Below, one piece after another: positions 1 to 64,000 of a stretch of DNA of 64,000 bases (positions are counted from its first letter, which is position 1; every line of letters starts with the position of its first letter). This DNA comes from Gemmatimonadota bacterium. GTDB taxonomy: Bacteria; Gemmatimonadota; Gemmatimonadetes; Gemmatimonadales; GWC2-71-9. A model generated the notes under the pieces. The model saw nothing but the letters and a program-made list of their open reading frames with translations, searched no databases and had not been told where the DNA came from. The DNA is taken from NCBI GenBank assembly GCA_031402225.1, contig JANNSD010000037.1, positions 15,283-79,282 on the forward strand, read 5' to 3'. The position numbers and the translations under genes are program-made.

Positions 1-690
1 GATGCCGGGCAGGATGTGCGATGCGGACTCGAGCGCCTGGTTCGGGTCGCGCGCGAGGATTTCCTCGAAGACTGACCGGTAGAACACAAAATGCCGCGCC
101 TCGTCCTGTGCCACTTCGGCGAGGATGGCCGAGAGGCCGGGCTCATACTCGGCGGCGACGCGGCCGGTTTCGGCGTGGGAGTGCTGCGTGGCCCGCTCCT
201 GCACCGTGGTGTAGGCGAAGACGCGATAGGGATCCCGGTCCCACGAGGGATGGAACCCGGCCCGGATGTACTCGAACTGCATCTCCTCGAACTTCCGCTG
301 GTCCAGGATCTGGGTGTCGCGGGTGTAGTCGTGCAGCACCTGCCCGTGCCGGTCTTCCTCCGCGGTCCAGAGGTTGTTCCAGAGCCGCCAGTAGCTGTCA
401 TCCTCGAGATAGACGGCCAGCAGGCGATGAAAATGGGGCAGGCCTTCCTCGGTGAGCGTGTTGACGGCCAAGGCGGCCCGCACGGCGTCGGGAATGCCCT
501 GCGCGCGTACGCGGAGCTCCCGCAGGTGGGTCTCGCTGCAGCCACCCTCGGCGAGACCCATCAGGTCGGCCGGCATCCACAGCACGCGCTTACGCTCGTG
601 CGTCGCCATCATTTCGCGTACGGTGGACTCAAGATCTTTGAGGACTTCGAACTTCGAAAGAAGTTCGCGCGCCGGGTCGGTGAGACTCAT
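1..690 (-). CDS. Soluble acyl-ACP desaturase (di-iron, FA_desaturase_2 type); C-terminal part lies beyond the window edge
   Basis: Absent from the ORF track because it has no stop inside the window. My translation of the minus strand from ATG 690-688 reads MSLTDPARELLSKFEV...WRLWNNLWTAEEDRHGQVLHDY...VQERATQHSH...EVAQDEARHFVFY. The two ExxH di-iron motifs (AEEDRHG, QDEARH) are the hallmark of soluble acyl-ACP desaturases. Plus-strand ORFs 21..455 and 91..705 are its shadows. Confidence 0.85.
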   Translation of the reverse strand, partial: MSLTDPARELLSKFEVLKDLESTVREMMATHERKRVLWMPADLMGLAEGGCSETHLRELRVRAQGIPDAVRAALAVNTLTEEGLPHFHRLLAVYLEDDSYWRLWNNLWTAEEDRHGQVLHDYTRDTQILDQRKFEEMQFEYIRAGFHPSWDRDPYRVFAYTTVQERATQHSHAETGRVAAEYEPGLSAILAEVAQDEARHFVFYRSVFEEILARDPNQALESASHILPGI

Positions 691-748
691 GTCACCTTCG
701 AGTAGATATTGATACGGCGGTCACGGCCCAGCGGGGAATTATAGCGGC

Positions 749-1174
749 TCACTCCGGCAGGCGCTTCTCCAGCAGCGTCCATGAACCCTCGTTCATGTAG
801 CGGGTTCGGCGCACGACCACCGTCCAGCCGAGCGCGCCCAGCAAGCCTTCCGCGCGATCGTCGTCGGTCCAGAACTCCGCCAGGTGCGCCCCTTCGGCGG
901 CGGCACGCTCTTCGTACGCGGCGAGCAGCCGATGGGCATGGCCCTGCTTCCGGTAGGGCTCGGCGACCACCAGGTCGAGCAGGTGGGCCACCCCGCCGCG
1001 CACGTAATAGCGGAGCCCGCCGATCCAGTCGCCAATGGCGTCGGTCAGGCCGATGTACCGATCCTCGAACCCGGTGGGCAGGCCGGCCTCTTCCGCCTCA
1101 CGTTCCAGCAACTCCGTGAGCCACGCGGCAAAGTCCTCGTCCTGGTCCATGGTGCTGATCTTGACCTCGGGCAT
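749..1174 (-). CDS. GNAT family N-acetyltransferase
   Basis: Track ORF 749..1240. I moved the start to the internal ATG 1174 (MPEVKISTMDQ...) because a GGAGG lies just upstream (cctcc at 1181-1185 on +). The segment LLDLVVAEPYRKQGHAHRLLAAYEERAAAEGA resembles the GNAT acetyl-CoA binding core. Confidence 0.7.
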   Translation of the reverse strand: MPEVKISTMDQDEDFAAWLTELLEREAEEAGLPTGFEDRYIGLTDAIGDWIGGLRYYVRGGVAHLLDLVVAEPYRKQGHAHRLLAAYEERAAAEGAHLAEFWTDDDRAEGLLGALGWTVVVRRTRYMNEGSWTLLEKRLPE

Positions 1175-1483
1175 CTTGTTCCTCCCTCGGGTCGGCCTCC
1201 GCGAGGCCGGTGCGCTCGGAGGCAGCAACTCGGGTGCCACCTGCGCGCCCGCAGACTCGCCTGCCGTCAGTGCAGCCTAACTGCCGGCCTGTCCGCCGGT
1301 TGCTTTCTGGAATGTGCCGGGAGCCCAGTGGGGAAATGATACCCGGGTGGGACGCCGCAGTGCCGCGGAATGGCGATCCAGCGGCTGGCGGCGCCAATCG
1401 CCAGTGCCCGGTCAGGGCCACCCCCGCCATATATTCCGTCCGGTGCGCTCCCCGCGCAACATCCTGCTCCAGCACGAGGCAAC

Positions 1484-3082
1484 ATGGCATTCGCCACCCG
1501 GTATGACGCGGTGATCGTGGGCAGCGGGCACAACGGCCTGGTGGCCGCCGCGTACCTGGCCAACGCCGGCCAGTCGGTGCTGGTCCTGGAACGGAACGAC
1601 TGGATTGGCGGTGCCACGGCCTCGCATCGGGTCTTCCCCGACTACGACGCCTGGCTTTCCCGGTATGCCTACCTGATCAGCATGCTCCCGGCGGTGATCC
1701 TCGACGAGCTGGGCGTTCAATTCGAGACTCGCCGCCGTTCCATTGCCTCGTTCACGGCGTACGAGCGGGATGGCGCGCCGCGCGGACTCGTGCTGTCGAA
1801 TGTCGACGAAGCGCGCTCGAAGGCATCGGTGCGCGAGCTGACCGGTGGCGACCGCGCCTGGGATGGGTATCAGGCGCTGCTCCGGCTCGAGGGCGCCATG
1901 GCGGCGCAGGCGTGGCCCAGCCTGCTGCAACCGATTCGCTCTCGCGGGTACTGGGCGGACCGGTTCACGGCCAGCGCGCTGGAGCGTGAGGCATGGGAGA
2001 GCTTCGTCGAGCGGCCACTGGGCGAAGTGATCGAGCGCCACGTGCAGGACGATGTGTTGCGCGGGCTGCTCCTCACGGATGGCAAGATCGGCGTCTTCGG
2101 CAATGCGCACGACCCCTCACTCATCCAGAACCGATGCTTCCTCTATCACGTCATCGGACAGGGCACGGGTGAATGGAGGGTGCCCGTCGGGGGGATGCGC
2201 ACCCTGGTGGATGGCCTGGTGACGCGGGCAACCGATGGTCACGCCAGGATCGAGAAGAACTGCCAGGTGCTCGGCGTGCACGACCTGGGAAAGCGGCACG
2301 CCGTGGTCTTCGAGCAGGGAGGGCATGAGGAGACGGTGGACGCCGACCGGGTGCTGGTGAACGCCGGTCCGTGCACCTTCGCGAAGCTGTTCGGGCGCCA
2401 GTACGCGCCCATCGCGACCGACGAGGGCTCGGTGATGAAGGTGAACATGCTGCTGCACCGCCTGCCCCGGCTCAGGGCGCCGGGTATCACGCCGGCGGAA
2501 GCGTTCGCGGGATCGTTCCATGTGGACGAGGGCTATGCCGCCATGGAGACCAGCTATCGGCAGGCGGAGGCCGGCGGATTGCCCGACCTGCCACCCTTCG
2601 AGACCTACTGCCACACACTGACGGACGACTCGATCCTGTCGCCGGCGCTGCGGGCTGATGGGTACCAGACACTGACACTGTTCGGCCTCGATGCGCCCTA
2701 CCGCGCGTTCACGAAGGATGGCGAGGACCGGAAAGCGGAAATGCAGCGGCGCTACCTCGCGGCGCTCAACCGGATCACCGCCGAGCCGTTCGAGGATTGC
2801 CTCGCGCGCGACAGCAAGGGCGGGTTCTGCATCGAGATCAAGTCGCCACAGGACCTCGAACAGGAGCTCGACCTCGACCAGGGCAACATCTTTCACAACT
2901 CGCTGAGCTGGTTCTTCACCGATGATCCGGAGGAGGACGGCACCTGGGGCGTGGAGACGGACATGCGCGGCGTGTATCGCTGCGGATCGTCGGCGTTGCG
3001 GGGCGGGGCGGTGAGCGGGGTGCCGGGATTCCTGGTGGCGCGGAAGATCTTCGAGGAGGATCGGGTGCTCGTCCCAGGGTGA
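1484..3082 (+). CDS. Phytoene-desaturase (CrtI/CrtD)-family NAD(P)/FAD-dependent oxidoreductase, substrate unknown
   Basis: Track ORF 1370..3082. I moved the start to ATG 1484, with GAGG 5-8 nt upstream. The N-terminus MAFATRYDAVIVGSGHNGLVAAAYLANAGQSVLVLE is a GxGxxG dinucleotide-binding fold. The 532-aa length is typical of the family. Confidence 0.75.
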   Translation: MAFATRYDAVIVGSGHNGLVAAAYLANAGQSVLVLERNDWIGGATASHRVFPDYDAWLSRYAYLISMLPAVILDELGVQFETRRRSIASFTAYERDGAPRGLVLSNVDEARSKASVRELTGGDRAWDGYQALLRLEGAMAAQAWPSLLQPIRSRGYWADRFTASALEREAWESFVERPLGEVIERHVQDDVLRGLLLTDGKIGVFGNAHDPSLIQNRCFLYHVIGQGTGEWRVPVGGMRTLVDGLVTRATDGHARIEKNCQVLGVHDLGKRHAVVFEQGGHEETVDADRVLVNAGPCTFAKLFGRQYAPIATDEGSVMKVNMLLHRLPRLRAPGITPAEAFAGSFHVDEGYAAMETSYRQAEAGGLPDLPPFETYCHTLTDDSILSPALRADGYQTLTLFGLDAPYRAFTKDGEDRKAEMQRRYLAALNRITAEPFEDCLARDSKGGFCIEIKSPQDLEQELDLDQGNIFHNSLSWFFTDDPEEDGTWGVETDMRGVYRCGSSALRGGAVSGVPGFLVARKIFEEDRVLVPG

Positions 3083-3094
3083 CGCGGGTCCTCC

Positions 3095-4717
3095 TCAGGC
3101 GATGGTCGGCCTGAACGTTGGCGCGCGCCTTGCTTTGGTGGCTTGCTCGAAGGCGAACCCGTACCGCAGCATCAGTCCCTCGCTCCACGCCGGACCCATG
3201 AAGGACAGCCCCACCGGCAGCCCGTCCACGAACCCTGCGGGCACCGTGATGTGCGGATAGCCCGCAACCGCCGCGGGGGTCGAGCTGTCGCCCGCCACGT
3301 TCCAGTGATCGCCGTTCACCAGGTCGGTCGTCCATGCGGGGCCGCCCGTGGGACAGACAATGGCATCGATCCGGTATCGCTTGAGCGTCGCATCGATGCC
3401 TTCCGCCCGCGCGAGCCGCCGGCAGTCCGCCAGCGCCTTGCGGTATGTCGGCTCCGTCAGGGGGCCCTTCGCCTGCGCCTTCTCAAACGTCTCCTGCCCG
3501 AACCACTGCATCTCCCTCGCTGCGTTTGCCGTGTTGAACTCGATCAGGTCGGCCAGCGTGTGATACTTCGTGGTGTTGCCGCGCCCGTTGAGGTATCGGT
3601 TGATGCCATCCTTGAACTCGTAGAGCAGCACCTCGAACTCGGGTGCGCCAAGCCGCGGTACCGTCACGATGTCCACCGGATCGACCAGCACGGCGCCGGC
3701 ATCGCGCAGCGCCGCCAGCGTGTCCTCCATCAACTGGTCCAGCGCCGGCAGTCCGCCGAAGTAGCGTCGGATGACCCCAAGGCGCGCACCGCCCAGGCCT
3801 CCCGACGACAGGAAGGAGGTGAAGTCGGTGGCACCACCACTGGGCGCGGAGGCGGTAGCGGGATCCGCCGGATCGACGCCGACCATGGCGTTGAGCAGGA
3901 TCGCGCAGTCGCGGACGGTGCGGGCCATCGGGCCGGCGGTATCCTGGCTGGCAGAGATCGGGATGATGCCGGTGCGACTCACCAGGCCCACGGTGGGCTT
4001 GAGGCCCACGAGCCCGTTCGCGGTGCTGGGGCACACCACCGAGCCATCTGTCTCCGTGCCGACACCCACCATGGCGAAGTTGGCGCTGATCGCGGCGCCG
4101 GTGCCGGAGCTCGACCCACATGGGTTGCGGTCGAGCACGTAGGGATTGCGCGTCTGGCCGCCACGCCCGCTCCATCCGCTGGTGGAGTGCGTGGAGCGGA
4201 AGTTTGCCCATTCGCTGCAGTTGGTCTTGCCCAGGATGACCGCACCCGCCGCGCGCAAGCGCGCCGCGACGGACGCGTCGCGTGGGGCCGGCATGTCCGC
4301 GAGGGCCCATGATCCCGCGCTCGTACGCATCCGGTCGCCGGTATCGATGTTGTCCTTGAGCACGATGGGCACCCCGTGAAGCGGACCGCGCAGCCTGCCC
4401 GCCTTGCGCTCCTCGTCGAGCCGACCGGCCACCGCGAGGGCTTCGGGATTGACCTCGATGACCGAATTGACCGAGGGGCCCGAGTGATCGATCGCCGCGA
4501 TGCGATCGAGGTACCGCTGCGTGATCGCAGCCGACGTGACCTCTCCCGCCGCCATCCCTTCCTGCAACCGGGCAATCGTGCCCTCCTCGAGTTCGAAGAC
4601 CGCCTGCGAGACCGAGGAAGGCTGCGGCGGCTCCGGCCGACAGGCGCCGAGCTGCGAAGCCACCGCGGCGGCGGCGCCGCTGGCCAGGAACGCGCGCCGG
4701 TCCACGGTATCGCTCAC
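3095..4717 (-). CDS. Amidase-signature family amidase, Tat-exported lipoprotein
   Basis: 540 aa. Amidase-signature elements GKTNCSEWANF and CGSSSGTGAAISA are present. The N-terminus SDTVDRRAFLASGAAAAVASQLGAC combines a twin-arginine motif (RRxFL) with a lipobox (LGAC). Confidence 0.85.
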   Translation of the reverse strand: MSDTVDRRAFLASGAAAAVASQLGACRPEPPQPSSVSQAVFELEEGTIARLQEGMAAGEVTSAAITQRYLDRIAAIDHSGPSVNSVIEVNPEALAVAGRLDEERKAGRLRGPLHGVPIVLKDNIDTGDRMRTSAGSWALADMPAPRDASVAARLRAAGAVILGKTNCSEWANFRSTHSTSGWSGRGGQTRNPYVLDRNPCGSSSGTGAAISANFAMVGVGTETDGSVVCPSTANGLVGLKPTVGLVSRTGIIPISASQDTAGPMARTVRDCAILLNAMVGVDPADPATASAPSGGATDFTSFLSSGGLGGARLGVIRRYFGGLPALDQLMEDTLAALRDAGAVLVDPVDIVTVPRLGAPEFEVLLYEFKDGINRYLNGRGNTTKYHTLADLIEFNTANAAREMQWFGQETFEKAQAKGPLTEPTYRKALADCRRLARAEGIDATLKRYRIDAIVCPTGGPAWTTDLVNGDHWNVAGDSSTPAAVAGYPHITVPAGFVDGLPVGLSFMGPAWSEGLMLRYGFAFEQATKARRAPTFRPTIA

Positions 4718-4718
4718 G

Positions 4719-6071
4719 CTAGTGCCATCCGATCGCGACCGCGACGACCAGGGCGACGCAGCCGAATGCCGCCAGGATCAGGCAGCGCGGCAACGCCCAC
4801 TTGAACCAGTCGTCGAAGCGCACCCCGGCGATGGCCAGCAGCGCCAGCAGCGATCCATTGGTGGGAAAGAGGAGGTCGAATGTGCCATTGCCAAGCTGGT
4901 AGGCCAGCACCGTCACCTGACGGGAGAGCCCGATGAGGTCGGATACCGGGGCAAGGATGGGCATGGTCAGTACCGCCTGGCCGCTGGTGCTCGGGACTGG
5001 AATGTGAATGAGCGCCTGGGCGAAGAACATCGCGAGTGCGGAGAGCGTCACCGGCAGGCCCTCGATCGGCGTCACGATGGCGTGCACCAGCGAGTCGACG
5101 ACCCGGCCCTGGTCGAGCACCACGAAGATGCTGCGCGCCACGCCGACCAGCAGCGCGCTGAACGTCATGTCCCGCGCACCGGCGACCATGGCTTCCGCGG
5201 TGCCCGTGAACCCCAGGCCCCCAATGGCGCCGGCGGCCATCCCCATGATCAGGAACAGCGTCGCCAGCCGGTCGAAGTCCCATCCCCACCGCTGGGCCCC
5301 GATGACGAAGAACAGGAACATGAGCGCAATGACGGCGATGACCAGCACATGCCGCAGCGTCAGGTGCTGGTCGCGCTCGTCGCTCACCACGGTCGCCACT
5401 GGCGGGTTGGCGTGGCGCGCCGCGTAGCGGGTGATGCTCCAGAGCCAGTAGCCGGTGGCGATGGCGAGGATCACGGTGCGGAACTCCCAGCCCGACCCGA
5501 TCGGCACCTGGGCCACCTTCTGCGCGATCGTCACCATGAAGGGATCGACCGGCGAGAAGGCGGCGGCGATGGCGGCGGTACCCAGGCTCATCGCCACGGC
5601 CATCAGCGGCGGCAGCCCGAGTGAGGCACAGATGAGGAGCAGGAGCGGGGCAAAGGCGACCAGCTCCTCCGACATCTGCATCAGTGCGCCACCGGCGGCA
5701 AACGCCAGCCCCACGACCGGGATGACGAGCACCCCGCGGTCCTTCAATCGGCGGGCCAGCGCGTCCACCAGGCGACGCAGCGCCCCGGTGCGATCAACGA
5801 CGGTGAAGGCGCCGCCGGAAAGGAAAATCAGGAAAATGACGCTGGCCGCGTCGATGAGACCCTTCGGCACCGCGACGAGGGTTTGGAACAGCCCGACCGG
5901 TGCCGGGTCTACCCGGTGGTAGGTACCCGGGACGACGACGGCACGACCGGTGGCCGGGTCGTCGACCCGATCGTACACCCCGGCGGGCACAATCCAGGTG
6001 AGGGCGGCGGCGACGGCCACGCAGCCCAGCAGCAGCACCAGCGGGTGAGGGAACGCGAAGCGCGGCGTCAC
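4719..6071 (-). CDS. YfcC/DcuC-like family membrane transporter
   Basis: 450-aa polytopic protein. Its start FAFPHPLVLLLGCVAVAAALTWIVPAGVYD matches the conserved YfcC N-terminus. Gaps of 1 nt to both neighbours (6073/6071 and 4719/4717) indicate a single operon. Confidence 0.75.
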   Translation of the reverse strand: MTPRFAFPHPLVLLLGCVAVAAALTWIVPAGVYDRVDDPATGRAVVVPGTYHRVDPAPVGLFQTLVAVPKGLIDAASVIFLIFLSGGAFTVVDRTGALRRLVDALARRLKDRGVLVIPVVGLAFAAGGALMQMSEELVAFAPLLLLICASLGLPPLMAVAMSLGTAAIAAAFSPVDPFMVTIAQKVAQVPIGSGWEFRTVILAIATGYWLWSITRYAARHANPPVATVVSDERDQHLTLRHVLVIAVIALMFLFFVIGAQRWGWDFDRLATLFLIMGMAAGAIGGLGFTGTAEAMVAGARDMTFSALLVGVARSIFVVLDQGRVVDSLVHAIVTPIEGLPVTLSALAMFFAQALIHIPVPSTSGQAVLTMPILAPVSDLIGLSRQVTVLAYQLGNGTFDLLFPTNGSLLALLAIAGVRFDDWFKWALPRCLILAAFGCVALVVAVAIGWH

Positions 6072-6072
6072 C

Positions 6073-6342
6073 TCAGAGCGTCTTGCACTCGGTCCTGGCG
6101 GGCGGCGTGTTGCTGCAGGCGATCGACTCGTTCATGCCGCTCGTGATCGGGCCGCAAGCGGTGGTCTGCGCCTGCTGGGTGGCATCCTGCTGCGAGGCCG
6201 CCGACGCCGTGGCGGTGCCGCTCCGCCCCAGGTAGGTGACGCTCACCGTGCAGGCATACTTCTGCGACGTCAGCGTGCCGTAGAGGAGGAAGGCGCCGAA
6301 CACGACGACGACGCCAATGGTGATCAGCGTGCTGCGTTTCAC
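6073..6342 (-). CDS. Small membrane-anchored Cys-rich protein (hypothetical)
   Basis: 89 aa with one N-terminal TM helix (LITIGVVVVFGAFLLYG) followed by 4 Cys. It is the first gene of the YfcC/amidase operon. I recognise no family. Confidence 0.55.
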   Translation of the reverse strand: MKRSTLITIGVVVVFGAFLLYGTLTSQKYACTVSVTYLGRSGTATASAASQQDATQQAQTTACGPITSGMNESIACSNTPPARTECKTL

Positions 6343-6375
6343 GAGAGCTCCGGAGGTCGAGTGTATTTTTCTGGC

Positions 6376-6936
6376 ATGATCCCGCGTCCCCTGTTTCTCA
6401 CCGCCCTGGGCGGGTTGCTCCTGCTGCCACCGTCGGCCGACCCGGGGGTGGCGCGCGGTACGGCGGAAAGCGTCACGATCTCCCAGCCGGTGCTGGACTC
6501 GATGAATGTCATTTTCGGGGAATCGAACCGCAACTGGGACACGCAGCAGGACCTGAACACCATGGAGCGGATGCTGGGCACCGTGCGGCCGACCCAGAAG
6601 GAATATCTCGGCTGCCTGCAGGGAATGGTGGGCGACGCGTCAGTGACCGTGAACGGCTTCCTTCCCGCCCGGAACATGCGGCAGTTACCGATGGCCGTGA
6701 CCGGCACCTGTGATTCGTTGCCCCGCGTGATCGGCAGCTGGCACACGCACCCGTATCATGCGGACCCCGACAACCGCGCGCTCAAGAGTCGCGAACTGTC
6801 GCCGCAGGACCTGGCCACATTCGCCGCCGGCAGTGATCGCGTGATGATCGTTGTGTGGGACCAGGATTCGCTCGATGCCGCAGTCAAGGCACCCGACGGC
6901 ACCATCATCCACCCGGCCAAGGTCGAGATTCGATGA
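6376..6936 (+). CDS. Exported JAB/MPN(JAMM)-like putative metalloprotease
   Basis: Track ORF 6361..6936 (GTG). I prefer ATG 6376 (MIPRPLFLTALGGLLLLPPSA, signal-like). JAMM-type elements are E in KEYLGCLQG, HxH in GSWHTHP and SxxD in LSPQD. Confidence 0.55.
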   Translation: MIPRPLFLTALGGLLLLPPSADPGVARGTAESVTISQPVLDSMNVIFGESNRNWDTQQDLNTMERMLGTVRPTQKEYLGCLQGMVGDASVTVNGFLPARNMRQLPMAVTGTCDSLPRVIGSWHTHPYHADPDNRALKSRELSPQDLATFAAGSDRVMIVVWDQDSLDAAVKAPDGTIIHPAKVEIR

Positions 6937-6948
6937 CCCGCCCGGGCG

Positions 6949-7332
6949 TCAGCTCGCCGCCTTCGGCAGGCCCGGCGTATCCTGCGGTGCCTTGCCGTCG
7001 GCGATCGGGAGCACCGCCGTACGCCATCCGCTCTTGAACCGGACGGTCAGGAAGTAGGCCAGGGTGTCGGCCCTGATGTCCACCACGTCGGGCATCGTCT
7101 TCGCGAAGGCCACGGCGGTGCCCATCTGGACCGCAAACTCGCCCGGCTTGTTGCCGTCGTACGCCTGCCCGAGCGCCCGGCCTATGGCGATCTTCTGGGC
7201 CTGTTCGGGGCCGTAGCTGGCAAACTGGTCGGCCGCCATCATGCCCTTCTGGTCGGCCAGCTTGTCGTATCGATCGTAGGTCGGGCAGCCGGCCAGGGCG
7301 ACGGCGGCGAGACATGTCAGGAGACAGCGCAT
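6949..7332 (-). CDS. Small lipoprotein (hypothetical)
   Basis: Track ORF 6949..7518. I moved the start to ATG 7332, which gives MRCLLTCLAAVALAGC (lipobox LAGC). The upstream 62 codons are Arg/Pro-rich shadow sequence. Confidence 0.6.
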   Translation of the reverse strand: MRCLLTCLAAVALAGCPTYDRYDKLADQKGMMAADQFASYGPEQAQKIAIGRALGQAYDGNKPGEFAVQMGTAVAFAKTMPDVVDIRADTLAYFLTVRFKSGWRTAVLPIADGKAPQDTPGLPKAAS

Positions 7333-7411
7333 GAAGCAGTCCGGGTTCCGAGTCTGGTGGCAAGGCGTTCCGGGCGGCGCCCGGTGCGGCGTCAAGTATC
7401 TCCAACGAACA

Positions 7412-8410
7412 GTGTACACGCAAACCGGACCCTGGGTCCGGTTGGTCGCGGTGTTCTGCGCCCTCGCCGGCACGACCCCGGGGCCAGTGGCCGGGCAGGC
7501 GCTGGGCGGACCCCTCATCGTCTACAACGCCGGAAGCCTGGCCCGCCCGTTCCGGGAACTGCTGGACAGTTTCCGGATCCGTCATCCCGGCGTGATACCG
7601 GCCCAGGAAAACTCCGGCAGCCTCGAGGCGGCGCGCAAGCTGACCGAGCTCGGCAAGGTGCCGGATGTGCTCGCCGTGGCCGACTACAATATCATCGAAG
7701 ACCTGCTGATGCCGACGTACGCCGCCTGGTACGCGAACTTCGCCCGCAACACCATGGTGCTCGCCTATACCGACCGGTCGATCGACGCGGCCACGATCGA
7801 CAGCACCAACTGGTGGCGGGTCCTGCTCAAGCCGGGCGTGCGCGCCGGACACTCCGACCCCGCGCTCGACCCGAACGGCTATCGCACCCTGATTGTGCTG
7901 CAGCTTGCGGAACGCTACTACCGTCAGCCGGGCCTGGCGCAGCGGCTCGACGCCGCCATGCCGCCCCGGTACCAGCGGCCGAAGGAGGCGGACCTGACGG
8001 CGCTGCTCCAGGCCGGCGAGCTGGACTACGCCTGGACCTATCGGTCGCTGGCGGAAACGAGCGGGCTCCGGTACGTGACGCTGCCGCGGGCGATCGACCT
8101 GGGCGATCCCGCGCTCGCGAAGGAGTACGAGGCCGCCACGGTTCGCATCCCCGGTGCCAATCGGAGCGGGGGTGACTCCCTGACACTTCGCGGTGAGCCG
8201 ATCGTCTATGCCCTGACGATTCCCATCGGGGCACCGCATCCGGCCCTCGCGACGGCGTTCGTCCGCTTTGCGCTGTCGGCGGAGGGGCGGGCCATCATCC
8301 AGCGAAACGGCTTCGTCGTGCTGTCCCCGCCCATGGTCGCCGGCACGCCACCGGCGGGCCTCCTGCCGATGTATACTCCCAGCCCACCTCCAGCCGGGTC
8401 CCGTCTATGA
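7412..8410 (+). CDS. Periplasmic molybdate/tungstate-type (WtpA/ModA-like) substrate-binding protein
   Basis: Track ORF 7331..8410. The core IVYNAGSLARPF...ENSGSLEAARKLTELGKVPDVLAVADY...FARNTMVLAYT resembles WtpA/ModA-type PBPs. The start is uncertain. I prefer GTG 7412 (signal VRLVAVFCALAG...PVAG/Q) over ATG 7331, which would overlap the divergent lipoprotein start. No permease or ATPase genes are adjacent. Confidence 0.6.
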   Translation: MYTQTGPWVRLVAVFCALAGTTPGPVAGQALGGPLIVYNAGSLARPFRELLDSFRIRHPGVIPAQENSGSLEAARKLTELGKVPDVLAVADYNIIEDLLMPTYAAWYANFARNTMVLAYTDRSIDAATIDSTNWWRVLLKPGVRAGHSDPALDPNGYRTLIVLQLAERYYRQPGLAQRLDAAMPPRYQRPKEADLTALLQAGELDYAWTYRSLAETSGLRYVTLPRAIDLGDPALAKEYEAATVRIPGANRSGGDSLTLRGEPIVYALTIPIGAPHPALATAFVRFALSAEGRAIIQRNGFVVLSPPMVAGTPPAGLLPMYTPSPPPAGSRL

Positions 8411-10035
8411 GTGGCATTCCCAACATCCCGTCGCCGCGCAGCGAGCCGATTCTCTCCTATGCGCCGGGGTCCTCCGAGCGCGCCACGCTCAAGGCCGAAC
8501 TGGCCCGCTTGTCGGGTGAGGTGGCAGACATCCCGGCCATCGTGGGCGGGAAGGAAATCCGCAGCGGCGACGTCATCGATGTCACCTCACCCCACCGGCA
8601 CCGGCATGTCATCGCCCGGGCGCACCTCGCCACGGCCGACACGGTCCGGGCCGCCGCGAAGTCGGCCATCGAGTCGCAACGCGACTGGGCGGCGCTCCGG
8701 TTCGAGGACCGCGCGGCGGTGTTCCTCCGGGCGGCGGACATGCTTGCCACCACGCATCGCGCCCTGCTCAATGGCGCTACGATGCTGGGGCAGAGCAAGA
8801 CCGCATTCCAGGCGGAAATCGACAGTGCCTGCGAGTTGATCGATTTCTTCCGTTTCAACGTCGCCTATGCCGAGCGGCTGTACCGCGAGCAGCCGGAGTC
8901 ATCGCCCGGGGTGTGGAACCGGATGGAACACCGCCCGCTCGAGGGTTTCGTCTATGCGGTGACACCGTTCAACTTCACGGCGATCGGCGGGAACCTGCCG
9001 GGCGCCCCGGCGCTCATGGGCAACACGGCGGTGTGGAAGCCGTCGCATACTGCCCTGCTCAGCAATTACTACGTCTATCGCCTGCTGGAGACGGCGGGGC
9101 TGCCGCCCGGGGTCATCAACTTCGTGCCCGCCGAGCCGGTGATGTGCACGGCGACGCTGGTCGAGGAGCCGTATTTCGCCGGCGTCCATTTCACCGGGTC
9201 GACGGTGGTGTTCCGCCAGATCTGGCACCAGATCGCCAGCCGGCTGGACAAGTACGTCTCCTACCCGCGCATTGTGGGCGAGACCGGCGGCAAGGATTTC
9301 GTGGTGGCGCACCAGAGCGCCGACCCGGCCGCGGTGGCGGTAGGGCTGGTGCGGGGCGCGTACGAGTACCAGGGGCAGAAGTGCAGCGCCGCATCGCGCG
9401 CCTACATCCCGGACACCCTGTGGCCCGAGGTGCGCGACCGGGTGGTGGCGATGATCGTCGACCTCCGGATGGGCGACGTGGCCGACTTCCGGAACTTCAT
9501 GGGTGCCGTGATCGACCGGAAGGCGTTCGATCGCATCCGTGGCTACCTCGACGCGGCGAAGACGGCACCCGGCGTGAAGGTCATCGCAGGCGGCGGGTGC
9601 GACGACAAGGAGGGCTGGTTTGTCCAGCCCACCCTGGTCACCGCCGAGGACCCGAAGTACCGGCTCATGTGCGACGAGCTGTTCGGCCCGGTGATGACCG
9701 TGCACGTGTATCCGGCGGCGAAGTGGCGCGAGACGCTGCACCTCGTCAACAGCACGAGCCCCTATGCACTGACCGGGGCGGTGTTCGCCCGCGATCGGGC
9801 GGCGCTTGCCGAGGCGAGCCAGGTGCTGCGGAATGCCGCGGGCAACTTCTACCTCAACGACAAGCCGACGGGAGCGGTGGTGGGCCAGCAGCCGTTCGGC
9901 GGTGGACGCGCCAGTGGCACCAACGACAAGGCGGGATCGATCCTGAACCTGGTGCGCTGGGTATCGCCCCGCAGCATCAAGGAAACGCTCGTGTCGCCGA
10001 CGGACTACCGCTATCCGTACATGGGGGCTGAGTAG
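8407..10035 (+). CDS. pruA: L-glutamate gamma-semialdehyde (1-pyrroline-5-carboxylate) dehydrogenase
   Basis: 542-aa aldehyde dehydrogenase. The N-terminus IPNIPSPRSEPILSYAPGSSERATLKAEL and the ETGGKDF / catalytic-Cys region YQGQKCSAASR are typical of the PruA/ALDH4 type. Its ATG overlaps the upstream stop (ATGA at 8407-8410). Confidence 0.85.
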   Translation: MSGIPNIPSPRSEPILSYAPGSSERATLKAELARLSGEVADIPAIVGGKEIRSGDVIDVTSPHRHRHVIARAHLATADTVRAAAKSAIESQRDWAALRFEDRAAVFLRAADMLATTHRALLNGATMLGQSKTAFQAEIDSACELIDFFRFNVAYAERLYREQPESSPGVWNRMEHRPLEGFVYAVTPFNFTAIGGNLPGAPALMGNTAVWKPSHTALLSNYYVYRLLETAGLPPGVINFVPAEPVMCTATLVEEPYFAGVHFTGSTVVFRQIWHQIASRLDKYVSYPRIVGETGGKDFVVAHQSADPAAVAVGLVRGAYEYQGQKCSAASRAYIPDTLWPEVRDRVVAMIVDLRMGDVADFRNFMGAVIDRKAFDRIRGYLDAAKTAPGVKVIAGGGCDDKEGWFVQPTLVTAEDPKYRLMCDELFGPVMTVHVYPAAKWRETLHLVNSTSPYALTGAVFARDRAALAEASQVLRNAAGNFYLNDKPTGAVVGQQPFGGGRASGTNDKAGSILNLVRWVSPRSIKETLVSPTDYRYPYMGAE

Positions 10036-10041
10036 CAGGGC

Positions 10042-10113
10042 ACTGCAAGAGCGTGAGGAGGAACAGCAACTGCGTGAGGGGGAACAGCGACTGCGTGAGG
10101 AGTGAGGCGTGAG
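10042..10113 (+). repeat. Tandem 21-nt repeat decaying into GTGAGGN heptamers
   Basis: GCGTGAGGAGGAACAGCAACT (10051-10071) and GCGTGAGGGGGAACAGCGACT (10072-10092) match at 19/21 positions. They are followed by GCGTGAGGA GTGAGGC GTGAGAC. The array fills the pruA-to-next-gene spacer and contains the GAGGAG and GTG used as RBS and start of the next ORF. Confidence 0.9.
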
Positions 10114-10921
10114 ACGGTTCCCGGGCATCCTGATTGCGCTGCTTGCAACGACCACTCCGCTCTTTGCGCAGGTTCAGTTGGGTTATTCCGCCACCCAGAT
10201 GGCCTGCGCCCGCTTTCGTGAGTCGGTCCGCAGCGACCTCACCCTCCAGACCGCCGGCCGCACCGCATCGGCCAACTCCGGGCGCGACAGCCATCTCGTC
10301 ATGGCCGTGATGGCGTCACCCACTCCTCCCCGCCTGCTGTTCGTCGCCTGGTTTGATTCCCTGCGCGTGTGGCGCAGCGCGGGCGGCAACCGGGTCGAGC
10401 CCGATGCATCCGGGGTGCTCGGCGGGCGCTACCGGGGCGAGCTGCTACCCGACGGCAGCACGGTGACGCAGGTGGTTCCGTTCGTTCCGCAGGCGGTGCT
10501 CGAGGTGACCGAGCTGGCGGGCGTGCTTGACGACATGCTGCCTCGCCTGCCGCCACGGGTGCTGCAGCATGGCGAGGAGTGGCGGAGCGGGGATACCCTG
10601 GCCATCAGGCGATTGAGCGACAGCGCCAGCCTGCAGCGCTATCGCATCCAGCTTTCGCGCCAGGGCACTGTTCCGCCGCCCGCCGGTGATACGCTGACCC
10701 CAACCTACAGCCGCATGCTCAGCGATCGTGGCGTTGCGGCCTGGGACCCGGTGCGCGGGCCCATGCGCTATGACCATGCGATCGCGGTCGAGGCCAGTGT
10801 GCCGGTGGGTGGGGCGATCCGCAGCCCCGCGCGCTCGCTGGTCCAGCAGCAGATCGTGCTCGAGCGCCGGCCCGACCCTCCACTCGATTCCTGCCCGCCC
10901 TCGCTCTTCGCGGAGTACTAG
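10109..10921 (+). CDS. Secreted hypothetical protein
   Basis: 270 aa with a GTG start. The signal peptide is MRRFPGILIALLATTTPLFA/QVQ. I recognise no family. Its stop shares the palindrome CTAG (10918-10921) with the pqqE stop. Confidence 0.55.
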   Translation: MRRFPGILIALLATTTPLFAQVQLGYSATQMACARFRESVRSDLTLQTAGRTASANSGRDSHLVMAVMASPTPPRLLFVAWFDSLRVWRSAGGNRVEPDASGVLGGRYRGELLPDGSTVTQVVPFVPQAVLEVTELAGVLDDMLPRLPPRVLQHGEEWRSGDTLAIRRLSDSASLQRYRIQLSRQGTVPPPAGDTLTPTYSRMLSDRGVAAWDPVRGPMRYDHAIAVEASVPVGGAIRSPARSLVQQQIVLERRPDPPLDSCPPSLFAEY

Positions 10922-12015
10922 CGGCCGGCCGGCTGGGGCTCGCTCGACGGCCTGCGGTAGGTGAAGGGCGTGCTCGCGTTCGCGTCCGCCAGCGCGGCGG
11001 TGATCAGCTGATGGTGCGGGCTCAGGGTGCAGATCGGGTCGGCCATCGCCCCGTCGCCGGTGAGGGCAAATGCCTGGCAACGGCAGCCGCCAAAGTCGAC
11101 GCATTTCCGCTCGCAGCTGGCGCAGGGTTCCTTCATCCAGCTGTCGCCGCGATACACCCCGAACAGTGGTGACTCCTGCCAGATCCACTCCAGGGAATGC
11201 TCCCGCACGCTGGGGAACGCGATGTTGGTGAAGTTCGTGGCGCCATGGCAGGGCAGCGCCTTCCCGTCCGGCGTGACAACGATGTAGACCTTGCCCCAGC
11301 CGCCGTAGCAGGCCTTGGGATATTCCTCGTAGTAATCCGGCAGCACGAAGATGATCTGCATCTTGCCGCGATGGGCCTGCTTGGCCCGCTCGGCGACCTC
11401 GAAGGCACGATCCACTTGCTCGCGCGTGGGCATGAGCGCGTCCCGGTTGACCAGGCCCCAGCCGTAATACTGGGTGTTGGCCAGCTCCAGCCGGTCGGCA
11501 CCCATCTCGCTGGCCAGGTCGATGATCTCCTGGATGCGATCGAGGTTGGCCTTGTGCAGCACCACGTTCACCGAGAACGCAAAGCCGAGTTCGCGCACCA
11601 GGGCGGCGGCGGCACGCTTCTGCTTCACCGACCGGACGCCAGCAATGCGCTCGGCGTTGTCGTCGTCGGCGTCCTGCAGCGAGACCTGGATGTGCTCGAG
11701 CCCCGCCTCGCGGAACTTCTCGGCCCGGGCACGGGTGAGGCCGAGACCGGAGGTGACGAGCGTGCTGTAGAGGCCCACGCTCCGGGCATGCGCGGCCAGT
11801 TCCTCGGTGTCCTTCCGCACGAGCGGCTCGCCACCCGACAGGCCCAGCTGGAGCACGCCCAGCGCCCGGGCCTGGGTGATGACCCGCTTCCAGTCGTCGG
11901 TGGAGATCTCGCGCTCGGCGCGCACCAGGTCGAGTGGATTGGAGCAGTAGGGGCAGTGCAGCGGGCAGCGGTGCGTCAGCTCCGCCAGCAGGGTGGTCGG
12001 GCGTTCACTGGTCAC
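10918..12015 (-). CDS. pqqE: PQQ biosynthesis radical SAM protein PqqE
   Basis: 365 aa. LLAELTHRCPLHCPYCSNPLDL carries the CxxxCxxC radical-SAM motif in the canonical PqqE context. A C-terminal SPASM-like Cys cluster is present. It is the last gene of the pqqABCDE order. Confidence 0.92.
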   Translation of the reverse strand: MTSERPTTLLAELTHRCPLHCPYCSNPLDLVRAEREISTDDWKRVITQARALGVLQLGLSGGEPLVRKDTEELAAHARSVGLYSTLVTSGLGLTRARAEKFREAGLEHIQVSLQDADDDNAERIAGVRSVKQKRAAAALVRELGFAFSVNVVLHKANLDRIQEIIDLASEMGADRLELANTQYYGWGLVNRDALMPTREQVDRAFEVAERAKQAHRGKMQIIFVLPDYYEEYPKACYGGWGKVYIVVTPDGKALPCHGATNFTNIAFPSVREHSLEWIWQESPLFGVYRGDSWMKEPCASCERKCVDFGGCRCQAFALTGDGAMADPICTLSPHHQLITAALADANASTPFTYRRPSSEPQPAGR

Positions 12016-12292
12016 GGATCAGCTCCCGGGCGGCCAGGGTGGACAGGTAGGCCGTCACATCGTTGAGGATCTGGATCGGGTCGGCACTTCCGGCGCCGTT
12101 GTACTGCTCGCTCAGTACGCGCGCGATGTCGCCCACGCTGCGCTGCCCGTCCACGAGCTTGAGGATCGCCGCCCCGGTGTCGTTGAGCAGCACCGCGCCC
12201 TCGGGATAGAGGAGAACGGGTCGCTTGCGCACGTCGTCGTATTCGACACGCGCGAGGCGCCAGATCGAGGGAACGCTAGTCGCGGTAAGCAT
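12005..12292 (-). CDS. pqqD: PQQ biosynthesis peptide chaperone PqqD
   Basis: 95 aa. The sequence (RPVLLYPEGAVLLNDTGAAILKLVDGQRSVGDI) and its position between pqqC and pqqE, overlapping both, fit PqqD. Confidence 0.88.
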   Translation of the reverse strand: MLTATSVPSIWRLARVEYDDVRKRPVLLYPEGAVLLNDTGAAILKLVDGQRSVGDIARVLSEQYNGAGSADPIQILNDVTAYLSTLAARELIRDQ

Positions 12293-13025
12293 GATAGATC
12301 GTGTCGATCATGGCCCAGAGCATCTCCAGCTTGAAGGCGAGCGCCTCGAACGCCATCCGCTGCGTCTCCACCGTGGTGCAGTGCTCCTGCACGATGGCGA
12401 GGCCATGCTTCACGTCCCGCGGCGCCTGGACCAGCCGACTCCTGAAGTAATCGAGCGCCTCGGGCGGGATCCAGGGATAGTGCACCGGGAACGACTCGAT
12501 GCGCTGGGCATGGATCTTCGGGGCAAAGAGCTCGGTGAGTGACGAGGCACAGGCCTGCACCCATGGCTTCGACTTGCAGAACCACACGTACGACTCGCAG
12601 ATGAGCCGCACCGACGGCAGCACATGCCTCTCGTCCTCCATCTCCTCGCGGGGCACGCCCAGCGCCACGCCGAGGCGGATCCAGAGTTCGATGCCACCCT
12701 CGCCGGCGCGCGTGCCGTCGTGATCGATGATGCGCTGGATCCACTCTCGGCGCACCGCGGCATCGGGGCAGTTCGAGAGGATCGCCCCGTCCTTCCGCGG
12801 TACCACGCGCTGGTACGCCAGCCGGTTGGCCACCCATCCCTGGAACTGCCGCGGCGTGAGCTTCCCGGCGTACATGTCGCGATGGAACGGGTGCTCGACG
12901 TAATACGAGCCCTGGAAGGCGCGCAGCGCGGCCTCCAGCTCCGCCGGGCTCAGCGGACGGTCGAGCGTGGGGATCACGCCCCGGGGGGCGGACGACAGTG
13001 CGGATGCCACAAGTGTTTCGGTCAC
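12276..13025 (-). CDS. pqqC: Pyrroloquinoline-quinone synthase PqqC
   Basis: 249 aa. HPFHRDMYAGKLTPRQFQGWVANRLAYQ is typical of PqqC (TenA/haem-oxygenase-like fold). It sits at the expected operon position. Confidence 0.9.
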   Translation of the reverse strand: MTETLVASALSSAPRGVIPTLDRPLSPAELEAALRAFQGSYYVEHPFHRDMYAGKLTPRQFQGWVANRLAYQRVVPRKDGAILSNCPDAAVRREWIQRIIDHDGTRAGEGGIELWIRLGVALGVPREEMEDERHVLPSVRLICESYVWFCKSKPWVQACASSLTELFAPKIHAQRIESFPVHYPWIPPEALDYFRSRLVQAPRDVKHGLAIVQEHCTTVETQRMAFEALAFKLEMLWAMIDTIYHAYRD

Positions 13026-13975
13026 AGGTCGAACCTCATGCCATCCATGCCCACGAGGAGCCCGGCTGCCTCGACCGCGCGACGCTCGGCGGAGTCCTCC
13101 AGCAGGACCGGATTGGTATTGTTGATGTGCACATACACCCGATGGCGGCTCGGCAGCGTGCTCAGGCGCTCGAGGCTGCCCCCACGCCCGCTCATCGGCA
13201 GGTGGTCGAGCTGCAGCGCGGTGCGTTCGCCGATCCCGAGCCGGATGAGTTCATCGTTGGACCAGAAGGTGCCATCGAAGAGAATCATCGCGCTTCCCGC
13301 CAGCCGCGCAAGCAGGGCATCGTCAATGGCGCCACAGCCCGGGAGGTACGCGCAACGTGTGCCCGTTGCCGTCTCCGTGATGATCAGGCCCACGGTGTGT
13401 CCCGCTTCATTCCGCGCCGCGAATCGCGGTGGATCGGCGGCCACGATGATCGGATCGACCGATAGCCCCGCGTCGGCGCCGTCACGCAGCGTCAGCCGGG
13501 TCGCCCTGCCGACCTGCAGCCGCGTGACGCGCACGTCGGCGAAGGCCCGCGCAACGGACAGGAGCCGCGAGTCCTCGGTGACCATGCGCTCCACGGCCTC
13601 CGTCGCATACACCTGCAGGGACCGACCCTCGCGCAGGAGCACCAGCCCCAGGGAATGATCGAGTTCCGCGTCGGTGAGGACGACGCCCTCGATGGGCACG
13701 TGGCGATGACCGGCCGGCGGATGGCCGTTGAGCTGCTGCACCTGGTCCCGGACGTCGGGTGACGCATTCAGGAGGAACCAGTGTGACCCGTCAGCACTGA
13801 CGGCGGTTGACGACTGGGATCGCGGGAGGGCAGCGCGTGGATCGAGGCGTGCGGCACGACAGGTAGGACACCAGCAATTCCACTGCGGGAATCCGCCACC
13901 TGCAGCCGTTCCCAGCAGTATGACTTGCACCTGGAAAAGCGCCGAGGGCCCGCTTGCGCGAGCCCTCGGCGTCAA
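13022..13975 (-). CDS. pqqB: PQQ biosynthesis protein PqqB (metallo-beta-lactamase fold)
   Basis: The segment ILLGTAAGGGFPQWNCWCPTC is the conserved PqqB N-terminus. The ATG at 13975 lies 9 nt after the pqqA stop. An alternative GTG start at 13930 cannot be excluded. Confidence 0.88.
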   Translation of the reverse strand: MTPRARASGPSALFQVQVILLGTAAGGGFPQWNCWCPTCRAARLDPRAALPRSQSSTAVSADGSHWFLLNASPDVRDQVQQLNGHPPAGHRHVPIEGVVLTDAELDHSLGLVLLREGRSLQVYATEAVERMVTEDSRLLSVARAFADVRVTRLQVGRATRLTLRDGADAGLSVDPIIVAADPPRFAARNEAGHTVGLIITETATGTRCAYLPGCGAIDDALLARLAGSAMILFDGTFWSNDELIRLGIGERTALQLDHLPMSGRGGSLERLSTLPSRHRVYVHINNTNPVLLEDSAERRAVEAAGLLVGMDGMRFDL

Positions 13976-13984
13976 TCCTGCTGC

Positions 13985-14059
13985 TTACAGGGTCGCGACG
14001 TAAGCGGTGACTTCCATCGTAACGGCGACGATTTCGGCCTCGGGCTTGGTCCAGCGCAT
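13985..14059 (-). CDS. pqqA: PQQ precursor peptide PqqA (24 aa)
   Basis: MRWTKPEAEIVAVTMEVTAYVATL contains the W-x-KP start and the E-x-x-x-Y (EVTAY) cross-linking pair of PqqA. GGAG lies 5-6 nt upstream of ATG 14059. It appears only as the tail of the spurious track ORF 13985..14578. Confidence 0.9.
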   Translation of the reverse strand: MRWTKPEAEIVAVTMEVTAYVATL

Positions 14060-14119
14060 GGTAGCTCCAATGTGGTGAGTGAATGGGACCATCATCTTCT
14101 CTCTGCACCACACGCTTTC

Positions 14120-14134
14120 GCAGGTGTCGTGCCG
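14120..14134 (-). promoter_or_regulatory. Candidate sigma-54 (-24/-12) promoter for pqqA
   Basis: The minus strand reads cGGCACGacacCTGCg, against the consensus TGGCACG-N4-TTGC. The invariant GG (14133-14132) and GC (14121-14120) have the correct spacing. The site lies about 60 nt upstream of the pqqA ATG. Confidence 0.45.
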
Positions 14135-14187
14135 CGTCAATCGGTCGCCGGTTCCCAGTGCTGCAAGATGTTGTATTACAGCAACTT

Positions 14188-14218
14188 GAACAGCGTGAGG
14201 AGTGAGGGGTGAGGAGGG
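14188..14218 (+). repeat. GTGAGGN heptamer array, same family as 10082-10113
   Basis: GAACAGC GTGAGGA GTGAGGG GTGAGGA GGG. The same GAACAGCG...GTGAGGAGTGAGG(C/G)GTGAG string occurs at 10082-10113. Confidence 0.85.
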
Positions 14219-14234
14219 CGTATTTTCTCGATCT

Positions 14235-14250
14235 TGGGTGTTGCCACCCA
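14235..14250. promoter_or_regulatory. Perfect palindrome TGGGTG-TTGC-CACCCA (possible enhancer-binding site or terminator stem)
   Basis: 6-bp inverted repeat with a 4-nt spacer. It lies about 100-115 bp upstream of the candidate sigma-54 promoter and 16 nt past the stop of the NtrC-type regulator gene. Confidence 0.3.
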
Positions 14251-14265
14251 CCCGATTGGGTCTTC

Positions 14266-15647
<1,382 letters not shown>

Positions 15648-15651
<4 letters not shown>

Positions 15652-17252
15652 GCGTCCCCGGCGCTGGCGGCGGGGGCGGCGGGAAAACGGATGCCCACCG
15701 TCGTTCCCTGGCCGATCGTGCTGCTGATCTCGAGCGTGCCGCCATTCTGCTCCACGAACCGCTTCGCGATGGCGAGACCCAGCCCCGTCCCCTCCGGGCG
15801 GGTGGTGAAGAACGGGTCGCACACGGACGGCAGGACCGCCGCGGGAATGCCCTTGCCGGTGTCGGCAACCTCCACGATCACGGTCTGGCGGTCGTCGCTG
15901 GCGCGCGCCGCCAGCCCCAGGGTGCCGCCGGCCGGCATCGCGTCGAGGGCGTTGGCGATGAGCTCATGCATGGTCTGCTCCACCTTCATCGGATCGAGCA
16001 TGGTGTCGGGCAGGTCCTGGGGGAGGTCGGTCTGCAGCGTGACCGCCCGGTCCGGCAGGAGGCGGTTGAGGGCGGGCACCAGTCCGGCCACGAGCGCGGC
16101 CAGGTTCTCGCGCATCGGGTGCAGTGGCGCCGGGCGCGAGAAGGTGAGCAGGTGCGTGATCCGCTTGTCGAGCCGGTCCACCTCGCCGATCATCGACTCG
16201 AGCGACTCCCGCGCCGCGGGGGAGTCGGGGTGCCGCAGCGCAAGTTGGGCCGACGCGCGAAGGCTCGCCAGCGGATTCCGGAGCCCATGGGCCACGCCGG
16301 CGGCCATCTGGCCCACCGACGCCAGCTTTTCCTGCTCCACCAGTTGTGCCTGGGCCGCCTCGAGCTGGTCGATCTTCGCCGCCAGCTCCGCGTTGACGTG
16401 CACCAGATCGGTGCGGGATTGCCGGAGATTCGCGGTCATCTGCTGGAAGCTCCGGGCGAGATCGCCGATCTCGTCGCCGGAGCGCGGCGTGATCGGGTGG
16501 TCGAGGTCGCCGCTGCCCACCACGGTCATCGCCTGACGCAGTTCGTCGATGGGCCGCGCCAGGCTCCGCGCGATCAGCCACGCGCCGGTCAGGCCAGCCA
16601 CCACCGAGAGCAGCAGGATCCAGAAGAGCAGCGTGCGCTCACGGTTCACGATCTCCGCGACCTTGCTGAAGGCGCGGGAGACGCTGAACTCGCGCGCCTT
16701 CCGGTAGATCTGGTGGTTCATCTCGGTGAGCGCCGGCAGCAGCCGCTCCTTGAGCTGTCCCTTGGTGAACGCGTAGGCCTCGGCGCGCCGGTCCAGGTCT
16801 TCGAGGGCGAACACGCTGTCCGCGACCAGACGGATTTCCGCCTCGATGCGTCGCACGCCCTCGGCGAGTTCGCGCTCGTCGGGCTGGAGCTCGCTGCCCC
16901 ACCGGTCGAGCCAGTAGTCCACCACCTGGCTCGAGAGCGCGAACTCCTGGCGCGCACGGGGCTCCATGCCGCTCAGCGAGCGCCAGATCACCTCACTCTG
17001 GTCGAACATCGCGGTCTCGACCTCGGAATACGTCCGGGTGCGGGTCAGGCTCTCGCCCAGCGTTTCCAGCGCCCGGCGCTCCAGGGCGTTACTGCGGATC
17101 GCCTCGGCGCCCACCAGCAGCACCGGGAGCACCATGAGCCCGAAGCCAAGCAGGAGTTTCTGCTGGAACCTCATGGCATACGACGGGACGGCGAATCCGG
17201 CATGGCCGGGAATATAGGGCCCGGCCGGGGTGTCGTGAGCCGGGTGTGCCAT
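15648..17252 (-). CDS. Sensor histidine kinase (TM - periplasmic domain - HAMP - HisKA - HATPase)
   Basis: The HAMP region is ARSLARPIDELRQAMTVVGSGDLDHP...IGDLARSFQQM. The H-box is AAGVAHGLRNPLASL, and G-boxes DTGKGI and GTGLGLAI are present. An alternative start is ATG 17174 (MRFQQKLLLGFG...). Confidence 0.88.
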
Positions 17253-17439
17253 CAGGAACAGCCGAGCGTCACGACAGTGACTCGATTGTGTAACTCCACG
17301 TCTCCCAAGGTCGGCGGAGGAGCGGCAAGCCTTTCCCTTTGTTGGCGATAGATATTTCGAGACGGTAACGGCCTAAACTCTTGCCCGGCGGGCCACCTGT
17401 CCGTAATATTGACCAACCCGCACGGGAGGCCCGCTGCCG

Positions 17440-18555
17440 ATGTCGGATGCATTCCGTAGCTCCGACGAGTTCGACGAACAGGCCCACCAGCTCTATAACG
17501 AGGGATCGTACGAGGAAGCACTCGCGCTGTTGCGTGAGGGACTCTCCCTGTACCCCAATGCGGTGGAACTGCACGTCGGCTCCGCGTACGCCCATCTCGC
17601 CCGCGAGGATTACGCGTGGGCCCGCCGCAGCTTCGAAACCGCGATCGCGCTCGACCCCGACAACGAGGATGCCCTGGCAGGCCTCGGCGAGGCGCTGCTC
17701 AAGCTTGGCGACCGGGCGGGAGCGCTCCGCGCCTACGAGCGGATCGTGACGCTGGGGTTCCGTGAGGATCTCGAGCTCATGCTGCAGCTGGGGCGTGCCT
17801 GTTTTCGTGAAGGCCTGCTGGCGCAGGCCCACCGGTACTTCGAGCTTGCGGTCACCGCGCACGGTGAGTCGCCGGAGGCGGCGGCGTGCCTCGGCTACGC
17901 CTCCCACCGGCTGGGCAACGATCCCGGTGCCCTCTTCTGGATCCGGCGCGCGCTGGAGCTCGAGCCGCAGTATCCCGAGGCACGCATCTATCTGGCGAAC
18001 ATGCTCTACGATCGCGGCGAGACGGAAGCGGCGCTGCATCATCTCGAGCGCACCGAGCCTGACGACCACTACGACGAGCTCGGCCTGTGGCGGTGCATCG
18101 AGCTCAAGAAGACGGTCTACCGCCTGCCCGATGATGACCTCGAGCTGGCACCGTGGTACAGCCGCCTGGGCGAGGTGGCCGGCGAGCCCGATGCGATCGA
18201 CATGCTGCTGGCCGAGATCGAGGCGCAGCAGCCCGATGGCACGGTGCGCGACCCGCACCAACTCGAGCTCTTCGGCACCTTGCTGACGGAGCTGCAGGCG
18301 ATGCAGCGGCGGCCTGGCGGCGACGGGCATCACGTGGCGACGCTGGCAGGACACTCCTTCCGCGGCACGTGGGACGAGATCCTGGCCCAGATGAAGGACG
18401 CCGAGCCTGAGTGGGCCGATGCGCCGATGAGCGAGTTCATGGCGAACCTGGCCCGGCGTGGCCGGACCGAAACCGGCATCGTCATTCCCCTCACGGATGC
18501 GGAAGCGTTCATCCGCGGCAGCTCGGAAGCTGGGGTGCTGCGGATCCTGCACTGA
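17440..18555 (+). CDS. Tetratricopeptide-repeat protein
   Basis: 371 aa. The N-terminal half has several TPR-like units (EEALALLREGLSLYPNAVELH, ARRSFETAIALDPDNEDAL, ALRAYERIV...). I do not recognise the C-terminal ~150 aa. Confidence 0.7.
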   Translation: MSDAFRSSDEFDEQAHQLYNEGSYEEALALLREGLSLYPNAVELHVGSAYAHLAREDYAWARRSFETAIALDPDNEDALAGLGEALLKLGDRAGALRAYERIVTLGFREDLELMLQLGRACFREGLLAQAHRYFELAVTAHGESPEAAACLGYASHRLGNDPGALFWIRRALELEPQYPEARIYLANMLYDRGETEAALHHLERTEPDDHYDELGLWRCIELKKTVYRLPDDDLELAPWYSRLGEVAGEPDAIDMLLAEIEAQQPDGTVRDPHQLELFGTLLTELQAMQRRPGGDGHHVATLAGHSFRGTWDEILAQMKDAEPEWADAPMSEFMANLARRGRTETGIVIPLTDAEAFIRGSSEAGVLRILH

Positions 18556-18556
18556 C

Positions 18557-18630
18557 ACGGGAGACGGGAGACGGAAGACGGGAGACGTCTCCCCTCTCCC
18601 CTCTCCCGTCTCCCGTCTACCGTCTCCCGT
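18557..18630 (+). repeat. Heptamer-array palindromic element: (ACGGGAG)x4 facing (TCTCCCN)x6
   Basis: ACGGGAGACGGGAGACGGAAGACGGGAGACG | TCTCCCCTCTCCCCTCTCCCGTCTCCCGTCTACCGTCTCCCGT. Pairing the outer 29 positions gives 27 Watson-Crick pairs. It fills the whole spacer between the TPR stop (18555) and the M16 start (18643). Confidence 0.9.
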
Positions 18631-18642
18631 TATTCTTTCACC

Positions 18643-21258
18643 ATGACCAACACCGCCACTCCGCTCCGCCGCTGGACGGCCGACGTGCACCGTGAGGTGC
18701 TCCCCAATGGCCTCACGCTCCTCGTCCAGCGCGACGACTCCGCCCCCGCTGTCGCGGCCATCACGCATGTGCGCGCCGGGTTCTTCGACGAGCCTGATCG
18801 CTGGATCGGCATCTCGCACGTGCTCGAGCACATGTTCTTCAAGGGGACGCCGACGCGGGCGGTGGGACAGATCGCGCGGGAAACGAAGGCCGCGGGCGGG
18901 TACCTGAACGCGTCCACGTCCTACGACCGGACCAGCTACTTCGTGGTGCTGCCCGCGTCGGCGCTGGCGCGCGCGGTGGACATCCAGGCCGACGCACTGC
19001 GGCACTCGCTCATTGATGCCAACGAGCTCGAGCGGGAGTTGCGCGTCATCGTGCAGGAAGCCAATCGCAAGCTCGACACGCCCGACGCGGTCACCTACGA
19101 AACGCTGCACGAGCTGATGTTCGATCATCACCGCATCCGGCGGTGGCGGATCGGCACCGAGGCCCAGTTGTCCGGCTACACCCGCGACGACGTGGCCGGC
19201 TACTACCACTCGCGCTACGTGCCGGAGCGCACCATCGTGTCGGTGGTCGGTGCCGTGCCCATCGAGGAGACGCTGGCCGTGCTGCGCGCCGCCTACGGCG
19301 ACTGGACGGCGGCACCGGGGGCGGTGGACCCGTCGCCGGAGGAGCCACGCCGCATGGGCGTGCGCGCCCGGACGCTGCGGGGCGACGTGTCCCGGGCCGA
19401 ATTGTCGCTCGGCTGGCGCACGGTGGATGCCCTGCACCCGGATAGCGTGCCGCTCGAGGTGGCGGCCGCGGTGCTGAGCGCCGGCCGCGGCAGCTGGCTT
19501 TATCGCATCCTGCGCGAGCCCGGCGTGGTGACCGGCGTGGGTGCGTCCAACTACGCCACGGGTGATGTGGGCGTGTTCTCCATTTCGGCCGACGTCGAGC
19601 CGGCCCGCGTGAACCAGGCGCTGGAGGGCATCGCGTCCGCCACGAGCCGGCTGGCCCTCCTCGGTCCTGGCGATGCCGACCTCAATCGCGCGCGCACGCT
19701 GTTGCAGGCCCGCTGGGCCCGTCGCAACGAATCGATGGAAGGTCGCGCCTCGGCCCTGGCGAGCGCCGAGGCGCTTGGCCGCATCGAACTGCTGGACGAA
19801 GAGTACGAGCGCCTGTGCAGCGTCACCGCTGATGAGGTGCGTGAGGCCGCCCGGCGTTACCTGTTGCCGGACAGTGTGAGCGGTGTCGTCTACCTCCCCG
19901 ACGGCGTGGGCGATGACCTCACCTCCGATCGCCTGGCCGCGGCATTCGCGGTGGCGTCGCTGGCCACGCTGGCACCACCCGAGGCGAGGGCGCCCGCCCC
20001 GCGTGCCCCGCGCACGGCGCAGGGTACCCGCACTGCCGATGTGCTGCATGTGCCGCTCGGCGGGCTCGACCTGCTCATTCGCCGGAAGCCCGGCGTCCCG
20101 GCGGTGACGCTCGGCTACTATGTGCCGCGTGACGCTGCCGAGGCTCCGCAGATGGCTGGCGTCGGCGCCCTCGCGATGCGCTCCGTGATCCGCGGTGCCG
20201 GTCTGCTGGACGGCGCCGCACTCGCGTTCGCCGCGGAAGGCCTCGGCGGCACGCTCAGCGCGAGCGCCGGGATCGACTGGGCCGGGCTGAGCCTCCCGGT
20301 GCTGAGCGAGAACCTTGCGCCCGCCGCGACGCTGCTCCGGCTCGCGGCGTTCGAGCCGGCGTTCAACGAACTGGACGTCCTGACCGAGCGGGGACTGTTG
20401 CTGGAAGAGGCGCGGCAGGTGGCGGATGACATGTTCCGCTACCCGTTCCTCCTGGCGTTCGGCGCGGCGTTTCGCGACCGGGGCTACGGCCGTCCGGTCG
20501 GCGGCACGGTGGACACGCTCCCGCAGCTTGGTATCGATGACGTGCGCGCCTGGCATCACACGAGCTTTGCCGGTCGGCGCGGTGCGCTGGTGGTGGTGGG
20601 CGACCTCGATCCGGATTCCGCGGCGGCGACACTGGCCGGCGTGTTCGGCGACGTGCCCGGTGGGGCGGACGCTCCTCCGCGCGCGCGCCAGCTGGTTCAG
20701 CCCGATCCGAACGACTGGCAGCGGGTGACGTCGCGCGCGAGGGCCCAGACGGCGTTCGCGATGGCGTTTCCCGGGCCCGATCGTCGTGACCCGCGCCGCC
20801 ACGCCGCGGACGTGTGGGGTGCCGTGGCGAGCGGGCTCGGTGGACGGCTGTTCGACGCGCTGCGTGACCGGCGCTCGCTGGCCTACACGGTGGTGGGAAC
20901 GGCGTGGCCCCGGCGCGACGGCGGCGCCCTGCTCAGCTATATCGCGACGTCACCGGAGCGCGAAGATGAGGCGCGCGCCGCCATGCTCACCGAGTTGACG
21001 CGCTTTGCCGAGGAGCGCGTCAACGCCCAGGAGCTGGCGGAGGGAGTGAACTACCTGTCGGGGCAGGCGGAAGTGTCCCGCCAGAGCGCCGGTGCCGTGG
21101 TGGGAGAGATCGTCGATGCCTGGCTGGCGGGCGAGGGCTTGCGTGAACTCGAGGATCCAGCGGCCCGCTACCGGTCGGTGACGGCGGATGCGATCCGGGA
21201 TGTCGCCGCGGCGGCGTTTGCTGGCGTGCGGGCGGAAGGGGTGGTCAGGGGAGCGTAG
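18643..21258 (+). CDS. Fused two-module M16 (pitrilysin/insulinase) family zinc peptidase
   Basis: 871 aa. The inverted zinc motif HxxEH is in ISHVLEHMFFKGT in the first module. The second module is homologous but lacks the motif, as in heterodimeric M16B pairs. Confidence 0.85.
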   Translation: MTNTATPLRRWTADVHREVLPNGLTLLVQRDDSAPAVAAITHVRAGFFDEPDRWIGISHVLEHMFFKGTPTRAVGQIARETKAAGGYLNASTSYDRTSYFVVLPASALARAVDIQADALRHSLIDANELERELRVIVQEANRKLDTPDAVTYETLHELMFDHHRIRRWRIGTEAQLSGYTRDDVAGYYHSRYVPERTIVSVVGAVPIEETLAVLRAAYGDWTAAPGAVDPSPEEPRRMGVRARTLRGDVSRAELSLGWRTVDALHPDSVPLEVAAAVLSAGRGSWLYRILREPGVVTGVGASNYATGDVGVFSISADVEPARVNQALEGIASATSRLALLGPGDADLNRARTLLQARWARRNESMEGRASALASAEALGRIELLDEEYERLCSVTADEVREAARRYLLPDSVSGVVYLPDGVGDDLTSDRLAAAFAVASLATLAPPEARAPAPRAPRTAQGTRTADVLHVPLGGLDLLIRRKPGVPAVTLGYYVPRDAAEAPQMAGVGALAMRSVIRGAGLLDGAALAFAAEGLGGTLSASAGIDWAGLSLPVLSENLAPAATLLRLAAFEPAFNELDVLTERGLLLEEARQVADDMFRYPFLLAFGAAFRDRGYGRPVGGTVDTLPQLGIDDVRAWHHTSFAGRRGALVVVGDLDPDSAAATLAGVFGDVPGGADAPPRARQLVQPDPNDWQRVTSRARAQTAFAMAFPGPDRRDPRRHAADVWGAVASGLGGRLFDALRDRRSLAYTVVGTAWPRRDGGALLSYIATSPEREDEARAAMLTELTRFAEERVNAQELAEGVNYLSGQAEVSRQSAGAVVGEIVDAWLAGEGLRELEDPAARYRSVTADAIRDVAAAAFAGVRAEGVVRGA

Positions 21259-21272
21259 GACCCAGCCGCATG

Positions 21273-22052
21273 TCATGCGACCCGCGCCGGCCATCGGCTG
21301 ACGGCGTCGCGGTATCCTTCGGGCACACCGAGGTCAAACAGCCTGGCCGGCACGGCCACACCCTCCAGCGCTCCGCGCGCGGCGAGGCGCTGCAGTACCG
21401 GACGATCGTCGATTTCGGCGCCGGGGGGCACCGACGCGGCCACCGCGTCGAAGTCACTGAAGACATCGCTGGTGTAGGCTACCCGTCCGGTGGGTGCGAG
21501 CACCGGTTCGCCCTCAGCAGCGAAGCGACCGAGACTCGAGCCCCGGGCGTCGAGGGACTCGACCCGCAGGCGTCCGCCGTCCTGGGCGCGCGTCATGGCG
21601 CGACCGAAGGCGCCGGTGCGCGCCGCCTCCACCGGGCCGATTTCCACCAGCGCGATCGTGGTGTGGCGCGAGGCGCGGTGCGCCGCCAGTACCGCGGCGG
21701 TCGGGTTCGGGCCGTCGAAGAGCTGGTCGGGCTGCAGCAGGAGAAATGGCGATCCTGCCAGCGCGTCGCGCGCGGAGAGGATCGCGTCACCCAGCCCGCG
21801 AAAGGCGGTCTGCGTCACGAACTCGAGCTCGAGCGGCCCCTGATACTGGCGCGCCGCGGCCTCGATGACCGGCTTGTGCGGGGTCACAACCAGGATGACA
21901 CGGAGCAAGCCCGCAGACGCCGCCTCGTCGAGCGCCCAGTAGAGTGCCGGCTTGAGGCCGACGGGGAGCATCTCTTTCGGCACCCAGTTGGTGATCGGGC
22001 GGAGTCGGCGGCCAAGGCCACCACACGGAATGACGGCGGTATCGAGGGCCAT
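21273..22052 (-). CDS. Sugar/alcohol-phosphate nucleotidyltransferase (NTP_transferase fold)
   Basis: 259 aa. The N-terminus AVIPCGGLGRRLRPITNWVPKEMLPV matches the G-x-G-x-R-L-x-P-x-T signature of nucleotidylyltransferases. The substrate is not inferable. Confidence 0.7.
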   Translation of the reverse strand: MALDTAVIPCGGLGRRLRPITNWVPKEMLPVGLKPALYWALDEAASAGLLRVILVVTPHKPVIEAAARQYQGPLELEFVTQTAFRGLGDAILSARDALAGSPFLLLQPDQLFDGPNPTAAVLAAHRASRHTTIALVEIGPVEAARTGAFGRAMTRAQDGGRLRVESLDARGSSLGRFAAEGEPVLAPTGRVAYTSDVFSDFDAVAASVPPGAEIDDRPVLQRLAARGALEGVAVPARLFDLGVPEGYRDAVSRWPARVA

Positions 22053-22137
22053 CAGAACATCGACATGGCGAGGAAGGTTCGAAGGCTGTCATTGATGCGC
22101 AGCAGGGAGAGGTTCATGGCACGCCGGGAGGCTTGGG

Positions 22138-22704
22138 GTGGCGAAGGTGACCGAAGCTAGTCCGGCATCTGGGAGCGAGCAAGCACGCCCGCCATGGGGT
22201 CTTGCCGACGTCTGCTCGGCGCTGCGAATCCCGCTCGCGGCGGCGTTCGTGCTGCTGCCATCCACGACCGCGCGGCTCGTGATCCTGGCGCTCGCGGCCG
22301 TCTCCGATCTTCTCGACGGCTTTCTGGCGCGTCGCCTTGGTCCGTCGCGCCTCGGCGCGTTCGTTGACCCGGTTGCCGACCGGCTGTTCATGGCCTGTGG
22401 TTTCGGGGTGGTCGCCTTCTCCGGCCTGCTGCACTGGTGGGAGGTGGTGGGAGTGCTGCTGCGGGACATCACGGCGTCGGCCGCTTTCTTCATCACCGCC
22501 GGCCTGGGTCGCGCCGCGTCCATCCCTGCCCGACTGGGCGGGAAGGCGGTGACGCTGGCGCAGCTGCTGACGCTGCTCGCGTTCCTCTTGGCGCCGCAGT
22601 ACCTGCGACCCATGGCGTGGGCGACGAGCGCCGTCGGCCTGTATGCGATCTGGGACTATTACCATGCGCGCCGCCTGCAGCGGAGGGTGGGGCAGGGCAC
22701 ATGA
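22138..22704 (+). CDS. CDP-alcohol phosphatidyltransferase family protein (PgsA-like)
   Basis: 188 aa with a GTG start. The motif D-x2-D-G-x2-A-R-x8-G-x3-D-x3-D is present as SDLLDGFLARRLGPSRLGAFVDPVADR. It has multiple TM segments. Confidence 0.8.
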   Translation: MAKVTEASPASGSEQARPPWGLADVCSALRIPLAAAFVLLPSTTARLVILALAAVSDLLDGFLARRLGPSRLGAFVDPVADRLFMACGFGVVAFSGLLHWWEVVGVLLRDITASAAFFITAGLGRAASIPARLGGKAVTLAQLLTLLAFLLAPQYLRPMAWATSAVGLYAIWDYYHARRLQRRVGQGT

Positions 22705-22720
22705 CCGGGAAGGAGTTCTG

Positions 22721-23125
22721 ATGGAGACCAAGCACATTGCGCTCAGCTGGACCGGCGGGCTGCGGTTCGAGGGCGGAGAACCGGGCGGGCCCGTGTCCCT
22801 CGTCGACGGGGACAACGTCACCGCGCCGGGACCGATGCTGCACCTGCTGCTCGCCGTCGCGTCGTGCAGTGCGGCCGACGTGGTGGACATTCTGGCGAAG
22901 ATGCGGGAAGAACTCACCAGCCTGGAGGTCGAGGCCTGGGGGGACCGTCGCGACGACCCGCCCCGGCGCTACACCAGCCTTCGCCTGCGTTTCCGGGTGC
23001 GCGGTGAGTCGCTGGCCGAGGTGAAAGTGCGCCGCGCGATCGACCTGTCACTCGAGAAGTACTGCTCGGTGATCCACTCGCTGGCGCCCGATATCCCGGT
23101 GCACTACGAACTCGACCTCGGCTGA
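22721..23125 (+). CDS. OsmC family peroxiredoxin-like protein
   Basis: Track ORF 22643..23125. I moved the start to ATG 22721 (GGAAGGAG at 22708-22715). LHLLLAVASCSAADVVDILAK ... LSLEKYCSVIHSL are the two conserved Cys contexts of OsmC/Ohr. Confidence 0.8.
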   Translation: METKHIALSWTGGLRFEGGEPGGPVSLVDGDNVTAPGPMLHLLLAVASCSAADVVDILAKMREELTSLEVEAWGDRRDDPPRRYTSLRLRFRVRGESLAEVKVRRAIDLSLEKYCSVIHSLAPDIPVHYELDLG

Positions 23126-23194
23126 GCCCCGGAAAACATGAGCGCCCCGGCGGATTCCGCCGGGGCGCGCATCACCTTCAGGGGCGAGGGAGCT

Positions 23195-23464
23195 TCAGGC
23201 GGCGCCTGAACCCGCCGTCTCCTTGCGCCGTACCGGCTGGCAGTACCGCTCGCCGAGCTCCCGAAGCTGGGTCAGCTCCGCGTCGGTGAGGTCGTCGTAC
23301 CGTTCGCCGAGATACTGCATGGTGTCGTCCATCCACTCCTTCTGGTGCTCCGGGAGCGCCTCGATGACGCCGCAGCGCAGGATGTGACTGAACAACTCGT
23401 CACGAGCCTGGTCCTGCGTGGAAGCCACTGCCGGTGTGCTACGGGTCTTCTTCTGCTTGGACAT
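23195..23464 (-). CDS. Hypothetical small protein (89 aa)
   Basis: Track ORF 23195..23626. I moved the start to ATG 23464 (MSKQKKTRST...), preceded by GGGGAAGGG. I recognise no family. Confidence 0.45.
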   Translation of the reverse strand: MSKQKKTRSTPAVASTQDQARDELFSHILRCGVIEALPEHQKEWMDDTMQYLGERYDDLTDAELTQLRELGERYCQPVRRKETAGSGAA

Positions 23465-23679
23465 CCCTTCCCCTATGTCTGAGCCAGGTACTTTGAACCG
23501 GTAATGATAACCGGATAGCACCATTTGGTGCAAACCCCGTGCTCGACGGTGGCCGAGAGGTCCCAGACCGCTGTGGCTGCGGGACTTAGGGCGCTTTTTC
23601 CCGGCCCGCGCCTCATCGATATACATTTCCCCGCCGTATACCTGAGAGGACGCGGTCCGCGTCCGGTGAGGGCTAGTGG

Positions 23680-23985
23680 ATGGCCGAGCATGAAGAGCTC
23701 TACGACGATGCGCGCGCGGAGCGATTGAAGGTGCTGCTGCGCCGTCTCGCCGACCTCATCCAGGAGCGGGATCGCACCGACGCCCTGCTCGATGCCAGCG
23801 CCGAACTGCAGCGGCTCCTGGGCGAGGCGCGGAGCGAACTGTTCCACTATGAGGTGCGCTGCACCTATGATACGCCCGAGATCGCCGAGCACCGGCGGCT
23901 GGTTGACGATGCGTTGAGCAGTCCCTTTACCCTCGAAGACCCGGAGGACGAAGAGCCATGGCGGCGCCCGCGCCCAGCGGATTGA
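23680..23985 (+). CDS. Hypothetical acidic protein (101 aa)
   Basis: ATG preceded by GAGGG. It looks helical and coiled-coil-like, and its composition looks coding. It overlaps the next gene by 28 nt. Confidence 0.45.
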   Translation: MAEHEELYDDARAERLKVLLRRLADLIQERDRTDALLDASAELQRLLGEARSELFHYEVRCTYDTPEIAEHRRLVDDALSSPFTLEDPEDEEPWRRPRPAD

Positions 23986-24650
23986 AGCGGTTCTACCTTG
24001 TGCTCGCCGCGGTGGCGGTTATCGGCGTTGGTGCGCTGGTGTTCCTGTCACAGCGGAAGACCGTGAGCATCCCGGCGAATCCGGTGGTGGTGGCGAGCGA
24101 CACCGCCGGATTCCGGGGGTACATCCTGGGGAGCGCCGATGCGCCGGTGGAGGTTGCGGTGTACGCCGACTACCAGTGCCCGGCCTGCGGCGGGTTCGAC
24201 GCGGTTCAGTTCCCGACGGTGAAGGAGCGTCTCATTGCCACGGGCCGGGTGCGCTGGCGGTACCGGGATTTCCCGCTCACCATCCACCCCCAGGCTCGGC
24301 TTGCCGCGCACGCCGCGGCGTGTGCTGATGACCAGGGCAAGTTCTGGGAGATGCACCGCTTTATCTATGAGGCGCTGAACGACTGGGCCTTCAAGTCGGA
24401 CGCCGTGAGCCAGCTGCGCAACCTGGCCAAGCCTCTTGGCATCGACATGGACAAGTACGACGCCTGCATGCAGGGCGCGATACACGCTGGTCGCATCCAG
24501 GCGAGCTTTGACGAGGGCATGAAGCTGGGCGTGCCCTCGACCCCGACCTTCGTGATCGGGGGCCGGCTGATCAGCGGCAACCTTCCGTACGATGCCCTGA
24601 AGCACATCGTGGATTCGATCGCGCCGATCGCACCCCCGCCAACCCAGTGA
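23958..24650 (+). CDS. Membrane-anchored DsbA-like thiol:disulfide oxidoreductase
   Basis: 230 aa. It has an N-terminal TM anchor (FYLVLAAVAVIGVGALVFL) and a thioredoxin-fold CPAC active site in YADYQCPACGGF. Confidence 0.82.
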   Translation: MAAPAPSGLKRFYLVLAAVAVIGVGALVFLSQRKTVSIPANPVVVASDTAGFRGYILGSADAPVEVAVYADYQCPACGGFDAVQFPTVKERLIATGRVRWRYRDFPLTIHPQARLAAHAAACADDQGKFWEMHRFIYEALNDWAFKSDAVSQLRNLAKPLGIDMDKYDACMQGAIHAGRIQASFDEGMKLGVPSTPTFVIGGRLISGNLPYDALKHIVDSIAPIAPPPTQ

Positions 24651-24675
24651 GCCGAGGCCGGGTCCGCCTCCTGCC

Positions 24676-26661
24676 GTGACAACAGACGACACCCACGCCG
24701 GTCGCTCGAAACGCGACCTGGCGTTCCTGGCCCTGGCCGCGCTCGGCGTCGTCTACGGCGACATCGGGACGAGCCCGCTGTACGCCCTGAAGGAGTGCTT
24801 CAACCCGGAGCATGGGCTGGCGGCCACCCGCGAGAACGTCATGGGGGTCATGTCGCTCGTGTTCTGGGCGATGAACTTCGTCGTGTCGTTCAAGTACATC
24901 ACCTTCGTGCTGAAGGCCGACAACCGGGGTGAGGGGGGCATCCTCGCGCTGCTGGCGCTGGTGCGGCCGCACGCCAGGAAGGACAGCACCCGCGCCCGCG
25001 CCATCCTGGTCGGGGCGGGACTCTTCGGCGCCGCGCTGCTCTACGGCGACGGCATCATCACGCCCGCCATCTCGGTGCTCGGCGCGGTGGAGGGCCTGAC
25101 CATGGCCACCACCATCTTCAACGGGTGGGTTCCGTACCTGTCCGCGGCGATCCTGCTGGTGCTTTTTCTGGTGCAGCGCACCGGCACGGCGAGGGTCGGC
25201 GCCGTGTTCGGCCCGGTGATGGTCGTGTGGTTCATCTGCATCGCGCTTCTCGGCGTGCGCGGTCTGGCCGCCGACCCATCGGTGCTCGGGGCCATCAACC
25301 CCATCCATGGCATCCGCTTTTTCCGCGATGACGGCCTGGCCGGCTTCCTCATCCTGGGCTCGGTGGTGCTGGTGGTGACCGGCGGCGAGGCGCTTTACGC
25401 CGACATGGGCCACTTCGGTCGCCGGCCGATCCGGTTCGCCTGGTTTGCCGTGGCGCTGCCGGCGCTGCTGCTCAACTATTTCGGCCAGTCGGCGTGGCTG
25501 CTGCACCACCCCGAGGCGCTGCAGAATCCCTTCTACGCGCTGGTGCCACCGTGGGCGCTGTACCCGATGGTCGCCATCGCTACGGCGGCGGCGGTCGTGG
25601 CCTCGCAGGCGCTGATTTCGGGCGCGTTCTCCCTTACCCAGCAGGCGGTACAGCTCGGCTACTCACCGCGGGTCACGATCCAGCACACGTCGGCCAAGGA
25701 GTCGGGGCAGATCTACATCCCGCAGGTCAATGCGCTGCTGTGCATCGGCTGCATCGCCCTGGTGCTGACCATGAAGAGCGCCACGGCGCTGGCCGCGGCG
25801 TACGGCATCGCGGTGACGGGTACGATGATCATCACCACGCTGCTCTTCCACACGGTGACGCGGGAGCGGTGGCACTGGCCGTGGGCGGCGTCGGCGGCGA
25901 TGATGGTGCTCTTCCTCGTGGTCGATCTCGGGTTCTTCGGTGCCAACCTGGTGAAGGTGGCCAGTGGCGGCTGGATCCCGCTGGCCGTGGCGGCGGTGAT
26001 CTACCTGCTCATGACCACCTGGAGCGTCGGCCGGCGGCGGTTGTGGGCGATCGTGCGGGAGAACACCCTGCCGTTCGACCTCTTCCTCCCCGACATCGCG
26101 CGGCGGAAGCCGCCGCGGGTGCCGGGCACGGCAGTGTTCCTCACGTCCGAAGCATCGGGCGCCCCGCCGGTGCTGCTGCACCACCTGAAGCACAACAAGG
26201 TGCTGCACGAGCGGGTCGTGATCATGTCGGTGGCGACCACGGACATCCCGCTGGTGCCGGCGGCGGAGCGGATCGAGAGCGAATCGCTGGGGGAGGGGTT
26301 CTACCTGGTGAAGGCGCACTACGGCTTCATGGAGACGCCCGACGTGCCGCTGGCGCTGCTGCAGCTGTCGGACGAACTGCGGGCGGGGGGGAAGGACACC
26401 GCCACGTTCCGCACCGCCGATACCAGCTTCTACCTTGGGCGGGAGACGCTCATCGTGCTGCCCAGGTCAAAGGTGAAGCCGGGCGCCATGCCGGCGCGCG
26501 GCGCATCGTCGTCGGGTGAAGGGATCGGCGGCCTGCCGGGCATGCCGCGCTGGCGCAAGAAGCTGTTTGCCCTGATGGCCCGGAACGCGCAATCGGCCAC
26601 CGCCTTCTTCCAGTTGCCGCCCAACCGGGTGGTGGAGCTCGGCGCCCAGATCCAGTTCTGA
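24676..26661 (+). CDS. kup: KUP/HAK/KT potassium uptake transporter
   Basis: 661 aa with a GTG start. ALGVVYGDIGTSPLYALKECF is the canonical Kup N-terminal signature. Confidence 0.92.
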   Translation: MTTDDTHAGRSKRDLAFLALAALGVVYGDIGTSPLYALKECFNPEHGLAATRENVMGVMSLVFWAMNFVVSFKYITFVLKADNRGEGGILALLALVRPHARKDSTRARAILVGAGLFGAALLYGDGIITPAISVLGAVEGLTMATTIFNGWVPYLSAAILLVLFLVQRTGTARVGAVFGPVMVVWFICIALLGVRGLAADPSVLGAINPIHGIRFFRDDGLAGFLILGSVVLVVTGGEALYADMGHFGRRPIRFAWFAVALPALLLNYFGQSAWLLHHPEALQNPFYALVPPWALYPMVAIATAAAVVASQALISGAFSLTQQAVQLGYSPRVTIQHTSAKESGQIYIPQVNALLCIGCIALVLTMKSATALAAAYGIAVTGTMIITTLLFHTVTRERWHWPWAASAAMMVLFLVVDLGFFGANLVKVASGGWIPLAVAAVIYLLMTTWSVGRRRLWAIVRENTLPFDLFLPDIARRKPPRVPGTAVFLTSEASGAPPVLLHHLKHNKVLHERVVIMSVATTDIPLVPAAERIESESLGEGFYLVKAHYGFMETPDVPLALLQLSDELRAGGKDTATFRTADTSFYLGRETLIVLPRSKVKPGAMPARGASSSGEGIGGLPGMPRWRKKLFALMARNAQSATAFFQLPPNRVVELGAQIQF

Positions 26662-26662
26662 G

Positions 26663-28615
<1,953 letters not shown>

Positions 28616-28776
28616 GGCAGGCGTCTGTGGCGAATGGTGGAAACGCGAAAGTGCAAGTTTCCGCATACGGTCGCGCAGGGTGTTGCTTGGCGGACTGCCG
28701 GACAATTCCGCGAAACTCCGCGTGATGAGCGCCGGCGGATGCGCCAAGTCGTGTGAATATAGGCACCTGCCGAACG

Positions 28777-28792
28777 TGGCATCAGTCTCGCT
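28777..28792 (+). promoter_or_regulatory. Candidate sigma-54 promoter upstream of the STAS gene
   Basis: TGGCATcagtcTCGCT, against the consensus TGGCAC-N5-TTGC(A/T). GG and GC have the correct spacing. It lies about 155-205 nt upstream of the possible STAS start codons. Confidence 0.35.
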
Positions 28793-28995
28793 ATGTCATG
28801 GGACGGGACGCAGCGACGTCCCGACAACAGAACCTGATCCGCCCGATAAGAGCACACCCGGAGTGATCCGGGGCCGCAAAACCAGAGGTCTCGCCTGCAG
28901 CCGCACTTCCGCGGTTCGCGAGATAGCTCGGTGCCGAAGGTGGAGAAATGCTGCGGGCAACCGCGGGTTTCCTTATCGGGTGTGGGAGCAGAATC

Positions 28996-29310
28996 ATGCC
29001 ATCCACACCTCAGTACGTACGAGAAATGTCCGCGCCCGCGACCCTGGGTCTCGACACCCGCATTGCTTTCCGCACTGGAGCATTCGAGCTACTGGAATCG
29101 ATGCCGGAGGGTGAAGGCCGACTGGTCGTCGACCTCGCTGGTACCGGGCACGTGGACTCCGCCGGCCTGGGTGCGCTCATGCTGGTGCAGCGCCGGGCTG
29201 CCGAACGACGGCACGCGGTCGTTCTCGAGAATCCAAGCGACGAACTCCGCTTCCTGCTCAACATCACAAAGCTCAACATGCTCTTCGAGTTCGCGCCCGC
29301 AGGCGTCTGA
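28996..29310 (+). CDS. STAS-domain anti-sigma-factor antagonist-like protein
   Basis: Track ORF 28948..29310. I prefer ATG 28996 (GGGAG 8 nt upstream), but 28948 is possible. RLVVDLAGTGHVDSAGLGALMLVQRR is the SpoIIAA-type STAS core, including the phosphorylatable DSAG Ser. Confidence 0.7.
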   Translation: MPSTPQYVREMSAPATLGLDTRIAFRTGAFELLESMPEGEGRLVVDLAGTGHVDSAGLGALMLVQRRAAERRHAVVLENPSDELRFLLNITKLNMLFEFAPAGV

Positions 29311-29402
29311 AAAAACGGCGCCGCAGCGCATGCTGCGTCGTCCTGATGGCAGGTCGGAGCGAGGTCTGGCAACGTCCCCGCTCCGGCCTGTCGTCGTTTT
29401 CA

Positions 29403-29434
29403 GGACGTGAGGACGTGACGACGTGAAGACGTGA
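29403..29434 (+). repeat. Octamer tandem array (NGACGTGA)x4
   Basis: GGACGTGA GGACGTGA CGACGTGA AGACGTGA, in the STAS-ccmA spacer. Confidence 0.85.
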
Positions 29435-29472
29435 AGTAGACTGGCGGAAGGTGAGCCGTTAGTCTCCCCGCC

Positions 29473-30150
29473 GTGAACGATTCCAGCGCAACGGGCAATT
29501 CTTCGCTCCTCCTGCAAGCCACCGGGCTGCACCGCAGCTTCGGTGAGCGGGTGGTGCTCACCGCGGTGAGCCTCGCCCTGGCCGAGGGCGAGACCATCGC
29601 GGTGATCGGGCCCAACGGTGTTGGCAAGACCACTCTGCTGCGGATCCTGGCGGGACTGTTGCGCCCGTCGGCCGGCGAGGTGCTGCTCGACGGGCGGCCG
29701 GTGCGCACCGCCGATCCGGGGAGCCGGTCGGCGATCGGGCTGCTCTCGCATCGCGCCATGCTGTACGACGACCTCACCTTGCAGGAAAACCTCGAGTTCG
29801 CCGCCCGGCTGCATGGCCTCGCCGATCCGCGGCGGGTGGCGCGCGATGCGCTCAGCCAGGTGGAGCTCCTGGCCCGGGCCGGCGACTCGCCCCGCACGCT
29901 CAGCCGGGGCCTGCTCCAGCGGGCGGCACTGGCGCGCGCGCTGCTGCATGCGCCGAGGCTGCTGCTGCTCGACGAACCGTTCACCGGGCTGGACAGCGCG
30001 GCGGCGGGGCGGCTCACGTCGCTCCTCGCCGCGCGCCGCCCGGCGGGTCTCGGCACGATTATCGTCACCCACCAGATGGATGAGGCGCGGGATGTCGCGT
30101 CGCGCGTGCTGTCGCTCCAGTCCGGTCGCATCGAGGGGGCAGCCGCGTGA
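29473..30150 (+). CDS. ccmA: Heme ABC exporter ATP-binding protein CcmA
   Basis: 225 aa with a GTG start. Walker A is GPNGVGKTT, the signature is LSRGLLQR, and Walker B is LLLLDEP. It is followed by ccmB and ccmC. Confidence 0.85.
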   Translation: MNDSSATGNSSLLLQATGLHRSFGERVVLTAVSLALAEGETIAVIGPNGVGKTTLLRILAGLLRPSAGEVLLDGRPVRTADPGSRSAIGLLSHRAMLYDDLTLQENLEFAARLHGLADPRRVARDALSQVELLARAGDSPRTLSRGLLQRAALARALLHAPRLLLLDEPFTGLDSAAAGRLTSLLAARRPAGLGTIIVTHQMDEARDVASRVLSLQSGRIEGAAA

Positions 30151-30839
30151 AGTCCGTGCCGCCCGGCGCCCTCACGGCCGCCCTGATCATTGCCGGGAAG
30201 GACCTGCGATCCGAACTCCGTCGGCGCACGGCGCTGGTGTCGGCCGTGGTGTTCGCCGCCCTGATCCTGGTGATCTTCAACTTTGCCCGCGACCCGACCT
30301 CCCTGCGTGCCGAGCAGCTTGCGCCCAGCGCGTTCTGGATCACCTGCGCCTTCGCGGCGGTGACGGCACTGTCGCGCGCCTTTGCGGTGGAGCTGGAACA
30401 CGGGGCGCTCGACGGCCTGCTCCTGGCCCCGGTGCCGCGGGAGGCGCTGTTCCTCGGGAAGTTCCTCGGCAACCTCACGTTCGTGCTGCTGGTGGAGGGC
30501 GTGACCCTGCCGCTTTTCGTGCTATTCTTCAATGTGAGCCTGAAGGGGGCGCTGCCGGGTATCGTACTGGTGGCGCTGCTGGCGACGGTGGGGTTCGTGG
30601 CAGTGGGCACCGTGTTCAGCGCGCTCACGGCGCGGGTACGGTTCAACGAACTGATGCTGCCGGTCCTGCTGTTGCCTTTCATGCTGCCCCCGCTCGCCGG
30701 GGCGGCGCAGGTCACGGCGGCGCTGCTCAATGGGCGTCCGCTGGTCGAGAGCGTCGGCTGGCTCCGTCTACTCCTGGTTTACGACATCACCTTTGTCACC
30801 CTGAGCCTCCTTGTCTTCCCTGCCCTCTTCGACGAATAG
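30147..30839 (+). CDS. ccmB: Heme exporter protein CcmB
   Basis: 230 aa with 6 TM segments. Its GTG overlaps the ccmA stop (GTGA at 30147-30150). AGKDLRSELRRRTAL is a typical CcmB start. Confidence 0.85.
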   Translation: MKSVPPGALTAALIIAGKDLRSELRRRTALVSAVVFAALILVIFNFARDPTSLRAEQLAPSAFWITCAFAAVTALSRAFAVELEHGALDGLLLAPVPREALFLGKFLGNLTFVLLVEGVTLPLFVLFFNVSLKGALPGIVLVALLATVGFVAVGTVFSALTARVRFNELMLPVLLLPFMLPPLAGAAQVTAALLNGRPLVESVGWLRLLLVYDITFVTLSLLVFPALFDE

Positions 30840-31539
30840 CGACACGCGCGCCGCCGCCGGCCGCGCCCTCTCCACCGGTCGCGTGCTCACCGTAATCGGC
30901 CTGCTGGCGGTCGCCGCGGCCCTTGTGCGTGCCATCGCCTTCACTGGCGTCGAGGCGGTCCAGGGCCCAGCGCAGAAAATCATGTACGTGCACGTGCCCT
31001 CCGCCTGGTGTGCCTTCCTGGCGTTCGGGCTCGTGGGCATCTGCAGCGGGCTCTACCTGTGGCTGGGCGATCGCCGGCTCGACACCTTCTCCGAGGCGTC
31101 CGCCGAGGTGGGTGTGGTGCTGACCGGACTGGTGCTCGTCACCGGTCCCATCTGGGGCAAGCCGATCTGGGGCACCTGGTGGCAGTGGGAGCCGCGCCTC
31201 ACGTCCACGTTGTTTCTGTTCTTCCTGTTCGTGGGCTACCTGACGCTGCGCCGCGCGATGTTCGATCCCGCCGAGCGGGCGCGCTACAGCGCGGTGGTGG
31301 GCATCCTGGGCGCGATGCTCGTGCCGTTCATCCACCTCAGCGTGTACATGTTCCGCACCATCCATCCGCGGCCCGTGGTACTCAACCCGGAAGGGCCCAC
31401 CATGCCCGGCAGCTTCGTGGCCACACTGCTCTTCTCGCTGGCCGCGTTCACGCTGCTCTACCTGGGGCTGGTGACGACGCGCTATGGGCTGGGGCGGCTG
31501 CGGGAACTCCGGGAGGCGCGCGATGTTGCTGCTGCGTGA
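30811..31539 (+). CDS. ccmC: Heme exporter protein CcmC
   Basis: KIMYVHVPSAW and the tryptophan-rich WGKPIWGTWWQWEPRL (WWD-type) motif are present. The start is uncertain: TTG 30811 or GTG 30883. Confidence 0.85.
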   Translation: MSSLPSSTNSDTRAAAGRALSTGRVLTVIGLLAVAAALVRAIAFTGVEAVQGPAQKIMYVHVPSAWCAFLAFGLVGICSGLYLWLGDRRLDTFSEASAEVGVVLTGLVLVTGPIWGKPIWGTWWQWEPRLTSTLFLFFLFVGYLTLRRAMFDPAERARYSAVVGILGAMLVPFIHLSVYMFRTIHPRPVVLNPEGPTMPGSFVATLLFSLAAFTLLYLGLVTTRYGLGRLRELREARDVAAA

Positions 31540-31678
31540 ACCGCCGGACAACAGTGGGTTCATGATCGCCGCGTATACGATTGTGGCGGTGGTGCTGGTG
31601 GGCTACTCGGTCATGCTGATGCTGCGGGCGCGACGAGAGGAACAACGGGAGACGGGAGACGGGAGACGGGAGACGTAG
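31523..31678 (+). CDS. ccmD: CcmD-like small membrane protein; its C-terminal tail is encoded by the heptamer array
   Basis: 51 aa, overlapping the ccmC end by 17 nt. It has a single TM plus a basic stretch (GFMIAAYTIVAVVLVGYSVMLMLRARR), as in CcmD. The last 10 codons (RETGDGRRET) and the TAG stop lie in or at the end of the (ACGGGAG)x4 arm. An alternative start is ATG 31562. Confidence 0.55.
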   Translation: MLLLREPPDNSGFMIAAYTIVAVVLVGYSVMLMLRARREEQRETGDGRRET

Positions 31679-31738
31679 AAAGCGTTCGTCTGCGGCCCCC
31701 CGTCTTCCGTCTTCCGTCTTCCGTCTTCCGTCTCCCGT
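31645..31738 (+). repeat. Heptamer-array palindromic element: (ACGGGAG)x4 - 25-nt spacer - (CGTCTTC)x4 CGTCTCC CGT
   Basis: The left arm (31645-31675) differs by 1 nt from the left arm at 18557-18587. Pairing it with 31708-31738 gives a 31-bp stem whose only non-Watson-Crick positions are three G-T pairs (G-U in a plus-strand RNA). It lies between the convergent ccmD-like stop and the KAS stop, so it is a likely bidirectional terminator. Confidence 0.9.
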
Positions 31739-31739
31739 T

Positions 31740-32987
31740 CTACCTGCCGTCATGTCTCCGGAATACGAGCGCGGCATTGATCCCCCCAAAACCAAACGAG
31801 TTGCTCAGCAGGTACTCCGGGTCGGCAATCCGGCCCTCGCCGGCAATGTACGACAGGTCGCACGCCGGGTCGGCTGTGGTGAGGTTGACCGTTGGCGGGA
31901 GCCAGCGGCGCTGGCTCGCGAGGGCGCAGATGGCCGCCTCGAACGCGCCGCTCGCGCCGAGGGCATGGCCGTAGTAGCCCTTCGTGCCGCTGATGGCGAC
32001 CTGCCTGGCGTGCTCGCCGAACACCTGCTTGATGGCGCTGGTCTCGGTCGGGTCGTTGAGCGGCGTGGATGAGCCGTGGGCGTTGATGTAGCCGATCTCG
32101 CCGGGTGCCACGTGCGCCTCGCCGAGCGCCAGTGCCATGGCGCGCGCGGCCTGGCGTCCGTCGGGGCGCGGCTGCGTCATGTGGTGGGCATCGTTGGTGA
32201 CGCCATACCCGCAGATCTCGGCGTAGATGGGCGCACCGCGCGCCAGCGCCCGCTCCCGCTCCTCGAGCACCAGCACGGCGGCACCCTCGGCCATCACGAA
32301 GCCGTCCCGTTCGCGATCGAAGGGACGGCTGGCACTCGCGGGATCATCATTGCGGGTCGACATTGCCCGGATGACGGCAAAGGCACCGAAGCAGAGCGGG
32401 GCAAGCGGGGCCTCGGTGCCGCCACTCAGCATGATGTCGGCATCGCCGCGGGCGATGGAGCGGAAGCCGTCGCCAATGGCCATGCTGCCCGACGCGCAGC
32501 TCATGCCATTCGTGGTGTTGGGGCCGCTGAGCCCGAACTCGATGGCCACGTTACAGCTCGCGGCGCCACCAAACACGGCGAGGGCCAGCGACGGATCCAC
32601 CGCGCGCAGGCCACCGCGCATGTAGTTGCCGTGTTCCACCTCGGCCCGGGCCACACCGGCGAGCGCGGTACCCATGCTCGACCCGATGCGCTCGCGGTCT
32701 TCCTTCGCGAGGTCGATGGCCGAGTCCGCGAGCGCCAGCCGTGTGGCGGCCACACCAAACTGGGCAAACCGGTCGAACCGGCGAACGCGCCGGGCCTCGA
32801 TGTGCTCCGCCGGCTGGAAGTCGGGCACTTCGCCGGCCATGCGCGTGCGGAACGGGGAAGGATCGAAGCGGGTGATGGGTCCCACCTTGGAGACCCGGTC
32901 CTGCAGGCCGCTCCAGAATTCGTCGCGTCCCGTGCCGATGGGAGTCACGACGCCGATCCCCGTGATGACAACTCGCCTGGGCTTCAC
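31740..32987 (-). CDS. Beta-ketoacyl-ACP synthase II-like (FabF family) condensing enzyme
   Basis: Track ORF 31740..33056. I moved the start to GTG 32987 (VKPRRVVITGIGVV...), with GGAAAGGAA upstream, 1 nt after the preceding stop. The Cys-His-His triad contexts are GMSCASGSMAIG, DAHHMTQP and INAHGSSTPLND. Confidence 0.85.
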   Translation of the reverse strand: MKPRRVVITGIGVVTPIGTGRDEFWSGLQDRVSKVGPITRFDPSPFRTRMAGEVPDFQPAEHIEARRVRRFDRFAQFGVAATRLALADSAIDLAKEDRERIGSSMGTALAGVARAEVEHGNYMRGGLRAVDPSLALAVFGGAASCNVAIEFGLSGPNTTNGMSCASGSMAIGDGFRSIARGDADIMLSGGTEAPLAPLCFGAFAVIRAMSTRNDDPASASRPFDRERDGFVMAEGAAVLVLEERERALARGAPIYAEICGYGVTNDAHHMTQPRPDGRQAARAMALALGEAHVAPGEIGYINAHGSSTPLNDPTETSAIKQVFGEHARQVAISGTKGYYGHALGASGAFEAAICALASQRRWLPPTVNLTTADPACDLSYIAGEGRIADPEYLLSNSFGFGGINAALVFRRHDGR

Positions 32988-32988
32988 G

Positions 32989-33462
32989 TCATTCCTTTCC
33001 CTGCTGGTGTCCGCCTTCGACCGCGCGCTTGAGGCCCGCGAGCGTCCGGCTCGCAATACCGTGCACGAATACCGGTCCGATGATCCAATCCGCGGCTGGC
33101 TGGCGGATGAGCGGCCACGGGGGGCCGCTCCATTCGTGTACGATCGAGACGTCTACACCCCCGGCGGTGTCCCGCAGGGTCCACTCCACCTCCATGCCGG
33201 TCGTGATGCCGCGGATATGCCGATAGCGCACGGCACCGCGCCCGGGCTCGATCCACATTTCGGACACCCACCAGGTGGGCCAGCCGAGCGGCCCGAATGG
33301 CCGGTTGGCCGACATCTCCACCACGCCGCCATCGGGCCGGCGGTCCAGGAAGCGCACCCAGCGATAGTGCGGCAGCAGGTCGGGCCAGCGTTCCACGTTC
33401 GATGCCGCACGGAACGCGTCGTCGATCGAGGCGCGGATGACCGCGCGATCCACGGTGCGCAT
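32989..33462 (-). CDS. SRPBCC (START/polyketide-cyclase-like) family protein
   Basis: 157 aa. VIRASIDDAFRAASNVERWPDLLPHY is a typical Polyketide_cyc2/SRPBCC N-terminus. Its start overlaps the upstream stop (TGATG). Confidence 0.7.
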   Translation of the reverse strand: MRTVDRAVIRASIDDAFRAASNVERWPDLLPHYRWVRFLDRRPDGGVVEMSANRPFGPLGWPTWWVSEMWIEPGRGAVRYRHIRGITTGMEVEWTLRDTAGGVDVSIVHEWSGPPWPLIRQPAADWIIGPVFVHGIASRTLAGLKRAVEGGHQQGKE

Positions 33463-34154
33463 CAGTGCGTGCGCCAGGCGGCCACGAGGCGGAATCCGGG
33501 CCGCCGGTGCACGCTGGCACTCACACCGGCGTCGCGCAGGATGGCTGAGAGCTCATGGGGCAGGTACCCCCGACGCACCGAGGTGACGCCATCGGCCCTG
33601 GTCGTGGGGTCGAAGCGGAGCAGTCCGGAGCCGATGCGAAAGCCGACGGCCGCGAGGGCACTGCGCCGGAGGTCAGCCAGGACGACGCCAACCCGCGCGA
33701 TGCGGTGCGCCGAGCGGATGACCTCGACGGCGGCGTCGCGCGACAGGTGATGGATGAGCTGGCTCAGCATGACGATGTCCGCGCTCCGTGCCCGGAAGGG
33801 CAATGCGCCGGCGCAGCCCACCACGCTGGGAAGCCCGCCCCGCCGGGCGAGCGCCGCCGCCACCCGGCTGCGCTCGAGCCCGATGCCGGAGAGCCGCACC
33901 CCGCGCCGGGCCGCCCAGGCTGCGGCACTGCGGGGCAGGTCGCCTACGCCGGTCCCCAGATCCAGCAACGTGAGCGACATACCGTCAGTACCCCGGGGAA
34001 TCAGCTGCGCCAGGCCGAAGTGCACCGCGGCGGCACCCCCGAACCACCAGTTCGACCGGGCCAGGTTGCGGAACGATTCGGTGACGATCACCGGATCGGC
34101 GCCAGGGTCGTCCAGCAGTTCGTGACCGATCGGTGAGAGCGCGAGGGTAGCCAT
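33462..34154 (-). CDS. Class I SAM-dependent methyltransferase
   Basis: Track ORF 33462..34307. I moved the start to ATG 34154 (MATLALSPIGHELL...). SAM motif I is LLDLGTGVGDLP. Confidence 0.75.
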   Translation of the reverse strand: MATLALSPIGHELLDDPGADPVIVTESFRNLARSNWWFGGAAAVHFGLAQLIPRGTDGMSLTLLDLGTGVGDLPRSAAAWAARRGVRLSGIGLERSRVAAALARRGGLPSVVGCAGALPFRARSADIVMLSQLIHHLSRDAAVEVIRSAHRIARVGVVLADLRRSALAAVGFRIGSGLLRFDPTTRADGVTSVRRGYLPHELSAILRDAGVSASVHRRPGFRLVAAWRTH

Positions 34155-34158
34155 GAGG

Positions 34159-34641
34159 TCAGGCGAGCGACGCGTAACCGCCGCGGAAGTAGCAAAGCGG
34201 GCGGCCGTCCATGGCACTGCCCGCCACCACGCGGCCGACCAGGATGGTGTGGTCGCCGGCCTCGTGCGTCGCGGTGCGCTCGCACTCGAGGTGCGCGAGC
34301 GCCCCATCGAGCAGGATGAGCCCGCGCGGACTCTCCTGGTACCCGATGCCCTCGAAGCGCTCCTCGCGATCCACGGCGAAGCGCCGGCTCACCGTCTCCT
34401 GGTTGTTCGCGAGAATATTGACGGCGAACGCCGGCGCGGTGACGAGCAGGCGATGCATCGATGCCGCATGGTCGATGGAAAGCAGCAGCAGCGGCGGCTC
34501 GAGCGACACCGACGCGAGGCTGTTGGCCGTCATGCCGTGCGGACGGCCGTCGGCATCGCGCGCGGTGATGACGGTGACACCGGTCGCAAACCGGCCGAGC
34601 AGCTGGCGAAACTGGGCCTGGTCGATGGCGTTATGGCTCAC
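34159..34641 (-). CDS. Flavin reductase (Flavin_Reduct / HpaC-like)
   Basis: Track ORF 34159..34815. I moved the start to GTG 34641, which overlaps the upstream stop (GTGA). FRQLLGRFATGVTVITA...HGMTANSLASVSLEPPLLL is the family core. Confidence 0.8.
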   Translation of the reverse strand: MSHNAIDQAQFRQLLGRFATGVTVITARDADGRPHGMTANSLASVSLEPPLLLLSIDHAASMHRLLVTAPAFAVNILANNQETVSRRFAVDREERFEGIGYQESPRGLILLDGALAHLECERTATHEAGDHTILVGRVVAGSAMDGRPLCYFRGGYASLA

Positions 34642-35831
34642 AGGACCATCCGGGCGAGGAACAGGGGGTTGAGGACGGCGCGCGCCGGCAGCACGGCGCC
34701 GGTCACGCCTACCAGGGTGTCGGCCATGCCGCGGCGCCGGCCGATCCGTGCCACGGCGTGGTCGAACAGGCCCGGGACGGTCATGGAGTAGCCGATGAGC
34801 CGCTCCACCGCCCACTTGCCGGCGAACCGGCGCCAGCGTGCACGCCGGTAGCCAGCGAGGGCGCGGTCAATGGCGGCGGCGCTGCCTCGGGCCCCGCCCA
34901 ATGTGCCTGCCACCAGTTCGGCGCCCACCAGCGCGGAGCAGATGCCCTCGCCGGTAAATGGGTCGAAGAAGTCGGCGGCGTCTCCCACCAGCAGCGCCCC
35001 CGGTACGGTGACCTGGCGCGCGCGCGCGGCAAACGGTCCGGTCACGAGCACCTCGCGCACGACGTGCCGCAACTGCACCCGGCCCCGCACCCCGGGAAAG
35101 CGCTCCAGTTCATCCATGAAGTATGCCTCCACCCGGCCCGCTGCGGGCGCCGCCCGATGCTGCGGCACCACCAGGGCGACGTTGGTCACGCCCCCGCCGA
35201 TCGCGTTGAGACCGACATACCCCTGGCCGCTGACGTGCATCTCGGCGCGATCTGCCATGTCCGGCACGCCCGTGACATGCGCCACGAAGGCCATGCGGGC
35301 GGGCCATCCCAGGCGCTGTCCCCCGAGCGCGCGCGCTACCCGGGAGCGAAGACCATCCGCGCCGATGGTCAGTAACGCGCGGACGTGTCGGATATCGCCA
35401 TCGCGGCCGCGGATGACCGCCCCGGCCACCCGGCCACCCTCGACGATGAGGCGCTCGAGCGACCTGGCCTCGCGTACCTCGACCCCGCGCGCCCGCGCGG
35501 CGCCGACCAGGGCATGGTCCAGCTCGCGGCGCGCGACAGACAAGCCCCGGCCTTCCGGAAAGCGGCCCACCAGCTGCGCACCGCGGGCGGCGGTGACGCT
35601 CGAGCCGCTGAGCCGCGCCGCGCCGGCGGCGCAGAGGGCGGCGGTGACGCCGAGTCGGTCGAGCACGCGCACCGTCTCGGGGCTCATGTACTCGGAGCAG
35701 GCCTTGTCGCGGGGAAACACCGCGCGATCGACGGCGAGCACGCGCCACCCTGCCTCGGCGAGGAAGGACGCCGTGGCACTGCCGGCCGGACCGGCGCCGA
35801 CCACGAGCGCGTCCACGGCGAGGTCAGTCAA
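34638..35831 (-). CDS. Geranylgeranyl-reductase-family FAD-dependent oxidoreductase
   Basis: DALVVGAGPAGSATASFLAEAG (GxGxxG), FPRDKACSEYMSP, TIGADGLRSRV and LVGDAADFFDPFTGEGI match the GGR family layout. I propose the start at TTG 35831 (uncertain; the track ATG at 35969 adds shadow-like sequence). Confidence 0.75.
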   Translation of the reverse strand: MTDLAVDALVVGAGPAGSATASFLAEAGWRVLAVDRAVFPRDKACSEYMSPETVRVLDRLGVTAALCAAGAARLSGSSVTAARGAQLVGRFPEGRGLSVARRELDHALVGAARARGVEVREARSLERLIVEGGRVAGAVIRGRDGDIRHVRALLTIGADGLRSRVARALGGQRLGWPARMAFVAHVTGVPDMADRAEMHVSGQGYVGLNAIGGGVTNVALVVPQHRAAPAAGRVEAYFMDELERFPGVRGRVQLRHVVREVLVTGPFAARARQVTVPGALLVGDAADFFDPFTGEGICSALVGAELVAGTLGGARGSAAAIDRALAGYRRARWRRFAGKWAVERLIGYSMTVPGLFDHAVARIGRRRGMADTLVGVTGAVLPARAVLNPLFLARMVL

Positions 35832-36321
35832 TGCGGACAAACTCGATGCCGCCCAGCACCAGCCGGCGCGGGTCGAAGTTCGCGTTGGTGAAGTCGAAGC
35901 GGACGTCAGCCACGGCGTCCGAATAGCGCACATACAGCACCGTACCGTCGGTGCGGAAGGTGCATTCACGCCGTGTCACCAGGGTCTGGTCGGCCACGAC
36001 GCTGAAGGTCGCCACCTCCCGCGTACAGGCGCCGTCGGCCGAGAAGCGCCACCGCGTGACGATGCGCTGCAGGTCAGTGGGGAGGTTCTCGATCCAGACG
36101 TTCTCCCAGGTTCCGACCAGCGCTGCCGCGCCGGGACCCGAGGTGCCACCCCCACCGGAGCTCCCGGGATTGGAGTCAACTGACGGGATCGTGCCTGGGT
36201 CGACCGGCAGGGCTCCGCCGCAACCGCCGATCAGGAGGGAGCACAGCAGCGCCACGCCAGCCAGCCGGCCAGGGTGCCGGCGGCGGTGGTCACCGCGTTC
36301 ACGCCATCGTTGGTAAGCCAT
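35824..36321 (-). CDS. Small lipoprotein with lipocalin-like beta domain (hypothetical)
   Basis: Track ORF 35824..36561. The only workable start is ATG 36321, giving MAYQRWRERGDHRRRHPGRLAGVALLCSLLIGGC (lipobox IGGC). This overlaps the 3' end of the upstream gene by 91 nt. VGTWENVW is lipocalin-like. Confidence 0.5.
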   Translation of the reverse strand: MAYQRWRERGDHRRRHPGRLAGVALLCSLLIGGCGGALPVDPGTIPSVDSNPGSSGGGGTSGPGAAALVGTWENVWIENLPTDLQRIVTRWRFSADGACTREVATFSVVADQTLVTRRECTFRTDGTVLYVRYSDAVADVRFDFTNANFDPRRLVLGGIEFVRID

Positions 36322-37055
36322 GCCAGACCTCCGGTGCGCGTGGTCCGGGTGCCGCACCGGTGCACGCTCCATTCGCTGTCCACCCCACACGCCGGGCAGT
36401 GAAATCGCCCCTGCAGCGTGGCGCCCAGCACAGAATCCAGCGCCATGCCCGCCGTACCGATCGCAGTACCCCACAGCACCAGGAGTGGCCCACCGCCGGT
36501 GATGGCACCGGCAGCGCTTACCACGCCCGCCCCTGCAACGGCGGCAGCGGTGCCGAGCCACGTCATGCCCCCGTTGCTTCCGGCCCGAACGGGACGGCCG
36601 AAGAGCAGGCGTCTGGGGGTGGTGCGGCTCCGCGCACCAATCACGGTGGCCCAGGTGTCCGCTCCAGCCGAGGCGAGGCCACCCGTCACGACCCAGAGGG
36701 CGAGCGCCGGGTGGCGGGCGGAAAGTGCCGCCCCGAGCGCCGCGAAGCCGCCGTTGGCCAGGACCTGCCGAGCATCGCGGCGCTCGCCCTTGGCGTCCCC
36801 GCCGTCATTGCGATTCGCGCCGGCAATGCGGCCGATGGCGCTGCTCAGGATGAAGAATGCACCGAGCGCCGCTGCCCCGGGCCACCCGGCGCCCTCCAGG
36901 ATAGCAAACCCGACGACGGCCGCGGTGGCCGCGCCCCCGCCGGTGAGCGCCTTCGCCGCCCACCCGCCGCCCGACAGCAGGACTGCCACCAGCGCCGCTC
37001 CCATCGGATCGGGACCCATCCAGCCAATGTCCCCGGGAGCGCTGGCCCGGCGCAA
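36231..37055 (-). CDS. DUF92 (TMEM19/COG1836) family integral membrane protein
   Basis: Gly/Ala-rich polytopic protein: GAFFILSSAIGRIA ... RDARQVLANGG ... GLASAGADTWATVIG ... GTAGMALDSVLGATLQ, with a C-terminal CPAC...HRCG insertion. The start is uncertain: TTG 37055, ATG 37019 or ATG 37004. Confidence 0.65.
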   Translation of the reverse strand: MRRASAPGDIGWMGPDPMGAALVAVLLSGGGWAAKALTGGGAATAAVVGFAILEGAGWPGAAALGAFFILSSAIGRIAGANRNDGGDAKGERRDARQVLANGGFAALGAALSARHPALALWVVTGGLASAGADTWATVIGARSRTTPRRLLFGRPVRAGSNGGMTWLGTAAAVAGAGVVSAAGAITGGGPLLVLWGTAIGTAGMALDSVLGATLQGRFHCPACGVDSEWSVHRCGTRTTRTGGLAWLTNDGVNAVTTAAGTLAGWLAWRCCAPS

Positions 37056-37106
37056 GCACCCCTAGAGGGCAGGGGTGGCCGTCGATTACTTTGTGATCGC
37101 CATCAC

Positions 37107-37736
37107 ATGACAGCCCGGTCCACTGTTCCCGCCCTGATTCCGCTCAGCCTGCTCCAGGCGCTGCGTAACCTCGACGCCCCTCTCGACGACGGGCTCGAGG
37201 AGCTTGCCAGCGAGATGGTGGCCAAGCGGTTCGGCCTGAGTGAAACCGTCGCCGCCCAGATCGAGCGCTACGAGGAGGCGGTCCAGCGGGGCGAGGAAGT
37301 GCCGCGCGACGAAGCGCTGGGGGTGCTCCGGCTGGTCGGGCGTCGCTCGGACGCGCAGCTCGCGTTCGCTGACGCTGGTCGGCGGGCGGCACGGCACGCC
37401 GCGAAGGCCGCCGGGCGGGGCGCGCGGACCCTGATCCGCGTTGCGCCCGGCGGCATGAGCCGGAGGATGGGCTTTCGCACCGCATCACGGGCGGCGGGCC
37501 GCACGGTCAGCGTCGAACTGCGGAGCGCGGGGCGGGCAGTGGAAGCGCGGGTGCCGGACTCGCTCACCGTGGCCGCGATGCCCGATGGTGAGGCCTGCGG
37601 TTTCATCGGGTCGATGCTGGCCGAGCTGCTTCGGCTCCTCGCCGGCATGGAGGGCGCCATGACCCACGATCGGTGTAGTGCTCGCGGCGATGCGGTGTGT
37701 GTCTGGCATTGGGCCGATGCGGAGGGATACCGATGA
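37107..37736 (+). CDS. Hypothetical protein with V4R-like C-terminus
   Basis: Only the last 209 codons of track ORF 36360..37736 look coding (start ATG 37107). The C-terminal MTHDRCSARGDAVCVWHW resembles the C-x2-G-D-x2-C end of V4R (4-vinyl reductase-like) small-molecule-binding domains. Confidence 0.45.
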   Translation: MTARSTVPALIPLSLLQALRNLDAPLDDGLEELASEMVAKRFGLSETVAAQIERYEEAVQRGEEVPRDEALGVLRLVGRRSDAQLAFADAGRRAARHAAKAAGRGARTLIRVAPGGMSRRMGFRTASRAAGRTVSVELRSAGRAVEARVPDSLTVAAMPDGEACGFIGSMLAELLRLLAGMEGAMTHDRCSARGDAVCVWHWADAEGYR

Positions 37737-38908
37737 CGCTGGTGACGCCCGACCGGACCGCCCTCGCGGCGGCTCTCGAACTGGCGAACGCCGATGGCTG
37801 GCTCCTGTACGACTTTCAGGGGGTCAACCCGGTGCTGGGCCAGGTGCTGGGCATTGGTGGCATGGGCAGCCGGCGACTGTTCGTGTACCTGCCACGCACC
37901 GGAGAGCCCGTTGCGGTGGCGCACCGGATCGAACTGCAGTCGGTGGCGGGGTTTCCCGGGCGGATCCTTCCGTACGCGCGGTGGGAGGAGCTGCATGATG
38001 CCCTCCGGAGCGTGGTGGCGGGGAAGCGGGTGGCGATGGAAGTTGCCGTCGACGATGCGGTGCCGTACCTCGACCGCGTGCCGAGCGGCGTGGTGCAGCT
38101 GCTCGCCAGGCTCGGCGCGACGGTGGTACCCTCGGCGGCGCTCGTGACCCGCTTCGCGTCCACCTGGAGTGCCGACGATCTCGCCGACCACCTTGCCGCG
38201 GCGGTGGTGCTGGCGCGGGTGGCGCAGGAGGCACTGCAGCGCGCGGTGGTGGCGGGCGGCAGTGGCCTCACCGAGAGCGCCTTGCAGCAGGAGGTGATCG
38301 ACGCCATTCAGGCGGGTGGGCTCGTGTTCGATCATCCTCCTATTGTCGGGTTCGGGCCGAATGCTGCGAACCCGCACTATGAGCCGCGCGCGGGCGCCGA
38401 CCGGACGCTGGCCAGGGACGAGGTGGTGCTGCTCGACCTGTGGGGTGGTCGTCGACTGGGAGCGGTCCATGCCGACCAGACATGGATGGGCTTCAGCGGG
38501 TCGCGGCCGCCGGCGGAGGTGCAGCGCGTCTGGGAGGTGGTGCGGGATGCGCGGGATGCGGCCATCACGTTCGTACAGTCCGGCTGGTCGGCGGGCAGGT
38601 CGATATGCGGGTACGAGGTGGACCGGGTGGCGCGGGCGGTCATTACCGAGGCGGGGTACGGCGCGGCCTTCGTGCATCGGACCGGGCATTCGATCGACCA
38701 CCGGCTCCACGGGTCGGGCCCTCACCTGGACGACTACGAGACCCATGACGACCGGCAACTCCTGACGGGCACAGGCTTTTCGGTTGAGCCCGGGGTGTAC
38801 CTCGAGGGGCGGTTCGGGGTGCGCAGTGAAGTGAACATGTACCTGACGCCGGGCGCGGCGGTGGTAACCCCGGCGGGGCCCCAGCGGGAGTTGATGACTG
38901 GCAGGTGA
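37733..38908 (+). CDS. M24 family metallopeptidase (Xaa-Pro aminopeptidase-like)
   Basis: Track ORF 37697..38908. I moved the start to ATG 37733, which overlaps the upstream stop (ATGA). HRTGHSIDHRLHGSGPHL and FSVEPGVYLEGRFGVRSEVNMY are the pita-bread metal-ligand contexts. Confidence 0.82.
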   Translation: MTLVTPDRTALAAALELANADGWLLYDFQGVNPVLGQVLGIGGMGSRRLFVYLPRTGEPVAVAHRIELQSVAGFPGRILPYARWEELHDALRSVVAGKRVAMEVAVDDAVPYLDRVPSGVVQLLARLGATVVPSAALVTRFASTWSADDLADHLAAAVVLARVAQEALQRAVVAGGSGLTESALQQEVIDAIQAGGLVFDHPPIVGFGPNAANPHYEPRAGADRTLARDEVVLLDLWGGRRLGAVHADQTWMGFSGSRPPAEVQRVWEVVRDARDAAITFVQSGWSAGRSICGYEVDRVARAVITEAGYGAAFVHRTGHSIDHRLHGSGPHLDDYETHDDRQLLTGTGFSVEPGVYLEGRFGVRSEVNMYLTPGAAVVTPAGPQRELMTGR

Positions 38909-39018
38909 GGCCGGGCTGGCGTCGCTGTCGCGTTCCTTGCCGCCTGTTTCCGGGTATCCGCCGGTGTTTCAGGCGGTTACGCGCCATCACCAAAAGGTCA
39001 CGCTCGGCTCACCGTTGC

Positions 39019-39047
39019 TTGACAGCGGCGGTACCGCGCTTCATACT
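39019..39047 (+). promoter_or_regulatory. Sigma-70-type promoter: TTGACA - 17 nt - CATACT
   Basis: The -35 TTGACA is at 39019-39024, followed by a 17-nt spacer and the -10 CATACT at 39042-39047. It is the only near-consensus sigma-70 promoter I found. It implies a leader of about 210 nt before ATG 39265. Confidence 0.5.
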
Positions 39048-39264
39048 TGTCTCGCGCCGTCCCGGCCAGGACGGAGTTCCGTTGCACAACCCCAGCAGTC
39101 TCTCGACCCAAGGATGAACGCTTCGCGCGCTAGCGTGGAGCAGCGCAGTGCGCCGCAGAGGCGTATTCGTGTTTCTTAGCGAATGCTCCGGAGCGCCCGC
39201 TCCAGCGGTGATCGCATTGATGAAGGCTTCAGCAGCGCGGTTTACGCCCAGGAGGAAGGCTTCT

Positions 39265-42200
39265 ATGACACAAAGCGGAGTCAGCGCCTTCGCCCGACTC
39301 GCAAGACAGTTTGCGTTGTCGGCAGTACTGTTGCTTGCAAGCGCGGGAGCGCTGGCGGCACAGACTGGTAAGATCGAAGGCAAAGTGCGGGATCAGGCGG
39401 GTGCGCCGATCCAGAGCGCCCAGGTATTCATTGTGGGCACGGCATTCAGTGCACTCACCAATGCTCAGGGCTACTACTTCATCAACAACGTTCCGGCGGG
39501 TACGGTCGCGATCCGGGGCGCGTTCATCGGTTTCAAGAAGACCGAGGTCGAGGGCATCAAGGTGCTCGCCGGCCAGACGGTCACGCAGGACATCCAGCTG
39601 GAGCGCGCGACGGTCACCCTCGACTCGCTCACGGTCACCACGGCCGCCAACGCGCTGGTGCCGCGCGACGAGGTTACTACCAAGCAGCGTATCGACGGCC
39701 AGTTCACGGAAAACCTGCCGGTTGACCGCGTCGGCCAGGTACTGCAGCTGCAGCCGGGTGTGGTGGCTGAGGGCGCCAACGGTGCCTTCATCTCGATTCG
39801 CGGCGGCCGCAACGACGAGGCGGCGTTCTACGTCGACGGCGTCTCGGTGCAGCCGGGCAACCGGGGCACCGGCTTTGTGTCTGCCGGCACCAACGCGTCC
39901 AACGCGACCAACGGTGACGGTGGCGTGAGCGCGACCGGCGTCACCTTTGCGACCAACGGGTTCGAGGAAGTCTCGGTCACGACGGGCGCGGCGGCAGCAC
40001 AGTACGGCAATGCGCAGTCCGGTATCGTCAACATCACCTCCCGTACTGGCGGCGGCAGGTTTGCCGGCGCGGTGCGCGCCGAATCCGACGCGATGTTCGG
40101 CAATACGCTCGGCATGGGGTTCAACCGGTTTGAGGGCACCTTGAGTGGCCCGCTGGGGCTCAAGGGCCTGAGCTTCAGTGCCAACGTGGTGGGCGAAGGC
40201 AACGAGTCGTTGCGATTCGGCAAGGGCCGGGAGGACTTCCCGCTCTTCGTCACCACGGGTGTGGACACGGTCGTGTCCAACGAGAATGCCGACGGCAGCT
40301 TCTCTGACGTGAACGTCAACCAGTACTCGATTTACACCGGCGACTGCGACACGTTCTCGGGCAGCACCAACGCCGACATTTCCTCGAACAACGGTGAGGG
40401 GTGCAAGGGTGCGCGGGTGGCCAATTCGAGCTTCTCCGCGGGCCAGGTCGCCGGCAACATCAACTACTCGTATGGCAATGGTTCGCGGTTGCGCATTGGT
40501 GCCGCCGGCAGCCAGAACCAGGGGAAGAACTTCAGCTACTTCAATACGCTCAACCCCGGCGTCGCCGCGAACCAGCAGACCGGCTTCCGCGCGCAGAACG
40601 CCGTGTACACCCTGAACTGGACGCAGAACCTGTCCAAGAACGCCCAGCGCGCCCTGGCGCTCGACGTGAACCTGTCCTACCAGACCGACCGGTTCATCCA
40701 GAGCCCCTTTGCTGATGGCGGCCCCGGCACCGGCACGCTGGGATTCTACTTCAGCCCGATCCCGCTGCAGTACAACTTCGACTTCCTCGATACCCGCTAT
40801 GACGCTGACGGGAACGAGGCGGCCGGCGGGGAGTATTCGAAGCTCGATTGCTTTGTTCGCAACATCCAGTCATGCCTGGGCGCCATCGACCTGGGCGACG
40901 CCGACCAAGTGAACGCGCACCAGCCCCAGGTCACCTTCCGCTCCAACCCGTACGGCCTGGCGCAGACCTTCCCGGATGGCGGTCTCGCCAGCGCCCGGCT
41001 CCAGTTGTACAAGGAAAACCGGTACGTGGCGAACGCGACGCTCGACTGGCAGCTGGACCGGTACAACCGTATCCAGGTGGGCGGCGAGTACTTCAATTTC
41101 GACATGACCAGCTACTCCGCCTCTATTTCCAGCCAGGCGTTCTCGGATTACTGGGAGGAGAGCCCGACCCGGTACGCCGCGTTCATCCAGGATCGTCTGG
41201 ATATCGGCGACGTCGTGGTGCAGCTCGGCATCCGGTACGACTACTTCAGCACCAACGCCAACCGGTGGCAGGGATTCCCGAGCATCTCGACCAACCCGGC
41301 CCTGGAGCCGGGCGAGGATCCGACCAGCCTGTACGTGGCCGATGAGTCATTCGACTACATCAGCCCGCGGGTGCAGGTGGCCTTCCCGGTCACCGAGCGG
41401 ACGAACTTCCGCCTGTCGTACGCCCAGTCGGTCCAGTCGCCCGACTTTGCCCTGACCTTCAGCGGCATCAACACCGACCTCAGCGTGACCAACACGAACA
41501 ACGTGTATGGCCAGAATGTCGACTACGGCAAGTCCATCATCTTCGAGTTCGGCATCCAGCACGCCTTCAACGATGACATGGTCCTGGACATCTCGGCCTA
41601 CAACCGGGACAACCTGGCCAACGCCGCCGGTCGCCTGGTGACGTCGTTCAACCCTGTGTTCCAGCAGAACCAGGACCTGCGCCTCATCACCAACTCCGAC
41701 TTCGGCAACACCAAGGGCATCGACCTGCGGCTCAACCGTCGTTTCGGGCAACTGTTCAACGGCACGCTCGGGTACAGCTTCCAGAGCGCCCAAAACACCG
41801 GTAACGACCCGTTCACCTACCTGAACTTCGGTTCGCGCATCGTGAACCAGGTCACCGGCGGCAACCAGCCGCCCCCGCAGGCGATTGCGCCAGTGGCACT
41901 GTCGCGGCCGCACCAGCTGTCGGGCAGCTTCGGACTCACCTTCCCGAACGGGTGGAAGTCGGGGTCGACGGCGGGCACGATCTTCCAGAACGTGCAGGTC
42001 TTCGCGGTCTTCCGGTTCGCCAGCGGCACGGCGTACACTTCGTGCGGTAACCCGGACGGCAACCAGTCGGTGCTCTCGGGCCAGGTCTGCGGCCGCGGCG
42101 GCTTTACCAATGGGCTCAACAACACGCGCCTGCCGGGCTTCAACCAGTTCGACATGCGCTTCGTGAAGGGCTTCAACTTCGGCCGGAGCAACCTGGCCTT

Positions 42201-42621
42201 CTACCTGGATGCCCGGAACATCCTCGGCTTCACCAACACCCTGACGCAGTACGTGGTGACCAACAGCATCACCAGCGAGCTCGAGCAGGTTCAAAACTTC
42301 ACGGCTGACAGCAGCCGCAATGCGCAGGAAGGCCTCGGGAACGGTGTTTATGACGAGGCCACCGGTGCCATGAACCTCACGTTTGGTGGTGCCGGTGCGG
42401 GTGGCTGTGCCGATTGGGTCAACGCCAGCAACGCCGCCTCGGTCCCGAACTGCGTCTACCTCTCGCGGGCCGAACAGCGGTACGGCAATGGCGACGGCAT
42501 CTACTCGCTCCAGGAACAGCGGAACGCGTCGGACGCCCTGTACTTCTCCAACCAGGCCGCGCCCACGTTCTTCTACGGGCAGGGAACGGCACTGCGGCTC
42601 GGCGTGGAGTTCACTTTCTAA
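39265..42621 (+). CDS. Oar-type TonB-dependent outer-membrane barrel (CarboxypepD_reg domain + plug + large beta-barrel)
   Basis: Track ORF 39148..42621. I moved the start to ATG 39265 (GGAGGAAGG at 39251-39259). The signal peptide ends ALAA/QTG. GKIEGKVRDQAGAPIQSAQVFIVGT...TNAQGYYFINNVPAGTV is a carboxypeptidase-regulatory-like fold. The plug is LPVDRVGQVLQLQPGVV...ISIRGGRNDEAAFYVDGV. The barrel ends GVEFTF. Confidence 0.82.
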   Translation: MTQSGVSAFARLARQFALSAVLLLASAGALAAQTGKIEGKVRDQAGAPIQSAQVFIVGTAFSALTNAQGYYFINNVPAGTVAIRGAFIGFKKTEVEGIKVLAGQTVTQDIQLERATVTLDSLTVTTAANALVPRDEVTTKQRIDGQFTENLPVDRVGQVLQLQPGVVAEGANGAFISIRGGRNDEAAFYVDGVSVQPGNRGTGFVSAGTNASNATNGDGGVSATGVTFATNGFEEVSVTTGAAAAQYGNAQSGIVNITSRTGGGRFAGAVRAESDAMFGNTLGMGFNRFEGTLSGPLGLKGLSFSANVVGEGNESLRFGKGREDFPLFVTTGVDTVVSNENADGSFSDVNVNQYSIYTGDCDTFSGSTNADISSNNGEGCKGARVANSSFSAGQVAGNINYSYGNGSRLRIGAAGSQNQGKNFSYFNTLNPGVAANQQTGFRAQNAVYTLNWTQNLSKNAQRALALDVNLSYQTDRFIQSPFADGGPGTGTLGFYFSPIPLQYNFDFLDTRYDADGNEAAGGEYSKLDCFVRNIQSCLGAIDLGDADQVNAHQPQVTFRSNPYGLAQTFPDGGLASARLQLYKENRYVANATLDWQLDRYNRIQVGGEYFNFDMTSYSASISSQAFSDYWEESPTRYAAFIQDRLDIGDVVVQLGIRYDYFSTNANRWQGFPSISTNPALEPGEDPTSLYVADESFDYISPRVQVAFPVTERTNFRLSYAQSVQSPDFALTFSGINTDLSVTNTNNVYGQNVDYGKSIIFEFGIQHAFNDDMVLDISAYNRDNLANAAGRLVTSFNPVFQQNQDLRLITNSDFGNTKGIDLRLNRRFGQLFNGTLGYSFQSAQNTGNDPFTYLNFGSRIVNQVTGGNQPPPQAIAPVALSRPHQLSGSFGLTFPNGWKSGSTAGTIFQNVQVFAVFRFASGTAYTSCGNPDGNQSVLSGQVCGRGGFTNGLNNTRLPGFNQFDMRFVKGFNFGRSNLAFYLDARNILGFTNTLTQYVVTNSITSELEQVQNFTADSSRNAQEGLGNGVYDEATGAMNLTFGGAGAGGCADWVNASNAASVPNCVYLSRAEQRYGNGDGIYSLQEQRNASDALYFSNQAAPTFFYGQGTALRLGVEFTF

Positions 42622-42700
42622 CGTGGTGCATCTTCGGGCTCGGCCGAACCGCTGCAGGTTCGGTCGGGTCTGGTTGCGCTTCTACTCTGAGAGGACAGCA

Positions 42701-45700
42701 ATGAAAGTCTTGTTGCGTTCGAGAAGCCTCGCGGCGGGAGGACTGCTGGCGCTGGCGCTGGCAGCAATGATTCCTGCGACAGCCGCGGCCAAGCCGGAAC
42801 CGGGCGCGCGCCCGCGTGGCTTTCGCCTCTTCGCCCGGACACTGGGGGCGATCACGGTCAACCGGGTGTACCTTGGCCTCAGTTCGTCCAAGGGCAACAT
42901 CGGCGTCGACTCGACGAACTCGTCGACCATCGGCGGCGGATTCTGGCCGCGCGGCTCCGGCAACCAGTTCGTGTTCAACTCGGGCCTGCAGATCGCGGGC
43001 AAAGTAGACAACCCGGGCGGGGCCTGGGATGGTGACGTGACCGGCGCCTTCTTCTTCGACCCGAAGGGGACGACGGAGCACGGCGACGGTGTGGAGCCGA
43101 TTTACAACTTCGCGAACCCGGCTGACGCCGGCGCCTGGCCCGATGCCGCGAGGGTGCCAGTCGAGATCAATGAGGCCGACAACTTCTACAACCCGATCCT
43201 CCGTGGCATCATCTCGGCGTCTCAGGGCGACGTCTGGTTCGTGACCTGGGACGGCAACCCGACCCTGATTGCCGGCCGGCCGCACCCACTCGGCGTCGCC
43301 GTGGAGTCCCGCGGGCTTGCCTGGAACTACCCGACGGGCAACGAGGACATCGTCTACTTCACGTTCTCGTTCTACAACGTGACCGCGGCCGACCCGGCGG
43401 CCTACTCCGCCGTGCGGCCCGCGATCCGGCCTGTCATGCAGCAGCTAGGTGCGCAGTTCGTCAGCACGAACAGTGCAAGATTCCGGGTGGCCTTGCCGGC
43501 GGGCGGCTATGCCATTGACTCGCTGTTCTCGGCGTTCGCGGCCGACATGGACGTGTCCAACGCCGGCTCGAACTTCTGCTCGGTGAATATCCCGTTCGCG
43601 CTCGGATACTGCTACGAGCACACCTTTACATTCGACCCAACCAGTGGCGAGTCGTACGACAACCCGACCATCTGGGGCGCGCCGTTCTTCGGTGGCCCGG
43701 GCTTCGTGGGCGTGAAGTACCTCCGGAGTCCAACCGGCGTGGGTGAGATCCAGCTCTTCTCCAACACGATCAACTCGGCCACGGGCTTCCGTGATCCGGC
43801 CAACGTGTTCCAGCTCTTTCGCTACCTCTCCGGCAACCTGGATCCTTCGCAGGGCGACCAGGCCTGCAACGTCGCCGGCGGCTTTGCGGTGGGCATCTGC
43901 TTCATCAATCCAGCGTTTGCCGACGCCCGCTTCTACCAGTCCTCCACGGCGCTCAACCTGCCGCCGGGCGGCTTCGGCAGCATCGTGGTGGCATACATCT
44001 TCGCCGCCCCGGTGGCCATTCCCGGATTCACGCCGTCGGCCACCACCGACGTTACGCCAGGCAACCCGGTGATCCTGACCAACTCCGGGCTCCTGAGCGT
44101 CGGTGCCAACCAGATCGATTCGCTCACCGGATTCAACGGCTTCACCGACATCAACGGCGACGCGGAAGTTGAGCAGTCCGAGTTCCGCACCATTCCCGGC
44201 TCCCTGCTCAACAAGGCGCTCACGGCGCAGGTCATCTTCGACAATGGATTCCTGCTCCCGTTCGCGCCCACGTCGCCAAACTTCTACCTGATTCCCGGCA
44301 ACAATCAGGTGTCCATTGTCTGGCAGCCAACCTCCTCCGAGGTGACCGGCGACCCGTTCTACGCGGTGGCCAGCAACCCGGGGACCCCGCTCGAACCGAA
44401 CCTGCTGTACGACCCGAACTACCGGCAGTACGACGTCGAGGGCTACCGGCTCTATCGTGGCCGGGTGGACAACCAGGGGGCGCTCACGCTGGTGGCGCAG
44501 TTCGACTATGCCGGCACCGAAATGAACGACTTTTCCGGCCAGATCCAGCCGGTTTCCACCTGCGCACCCGAGCTGGGCGTCACCATCCTCTGCCCGGTGG
44601 CGTTCGACTACGTGCAGTTCACCGGTGTGCCGGCCACGGTGTCGACGGCCTACCCGCTGGTGGGCCAGTTTGTCCAGGTCAAGCTTGGGTCGGCGTCGCG
44701 CGTGGTCGTCAACCCAGGCCAGGTTCCCGGGGCTGACTGTATCGCCGCATCGTGTGCCCTGGTCATCGGCAACGCGGACACCGCACTCACGGGGTCGGGC
44801 GGACAGGGTGGCCCATACCCGCAGCTTAGCGACAACGGCGTGCCGTTCGGCTACATCGACCTCGAGCCGAAGAACAACTTCCGCTACTTCTACGCGGTCA
44901 CGGCGTTCGATGTGAACAGCTTCCAGTCGGGCCCGTCCAGCCTGGAGTCTCCGCGTATCGGCAAGCCGGTCACGCCCAGTGTCACCGGCTCCAACGTGGT
45001 GGCACCGCAGCTCACCTCCAGCCTGACCGGCACAGCTGGCACCGCACTCAATGTCGATGCACCCTTCGACATTGACGCGGCCACCGGCCGGTTCAGCGGC
45101 ACGCCACCGGCCACCAATGGCATCTCCGGTGCCTTTGCGCCGCTCATTCCGGCGCTGTTGCCCGCGCTGAACCTCGCTGCCAAGATCGACTCGGTGAGCG
45201 CGTACTTCAGCGAGAATCCGCTGTGTGGCGGCGTCACCAATTTCGGGGGCGGCGGCACCTGCTACATCTTTTACGTCACGTTCAAGAAGGATGGCGTCGA
45301 GACTCCGTTCGTCACGGTGACCCCGTGGCCAATCTGGAGTAACTTCGACGGCATCAACCAGTTTGAGGCGCAGCTCGGTGCCCAGCCGGTCAACATCGAC
45401 CCGGCGGCGGCAGCCACCTATGGTATCCCGGGCACGCTGACCGGCAGTGCCGCCGTAGGTATCACGCAGCGGCAGTACATCCAGTTCTCCAGCTTTGAGG
45501 GACAGGCGGCGAGGCGAGGGCTGGTGGCTAACAATACGGCCGCTCTGTGCGGAGCGAGCTTGACCAACTGCCAGACCTCGGTCTCGCCAGGAGGTTCCCG
45601 TTGGTTCCAGGGCGCCAATGAAACGCTGGACCACCCGGCAGTCAGCATCAAGGTCGGCGGGGGACTGACTGGCGTCGATACCGTCTGGGCGCCGATTCAC

Positions 45701-46690
45701 CATGTGCAGCGCGACCCAACGGCGCCAACCACGCCTGGTTCAGCGAGCAACAACGGCATTAACCAGTTCTGGGGCTACGGCTTTGCCGGCCTCGGCCGCC
45801 AAGCGGACGTGGTTCTCACATGGGGCGGCGGCGGCACCGCCTCGCTTCAGGACGTGACCCACGACGTACCGGTGGAGTTCAATACCCAGGCAGCCGCCTC
45901 CTGGGGCTTCGTCACCGATGCGGATGGCAGCGGCTACGTGGACTGGTCGGATTTCAACTATGCGCCCAATGTCGCGGAATGGTGGATCGCTCCGAACGGG
46001 GTTGATGCCGCAGACTTCTTTGGACCGGCCACCCTGGCGGATACCGTCCGCTACGTGAACACCGCCACCCCGGGTCCGGTCAGCACTCAGTTTGCCCCAG
46101 CCTCGGCAACCGGTGTGGGCATCGGCCTGTACATCAATGGTGAACGCTACATCTTCCAGCTCACCGGGGGTGCACTACCGGCGCCTGGTACCAAGTGGAC
46201 GCTCCGCACCTACAGCGGCATCGTACGCGCCGCGGCCGGAAGCGCAGCCGCCGGGACGCTGGCGGCAGGCACTACGCCCACCGGATATTCGTTCGCACCG
46301 GTCGTTCGCTCGCCGGGTATCGCCGGGCTCACGGTGCAGTTCACCGTTGCGCAGCCAACCGGCACGGTGGCCTCCACCAACCTGGACCTCCGGCAAGTGC
46401 ACACGGTGCCCGACCCGTACTACGTGACGAATGGCTTCGAGGCCACCACGGAATCGAAGGTGCTCCAGTTCGTGAACCTGCCAACCCAGGCTATCATCCG
46501 CATCTACACATCGAGCGGAATCCTGGTGAACCTGATCGAGCATAACTCGACCGATTTCAGCGGGTCGGAAGCCTGGAACCTCCGCAACCGGAACAACCAG
46601 GTGGTCGCATCGGGTGTGTACTTCTATATGATTGAAGCTGGCGACGCCCGACGGGTTGGTCGCTTCACGGTGGTGAACTTCGCCCAGTAG
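42701..46690 (+). CDS. Very large secreted protein with T9SS-type (Por_Secre_tail / FlgD-Ig-like) C-terminal sorting domain
   Basis: Track ORF 42383..46690. I moved the start to ATG 42701 (GAGAGGA upstream), giving 1329 aa. The signal peptide is MKVLLRSRSLAAGGLLALALAAMIPATAAA. The last ~100 aa (VHTVPDPYYV...AIIRIYTSSGILVNLI...EAWNLRNRNNQVVASGVYFYMIEAGD...FTVVN) follow the CTD pattern. An internal FN3-like unit (VSIVWQP...YDVEGYRLYRG...FRYFYAVTAFD) is split by an insertion. Confidence 0.75.
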   Translation: MKVLLRSRSLAAGGLLALALAAMIPATAAAKPEPGARPRGFRLFARTLGAITVNRVYLGLSSSKGNIGVDSTNSSTIGGGFWPRGSGNQFVFNSGLQIAGKVDNPGGAWDGDVTGAFFFDPKGTTEHGDGVEPIYNFANPADAGAWPDAARVPVEINEADNFYNPILRGIISASQGDVWFVTWDGNPTLIAGRPHPLGVAVESRGLAWNYPTGNEDIVYFTFSFYNVTAADPAAYSAVRPAIRPVMQQLGAQFVSTNSARFRVALPAGGYAIDSLFSAFAADMDVSNAGSNFCSVNIPFALGYCYEHTFTFDPTSGESYDNPTIWGAPFFGGPGFVGVKYLRSPTGVGEIQLFSNTINSATGFRDPANVFQLFRYLSGNLDPSQGDQACNVAGGFAVGICFINPAFADARFYQSSTALNLPPGGFGSIVVAYIFAAPVAIPGFTPSATTDVTPGNPVILTNSGLLSVGANQIDSLTGFNGFTDINGDAEVEQSEFRTIPGSLLNKALTAQVIFDNGFLLPFAPTSPNFYLIPGNNQVSIVWQPTSSEVTGDPFYAVASNPGTPLEPNLLYDPNYRQYDVEGYRLYRGRVDNQGALTLVAQFDYAGTEMNDFSGQIQPVSTCAPELGVTILCPVAFDYVQFTGVPATVSTAYPLVGQFVQVKLGSASRVVVNPGQVPGADCIAASCALVIGNADTALTGSGGQGGPYPQLSDNGVPFGYIDLEPKNNFRYFYAVTAFDVNSFQSGPSSLESPRIGKPVTPSVTGSNVVAPQLTSSLTGTAGTALNVDAPFDIDAATGRFSGTPPATNGISGAFAPLIPALLPALNLAAKIDSVSAYFSENPLCGGVTNFGGGGTCYIFYVTFKKDGVETPFVTVTPWPIWSNFDGINQFEAQLGAQPVNIDPAAAATYGIPGTLTGSAAVGITQRQYIQFSSFEGQAARRGLVANNTAALCGASLTNCQTSVSPGGSRWFQGANETLDHPAVSIKVGGGLTGVDTVWAPIHHVQRDPTAPTTPGSASNNGINQFWGYGFAGLGRQADVVLTWGGGGTASLQDVTHDVPVEFNTQAAASWGFVTDADGSGYVDWSDFNYAPNVAEWWIAPNGVDAADFFGPATLADTVRYVNTATPGPVSTQFAPASATGVGIGLYINGERYIFQLTGGALPAPGTKWTLRTYSGIVRAAAGSAAAGTLAAGTTPTGYSFAPVVRSPGIAGLTVQFTVAQPTGTVASTNLDLRQVHTVPDPYYVTNGFEATTESKVLQFVNLPTQAIIRIYTSSGILVNLIEHNSTDFSGSEAWNLRNRNNQVVASGVYFYMIEAGDARRVGRFTVVNFAQ

Positions 46691-46756
46691 TCCACTGGCC
46701 CGGTGAGCGGGGTCCCGAACGGGGCCCCGCCACCTACCCTAGGAGATCGAAAGATC

Positions 46757-47878
46757 ATGCGTGATTCTCAAAGACTTCGCTGGGCACTGGCGGGGATGCT
46801 GTTCATCGGGAGCCCGACGTTGCTTGCAGCCCAGAACACCACGGGCGACAACACGTCGTACGGCACCACGTCGGCGGAATTCCTGCTCCTTGGCGCTTCG
46901 GCGCGCGGCGCGGCACTCGGTACCTCGTTTTCCGCGATCGTAAACGACGTCAGCGCACTGTACTACAATCCAGCTGGTATCGCCTTACAGCGAACCAGCG
47001 GGTTCTCCGCCAGCGCGTACGATTACGTCGCGAGCACCAACTACGCCTGGGCCGGCCTCTCATTCCCGTTCAGCGGGCGGACCAGGGCCTTCGGCCTCCA
47101 GTTCGGCACCTTCGGTTTCGGTGACCAGCCGGTCTACACCGTCGAACAACCCGACGGCACAGGCTCGGTGTACTCGGTCAGCCAAACTTTCGGCGGCCTC
47201 ACCTACGCCCAGAACTTCTCCGACCGATTCAGCGCGGGCATCACGGCGAAGTTCATTTTCGACAATCTGGGTGGAGCCTCTGGCAGTGCGTTCGCGGTCG
47301 ATTTCGGCACGAACTTCCACTCCCGCCTTGGCGGGCGCCCGATTCAGTTCTCCTTCACCCTGACCAACTTGGGCACGTCGATCGATTACGGCGGCGACGC
47401 GCTGATCGTCCTGGTGCCGCGTGACTCGGTGCCCGGGGTGCCCACGGTGCCCACGAACCCGCAGCAGGGTGAGCTCAGCACCAAGGCGTCCAACCTCCCG
47501 ACCGTTTTCAAGGTGGCCCTGGGGTACGACCTGATTTCCAAGACCGATACACGCTGGACGCTGATTGCGGACTTCAACCAGCAGATCAGCAACAAGGCGG
47601 CGTTCGGTGTGGGCACGGAGGCGGCGTTCAAGCACCTCGGCGGGTCGGGCTTCGGCGCGGCGCTCCGGGCGAGCTACAGCTACCAGCCGGCCAACAACCT
47701 CACCCCGACGCAGCTCCCGAGCTCGGTGGCGGATGAGGAGAACCTGCAGGGGTTGGCGTTTGGCGGCGGTCTGTTCTTCGAGACGGCAGCCAAGTTCAGT
47801 CTTGGGCTCGACTATGCCTACCGGTACCTGGGCGTGCTCGGACCAACCAACTTCTTCACGTTCAGCGTCGGCTTCTGA
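46757..47878 (+). CDS. PorV/PorQ-like outer-membrane beta-barrel protein
   Basis: Track ORF 46703..47878. I moved the start to ATG 46757 (AGGAG at 46741-46745). The signal peptide ends LLAA/QNT. GTTSAEFLLLGASARGAALGTSFSAIVNDVSALYYNPAGIA is the conserved PorV-family opening. The protein has alternating beta-strand character and a terminal FTFSVGF. Confidence 0.7.
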   Translation: MRDSQRLRWALAGMLFIGSPTLLAAQNTTGDNTSYGTTSAEFLLLGASARGAALGTSFSAIVNDVSALYYNPAGIALQRTSGFSASAYDYVASTNYAWAGLSFPFSGRTRAFGLQFGTFGFGDQPVYTVEQPDGTGSVYSVSQTFGGLTYAQNFSDRFSAGITAKFIFDNLGGASGSAFAVDFGTNFHSRLGGRPIQFSFTLTNLGTSIDYGGDALIVLVPRDSVPGVPTVPTNPQQGELSTKASNLPTVFKVALGYDLISKTDTRWTLIADFNQQISNKAAFGVGTEAAFKHLGGSGFGAALRASYSYQPANNLTPTQLPSSVADEENLQGLAFGGGLFFETAAKFSLGLDYAYRYLGVLGPTNFFTFSVGF

Positions 47879-47896
47879 ACCGGGTTGGCTTACCGG

Positions 47897-47932
47897 CAGG
47901 CGGGCCCCTCACGGGGCCCGCCTGTGTCGTTT
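47897..47932 (+). terminator. Rho-independent terminator after the PorV-like gene
   Basis: Perfect 12-bp GC-rich stem CAGGCGGGCCCC - tcac - GGGGCCCGCCTG, followed by TGTCGTTT. Confidence 0.7.
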
Positions 47933-48030
47933 GGGGTCCGCCTGTCGTCTCCGGTGGCAGGTTGGCAGGGCGTGCCGGAGTCGGTCCGCGCCGCCCGCTC
48001 CCGAGTCACTGTCCCAACGGAGCAATCAAC

Positions 48031-49452
48031 GTGAAATTCCGGAGCTGGCTCGCTCTGGCCCTGCTGACGGTGTGCCTTCAGGTCTCAGCGGCACTGGCCC
48101 AGGCTACCGACGGCCTCTCCCTCCGCGCCGTGCGATCCTTCCGCCCCGAGAACGGCGGCCAGACGCGCGTTCGCGTCCTGATACAAATACCGCTGTCGGT
48201 GCTGGAACCGGGGCGCGCCGGCGTGTCGTACCAGATGGGGGTGAAGGTCACCGACCAGGCGGGCATCACTTTGCATACTGATGCCTGGCGCACGCATATA
48301 CCGCTGCTGACCGGCGTCCCGGGAGAGTACGGCCTCGAGATGATCGACTTCGCCGTTGCGCCGGGCAAGTACACCGTGTCAGTCGAGGTCACCGATTCCC
48401 TGTCGGGGCGGCAGCTTGCAAACGGGATTGCGGTGGAGGGATACGCCAGCCGGCCCGATGCGTCCGACCTGACCCTTGCCCGCAGCATGCGGCTTGCCGG
48501 GGCCAGCGACTCCGTGCCCGGTCCCGGCGAGATCAGGAAGGGCAACACCCTCCTCAGTCCTGCCGCTCTGCTGCGCCTCACGCCGCTGGAGCCCGAGGCG
48601 TACTACGTGCTCGAGGCGTACAATGACGGCGCGGAAGAGTCTGGCACGATGGCAGTCGAGGTGCTCGATGCGGCAGGCAAGGCGGTGTTCCAGACCCCCA
48701 ACACCCCGGTGAAGGTTGCTGCCTCAGGAGGCATGCTGAAGGGACGCCTCAACCTGGAGGGCTTGCCCCAGGGCCAGTACCAGTTGAAGGTGCTGCTCCA
48801 GTTCGGCACCCGGGCGGTGGATCGCTCGGCACCGATGACCATGGCAGGCCTCGATACCACCCTGCAGCGGGAAGTGGCTCGCATTGGCGTCGAGCGGGTC
48901 AGCGACGAGGGGTACTTCAAGTACATGTCGAGCGAAGGCCTCGACTCCGCCTTTGCGCCGCTGTACTACCTCGCGACGCCCTCCGAGCTCAAGGTGTGGA
49001 ACAAGTCGCTCAGCGATGACGGGAAGAAGCGCTACCTGACGGAGTTCTGGCAGGCCCGCGACCCCAGCAAGGGCACGGCCACGAACGAGGCCCGCGACCA
49101 GTTCTATGCCGCGATCGCGTTCGCCAACAGGGAGTTCAAGGAACGCAGTGTACCCGGCTGGAAAACCGACCGGGGCAGGATCTTCGCCAAGTACGGTGTG
49201 GCGCCCTCGGTGCTGCGGCGGGCGCAAATACAACGGGCGCCGCCGTACGAGGTATGGAACTACCCGGAGAAGGGTTTCTGGTACATCTTCGCCGACCGGA
49301 CCGGCGTCGGGCAATGGCGCCTGCTGATTTCGGGCGACCTGAAGGAGCCGAGGCAGGCTGACTGGCGCGACATCCTGACGGAAGATGGTGTGCGCGATGC
49401 GGGGCGCTTCCTGAACGTGGACTTCTATGGCGGGCAGTGGAAGTCCTACTGA
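48031..49452 (+). CDS. GWxTD domain-containing secreted protein
   Basis: Track ORF 47962..49452. I moved the start to GTG 48031 (signal VKFRSWLALALLTVCLQVSAALA/QAT). The C-terminal part contains ...YLTEFWQARDP...FYAAIAFANREF...VPGWKTDRGRIFAKYG...YEVWNY, the motif that names the GWxTD family. Confidence 0.75.
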   Translation: MKFRSWLALALLTVCLQVSAALAQATDGLSLRAVRSFRPENGGQTRVRVLIQIPLSVLEPGRAGVSYQMGVKVTDQAGITLHTDAWRTHIPLLTGVPGEYGLEMIDFAVAPGKYTVSVEVTDSLSGRQLANGIAVEGYASRPDASDLTLARSMRLAGASDSVPGPGEIRKGNTLLSPAALLRLTPLEPEAYYVLEAYNDGAEESGTMAVEVLDAAGKAVFQTPNTPVKVAASGGMLKGRLNLEGLPQGQYQLKVLLQFGTRAVDRSAPMTMAGLDTTLQREVARIGVERVSDEGYFKYMSSEGLDSAFAPLYYLATPSELKVWNKSLSDDGKKRYLTEFWQARDPSKGTATNEARDQFYAAIAFANREFKERSVPGWKTDRGRIFAKYGVAPSVLRRAQIQRAPPYEVWNYPEKGFWYIFADRTGVGQWRLLISGDLKEPRQADWRDILTEDGVRDAGRFLNVDFYGGQWKSY

Positions 49453-49464
49453 GCCGGCGTCACC

Positions 49465-50391
<927 letters not shown>

Positions 50392-50436
50392 GACGGAAAG
50401 AACGGTCTCGGCCCGACCCCTGTCAACTGGCGACCA

Positions 50437-51504
50437 TCAGGTCCTGGCGCGCACCAGTAGCACCACGGCGGCGAGGCCGAACACCGCGTTGGGAAGCCAC
50501 GCGGCCGCCTCCGGCTTGACCAGCCCGCCGGCGCCAAGCGCCTGGGACAGCTGCACCAGCAGCAGGAAGACGATGGTGGTGACCAGGCTGATCCCAATGC
50601 CGATGGCGGTGCCGGCGCGGTAGGAGGTCATGGCCAGCGGCGCCCCGAAGAATGCGATGATGATGCACGTGGCCGGCACCGCCAGCTTGAGCGCGCGCAT
50701 GACCCGCACCTTGCCGGCGTCGGACCCCGAGTTTTCCACCGCCTCGATGTACCTCCCCAATTCCGCGTAGCGCATCTCTTCCGGCCGGCGCGGTTCCGCC
50801 AGCAGGTCCGACGGCAGTTCCTTCATGCTGGTGAGCCGCATGGACCGGAAGCGGAAGCTGGCCTGCTCGGCGCCATCCACGATGGCCCGGGTCGATCCTC
50901 CCCACAGGCGCCAGCCGGTACTGTCCCAGGTGGCGCTGTCCGCCGTGATCGCGAGCGACGGAAGGATGGCACTCTGCCGGGTCAGCACGACATCCGTGAG
51001 TCGATTGTTTGGTGCGTCGAGCGTGCGGACGGTATAGACCCACCCGCGCTCGGCGCGGTACACGAAGTTGTAGCGCTGCCCCCGCGAACCGGCGCGCTCG
51101 CCGTGGATCTGGACCTTGCGCTCGGTCATGGCCGGGGCGAGTTCCTCGAGCGCCAGGCACAGGCCGGCGGCGAATACGGCGCCGACATAGATCGGCAGCA
51201 CGAATCGATGGAAGCTGATGCCACCGGCCTTGGCGGCGGTCAGTTCCGAGTGGCGTCCGAGGGTGCCCACGGTGAAGACGGTGGCAACGAGCACTGCCGC
51301 GGGGATGATCTCGAACATCTTCTCGGGGAGCAGGTAGGCGTAGCCCAGCGCAATGCCCTGGAAGGGAATCCCCCGGTCGAGGAGCTTCTTCAGGTTGTCG
51401 GTGAGGTCGATGAGGGTCGCGACAATGGGGAACCCCAGGATGGTGAGGAGGAAGAGCCGGAGCCAGCTCTGCAAGACATACCGGTCGAGCAGGGCCCACC
51501 GCAT
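50437..51504 (-). CDS. lptG: LPS export permease LptG-like (YjgP/YjgQ family)
   Basis: 355 aa. LDRYVLQSWLRLFLLTILGFPIV is the family N-terminus, followed by SELTAAKAGGIS. Its start overlaps the upstream stop by 1 nt (TGATG at 51502-51506). Confidence 0.75.
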   Translation of the reverse strand: MRWALLDRYVLQSWLRLFLLTILGFPIVATLIDLTDNLKKLLDRGIPFQGIALGYAYLLPEKMFEIIPAAVLVATVFTVGTLGRHSELTAAKAGGISFHRFVLPIYVGAVFAAGLCLALEELAPAMTERKVQIHGERAGSRGQRYNFVYRAERGWVYTVRTLDAPNNRLTDVVLTRQSAILPSLAITADSATWDSTGWRLWGGSTRAIVDGAEQASFRFRSMRLTSMKELPSDLLAEPRRPEEMRYAELGRYIEAVENSGSDAGKVRVMRALKLAVPATCIIIAFFGAPLAMTSYRAGTAIGIGISLVTTIVFLLLVQLSQALGAGGLVKPEAAAWLPNAVFGLAAVVLLVRART

Positions 51505-53048
51505 CAGCGGACCACCGGGCCGGCCGGCGCGGTGTTGCGACGCCGGAAGGGACGCAGCAGGTCGGCGAGTTCACCCCCGCGGGAGGTGCCGCCGCCCCGG
51601 TGGACCAGGAGGAGCCCGATGAGGGCGAGCGCGCCGAGGATGATATTGGGCGACCACATCGCCAGGGCCGGCGAGGCGTAGCCCCGGTCCGCCAGGGTCT
51701 CGCCCGCGGTCAGGCCGACGTAGAACACGGAGTACACGAACATTCCGCCCCCCAGCACCAGCCCCATGCCCCCCCGGGGGAACCGGAGGGCCATCGCCAC
51801 GGCGATCAGCACGAACGGGATGGAGGCGAAGCTGAGCGACCACTTCTTGTGGATCTCGACCCGGTACCGGTTGGCACGGCGGGTAGCGTTCGTCTCCCGG
51901 TCGGCGATCGACGCGACCGTGCCATTGTCGCTGAGCCGTGGGGCGCCGGTCGGCGGGGGGGCGGGAGCGGGGGCCGGGGCGGGGCCAGGACCCGGCGGAG
52001 CGACGTCGGGCGCGGCGGCAACCGGAGGTTCCTGTGTTGTTCCAACCTGCTCCGCCGTCCCCCTCCTCACGGCTCCGGAAACTGCCGCAAACAGTCCGCA
52101 GTACGCGCCCCGATAGCTGGCTTGTGGAGATGGGGTGGCGGAAGGCGGGGCGGGTTCAGGGGGTCGCCCCAGCAGGATCTGGAGATCGGAGCGGGTAAGT
52201 TCCGCCCGTTGAGACCTCGCATCGCGGATGTCCCTGCGCGCGCTGTCCACCACGCCCATGAGCTCACAAGTCGTCATTTCCCGGTCGCTGCGGTCCAACT
52301 GATCCTCGCTTCGCTCCAGTTGGTCGAAGACGTCCTTGAAGACAATTTCCTGCGTGGTGAAGGCGGTATGCTCGAACGCCGGCCGGTCGGCCGTGGAGAC
52401 CTGCTGGACGGACCCGTGGTAGAGCCGCAGCACGAGGTCGCGGCCGTCCGGGGTGTAGCCCATGAGGCCGCTGTCAGCATAGATGATGCGGCGCCGGTTG
52501 GCCTGGCCTACATCGTAGATGGAGACGCTCCGCAGCCGCCCGGAGCCGGGGTCGATCCGGCTCGCGCGGAGAAAGTACTGCGATGGTGGCACCCGGTTGA
52601 TGACGTTCTCGACCAGGGAGAAGGTGGGCTTTTTCTTGGCAATATCGAAGTAGAGATTACGCAGCCGGGCATTGCTCTGCGGCAGGACTTGATCCACGAA
52701 GCCGAACGTTATCAGGCCCATCACGACCGCCCAGGCCAGCACGGGGCGCAACATGCCGATCGTGCTTACTCCCCCGGCACGCATCGCGGTGATTTCGCTG
52801 TCACTCGCCAGCTGGCTGAACGCGTACAGCGTCGCCGCCAGAACGGCGAGTGGCAGGGTCATGGCCATCAGGAACGGCACGCTCAAGAGGAACACCTCGC
52901 CGATGACCGACCAGGGCAACCCCTTGCCGACCAGGCCGGCGAACTTGCGCCCGACGAGGTTGAGAAGCATGACGCCGGTGAGCGCAAGCAAGCCGAAGAG
53001 GAAGGGCAGCGCCAACTGGCGAAGGAGGTACCTGGAGAGGACGCGCAC
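51504..53048 (-). CDS. lptF: LPS export permease LptF-like (YjgP/YjgQ family) with a ~95-aa Pro/Ala-rich insertion
   Basis: 514 aa. The N-terminus is MRVLSRYLLRQLALPFLFGLLALTGVMLL, followed by SEITAMRAGGVS. It is about 130-150 aa longer than usual because of a low-complexity segment (…PPEPAPPSATPSPQ…PPGPGPAPAPAPAPPPTGAP…) before the last three TM helices. Confidence 0.75.
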   Translation of the reverse strand: MRVLSRYLLRQLALPFLFGLLALTGVMLLNLVGRKFAGLVGKGLPWSVIGEVFLLSVPFLMAMTLPLAVLAATLYAFSQLASDSEITAMRAGGVSTIGMLRPVLAWAVVMGLITFGFVDQVLPQSNARLRNLYFDIAKKKPTFSLVENVINRVPPSQYFLRASRIDPGSGRLRSVSIYDVGQANRRRIIYADSGLMGYTPDGRDLVLRLYHGSVQQVSTADRPAFEHTAFTTQEIVFKDVFDQLERSEDQLDRSDREMTTCELMGVVDSARRDIRDARSQRAELTRSDLQILLGRPPEPAPPSATPSPQASYRGAYCGLFAAVSGAVRRGTAEQVGTTQEPPVAAAPDVAPPGPGPAPAPAPAPPPTGAPRLSDNGTVASIADRETNATRRANRYRVEIHKKWSLSFASIPFVLIAVAMALRFPRGGMGLVLGGGMFVYSVFYVGLTAGETLADRGYASPALAMWSPNIILGALALIGLLLVHRGGGTSRGGELADLLRPFRRRNTAPAGPVVR

Positions 53049-53150
53049 GGGGGTGTCTGGCAGGGCTCCGGCGTTGGTTGATGAGCCTGCGACCTGGAGT
53101 TATCTTGTGGAATCCAAGCCACTTATGACGATCGCGGCGGCTTCCAGAGC

Positions 53151-56100
53151 GTGAAGCGCCTTCTTCTGGCCCTGGGCGTGGTGGCCTGCAGTCCGGTGGT
53201 GGCAGGTGCGCAAGCCGATTCTCTTGCCCCGCCGCCCGATACCACCTCCGTGTCCGGGGTGGGGGTGAAGGCCGGGCTGGGGGCGCCACCCCTCACGCTG
53301 CGCGTGCCACCCCAGTATCGGCAGTCCTGGGCACTCGGGCCGCGGCCCCGTCCGGGCGCCACCGCCGCTGCGTGGCAAGCCACCCTCAACGCCGCTGTTG
53401 ATTCCACCCTGAGCGCCCAAGCCAGCAGCCAGGTGCTCATCAGCCTGTACGGGGGGAGCCAGGAGTCGGCCGACTCCGCCGAGGCGGCGTTGCAGAGGCG
53501 CGGGCTGTTCGGGATCAACCGCAGTATCGTGGACCTGACGCTCGACGGAACTATCCGGCTCGAGTTGCGCGCCGATCGTCTGAAAAACCTTCGCTGCACC
53601 CCGGCATCGCTCAGCGATCCTTCCAGCGGATGCCGGGGCGACATCAACGGTCCGCGGCTCGACAACCAGATGACCATCCGCTCGGGCGGCGTGATTGGTC
53701 GGCGGCTCCGCGTCAATGTCGACTGGGATACGCAGCGCGACTTCACCAATAGTAACATTATCCAGGTGTTCTACGAGGGGCTCGAGGACGAGCCGATCCG
53801 GCGTGTCGAGGTTGGCAGCGTCGTGTTCCGGCCGCCGTCGTCGCGCTATCTCGCCGCGTCCATTCCCACGAACAACTTCGGTGCCAGTGCCCTTGTCGAG
53901 CTGGGGCAGCTCCAGATGCAGGTGTTGGCGGCGACCCAGAAGGGCAGCGCCATCGGGCAGCGGGTGTTCACGATCGGCCAGGCGGTCGCGACACCACAGG
54001 ATCGCAGCGTGCGCGACCTGGACTTCGAGTTCGGCCGCTTCTACTGGACCGTCGATCCGCGCACGCTGCCGAACTTTCCCGCCATCGACGCGCTCAGCCT
54101 CGATACCCTGAGCGTATCGCCCGGCGTGCGGCCGGCGGAGCTCAGGGTGTACCGCTACCGGGTGCCGCGGCTCACGGGGGGAGTGGACCCGAACCTCGGC
54201 GGCATACCCGCCTGCGCCTTCCAAGGGGGGACAACCGGCAGGACCTTCGGCCCGGTACCGTGGCAGCTGCTCGTGCTGGGCGCCGACTACTACACCGATC
54301 CCTCGGGCCTCTGGATCGCCATGTCCCAGCGGGTAGACCTGCAGGCCGACTACCTCGCCGTGAGCTACGTGACCGAGGCTGGCACGACGGTCGGCAGCTT
54401 TCCCGGTGCTCCCAAGCCGGGCGCGGGCACCACCTGCGCCTCGGTCGACACGCTACGCATGATTGTCGAGCCGCTGGTGGGCAGCGACCAGCCATCGTTC
54501 CATCACGAGATGCGGCAGTTCTACCGGGTGGCGGGCCAGGACCTCGATCCGGCGTCGCTCCAGGTGGATCTCGCGGTGAATCGCTCGGAGCGACCGCTGC
54601 CGCCCTCGAGCTTCTCCACGTACCTGAGCGCGCTCGGCCTGTCCATACCCACGGACGAGAATACCTTCGACTGGGCGAACCGGCTCTTCCCGCGTGCGCG
54701 CGACCCAGGGGCCGACCTGCTCGTTCGAGAGGCGTTCCTCGCGTTCCCCAACATCAAGCCGTTCGGCAATCCCGCCGTGCTGGGGCCGACGGAACGGAAC
54801 GACTCCCTGTACCAGACGCCGGTCTACCTGCTGTTCTCGCAGGGACCGCCGAGCAAGTTCCTGTTCCGGCTGCGATACAGTTCCAGCGGTGCCGGTGACC
54901 GCAGCGCCCTCAACCTGAACGCGCTGCAGGTCCTCGAGGGTTCCGAGAAGCTGTTCCTGAGTGGTCGGCAGCTGACCCGCGGGACTGACTACACGATCGC
55001 CTACGAAACGGGGTTGGTCACCTTCCTCAATCCCGAGGCGCTCTTCGGCAGCGGGGTGGGCCAGATCACGGCGCAGTTCGAGGAGCGCGGGGTGTTCGCG
55101 GTGGCACCGACGTCGATTTTCGGTCTCACCACGCGCTACGACCTGGGCCGGACCGGCAGCGTCAATTTCGTCGGTATCTACCAGCGCGAAAATTCGGCGT
55201 TTGCACGCCCGGCGCTCGGTTTCGAGGCCAGCGCCAATCTGATCGCCGGCGCCAACACCGACCTGCATTTCAGACCCACGGCGTTGAGCCGGCTGGTCAG
55301 CTCCATTACCAACCGCAACGGATCGTCCGAGGCATTCCTCGACATCAATGGCGAGTTCGCCTTCACCCGGCCCGACCCCAACCGGACCGGGCAGGCGTAC
55401 ATCCAGGAGTTCGAGGGGGTCTCGGGCAGCGCGGTGAGCCTGGGGGCGGCGGTGTGGCAGTACGGCAGCGTGCCCCAATCCACCGTCGGCCTCGATCCAT
55501 CACTGGGCTTCGGGGCCACCTTCGACACCGCGGACGCAGTGCAGATGATCTGGCAGAACCTGATTCCGGGGCCGGATGGCGGGGTGGTGCAGTTCTTTCC
55601 CGAGGACATCGACCCGAACATCGTGACCGTGGGGAACCAGCAGGTGCCGGAGACGGTGATGTACCTGACCCTGCATGCGGACACGGCGGGCGGCGTGGTG
55701 CAGCAGAACAACCGGTCGCTCTGGACCCAGCCGCCGAGGCCCAACACACCGCGTTGGCGCTCGATGCAGACGGCCATCAGCACGGTGGGCGTCGATTTCA
55801 CCGCCAATACCTACATCGAATTCTGGCTCTACACCGACGCGGCCAAGAGCGCCGAGACCGCCGGGGTGAACCTGGTGTTCGATCTGGGGCAGGTGAACGA
55901 GGACGCGGTGGGGGCGGCACCGGACACGCTCAAGGTTGAGGCCGGCGACTCCCTCTATGTGGGCCGGCAGTATGTGGGCGTCGGTGTGCTGAATTCGGAG
56001 CGACAGTCCACCGGCATCTTCAACGCGCAGGCCGATGACATCGGCATCCTGGGGGACATCCCGCCAATCGTGCTGCCCAACCTGGATACCGACCCCGCCT

Positions 56101-59100
56101 TCCCGCTATGCCAGACGGTGCTCGGCACCACGGTGCAGATCTTCCCGTGGGGCGACCTGAGCGCGCGCTGCACTCGCGGCAACGGGTTCCTGGATACCGA
56201 GGACCTGAACGGCGACAACGTCCTCAATGCCCAGGGCCCCAACGACAACGTCAACCGCTACGTCGTCAGCCTGACTGACACCCAGTACGTGGTGCGGAAG
56301 GGCGTTACCGACCCGGCCACGGGCGCGGGCTGGACCCTGTACCGCCTGCCGCTGCGCACGCCCACCGCGGTCATCGGCACGCCCAACATCCGGCTGGTCC
56401 AGGCACTGCGCGTCACCCTCGTGGCACCACCGGCGCTCGATGACCTCGTGGCGCGAGTGGCGCTCTCGCGCCTGACCTTCGTCGGTGCGCCCTGGCTGGC
56501 GCGGGCACCCGCCCCCATCGCGGGCATTGCCGGATCCACCGCGGAGGCAACGGGCAGCGTGGTCGTGTCGGTGGTGTCGACCCTCGACAAGAACCTCGGC
56601 TATGTGCCGCCACCGGGCGTGATTGTCGGCCTGCAGGACCGCCAGGGCAGTGCCCAGGACATCGGGGCCGAGATCGACGAGAAGTCGCTGCGCGTCGTCG
56701 CCCGGCAGCTGGCACAGGGTACGCGCGCGGAGGCCTACTTCAGGTTCCCGGCGGGTAACCAGCGATTCCTGTCCTATCGGCAGCTGCGGGTGTGGATGCG
56801 TGGTGGTCGCGACCTGCCCGACTGGGACGCCGGCGGGCTGCTGGGCTACATCAAGGTGGAGAGCGACGCCGACAACTTCTACATGTACCAGACGACGCTG
56901 CGCAGCAACGGTGCGGAAGAGGCCTGGAACCCGGAAGTGACGGTGGACCTGGAGGTGTGGGCCCTGCTCCGGGCCAGGATCGAGTCCGAGGTGGAACAGG
57001 GCCTTCCGCCGTCGGGTGCGGACGTGTGCGGCGGGGATCCCGCGGCCTATGTGGCGTGCCAGGACGGGTACATCGTGCACATCCTCAGCCCGAACGTGAA
57101 TCCCCCCAACCTGGCAGCGGCGCAGGGCCTGTCCACCGGGATGATACGCGTGGCGGCGGGAGTGTCTGACTCGACCGAGCTGTGGGTTGACGACGTACGG
57201 CTTTCCGAACCGATCACCACCATGGGCTCAGCCTGGGCGCTCGACGCGAGGCTGGCGGCGGGCGACGTGTTCGACCTCTCGTTCCTCATTTCCAGCGTCA
57301 ACGGGCAATTCCGCCAGCTCGGAGCCCAGCCCAGCTTCCGCACCACCGGCGGGCTGATCACGGCCGCGAATTTCCGCCTGGACCGGTTCCTCCCGACGTC
57401 GGTTGGCCTGCTCATTCCCGTCAACCTGTCCTATGCCGCGACGAACGTGAACCCGCAGCTGCTCACCGGCAGCGACATCATCGCCGAGGCCCTGCCGGGC
57501 CTCCGCAAGCCGAACAGCAACACCGGCAACCTGAACGTCCTGGTGCGTCGATCGGCGCGCGGATCCAGTTCCCTGATGCGCATACTCGCCGATCCGCTGG
57601 CGCTCACCGCCGGTTACCTGAGGGGGCGGGGCCAGACGGAGCTGTCGCGGTCGACCACGGACAACGTCAGCGCGGCGCTGTCGTACACTATTTCCGTGAC
57701 CCGGCGCGGGAAACCGATCCGCCTGACGGGCCTGGTCAACGGCCTCCCGACCTTCCTGCGGGAGAGCGACTTCGGCAACAGCCTCAAGACGGCGTCCTAC
57801 ACGCTCGTGCCGACGAGCCTGCGCCTGCGCAGCGGGCTCGCACGCGAGCAGACGAACTTCTTCTCGTATGTTTCTCCCGTCGAGCGCTCGGTCGACGCAC
57901 TGGCGGTACCCGCGCTGGCCCTCAACTACATCTGGCGGAATGCGGCGGGACTGACGTGGCAGCCCCTCGGCATGCTGCTCTTCAACGTGGACGTGGCCAG
58001 CTCGCGCGACCTGCGGCAGTACGGTGACTCGACCCCGCAGGCGCGACTGGCCACCGCCGAGCGCCAGGACCTCCTGGGTATCGATGTGGGCGTGGAGCGC
58101 GACCGGACGTCCGGCACCAGCCTGGTGATCGCGCCGAAAATCTCCTCCTGGTTCCGGCCGAGATTCGGGACGACCAGCAACTTCGTGCTCAGCCGGTACC
58201 TCAACAGCCGCCAGCTGGTGCGCACCGATGGCGACACGGCCGGTGCGTTCATCCTGCCGCAGACATTTTCCAACCTGCGCGCGTATGAGTGGGGATTTTC
58301 CATCGACTACGCCCGGGGGCTCCGGCAAGTGGTGGGGGATTCCTCCGGCGTGGGAAACCTGATCCGCCGCTTCCGGGCGCTGGATGTCACGCGGCGCACG
58401 ACCCGTACATCCACCTTTGACCTGGCGGTGTTCCAGCCGTCCCTCGGCTACATCCTGGCACTGGGCGGGCTGTCGAGCTTCCTGTCGCAGGACGGGCAAC
58501 CCGCCATCGGCGCCACCCAGACGGTGGCGACCCAGCTGGCCACGGGACTCGACTTCGGGTTCGGCCTCTCGATCACCGGGCTCTACAGCGAGATCGCGAC
58601 GGATCGTTACCAGACCATTGGCGGCGGGCAGCGCCTCGCGGTGGTGTTCCAGAGAGAATGGCCCTCCGGTCAGGTGCGGTTCACTCGCCCGTTTGCGCGC
58701 GGCCCCTTCGCGCTGATCTCGGTGGGGGCCACGATACGGCAGCGTAAGGGGTCCACCACTCAGCCGGTGAGCGCCACCGTCGTTTCGGTGGTGGCCAACC
58801 AGACCCGGAACATCTCGCCCGAACTCGGCATCACCTTTCGCAACGGCATTGGCCTGGCCAGCAACCTGAGCCTCCTGAAGCAGGAGTCCGCCACGAACGG
58901 GGCACTGACGCTGCTGGACCAGGCCGACCTCAACGGCAGCCTCACCTACGCCTTCCCGTTGCCGCGCGCGCTGAGCCGCGCCCGCAAGCTCGCGCGCTCA
59001 TCCCTCAGCGTCGTGGTGTCCAAGGCCAGCCAGTGCCTGGTCCGCGCCGCCAATCTGGACTGCCAGGTCATCAACGATACGCGGCGGCAGGAGTATCGCG

Positions 59101-59252
59101 GCAGCATCGATACCGATATCATCTCCACCCTGACGGCCGGCCTTCAGCTGGGCTATACGGTGAACGACTTCCGCAGCCTCGACCGGAAGAGCTCCCAGCT
59201 GTTCGTGGTCGCGTCACTCAACCTGTCGATCTTTGCCGGGGACTATCGATGA
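53151..59252 (+). CDS. sprA: SprA/Sov-like giant outer-membrane protein (T9SS translocon family)
   Basis: 2033 aa with a GTG start. The signal peptide is MKRLLLALGVVACSPVVAGA/QAD. The region IIQVFYEGLEDEPIRRVEVGSVVFRPPSSRYLAASIPTNNFGASALVELGQLQMQVLAATQKGS matches my memory of the conserved SprA N-terminal block (YEG-EDEI-...-AGNVS-...-LFG-...-SQQKS). The rest has beta-rich composition throughout. Confidence 0.7.
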   Translation: MKRLLLALGVVACSPVVAGAQADSLAPPPDTTSVSGVGVKAGLGAPPLTLRVPPQYRQSWALGPRPRPGATAAAWQATLNAAVDSTLSAQASSQVLISLYGGSQESADSAEAALQRRGLFGINRSIVDLTLDGTIRLELRADRLKNLRCTPASLSDPSSGCRGDINGPRLDNQMTIRSGGVIGRRLRVNVDWDTQRDFTNSNIIQVFYEGLEDEPIRRVEVGSVVFRPPSSRYLAASIPTNNFGASALVELGQLQMQVLAATQKGSAIGQRVFTIGQAVATPQDRSVRDLDFEFGRFYWTVDPRTLPNFPAIDALSLDTLSVSPGVRPAELRVYRYRVPRLTGGVDPNLGGIPACAFQGGTTGRTFGPVPWQLLVLGADYYTDPSGLWIAMSQRVDLQADYLAVSYVTEAGTTVGSFPGAPKPGAGTTCASVDTLRMIVEPLVGSDQPSFHHEMRQFYRVAGQDLDPASLQVDLAVNRSERPLPPSSFSTYLSALGLSIPTDENTFDWANRLFPRARDPGADLLVREAFLAFPNIKPFGNPAVLGPTERNDSLYQTPVYLLFSQGPPSKFLFRLRYSSSGAGDRSALNLNALQVLEGSEKLFLSGRQLTRGTDYTIAYETGLVTFLNPEALFGSGVGQITAQFEERGVFAVAPTSIFGLTTRYDLGRTGSVNFVGIYQRENSAFARPALGFEASANLIAGANTDLHFRPTALSRLVSSITNRNGSSEAFLDINGEFAFTRPDPNRTGQAYIQEFEGVSGSAVSLGAAVWQYGSVPQSTVGLDPSLGFGATFDTADAVQMIWQNLIPGPDGGVVQFFPEDIDPNIVTVGNQQVPETVMYLTLHADTAGGVVQQNNRSLWTQPPRPNTPRWRSMQTAISTVGVDFTANTYIEFWLYTDAAKSAETAGVNLVFDLGQVNEDAVGAAPDTLKVEAGDSLYVGRQYVGVGVLNSERQSTGIFNAQADDIGILGDIPPIVLPNLDTDPAFPLCQTVLGTTVQIFPWGDLSARCTRGNGFLDTEDLNGDNVLNAQGPNDNVNRYVVSLTDTQYVVRKGVTDPATGAGWTLYRLPLRTPTAVIGTPNIRLVQALRVTLVAPPALDDLVARVALSRLTFVGAPWLARAPAPIAGIAGSTAEATGSVVVSVVSTLDKNLGYVPPPGVIVGLQDRQGSAQDIGAEIDEKSLRVVARQLAQGTRAEAYFRFPAGNQRFLSYRQLRVWMRGGRDLPDWDAGGLLGYIKVESDADNFYMYQTTLRSNGAEEAWNPEVTVDLEVWALLRARIESEVEQGLPPSGADVCGGDPAAYVACQDGYIVHILSPNVNPPNLAAAQGLSTGMIRVAAGVSDSTELWVDDVRLSEPITTMGSAWALDARLAAGDVFDLSFLISSVNGQFRQLGAQPSFRTTGGLITAANFRLDRFLPTSVGLLIPVNLSYAATNVNPQLLTGSDIIAEALPGLRKPNSNTGNLNVLVRRSARGSSSLMRILADPLALTAGYLRGRGQTELSRSTTDNVSAALSYTISVTRRGKPIRLTGLVNGLPTFLRESDFGNSLKTASYTLVPTSLRLRSGLAREQTNFFSYVSPVERSVDALAVPALALNYIWRNAAGLTWQPLGMLLFNVDVASSRDLRQYGDSTPQARLATAERQDLLGIDVGVERDRTSGTSLVIAPKISSWFRPRFGTTSNFVLSRYLNSRQLVRTDGDTAGAFILPQTFSNLRAYEWGFSIDYARGLRQVVGDSSGVGNLIRRFRALDVTRRTTRTSTFDLAVFQPSLGYILALGGLSSFLSQDGQPAIGATQTVATQLATGLDFGFGLSITGLYSEIATDRYQTIGGGQRLAVVFQREWPSGQVRFTRPFARGPFALISVGATIRQRKGSTTQPVSATVVSVVANQTRNISPELGITFRNGIGLASNLSLLKQESATNGALTLLDQADLNGSLTYAFPLPRALSRARKLARSSLSVVVSKASQCLVRAANLDCQVINDTRRQEYRGSIDTDIISTLTAGLQLGYTVNDFRSLDRKSSQLFVVASLNLSIFAGDYR

Positions 59253-60187
59253 TGCGGTACCGCCTGCCTGGGTCGCTGGCCCTGCTCCTCCTGATGGCGG
59301 GCTGCGGTTCGGCGCCACCCGCTCCGCCCCGCGAGTTCGACGGGGCCGCCGCCATGCGCTACGTGGAGGCGCAGGTCGCCTTCGGGCCGCGCGTGCCGGG
59401 CAGCGAGGCCCACCAGCACATGGCGGCGTGGCTCGATTCGCTGGCGCGGGCCCGGGCCGATTCGGTGATCATTCAGGACTGGGTCAACGTCACTGCCAAG
59501 GGCGTGAGGATCCCGCTGCGCAACGTGATGATGCGGTTCAACCCGACGGCGACCGACCGCATTCTCTATCTCGCGCACTGGGACACCCGACCCACCGCGG
59601 ACAAGGCGATCAACCCGGCGGACCGAAGCACGCCGATTCCGGGTGCGAACGACGGGGCCTCCGGCGTTGCGGTGCTGCTGGGCGTGGCCGATGCGCTGCG
59701 GAAGACCCCGTCTGCGCTCGGCGTGGACCTGCTCTTCGTGGACGGCGAGGACTTCGGCAGCTTCGAGGACTCGACCGAAACGCTGCTCGGGTCTCGCTAC
59801 TACGCGAAACACCAGGTGCCTGGACCCAAGCCGCTCTTCGCCGTGCTGTTCGACATGGTCGGCGACCGTGACCTGCAGATCTACCAGGAGGGGAATTCCC
59901 TCCTGGGCGCGCCAGAGGTGGTCGATCGGGTGTGGGACGCCGCGAAGATCGCCGGCTACTCGAAGGTCTTCATTGCGGCCCCGCGCCACACCCTCGTCGA
60001 CGACCACGTGCCCCTGCAGCAGGCCGGCATCCGCGCCATCGACGTGGTCGACTACGACTATGGCAGCAACAACAGCCTCTGGCACACCCCCGACGACACC
60101 ATCGACAAGCTGAGCGTGGAGAGCCTGCAAGCGGTGGGTGACGTAGCGATGGCCGTGATACGCCTCGAGGCTGGCGGGATAAAGTAG
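59249..60187 (+). CDS. Lipoprotein M28-fold peptidase / glutaminyl-peptide cyclotransferase-like enzyme
   Basis: Track ORF 59033..60187. I moved the start to ATG 59249, which overlaps the sprA stop (ATGA). The lipobox is LLLLMAGC. YLAHWDTRPTADK...IPGANDGASGVAVLLGVADAL...VDLLFVDGEDFG...WHTPDDT give an M28/animal-type glutaminyl cyclase metal-site layout. Confidence 0.75.
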   Translation: MMRYRLPGSLALLLLMAGCGSAPPAPPREFDGAAAMRYVEAQVAFGPRVPGSEAHQHMAAWLDSLARARADSVIIQDWVNVTAKGVRIPLRNVMMRFNPTATDRILYLAHWDTRPTADKAINPADRSTPIPGANDGASGVAVLLGVADALRKTPSALGVDLLFVDGEDFGSFEDSTETLLGSRYYAKHQVPGPKPLFAVLFDMVGDRDLQIYQEGNSLLGAPEVVDRVWDAAKIAGYSKVFIAAPRHTLVDDHVPLQQAGIRAIDVVDYDYGSNNSLWHTPDDTIDKLSVESLQAVGDVAMAVIRLEAGGIK

Positions 60188-60243
60188 CCCTCCCCGTTTT
60201 CCGGGTGCGCCCGATCCGGGCGTCGTATCCGACATTCACACGC

Positions 60244-60885
60244 ATGCCCCCCGAACACCGCGCGGTGCTGCTTCTGCTGGGCCTCGGGCTCGTTGGTCAC
60301 GTTGTGCGGCTGGTCGCGTCCGACGCCAGCCAGCCGCCGGGTGAGGTGCGGCTGCTGGGCGCCTCGGCGGGCTCTGCCGCGCTCGCGCGACGCGACAGTC
60401 TGGTGCGCCTTGCCCGTCCCCTTGGCCCGGGTGAGCGGATCGACGTGGATCGCGCCTCGGCGCAGGAGCTCCAGCGGCTGCCCGGCGTCGGGTCAGGTCT
60501 GGCACGCCGAATCGTGGAGGAACGCAACCGGTCGGGGCCGTTCGGCGACACGGCGGCATTGGGCCAGGTGCCGGGCATTGGGCCAGCCAAGCTCAAGCGC
60601 ATGGCGCCGAATCTTGCTTTCTCGGCTCCGCCGCGCGCGGCCGCCACGGTCGCGCCGAGCGCCGCGATCAACGATGCCCCGCCACCGGTCATCACCGACG
60701 TGATCAACCGCGGGTCGGTGACGGACCTGGAGCGGCTTTCCGGCATTGGCCGGCGCCGGGCCGCGCGAATCGTCGCCTTTCGCGACAGCGCGGGCCCCTT
60801 CCGGAGCCCCTCCGACCTGGCTCGGGTACTCGGCATCAGCCTTGCGCTTGCGCAAGGTCTCTGGACAGCAGCGGGGCAGCAATGA
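60244..60885 (+). CDS. comEA: ComEA-like helix-hairpin-helix DNA-binding protein (two HhH modules)
   Basis: Track ORF 60205..60885 (GTG). I prefer ATG 60244 (MPPEHRAVLLLLGLGLVGHVV, TM anchor). ASAQELQRLPGVGSGLARRIVEERNRSGPF and TDLERLSGIGRRRAARIVAFRDSAGPF are ComEA-type HhH units. Confidence 0.75.
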   Translation: MPPEHRAVLLLLGLGLVGHVVRLVASDASQPPGEVRLLGASAGSAALARRDSLVRLARPLGPGERIDVDRASAQELQRLPGVGSGLARRIVEERNRSGPFGDTAALGQVPGIGPAKLKRMAPNLAFSAPPRAAATVAPSAAINDAPPPVITDVINRGSVTDLERLSGIGRRRAARIVAFRDSAGPFRSPSDLARVLGISLALAQGLWTAAGQQ

Positions 60886-60964
60886 CAGCGATGCCATGCC
60901 CATGTCTGCGTAGCATATCACTCAGCAGAGCAATCACTTAGGCACTTGGCCAGGTACGGTTGAC

Positions 60965-62680
60965 ATGGCATCAGTGGCGGTAGGCGGCAGTTCCTTCGGC
61001 GACCTCCTTCTGCAGGAAGGTCTGCTGACTCGCGACCAGCTCACGGCGGCCACCGCCGAGGCCAAGTCGTCCCGCCTGCGCCTGAGCTATGTGGTGGTGA
61101 AGCAGGGCACCGTCCCCGAAGTCGAGGTGACGAAGCTGCTCGCCCGGCACTACCGGATGCCTGCCGTCGACCTGACCAAGTTCGAAGTCGATCCGCGCAC
61201 GCTCAAGCTGATTCCCGGCGAAGTCGCGGCCAAGCACGTCGTGCTGCCGCTCAAGCGCGAGGGCCGCACCCTCACGGTCGCGGTCGCGGATCCGTCCGAT
61301 CACGGCCTCCTGGACGACCTCAAGTTCATCACCCGGTACGACCTCTTCCCTGTCATTGCCGGCGAGGTCACCCTCCGAAGCCTGATCGAGCGGCACTACG
61401 AGTCCGCCGGGAACGAGCAGCAGCTCGCCAACCTCCTGAAGGACATGGAGGGACTGGACGAGGATGTCGAGGTCGTCGAGGAGCGGGACGACGAGGTCGC
61501 TACCCGCGAGCAGATCGACGACGCGCCGGTCGTGAAGCTGATCAACGGCCTGCTGACTGACGCGGTGCGCCGCGGGGCCAGCGACATCCACATCGAGCCG
61601 TTCGAGCACGAGATCCGGGTGCGCTACCGCATCGACGGCGCGCTGATCGAGGTCATGAAGCCGCCGCTCAAGCTCCGGGCGGCGCTCACCAGCCGCGTCA
61701 AGATTCTCTCCCAGCTCAACATCGCCGAGCGCCGCGTGCCGCAGGACGGCCGCCTCAAGCTCAAGATGGGCAACCGGGTCATCGACTTCCGCGTGTCGAC
61801 GCTGCCGGTGCTCTTCGGCGAGAAGATCGTGATGCGAATCCTTGACAAGGGCAACCTGACGCTCGACCTGAGCAAGTTCGGCTTCGAGCCCAAGGCCGAG
61901 GCGGACCTGCTGAAGGCGATCCTGAATCCGTACGGCATGGTGCTGGTCACCGGCCCGACGGGCTCGGGCAAGACGACCACGCTGTACTCGGCGCTGTCGC
62001 GCATCAATACCATCGAGACGAACATCATGACCGCGGAGGATCCCGTCGAGTACAACCTGATGGGAATTAACCAGGTGCTGGTGCGCAACGAGATCGGGCT
62101 CACCTTCGCGGCGGCGCTGAAGGCGTTCCTGCGGCAGGACCCCAACATCATCATGATCGGCGAAATCCGGGACCTGGAGACGGGCAGCATCGCCATCAAG
62201 GCGGCGCTCACCGGCCACCTGGTGCTCTCGACGCTGCACACCAACGACGCGGCCAGCACCATCACCCGCATGATCGACATGGGGCTCGAAGCGTTCAACG
62301 TCGCGAGCGCCGTCAACCTGGTGGTGGCGCAGCGACTCGTGCGCCGCATCTGCAAGTCCTGCAAGGAACCGACTACATATCCAGACGCCGTGCTGGCGTC
62401 GCTGGGCACGGATCTTGATGAGTTCCGGTCGATTCCATTCATGAAGGGCAAGGGCTGCGATGCCTGCGGCGGCCTGGGCTACAAGGGGCGCGCCGGCCTG
62501 TACGAGGTGATGAACCTGTCGGCCACGCTACGCCGGATGATCCTGCGGGGCGACGCCTCCGCCGAACTCCGGGACACTGCGGTGGCGGAGGGCATGCTGA
62601 CCCTGCGCATGGACGGCATGGTGAAGGTCGCGAAGGGCGTTACCACTCTCGAAGAAGTCGTGAAGGAGACCGCAGCATGA
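60965..62680 (+). CDS. pilB: Type IV pilus assembly ATPase PilB (GspE family)
   Basis: 571 aa. It has N-terminal GSPII_E_N-like repeats, Walker A GPTGSGKTTT, and the tetracysteine CKSCKE...CDACGGLGYKGR. Confidence 0.9.
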   Translation: MASVAVGGSSFGDLLLQEGLLTRDQLTAATAEAKSSRLRLSYVVVKQGTVPEVEVTKLLARHYRMPAVDLTKFEVDPRTLKLIPGEVAAKHVVLPLKREGRTLTVAVADPSDHGLLDDLKFITRYDLFPVIAGEVTLRSLIERHYESAGNEQQLANLLKDMEGLDEDVEVVEERDDEVATREQIDDAPVVKLINGLLTDAVRRGASDIHIEPFEHEIRVRYRIDGALIEVMKPPLKLRAALTSRVKILSQLNIAERRVPQDGRLKLKMGNRVIDFRVSTLPVLFGEKIVMRILDKGNLTLDLSKFGFEPKAEADLLKAILNPYGMVLVTGPTGSGKTTTLYSALSRINTIETNIMTAEDPVEYNLMGINQVLVRNEIGLTFAAALKAFLRQDPNIIMIGEIRDLETGSIAIKAALTGHLVLSTLHTNDAASTITRMIDMGLEAFNVASAVNLVVAQRLVRRICKSCKEPTTYPDAVLASLGTDLDEFRSIPFMKGKGCDACGGLGYKGRAGLYEVMNLSATLRRMILRGDASAELRDTAVAEGMLTLRMDGMVKVAKGVTTLEEVVKETAA

Positions 62681-63816
62681 GCGTCAACCTCCGGGTGCTC
62701 CTCGAGGAGATGATTGAACGGGAAGCCTCGGACCTCCACCTGACCGCGGGTGAACGGCCGAAGCTGCGCGTGGACGGCGACATTACCAACGCGAACTCGT
62801 GCGCCGACATCATGAATCCCAAGGACACGCTGTCGCTCGCCTATTCCGTGCTCACCGAGAACCAGAAGAAGCGGTTCGAGACCGAGGACGAGCTGGACTT
62901 CTCTTTCGGCATCCAGAACCTGGCGCGCTTCCGCGGCAACGTCTACAAGCAGCGGGGCTGCGTATCGGTGGCAATCCGCATGATCCCCTTCAATGTCCGC
63001 ACCTTCAATGAGCTCGGCCTGCCGCCGGTGGTGGCGAAGCTGGCGGAGCGGCCGCGCGGCCTCATCCTGGTCACCGGGCCGACCGGCTCCGGCAAGTCCA
63101 CGACGCTGGCGGCGATCATCGACAAGATCAACAAGGAGCGGAAGGGGCACATCATCACGGTGGAGGACCCGATCGAGTTCATCCACCGCCACCAGAGCTG
63201 CATCGTCAACCAGCGCGAGGTGGGCACCGACACGAAGAGCTTCTCCTCGGCGCTCAAGTACTGCCTGCGCGAGGACCCCGACGTTATTCTGGTGGGAGAA
63301 ATGCGGGATCTCGAGACGGTCTCCGCGGCGCTGACCATCGCCGAAACCGGCCACCTCGCCCTCGCGACCCTGCACACCAACTCGGCGGCCGAGTCGATCA
63401 ACCGCATCATCGACGTGTTCCCGGCGAGCCAGCAGTCGCAGGTGCGAGCCCAGCTTGCGTTCGTGCTCGAAGGGGTGCTCACCCAGACGCTGTTGCCGCG
63501 CCTGCGCGGCCGCGGCCGGGTCATGGCCACCGAGATCATGGTGGTGACGCCGGCCATCCGGGCGCTGATCCGCGACGACAAGGTGCACCAGATCCAGTCC
63601 TCCATGCAGGCCGGCCAGAAGTTCGGCATGCAGACGATGAACGCCTCGCTCTACCAGTTGTACATGAATCGGGAGGTTGCTCAGGAAGAGTGCCTCCGGG
63701 TGTCGCCGGACCCGAACGAGTTCCTGCGCATGATCGGCGAAAAGCCGCTCGACGACCAGGAAATTGGCTCGGCACCGTCCGGCAAGATGGCCAGCAGCAG
63801 CGGCGGGCGCCGCTAA
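62677..63816 (+). CDS. pilT: Type IV pilus retraction ATPase PilT
   Basis: 379 aa. ASDLHLTAGERPKLRVDGDI, Walker A GPTGSGKST and AHLVLATLHTN-type LALATLHTNSAAESINRIIDVFP are present. Its ATG overlaps the pilB stop (ATGA). Confidence 0.9.
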   Translation: MSVNLRVLLEEMIEREASDLHLTAGERPKLRVDGDITNANSCADIMNPKDTLSLAYSVLTENQKKRFETEDELDFSFGIQNLARFRGNVYKQRGCVSVAIRMIPFNVRTFNELGLPPVVAKLAERPRGLILVTGPTGSGKSTTLAAIIDKINKERKGHIITVEDPIEFIHRHQSCIVNQREVGTDTKSFSSALKYCLREDPDVILVGEMRDLETVSAALTIAETGHLALATLHTNSAAESINRIIDVFPASQQSQVRAQLAFVLEGVLTQTLLPRLRGRGRVMATEIMVVTPAIRALIRDDKVHQIQSSMQAGQKFGMQTMNASLYQLYMNREVAQEECLRVSPDPNEFLRMIGEKPLDDQEIGSAPSGKMASSSGGRR

Positions 63817-63831
63817 CCGGGAGAAGGACCG

Positions 63832-64000
63832 ATGCCGCTCTTCGAGTATACCGCGCGCAACCCGACCACGGGCCAGATCCAGAAGGGTCAGCTCGACGTC
63901 CCGTCGAAGGACGACGTCACGTCGTATCTCCGGAAGAACCGGATGATGCTCGTGAGCCTCCGGGAAGCGCCCAAGCCGATCAAGCTCAGCTTCAGCTTCG
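63832..64000 (+). CDS. pilC: Type IV pilus platform protein PilC (GspF family), N-terminal 56 codons only
   Basis: Not in the track because it is open at the window end. ATG 63832 has GGGAGAAGG upstream. MPLFEYTARNPTTGQIQKGQLDVPSKDDVTSYLRKNRMMLVSL is the typical PilC opening, and it sits after pilB-pilT. Confidence 0.75.
   Translation, partial: MPLFEYTARNPTTGQIQKGQLDVPSKDDVTSYLRKNRMMLVSLREAPKPIKLSFSF

Follow-up and report, generated by a model that had tools for sequence, protein, structure and literature searches.

Which system is encoded by a TonB-dependent barrel, a very large secreted protein and a PorV-like barrel lying side by side in a Gemmatimonadota bacterium, and do the three form a dedicated unit? 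We examined this question in a 64,000-nt stretch of DNA (the window), in which a first-pass annotation had described a promoter-to-terminator triad and read it as a cargo with its shuttle and an anchor or export channel, in an arrangement not described before. The gene coordinates and sizes given there (G1, G2 and G3, all on the + strand) held, as did the gaps of 79 nt between G1 and G2 and 66 nt between G2 and G3. Table 1 collects the features discussed below.

Table 1. Features of the locus, with positions in the window.
Feature	Position	Strand	Details
Sigma-70-type promoter	39019-39047	+	-35 TTGACA, 17-nt spacer, -10 CATACT
Stem-loop, 5' end of ~215-nt leader	39057-39074	+	CCGTC / CCGGCCAG / GACGG
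G1, Oar-class TonB-dependent transporter	39265-42621	+	1118 aa; RBS AGGAGGAAGG
G2, predicted secreted protein	42701-46690	+	1329 aa
G2 variable "head", aa ~800-1200	45098-46300	+	Lowest family-wide conservation, 0.24-0.44
G2 CTD, T9SS type-A-like, aa ~1230-1329	46388-46687	+	Profile matches
G3, PorV/PorQ-family barrel	46757-47878	+	373 aa
GC-rich hairpin with U-rich tail, terminator- or attenuator-like	47896-47933	+	13-bp stem, folding
GWxTD-domain protein gene	48031-49452	+	473 aa; TIGR04514, PF20094
LptG and LptF LPS-export permease genes	50437-53048	-	PF03739, E 6.5e-65 and 3.1e-83; neighbourhood
Sov/SprA homologue, T9SS outer-membrane translocon	53151-59252	+	ORF of 2033 aa; TIGR04189, SprA_N

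Boundaries and gene content of the cassette

The TTGACA-17-CATACT element upstream of G1 is the sole match in 10 kb and, with 1.0 expected by chance, is no proof taken alone. Across related loci, an element of the form TTGACA-N16-18-nAnnnT was found upstream of the G1 start in 48 out of 61, mostly 205-250 nt before it, while coding-region controls gave 0 out of 61. Because of this conservation, the sigma-70-like promoter proposed by the first-pass annotation is real; in the main locus it looks constitutive. The leader stem-loop was present in about 32 of the 48 loci and shows compensatory changes across them (CCGCC/GGCGG, CCGACC/GGTCGG, CCGATC/GATCGG, CCCGGCC/GGCCGGG and GCCTGAC/GTCAGGC); a search of Rfam matched no family to it.

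Regarding the 3' end, the "clean terminator" annotated there was only partly sustained. A strong hairpin does exist: a GC stem of 13 bp spans 47896-47925, with GUGUCGUUU after it, the region has a folding energy of -50 kcal/mol (z = -3.2), and the structure is conserved in loci L001-L004 and L077, but it escaped a simple scan for terminators. Smaller hairpins occupy both other gaps (G1-G2 and G2-G3). Since G3 and the following gene abut or overlap in many more distant relatives, this 3' bracket is at most a clade-specific attenuator.

The gene beyond the hairpin encodes a GWxTD-domain protein (TIGR04514, 89 bits against a cutoff of 28; PF20094, 42.6 bits against 26.9) with a signal peptide, two Ig/FN3-like sandwiches and a C-terminal alpha/beta GWxTD domain. 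Foldseek searches with its AF2 model (pLDDT 85.9) matched RbmA and transglutaminase C-domains over residues 30-271 only. This gene follows G3 in 66 out of 70 loci, often abutting it, so that the annotated triad, syntenic as it is in relatives, is part of a conserved unit of four genes. Upstream of the cassette lies a gene for a cytoplasmic M24 peptidase, and the main locus otherwise lacks substrate-processing enzymes. Downstream are the LptG and LptF genes, also found in loci L001-L004 and L077, and, 5 kb from the cassette, the Sov/SprA ORF (437.5 bits with TIGR04189, whose cutoff is 200; PF14349 SprA_N matched as well), which places a T9SS translocon gene in the same genome as G2.

The three core proteins

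Profile searches supported the three family assignments made by the first-pass annotation. G1 belongs to the Oar class of TonB-dependent transporters, its CarboxypepD_reg, plug and barrel domains all scoring above the Pfam gathering scores (PF13620, 60.5 bits with a GA of 32.3; PF07715, 35.8 bits; PF00593, 72.9 bits). It has a signal peptide, a CarboxypepD_reg N-terminal extension that also matches PF13715 (49.3 bits), a plug, a 22-strand-type barrel and a C-terminal F, and a TonB-box-like DSLTVTT was spotted by eye. We rejected a SusC/RagA-type identity, as the SusC model was absent from the NCBIfam matches of G1 at E <= 0.1 and the downstream gene is not SusD-like.

G3 belongs to the PorV/PorQ family of 14-strand (FadL-type) outer-membrane barrels. 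It scored 135.5 bits with NF033709 (cutoff 90), with residues 37-371 aligned to model positions 1-324 of 326, and fell below the equivalog cutoffs of PorV (NF033710, 50.5 against 250), PorQ (NF033711, 66.8 against 220) and PorV2 (48.1 against 325); it forms a separate lineage within the family. For G3 and its low-GC counterparts, the PorQ model scored higher than the PorV model. Among PDB sequences, the only match at E <= 10 was F. johnsoniae PorV (6h3i_F, E 2.8e-6). A search of the window and of 1.5 Mb of related flanks turned up no PorV-family ORF besides G3. We also considered BamG-BamH of the Bacteroidota BAM, in which a FadL-family barrel likewise serves as pedestal for a large extracellular protein, and rejected this identity, given that G3 matched PorV and not BamG among PDB sequences, the G2 profile matched no PDB sequence, BamH included, and no BAM chain figured among the 50 best Foldseek matches of G2.

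G2 represents an undescribed family and, as far as its sequence tells, is exported by Sec and ends in a T9SS type-A-like CTD. Its Sec signal peptide (MKVLLRSRSLAAGGLLALALAAMIPATAAA, read from the translation by eye) is followed by a conserved N-terminal module, made up of a beta-supersandwich and FN3 (aa ~40-790), the variable region and the CTD. The family has more than 891 full-length homologues and occurs in 356 species genomes at near-constant length and order; its body matches no Pfam domain. The AF2 model (pLDDT 81.6) comprises supersandwich, FN3 and mixed domains, and its Foldseek matches are weak (E ~2e-4, TM 0.15-0.2), to GH94/GH116/YidC-P1 supersandwiches and FN3. The N-terminal fold resembles non-catalytic carbohydrate-binding supersandwiches. 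The N-terminal half has many invariant polar residues, which could point to an enzyme or a site for LPS binding instead of a docking surface, and the conserved cysteines are paired in a disulfide-like manner.

The T9SS CTD attributed to G2 was recovered at the level of the family, and below threshold in this copy (TIGR04183, 15.8 bits with a cutoff of 23; CHU_C, 18.3 bits with a cutoff of 27), which scored 22.6 bits with NF052228, the PorZ C-terminus. Each of the 15 family members searched matched TIGR04183 (best E 1.2e-4) as well as the PorZ C-terminus (best 2e-8), 14 out of 15 gave a weak match to Pfam CHU_C, and some orthologues are labelled by NCBI as "T9SS type A sorting domain-containing protein". 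The best matches of the CTD are PorZ C-termini, followed by PorU C-termini. G2 was nevertheless rejected as the PorU sortase, because its NF033707 match is confined to the C-terminus and it has no C25 fold: Peptidase_C25 was found in none of the 15 family members, and PorU (6za2), which is in the PDB, was absent from the 50 best Foldseek matches. It was likewise rejected as PorZ, as NF052228 matched only at model positions 690-745 of 757, the AF2 model has no beta-propellers, and PorZ (5m11, in the PDB sequence set) was absent from the same 50 matches. Conservation within G2 peaks in the CTD (0.72-0.91) and drops to 0.24-0.44 at aa 800-1200.

Synteny and duplication of the cassette

In a survey of 80 Gemmatimonadales loci, G2 has G1 immediately before it in 62 of 64 and G3 immediately after it in 69 of 73. 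The triad is thus kept in nearly all Gemmatimonadales relatives, and the same four-gene order recurs in a distant low-GC lineage, on a metagenome contig of 34% GC, at 25-31% identity. There the cassette adjoins LPS biosynthesis genes; in loci L129 and L084, its neighbours are genes for an LpxL-like acyltransferase and a GT9 heptosyltransferase. Counting LptF and LptG in the main locus, LPS genes adjoin the cassette in two lineages; not all Gemmatimonadales loci show this adjacency. Across loci, G3 has a median identity of 59%, and G1, G2 and the GWxTD protein have one of 44-47%.

Paralogous pairs (G1' and G2', each ~42-44% identical to G1 and G2) occur without G3 in loci L047, L051, L058, L060 and L068, with ORFs that abut or overlap. 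Genes for Ser/Thr kinases and BTAD regulators lie beside these pairs, as is the case at regulated uptake loci. G2 paralogues lacking an adjacent G3 retain the same CTD. In one genome, G1, G2 and G3 have been duplicated together (L044/L049), and the two copies have CTDs that are 100% identical, G3 proteins that are 98.9% identical and G2 heads that are 32-54% identical with no nucleotide similarity, between flanks of 96-100% identity. Residues ~800-1200 of G2 are thus a swappable variable cassette, with the CTD and the barrel as the constant parts of the locus. Judging from these comparisons, G2 is the hub, with G1-G2 pairs and one G1-G2-G3 triad duplicating as units.

Possible roles of the cassette

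The reading of a cargo plus a shuttle is probably too simple, because no part of G2 is better conserved than its CTD, whose closest matches are the CTDs of PorZ and PorU, the two T9SS proteins that remain bound to PorQ/PorV, and because G3 scores higher with the PorQ than with the PorV model. We tentatively favour, as a possibility short of even chances, a T9SS-dependent surface module in which G2 is kept on the PorQ/PorV-like barrel G3 and works with the transporter G1. The observations behind it are the domain identities, the gene order and its conservation, the co-duplication, the profile of conservation and the presence of a translocon gene close by; from them we infer all physical contacts, the retention of the CTD, the surface location, and the direction and substrate of transport. 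G1, G2 and G3 would be driven by the near-consensus sigma-70 promoter through the ~215-nt leader with its 5' stem-loop, and the GWxTD gene would be expressed by read-through or at a lower level. Sec would take G2 over the inner membrane, SprA would recognise its PorZ/PorU-like type A CTD, and G2 would then be passed to the G3 barrel and parked on the cell surface, like PorZ on PorQ or PorU on PorV. The N-terminal base of G2 (carbohydrate-binding-type beta-supersandwich and FN3) may associate with G1, the Oar-class TonB-dependent transporter, and the swappable distal head would capture a strain-variable ligand for TonB-powered uptake. The GWxTD protein would be a secreted accessory. Against this module stand the weak structural matches of G2, its invariant polar residues, which may instead mark an enzyme or an LPS-binding site, the constitutive-looking promoter and the lack of substrate-processing enzymes other than the M24 peptidase; the LPS genes beside the cassette in two lineages fit a role in envelope assembly no less well than one in nutrient uptake.

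Some elements of the cassette idea put forward in the first-pass annotation have precedents. For type B CTDs, the genes of cargo proteins are known to pair with those of their cognate shuttles, PorP/SprF (PMC12618676, PMC9143113); in Flavobacterium johnsoniae, a CTD protein is likewise linked to the gene of the outer-membrane barrel by which it is received and anchored, but here the CTD is type-A-like, G3 belongs to the PorV/PorQ family and two further genes are conserved. Further precedents are the PorU-PorV and PorZ-PorQ pairs (PMC5562754) of the Porphyromonas gingivalis attachment complex, which also join a large type A CTD surface protein to a FadL-type PorV/PorQ-family barrel; they differ in that the body of G2 has an unrelated fold, that the cassette includes a TonB-dependent transporter and a GWxTD protein, that its hosts lie outside the Bacteroidota and that retention of the CTD is presumed for G2. 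It is somewhat unlikely, on balance, that the cassette is itself core T9SS machinery, a non-Bacteroidota analogue of that complex in which G2-G3, like PorZ-PorQ (or PorU-PorV), binds or delivers LPS or a glycan to fix cargo, with G1 being PorF-like and the GWxTD protein a further subunit. The near-constant length and order in 356 species genomes would suit such a role, as would the retention across very distant lineages, the CTD nearest to PorZ and PorU, the preference of the barrel for the PorQ model, the adjacent LPS genes and sprA, a gene order (large CTD protein, then barrel) that mirrors porU-porV (PMC5445135), and a hypervariable head that could track strain-specific O-antigen. PorF (PG0534), compared by description, is a plug-containing TBDR-like component functionally tied to the T9SS (PMC5445135, PMC12704123) and a proposed importer of glycans for A-LPS (PMC12704123); however, at 92 kDa it is smaller than G1, and it is not encoded beside porZ or porQ. 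What weighs against core machinery is that G2 has neither a C25 peptidase fold nor beta-propellers, with 6za2 and 5m11 missing from its 50 best Foldseek matches, that its cysteines are paired, that LPS-gene adjacency is not universal in Gemmatimonadales, and that the G1'-G2' paralogues sit beside kinase regulators without G3, which would be unusual for core machinery.

One could also argue that there is no dedicated complex, G3 being the general PorV shuttle, G2 an abundant conserved T9SS cargo and G1 an independent nutrient transporter on a shared promoter. No gene of the block is better conserved than G3, as expected of a general shuttle that has to fit SprA, we found no second PorV-family ORF in the window or the 1.5 Mb of related flanks, and G2 paralogues keep the same CTD where no G3 is adjacent. 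This explanation is nonetheless unlikely, in view of the co-duplicated, abutting G1-G2 ORFs, the four-gene order retained at 25-31% identity in the low-GC lineage and a CTD conserved well beyond the needs of a cleaved signal domain. Tannerella has S-layer proteins delivered by the T9SS, and G2 might similarly be a major surface coat or shield, either S-layer-like or a decoy for phages or predators, that G3 anchors beside an abundant barrel and whose head evolves under diversifying selection. The strong conserved promoter, the long leader with its stabilising 5' stem-loop and the cassette-like hypervariable exposed region would fit a coat, but the promoter precedes G1 and not G2, repeat or lattice-type features were not seen in G2, and the many invariant polar residues in its conserved N-terminal half speak for a specific site of binding or catalysis; we hold a coat to be very unlikely. 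Least credible, to the point of being close to dismissed, is G1 as an export channel for G2. Myxococcus xanthus Oar has the identical Pfam architecture (PF13620, PF07715 and PF00593) and does act in PopC export (PMC6434023), so the precedent invoked for this idea is real, and G1 and G2 are tightly adjacent. However, another export route for the neighbour protein is encoded nearby: G2, a ~140-kDa protein, has a Sec signal and a T9SS signal, a PorV-family carrier gene lies immediately downstream of it and the matching SprA translocon gene is 5 kb away, which makes an export channel unnecessary.

The related Bacteroidota are characterised by complexes of TonB-dependent transporters with surface proteins (PMC12578637). 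Like SusCD and BtuBG, the cassette sets a CarboxypepD_reg-type TonB barrel beside a co-duplicating surface partner and has paralogous pairs next to dedicated regulators; it differs in that G1 is missed by the SusC model and G2 is neither a lipoprotein nor SusD-like and would use the T9SS. If the favoured surface module is correct, the cassette would be a non-lipoprotein counterpart of these barrel and surface-protein complexes. More doubtfully, the four genes may be an ancient machine predating the split between Gemmatimonadota and the low-GC T9SS lineage, consisting of a TonB transporter and a T9SS-delivered partner on a PorQ-like barrel, with the GWxTD protein as a new obligatory subunit and the G2 head setting ligand or O-antigen specificity. 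Were this so, it would represent an unrecognised way to build barrel and surface-protein complexes without surface lipoproteins of the Bacteroidota type or, alternatively, a coupling of the T9SS to LPS-linked surface assembly.

The cassette in the window and across Gemmatimonadales

The first-pass annotation described three genes in this window (67% GC), separated by gaps of 79 and 66 nt, and we recovered them on the plus strand at the same coordinates and sizes, with a plausible ribosome-binding site before each gene. In Pfam, G1 scores above threshold for CarboxypepD_reg, Plug and the TonB-dependent barrel, an architecture that defines the Oar subclass (PMC6434023), which bears out its labelling as an Oar-type TonB-dependent transporter; by sequence it gave no match in the PDB. 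G3 scores above the cutoff of the PorV/PorQ family model (135.5 bits vs 90) and below those of the equivalog models (PorQ 66.8, PorV 50.5, PorV2 48.1). Among PDB sequences it matches F. johnsoniae PorV alone (E 2.8e-6), in line with the PorV-like barrel proposed, and an exact-sequence lookup for the window's G3 returned no record. BamG/BamH, considered as identities for G3/G2, were ruled out by PDB sequence and fold searches.

Regarding G2, the large protein encoded between them, we found more than 891 full-length homologues of ~1300 aa. Of the 356 species-representative genomes in which they occur, nearly all carry a Gemmatimonadales or Gemmatimonadota label, and a representative search with the G2 body gave 662 clusters, the best 150 of which are all at least 37% identical. 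Gene order was scored in 80 fetched loci, with G2 identity down to 39%. G1 lies immediately 5' of G2 in 62 of 64 loci and G3 immediately 3' in 69 of 73, so the triad is syntenic in relatives. A gene for a GWxTD-domain protein, however, follows G3 in 66 of 70 loci, with both genes abutting or overlapping in many of them, and therefore the conserved unit has four genes and not three.

Two of the fetched loci carry other phylum labels (L012, a Bacillota MAG; L060, an Acidobacteria MAG). Their cassettes are typical Gemmatimonadales-like ones, and the labels most likely reflect mis-binning. More distant Gemmatimonadales (L011, L016, L038, L069) have a fifth co-directional gene just after GWxTD, absent in the window, whose product is 370-570 aa long and carries a PPC (pre-peptidase C-terminal) domain at its C-terminus.

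Features of the cassette and its surroundings in the window
Feature	Position	Strand	Details
c-di-GMP-I riboswitch aptamer	28841-28938	+	RF01051, 46.2 bits vs gathering score 35
Promoter-like TTGACA-17-CATACT	39019-39047	+	sole match in 10 kb; ~1 expected by chance
G1 5' leader	39048-39264	+	~215 nt; same region in L001-L080 (the fetched loci)
G1, Oar-class TonB-dependent transporter	39265-42621	+	1118 aa
G2, CTD protein	42701-46690	+	1329 aa
G3, PorV/PorQ-family barrel	46757-47878	+	373 aa
13-bp GC hairpin with U-rich tail	47896-47933	+	3' of G3; z = -3.2
GWxTD-domain protein	48031-49452	+	signal peptide; next plus-strand gene 3' of G3
Sov/SprA translocon homologue	53151-59252		TIGR04189, 437.5 bits vs 200
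Type IV pilus genes	60205-63816	+	ComEA-like helix-hairpin-helix protein, PilB, PilT

The promoter assigned to the triad is at chance level when taken alone. Comparative data across related loci make it credible: TTGACA-N16-18-nAnnnT is present 5' of the G1 start in 48 of 61 related loci and in 0 of 61 coding-region controls, mostly 205-250 nt from the start, and the hexamers are invariant within otherwise diverged intergenic DNA. The leader that follows opens with a stem-loop whose stem bears compensatory base changes and whose GGGCCGC loop is conserved, and its 3' end is a conserved block, GGTTCACGCCTTTGGAGGACGTTTCCATG. We discarded a known riboswitch, given that no Rfam family matches the leader and its fold is no more stable than those of shuffled sequences; the leader may be an mRNA-stabilising or regulatory element. 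On the other side, the hairpin 3' of G3 is present and is kept in the nearest relatives, but it does not close the unit as the clean terminator that had been annotated. Because G3 and GWxTD abut or overlap in many loci and the conserved unit has four genes, it is at most an attenuator in the window's clade.

Upstream of G1 we found a cytoplasmic M24 peptidase gene and then housekeeping genes; the upstream 25 kb of the window hold only the latter, with no further T9SS genes. The GWxTD gene is followed by a heme O synthase-type UbiA gene, lptG and lptF. UbiA was rejected as an LPS/glycan link, since relatives show a CtaA-CtaB heme O synthase fusion. The type IV pilus genes sit directly after sprA and an M28 peptidase gene, and their PilB (735 bits) has an N-terminal MshE-type c-di-GMP-binding motif. 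The c-di-GMP-I aptamer has an acetyl-CoA-synthetase-like gene on one side and, starting ~530 nt downstream, an ABC/CcmB-type transporter operon on the other.

Architecture and duplication of G2

G2 had been said to carry a T9SS-type C-terminal domain (CTD). In the window copy, the last ~100 residues give weak matches to the PorZ C-terminus (22.6 bits) and CHU_C (18.3 bits), and TIGR04183 stays below its cutoff (15.8 bits vs 23). Yet the signal is consistent in the family: every one of the 15 members tested has a match to the PorZ C-terminus (best 2e-8) and one to TIGR04183 (best 1.2e-4), and seven also match the PorU C-terminus. Besides, some orthologues carry the NCBI name "T9SS type A sorting domain-containing protein". 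PDB searches with the CTD profile and with the window's single CTD found nothing.

No Pfam domain was detected in the body of G2. Family-wide, pairwise conservation is 0.72-0.91 in the CTD, 0.55-0.7 in the N-terminal 750 residues, which contain many invariant polar residues and paired cysteines, and 0.24-0.44 in residues 800-1200. The AlphaFold2 model of residues 31-1230 is confident (pLDDT 81.6), and its Foldseek matches are weak (E ~2e-4, TM 0.15-0.2): the beta-supersandwich of GH94/GH116, the non-catalytic one of these enzymes, and of YidC-P1, and FN3 arrays. PorU (6za2) and PorZ (5m11), both in the PDB, are absent from the 50 best matches, and neither a C25 domain nor a propeller was found with Pfam and NCBIfam in the 15 members, so we rejected G2 as a homologue of either.

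G2 is the hub of the cassette. Five loci (L047, L051, L058, L060, L068) contain a G1'-G2' pair, without G3 or GWxTD, whose ORFs abut or overlap. G1' and G2' are each ~42-44% identical to G1 and G2, which points to co-duplication of both partners. Regulator genes flank the pair in all five loci, either large Ser/Thr kinase genes (Pkinase+TPR, BTAD+Pkinase) or a BTAD+PD40 gene, suggesting kinase-regulated variants of the module. An extra full-length G2 paralogue, 36-37% identical and with a diverged CTD, lies between the M24 peptidase gene and G1 in L061 (1945-5958) and L063 (2316-6122).

One assembly (CAVZZO010000001.1) has two triad copies ~55 kb apart (L044 and L049). Their G1 genes share 76% nucleotide identity and their G3 copies are 98.9% identical, while the G2 proteins are 96-100% identical at residues 1-800, 100% in the CTD and only 32-54% at residues ~800-1250, where no nucleotide similarity is detectable. 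The G2 genes are thus mosaics, with ~96% nucleotide identity in the first 2.3 kb and in the CTD plus G3 around an unalignable middle cassette of ~1.1 kb, a pattern that we read as evidence of cassette replacement by recombination. Overall, G2 reads as a swappable head between a base and a CTD that are both constant.

GWxTD proteins and low-GC counterparts

In the confident model of the window's GWxTD protein (pLDDT 85.9), two Ig/FN3-like sandwiches, which resemble RbmA and the C-terminal domains of transglutaminases (E ~1e-8), precede an alpha/beta GWxTD domain. Neither Foldseek nor a profile search found a solved relative of the latter. An identity as a SprA plug or another solved protein was rejected, since the Foldseek matches are confined to the Ig-like part and the profile search was empty. 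The term "GWxTD" does not occur in the literature searched.

A metagenome scan for AT-rich encodings of GW(K)TDRG gave 120 low-GC loci (L081-L200), almost all encoding GWxTD proteins (119 ORFs). Twenty-four ORFs are of the two-Ig plus GWxTD type seen in the window, and a PorV/PorQ-family gene lies directly 5' in seven of the nine such loci with usable upstream sequence. In the other 95 the match is limited to the GWxTD-domain portion of the model, and no PorV-like gene lies beside them. The GWxTD domain family is much broader than the four-gene cassette. GWxTD-domain proteins are very common among low-GC metagenomic bacteria, and 690-710-aa forms occur in tandem in L101, L117 and L147.

Contig L129 (34% GC) presents the whole order. 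A TBDR with plug and barrel, truncated by the end of the contig, is followed by a CTD protein of 1214 aa, a barrel of the PorV/PorQ family (NF033709 184.6 bits; PorQ 90, above PorV 85) and GWxTD, at 25-31% identity to the window proteins. With hhalign, the 1214-aa protein aligns to G2 over 594 colinear columns within the first 770 residues (94.6% probability, E 7e-8) and over 166 C-terminal columns (93% probability), which makes it a remote homologue of G2 along its length. PorZ and PorU come first among PDB sequences for its CTD, at non-significant values (E 0.16 and 0.25). Downstream of the cassette, L084 (6243-9655) and L129 (8894-10445) encode a lipid A acyltransferase, a GT9 heptosyltransferase, Sua5/TsaC and an M23 peptidase; L093, L096, L110 and L160 have same-size ORFs after GWxTD.

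Possible roles of the cassette

Our tentative proposal, which we put somewhat below an even chance, is that G2 would be exported by Sec and then taken by its CTD through SprA, that G3 would receive and hold it, as PorQ holds PorZ and PorV holds PorU (PMC5562754, PMC8545088), and that G2 would cooperate with G1, its variable head exposed. We infer all physical aspects of this scheme. For the G1-G2 link we draw on adjacency, co-duplication and the regulator-linked paralogues; for the G2-G3 link, on the neighbouring position of the genes, their joint duplication and the fact that precisely the CTD and the barrel are extremely conserved.

One could argue that the cassette instead belongs to the T9SS machinery and is an analogue of the attachment complex whose TonB-dependent barrel is PorF-like, as its conservation across phyla, its PorZ/PorQ resemblance and the adjoining LPS genes would suggest; the unrelated fold of G2 and the paralogues linked to regulators argue against it, and we consider this rather unlikely. 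A general PorV shuttle encoded beside its commonest cargo seems less probable still, and a variable surface coat is improbable. The Oar-type export channel put forward in the first-pass annotation is very improbable, because the SprA translocon gene nearby makes such a channel unnecessary.

Single elements of the cassette have precedents: the PorU-PorV and PorZ-PorQ pairs for a CTD protein with a PorV/PorQ-family barrel, type B cargo paired with cognate PorP/SprF shuttle genes (PMC12618676, PMC9143113), the TBDR-like T9SS component PorF for G1 (PMC5445135, PMC12704123), TBDT-surface-protein complexes (PMC12578637) and FadL-type barrels serving as pedestals (PMC12611786). The G2 family itself, its hypervariable cassette and the fixed four-gene combination are new, as is the apparent occurrence of this combination in two deeply separated lineages, the second known from metagenome contigs. 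To our knowledge, work on type IX secretion has been confined almost entirely to Bacteroidota. A T9SS "may be present" in Gemmatimonadetes (PMC11285876), and our searches found nothing relevant on T9SS in Gemmatimonadota or on PorV2.

Across hundreds of Gemmatimonadales species, and again in a low-GC lineage far removed from them, the cassette ties together a TBDT, a 140-kDa CTD family, a PorQ/PorV-like barrel and GWxTD. Being conserved, recurrent and composed of these four components, it is a defined and genetically compact entry point to the role of PorV/PorQ-family barrels beyond canonical shuttling, to the purpose of TBDR-like T9SS components such as PorF, and to how abundant soil bacteria, Gemmatimonadota among them, assemble their cell surface or capture substrates. 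The hypervariable cassette, within an otherwise constant G2, is a ready marker of strain-level surface diversity.

Follow-up and report, generated by a model that had tools for sequence, protein, structure and literature searches.

A type II glutaminyl cyclase-like lipoprotein gene adjoining sprA and glutamine at the predicted mature N-termini of exported proteins in Gemmatimonadota

We consider it likely that the gene directly downstream of sprA in a 64,000-nucleotide stretch of DNA (hereafter, the window) from a soil-type Gemmatimonadales bacterium with a 68% G+C genome encodes a type II glutaminyl cyclase (QC) lipoprotein for the general capping of envelope proteins, and that it is co-expressed with the T9SS (type IX secretion system) translocon without being a T9SS-specific part. 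Pyroglutamate capping, which the literature describes in Bacteroidetes, very probably also operates in Gemmatimonadota, because a lipoprotein QC is present and most exported proteins would start with Gln. A preliminary description of the window had pointed to a QC-like gene and to Gln immediately after predicted signal peptide cleavage sites (position +1) in a genome that did not look like Bacteroidota, and the Gemmatimonadales origin of the DNA agrees with the last of these points. The features concerned are listed below, with a slash at each predicted cleavage site.

7412-8410, forward strand: periplasmic molybdate/tungstate-type binding protein (Pfam SBP_bac_11, E 2e-34); PVAG/Q, CAG at 7496
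10109-10921, forward strand: 270-aa exported protein of unknown family, no Pfam match; PLFA/Q, CAG at 10169
39265-42621, forward strand: Oar-type TonB-dependent barrel (Pfam CarboxypepD_reg, Plug and TonB_dep_Rec); ALAA/Q, CAG at 39361
42674-46690, forward strand: giant protein, said to bear a T9SS C-terminal domain (CTD), no Pfam match; N-terminus read as TAAA/K
46757-47878, forward strand: PorV/PorQ-family barrel (NF033709 PorV_fam, E 4e-39); LLAA/Q, CAG at 46832
48031-49452, forward strand: GWxTD-domain protein (TIGR04514, E 3e-25); AALA/Q, CAG at 48100
50437-53048, reverse strand: lptG (50437-51504) and lptF (51504-53048), divergent from sprA; conserved left border (tblastn synteny)
53151-59252, forward strand: sprA, T9SS outer-membrane translocon, 2033 aa (TIGR04189), stop codon TGA at 59250-59252; VAGA/Q, CAA at 53211
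59249-59252, forward strand: ATGA, in which the QC start and the sprA stop share 4 nt (direct reading of the sequence)
59249-60187, forward strand: gene for the predicted type II (animal/Bacteroidota-type) QC, a 312-aa lipoprotein (PDB search, AlphaFold2, Foldseek)
59249-59305, forward strand: lipoprotein signal peptide of the QC, lipobox LMAG-C, Cys19 codon TGC at 59303-59305
59651-59656, forward strand: QC Asp135-Gly136, zinc ligand and following Gly (PgQC Asp149-Gly150; alignments A1 and A2)
59747-59752, forward strand: QC Glu167-Asp168, catalytic Glu and Bacteroidota-type Asp zinc ligand (PgQC Glu182-Asp183; from alignments, roles from PMC7948796)
60080-60085, forward strand: QC Trp278-His279, substrate-pocket Trp and third zinc ligand (PgQC Trp298-His299; from alignment)
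60244-63816, forward strand: comEA-like gene (60244-60885), pilB (60965-62680) and pilT (62677-63816); conserved right side (family matches and synteny)

Among these products, SprA matched the SprA/Sov model TIGR04189 with 437 bits (E 1e-130) against a curated cut-off of 200, and the PorV-like barrel scored 135 bits where the PorV/PorQ family model NF033709 has its cut-off at 90, with the specific PorV and PorQ models scoring below their own cut-offs. The Pfam domain LptF_LptG was found on orthologues of the window lptG and lptF products. The six Gln codons lie where the preliminary description had placed them and each site fits the (-3,-1) rule, so that Gln is found at the predicted +1 position of six of the window's eight signal peptidase I substrates, the giant CTD protein being an exception. 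Gln accounts for 3.2% of the residues in the proteins of the window, and a count of six in eight has a chance probability of 2e-5 if 10% of +1 residues were Gln and of 0.011 if 30% were, the rate read by eye on a GC-rich control replicon. These sites are predictions, and a home-made predictor blind to the +1 residue cannot split ties such as LLA/AQ and LLAA/Q. SprA was also considered as a lipoprotein on account of a lipobox-like VVAC at residues 10-13, and this was rejected because the Cys is not conserved in its orthologues.

Homologues elsewhere indicate that Gln at +1 is kept by selection in the lineage and is no accident of the window. The signal peptide of SprA ends in [A/G]-Q in 20 of the 22 readable orthologues, while the rest of it varies. 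Among 99 distinct N-termini of binding-protein homologues, 95 have [AGS]-Q in the corresponding position, the -3 residue being A, L or V, with 11-13 residue types at each of +2 and +3, and three of the four members that lack this Gln are lipoproteins. Since Gln is fixed at one position amid varying flanks, these alignments argue for selection on Gln(+1) and against an artefact arising from the choice of site. The same pattern recurs in other families, namely, LLAA/Q in the PorV-like orthologue and VLLA/Q in the GWxTD orthologue of one further locus (L094), and A/Q or G/Q in relatives of the Oar-type barrel in other loci.

Regarding the junction between sprA and the QC gene, the QC start codon (59249-59251) overlaps the sprA stop codon in an ATGA, as previously described. 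This arrangement is conserved among relatives: 15 related loci share the 4-nt overlap (ATGA, GTGA or TTGA), and in two more the genes overlap by 1 nt. We searched for a terminator-like site between sprA and comEA and found none, and the QC gene would be the second gene of an sprA-QC(-comEA-pilB-pilT) transcription unit. With the 4-nt overlap as evidence, the co-transcription of sprA and the QC gene appears nearly certain, and translational coupling, which the preliminary description had stated outright, is plausible; the overlap is the sole basis for it and is a common feature of operons. We found no earlier report of a conserved sprA-QC operon in the literature searched, and searches for glutaminyl cyclase together with sprA, and for glutaminyl cyclase or pyroglutamate in Gemmatimonadetes or Gemmatimonas, returned nothing relevant.

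The gene order, with lptG-lptF diverging from sprA-QC-comEA-pilB-pilT, is conserved within Gemmatimonadota, as shown by tblastn synteny across 47 loci of the phylum. The QC gene lies directly downstream of sprA in approximately 30 of them, and the two genes are also adjacent in KSB1 (two loci), Ignavibacteria, Zhuqueibacter, and an unclassified MAG. Gemmatimonadota QCs form one clade (support 100/98), and the QC gene is therefore old in the phylum. A further reading of this distribution is that the arrangement of lptG-lptF next to sprA-QC is ancestral to the FCB superphylum, that the cyclase began as a biogenesis factor for the type IX translocon, that the Q-rule, at first confined to T9SS machinery and cargo, then extended to the remaining exported proteome, and that Bacteroidota later split the genes. 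We regard this history as rather unlikely; if it were true, SprA and its partner barrels would need pyroglutamate for stability or assembly in the lineages that keep the operon.

A T9SS-specific role, in which the translocon could assemble or function only if SprA, PorV-type barrels or cargo carried pyroglutamate, and the gene is consequently fused to sprA, is quite unlikely. Besides the adjacency described above, it is favored by the co-occurrence of T9SS and high Q-values across lineages (Bochtler et al., 2018; PMC5837995) and by the finding that outer-membrane barrels and T9SS-linked proteins make up most of the compliant proteins sampled. However, 13 Gemmatimonadota loci have lptF followed directly by the QC gene, with no sprA between them, and their exported proteins still carry signal peptides ending in A/Q. 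Furthermore, Gln is kept in the periplasmic binding protein, which is unrelated to T9SS, sprA was found beside the QC gene in none of 15 Bacteroidota loci, and the QC gene of Porphyromonas gingivalis stands first in an operon that also encodes an Fe-S protein and contains hemG (Mizgalska et al., 2023; PMC10653852). The phylum Armatimonadota, which does not belong to the FCB group, also encodes a QC of the same type. Of the link between the cyclase and the translocon that had been proposed for the window, the conserved junction stands, while the loci that keep the QC gene in place without sprA and retain A/Q count against a specific tie to the translocon.

For the 312-aa product, sequence, predicted fold and active-site residues agree on an enzyme of the Porphyromonas type. 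The product matches Pfam Peptidase_M28 (E 6e-33), and a sequence search of the PDB returned Tannerella TfQC (6qro, E 2e-58), Porphyromonas PgQC (6qql, 1e-53) and a further bacterial QC (4fuu, 3e-50), whereas the best aminopeptidase reached 7e-11; characterized bacterial QCs thus score 40-50 orders of magnitude better than any aminopeptidase. The AlphaFold2 model (pLDDT 94.4) superimposed on TfQC and PgQC with an rmsd of 1.8-1.9 Å and a TM-score of 0.86/0.93 to 6qql, and its best 50 Foldseek matches in the PDB were all glutaminyl cyclases. The zinc ligands of PgQC, Asp149, Asp183 and His299, align with Asp135, Asp168 and His279. No variation was seen in these ligands, or in Gly136, Glu167, Asp202, Asp251/252 and the Cys19 of the lipobox, across 47 homologues (alignment A2) from Gemmatimonadota, Bacteroidota, Ignavibacteria, KSB1, Kryptonia, Zhuqueibacter, and Armatimonadota. 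The equivalents of the catalytic Glu (human Glu201), Asp248 and Asp305 are Glu167, Asp202 and Asp251/Asp252, respectively, the role of Asp305 being that described in the human QC literature. The residue roles of PgQC, including the equivalents of human Glu201 and Asp248, have been described (PMC7948796), and the Asp-Gly, Glu-Asp and Trp-His pairs which distinguish QCs in that study are present in the window protein. According to the same study, the bridging Asp of aminopeptidases is followed by Asn or Asp where QCs carry Gly, and this Gly is linked with the loss of the second zinc site (PMC7948796).

Considering the known enzymes, the window protein is closest to the Bacteroidota QCs (PgQC [PG2157], TfQC, PiQC, BtQC and PdQC; PDB 6qql, 6qro, 4fuu/7d1d and 3tc8), with 36-39% identity over the whole mature protein. 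It shares with them the fold, the Asp/Asp/His zinc ligands, the Asp-Gly motif, the lipoprotein anchor, and the Bacteroidota-specific Asp that replaces human Glu202. In contrast to these enzymes of Bacteroidota hosts, it belongs to a Gemmatimonadota host of high G+C content and is encoded immediately after sprA. It also differs in the substrate pocket, in which Trp298 of PgQC is present as Trp278, whereas Trp193 aligns with Thr and the loop before Trp-His that bears Phe294 is 3-7 residues shorter, with no equivalent assigned by the alignment. The QCs of Fimbriiglobus ruber and Acidobacteriales (PDB 7d1b and 7d18), which are bacterial type II enzymes from outside Bacteroidota, share this fold (Foldseek E 1e-28 and 1e-24) and are more distant, at 28-30% identity. 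To our knowledge, neither a Q-rule nor a linkage to sprA has been reported for these two. Human and insect QCs (PDB 2afm and 4f9u) have in common with the window protein the M28-derived fold, single-zinc chemistry and, in equivalent positions, the catalytic Glu, Asp248 and Asp305; however, they are approximately 20% identical to it, carry Glu and not Asp as the third zinc ligand, and are secreted or Golgi enzymes, whereas the window protein is a predicted lipoprotein. Di-zinc M28 aminopeptidases, such as SgAP of Streptomyces griseus, AAP of Vibrio/Aeromonas and YwaD of Bacillus (6hc6), share PF04389 and the overall alpha/beta fold, but match at E 7e-11 or weaker, are absent from the best 50 structural matches, and have Asn/Asp after the bridging Asp and Tyr at the position of the QC Trp.

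That the M28 lipoprotein is instead an ordinary periplasmic aminopeptidase, and that the Gln enrichment is real but unrelated to it and due to signal peptidase I preference or spontaneous cyclization, is very improbable in view of the structural matches, the score difference and the three residue pairs, even though many database copies are labeled "M28 family peptidase", NCBIfam has no cyclase-specific model and yields only weak aminopeptidase matches far below the cut-offs, and two PgQC pocket residues are not kept. The N-terminus of the protein, MMRYRLPGSLALLLLMAG-C19, is of the lipoprotein type, with the lipobox LMAG-C19 as claimed in the preliminary description, and the enzyme would most likely be tethered at the periplasmic side of a membrane. 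In the proposed pathway, preproteins would be exported by Sec and cut by signal peptidase I, upon which most substrates in the lineage would expose an N-terminal Gln. The QC would then convert this residue into pyroglutamate, and the cap would stabilize the exported proteins against degradation, as in Porphyromonas. The predicted substrates include SprA, the PorV-like barrel, Oar-type barrels, the GWxTD protein, and the periplasmic binding protein.

The extent to which the exported proteome follows the rule was estimated in several ways. In manual readings, which are small samples curated by eye, approximately 60-75% of the signal peptidase I substrates complied. In a relative with an 85%-identical QC, 6-7 of 10 credible substrates within 100 kb carried Gln(+1), and two of six new families did so in newly sampled sequence of a relative. 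A leftward walk along the contig of a relative recovered the genes of the window again and nothing else, and the final 20 kb of a rightward walk held only cytoplasmic housekeeping genes. When read by eye, 18 of approximately 26 families complied (P 4e-5 relative to the control value of 30%). Genuine substrates that do not comply are a lytic transglycosylase, an M15 peptidase, PilQ, CopC and the giant CTD protein. Three home-made signal peptide predictors were also used, the first of which flagged 27 of the 51 window genes as secreted, and the stricter ones still took in Rossmann-fold N-termini, ComEA anchors and pilins. Since they recovered 42-52% Gln on the Bacteroidota positive control, for which the literature value is approximately 71%, they serve only for like-for-like comparisons between groups and not for the true share. 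On this footing, the crude +1-blind estimate gave a Gln share of 0.43 in the 47 Gemmatimonadota loci, in which Gln was the commonest +1 residue, 0.46 in Bacteroidota loci and 0.20 in pSymB of Sinorhizobium meliloti, the GC-rich negative control, which ranged from 20 to 30% Gln(+1). The first polar residue after the hydrophobic core, which was tried as a site-free statistic, failed for Gemmatimonadota because Arg, Lys, Asp or Glu often lies 2-7 residues ahead of the A/Q site.

An artefact of picking sites with Gln first, with a true share no higher than in many bacteria, would fit the control value, the two of six new families, and the +1-blind predictor, the top site of which precedes Gln in only one of nine window candidates with ties broken arbitrarily, but is highly unlikely, given that the SprA and binding-protein counts are the same wherever the site is placed, that the binding proteins without Gln are mostly lipoproteins instead, and that the families read by eye exceed the control.

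Published work presents the Q-rule as a Bacteroidetes-specific trait (Bochtler et al., 2018, PMC5837995; Mizgalska et al., 2023, PMC10653852), apart from isolated high values in other lineages, such as 77% in Ignavibacterium album and 55% in Chloroherpeton, in an analysis from which Gemmatimonadota were absent (PMC5837995). The pattern in Gemmatimonadota resembles it in that most sampled signal peptidase I substrates expose a predicted Gln, a lipoprotein QC is present, and outer-membrane and T9SS proteins comply most often. It differs in that the share is a sample estimate derived from sequence and in that many of the signal peptides are charged shortly before the A/Q site.

The literature treats the rule and its essential cyclase as peculiar to Bacteroidetes, and they are being explored as a target for narrow-spectrum drugs against oral pathogens. 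The same enzyme together with a selected Gln(+1) in Gemmatimonadota, a widespread soil phylum, alters this Bacteroidetes-only picture, and the vertical inheritance of the cyclase gene in Gemmatimonadota suggests that the trait is old and belongs to a far wider group of bacteria. In practical terms, mature N-termini in these phyla would be blocked to Edman sequencing, proteomics would mis-assign them unless pyroglutamate is permitted as a modification, and Gln(+1) may be used by signal peptide predictors. The sprA-QC operon, moreover, offers a simple genetic handle on a possible functional tie between pyroglutamate capping and type IX secretion.

The gene that follows sprA in the window encodes a lipoprotein whose single Pfam domain is Peptidase_M28, and which we regard as a glutaminyl cyclase (QC) of the type known from Bacteroidota. 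The features concerned are:

53151-59252, forward strand: sprA, with its stop codon TGA at 59250-59252
59249-60187, forward strand: QC gene, 312 codons from the ATG at 59249
7412-8410: gene for a molybdate/tungstate-type binding protein

When QC was searched against all PDB sequences, the top six matches were type II glutaminyl cyclases from Bacteroidota with their structural-genomics counterparts (Tannerella TfQC, 6qro, E 2e-58; Porphyromonas PgQC, 6qql and 7cje, approximately 1e-53; also 3gux, 3tc8, and 4fuu), while the first true aminopeptidase appeared at 7e-11 and animal cyclases at approximately 1e-7. The N-terminus, MMRYRLPGSLALLLLMAG-C, is a lipoprotein signal, and its lipobox Cys19 was invariant together with His110, Asp112, Asp135-Gly136, Glu167-Asp168, Asp202, Asp251-Asp252-His253, and His279 in two alignments, one of QC with TfQC, PgQC, and Gemmatimonadales homologues and the other of QC with 46 homologues drawn from five or more phyla. 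In PgQC, zinc is bound by Asp149, Asp183, and His299, of which Asp183 is a Bacteroidota-specific substitute for human Glu202; Asp149 is followed by Gly in these cyclases and by Asn or Asp in aminopeptidases, which also have Tyr at the position of Trp298 (Taudte et al., PMC7948796). By these criteria, QC shares with PgQC all of the zinc ligands, including the Asp183 equivalent, the Asp-Gly pair, and the Trp298 equivalent, but has Thr aligned with the pocket residue Trp193 and a Phe294 loop that is 3-7 residues shorter. An AlphaFold2 model based on the second alignment (mean pLDDT 94.4) was compared with the PDB using Foldseek, and the best 50 matches were all glutaminyl cyclases, bacterial enzymes on top, with no aminopeptidase among them. 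The model matched PgQC with TM 0.86/0.93 (rmsd 1.9 A) and TfQC with an rmsd of 1.8 A; next came Fimbriiglobus and Acidobacteriales cyclases and then insect, tick, and human enzymes. The cyclase type assigned in the preliminary description was borne out; a grouping with aminopeptidases, named there as the outcome that would count against it, was not found in sequence, residues, or fold.

The best 120 homologues of QC were 61-98% identical, those with names belonged to Gemmatimonadales, and some were already annotated as glutaminyl-peptide cyclotransferase. When a single genome of each species was scanned, 80 loci with flanks were obtained, 47 from Gemmatimonadota, 15 from Bacteroidota, five from Armatimonadota, four unclassified, and nine belonging to Ignavibacteria, Kryptonia, KSB1, Zhuqueibacter, or Chlorobiaceae. 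In a maximum-likelihood tree of 47 cyclases, every Gemmatimonadota sequence fell into a single clade (support 100/98), apart from those of Bacteroidota, Ignavibacteria, KSB1, and Armatimonadota, and because this clade is single and separate, the phylogeny fits long vertical inheritance rather than recent transfer. Armatimonadota, a phylum outside the FCB group, also have lipoprotein QC homologues (39-46% identity; L039, L053, L054, L064, and L074, including Chthonomonas-type MAGs). The cyclase of locus L065, labelled 'uncultured Eubacteriales', nested within the Bacteroidota clade, and this contig is probably mis-binned.

Bases 59249-59252 read ATGA, and the overlap between the QC start codon and the sprA stop codon is therefore as described previously. 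The assignment of the upstream gene to SprA/Sov rests on the curated model TIGR04189 (E 1e-130; 437 bits, cut-off 200), and nothing terminator-like separates sprA from comEA in the window. Because of the overlap, co-transcription of sprA and QC is near certain and translational coupling is plausible; the latter, asserted in the preliminary description, is weakened by the fact that 4-nt overlaps are a frequent type of gene junction in compact operons and that the gaps in relatives reach 249 nt. The SprA signal peptide also holds a lipobox-like VVAC (53178-53189), which is probably meaningless since the Cys is missing in orthologues.

Using tblastn with the window proteins, we found the arrangement lptG-lptF (minus strand) / sprA-QC-comEA-pilB-pilT throughout Gemmatimonadota. 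The question of whether the junction is kept in relatives was answered in the affirmative: sprA lies immediately 5' of QC in approximately 30 of the 47 Gemmatimonadota loci. The junctions that were read exactly show a 4-nt NTGA overlap at 15 loci besides the window, a 1-nt overlap at two, and gaps of 2-249 nt at the others. Same-strand adjacency with gaps of up to approximately 240 nt recurred in KSB1 (L048, L063), Ignavibacteria (L067), Zhuqueibacter (L070), and the unclassified MAG L057, again with lptGF on the far side wherever the flank was long enough. None of the 15 Bacteroidota loci had sprA near QC, and in P. gingivalis the cyclase is the first gene of an operon that also comprises hemG and the gene for an Fe-S protein (PMC10653852). 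At 13 Gemmatimonadota loci, lptF is followed immediately by QC without sprA in between, at approximately 7-10 kb in each (L001, L005, L007, L015, L020, L022, L027, L028, L030, L041, L052, L066, and L075); one of them is labelled Gemmatimonas sp. In the closest long relative, sprA was called as two genes (L089:3903-6647, 914 aa; L089:7098-10004, 968 aa) 450 nt apart, which may reflect a true split, a frameshift, or a fault of the assembly. The same relative has an additional 1069-aa Oar-type barrel with SLGA/Q between a UbiA-like gene and lptG (L094:14057-17266), a place at which the window has no gene.

The six Gln codons that had been assigned to position +1 in the window, immediately after the signal peptidase I site, are all at the claimed positions, and each is preceded by a (-3,-1)-compatible pattern. 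Four of the six proteins belong to extracytoplasmic families in Pfam and NCBIfam, namely, the solute-binding protein, a TonB-dependent barrel bearing a carboxypeptidase-regulatory domain, a barrel of the PorV/PorQ family, and a GWxTD protein. For a crude prediction, signal-peptide-like N-termini were picked by rules blind to +1 from the window, the 80 loci, 350 kb of S. meliloti pSymB (1-350000; L081, L083-L088), and 50 kb of E. coli, and the +1 distribution was estimated by expectation-maximisation across all (-3,-1)-compatible sites. Gln was the commonest residue in the window (0.55), Gemmatimonadota (0.43), Bacteroidota (0.46), and other FCB loci (0.38), was second to Glu in pSymB (0.20; 63% G+C), and was absent in Armatimonadota, the flanks of which held only six candidates; with a poor predictor and wide confidence intervals, these estimates say only that Gemmatimonadota resemble the positive control. 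To our knowledge, pSymB carries no such cyclase.

By eye, Gln(+1) was present in approximately 15 of 19 credible substrates of the Bacteroidota loci, near the published 71-77%, in approximately 9/30 of the pSymB control, and, as had been counted before, in six of the eight substrates of the window. Among Gemmatimonadota loci, A/Q or G/Q was seen in the families of SprA and of the Oar-type barrel and in 10 of the 12 singleton families. Over 100 kb in a relative with a cyclase 85% identical to QC (contig_2654 of ERZ25039554; L089-L098), 6-7 of 10 credible substrates had Gln(+1). Those with it were SprA, a pair of Oar-type barrels, the PorV-like and GWxTD proteins, a TonB receptor, and perhaps a protein of 564 aa, and those without it were PilQ, a lytic transglycosylase, and CopC; an M15 peptidase, which the filter did not flag as a substrate, also lacked it. 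Pooled by family, approximately 18/26 had Gln(+1) (P 4e-5 at the control's 30%). CopC (L093:5747-6130) may be excepted because its mature form, which by homology we take to require an initial His (HNRLVKAEP), probably begins with that residue. With such a start, signal peptidase I would have to cut behind an Arg, an odd site for this enzyme. In GC-rich pSymB, Gln followed approximately 20-30% of predicted signal peptides, above expectation for a proteobacterium, with Glu the commonest residue. In many signal peptides of Gemmatimonadota, a charged residue stands 2-7 positions ahead of the A/Q site (RLLSA/Q, RAGA/Q, KPAAA/Q, RVSA/Q, and EVSA/Q, e.g. L002:3768, L036:3729, L037:3723, L040:3656, and L022:2065), an unusual c-region by which standard predictors could be misled.

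Conservation was assessed independently of where cleavage sites are placed. An Ala-Gln or Gly-Gln pair ends the otherwise unalignable signal peptide in 20 of the 22 SprA orthologues whose N-terminus could be read. The best 120 homologues of the binding protein (62-95% identical) gave 99 distinct complete N-termini, 95 of which have Ala, Gly, or Ser followed by Gln, 7-8 residues ahead of the conserved GPLVVFNAGSL; A, L, or V occupies position -3 in 87 of the 95, and positions +2 and +3 hold 11 and 13 residue types, respectively. In three of the four exceptions (P0201, P0214, and P0221), a lipobox replaces Gln, and it looks as if the N-terminus in this family must be blocked by either route. This Gln is not a constant of the family since E. 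coli ModA starts with Asp at the comparable position. [quoted passage not shown]

Our reading of QC is taken from the Porphyromonas model (PMC5837995, PMC10653852, PMC7948796), and a mechanism copied from it is the simplest one: Sec would export the preprotein, signal peptidase I cleavage would expose the N-terminal Gln, the lipid-anchored QC would convert it to pyroglutamate, and the blocked N-terminus would shield exported proteins from degradation. The boldest reading, which we retain as a rival, is a QC dedicated to T9SS. However, the cyclase stays in place at the 13 loci where sprA is missing, genomes with such loci keep A/Q signal peptides (L005, L007, L020, L022, L027, and L028), and the binding protein also has Gln(+1). 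On these three grounds, we favour a general capping role for QC, with an operon linkage to sprA that is incidental, though old.

The possible presence of T9SS genes in Gemmatimonadetes has been noted (PMC11285876). The study that established the Q-rule, i.e. Gln(+1) followed by conversion to pyroglutamate, covered Bacteroidetes, Chlorobi, Spirochaetes, Chlamydiae, and Cyanobacteria without mentioning Gemmatimonadetes, and reported scattered high Q-values outside Bacteroidetes, such as 77% in Ignavibacterium album (PMC5837995); in 2023, the rule was still described for Bacteroidetes and not for other phyla (PMC10653852). In the literature searched, we found no paper on glutaminyl cyclase or pyroglutamate in Gemmatimonadetes or Gemmatimonas and none linking glutaminyl cyclase with sprA, and the conserved sprA-QC operon is apparently unreported. 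Enzyme identity, gene order, and the conservation of Gln(+1) support the interpretation offered at the outset, and what they add to current knowledge is a Bacteroidota-type cyclase and a probable Q-rule in Gemmatimonadota, together with a conserved sprA-QC operon.
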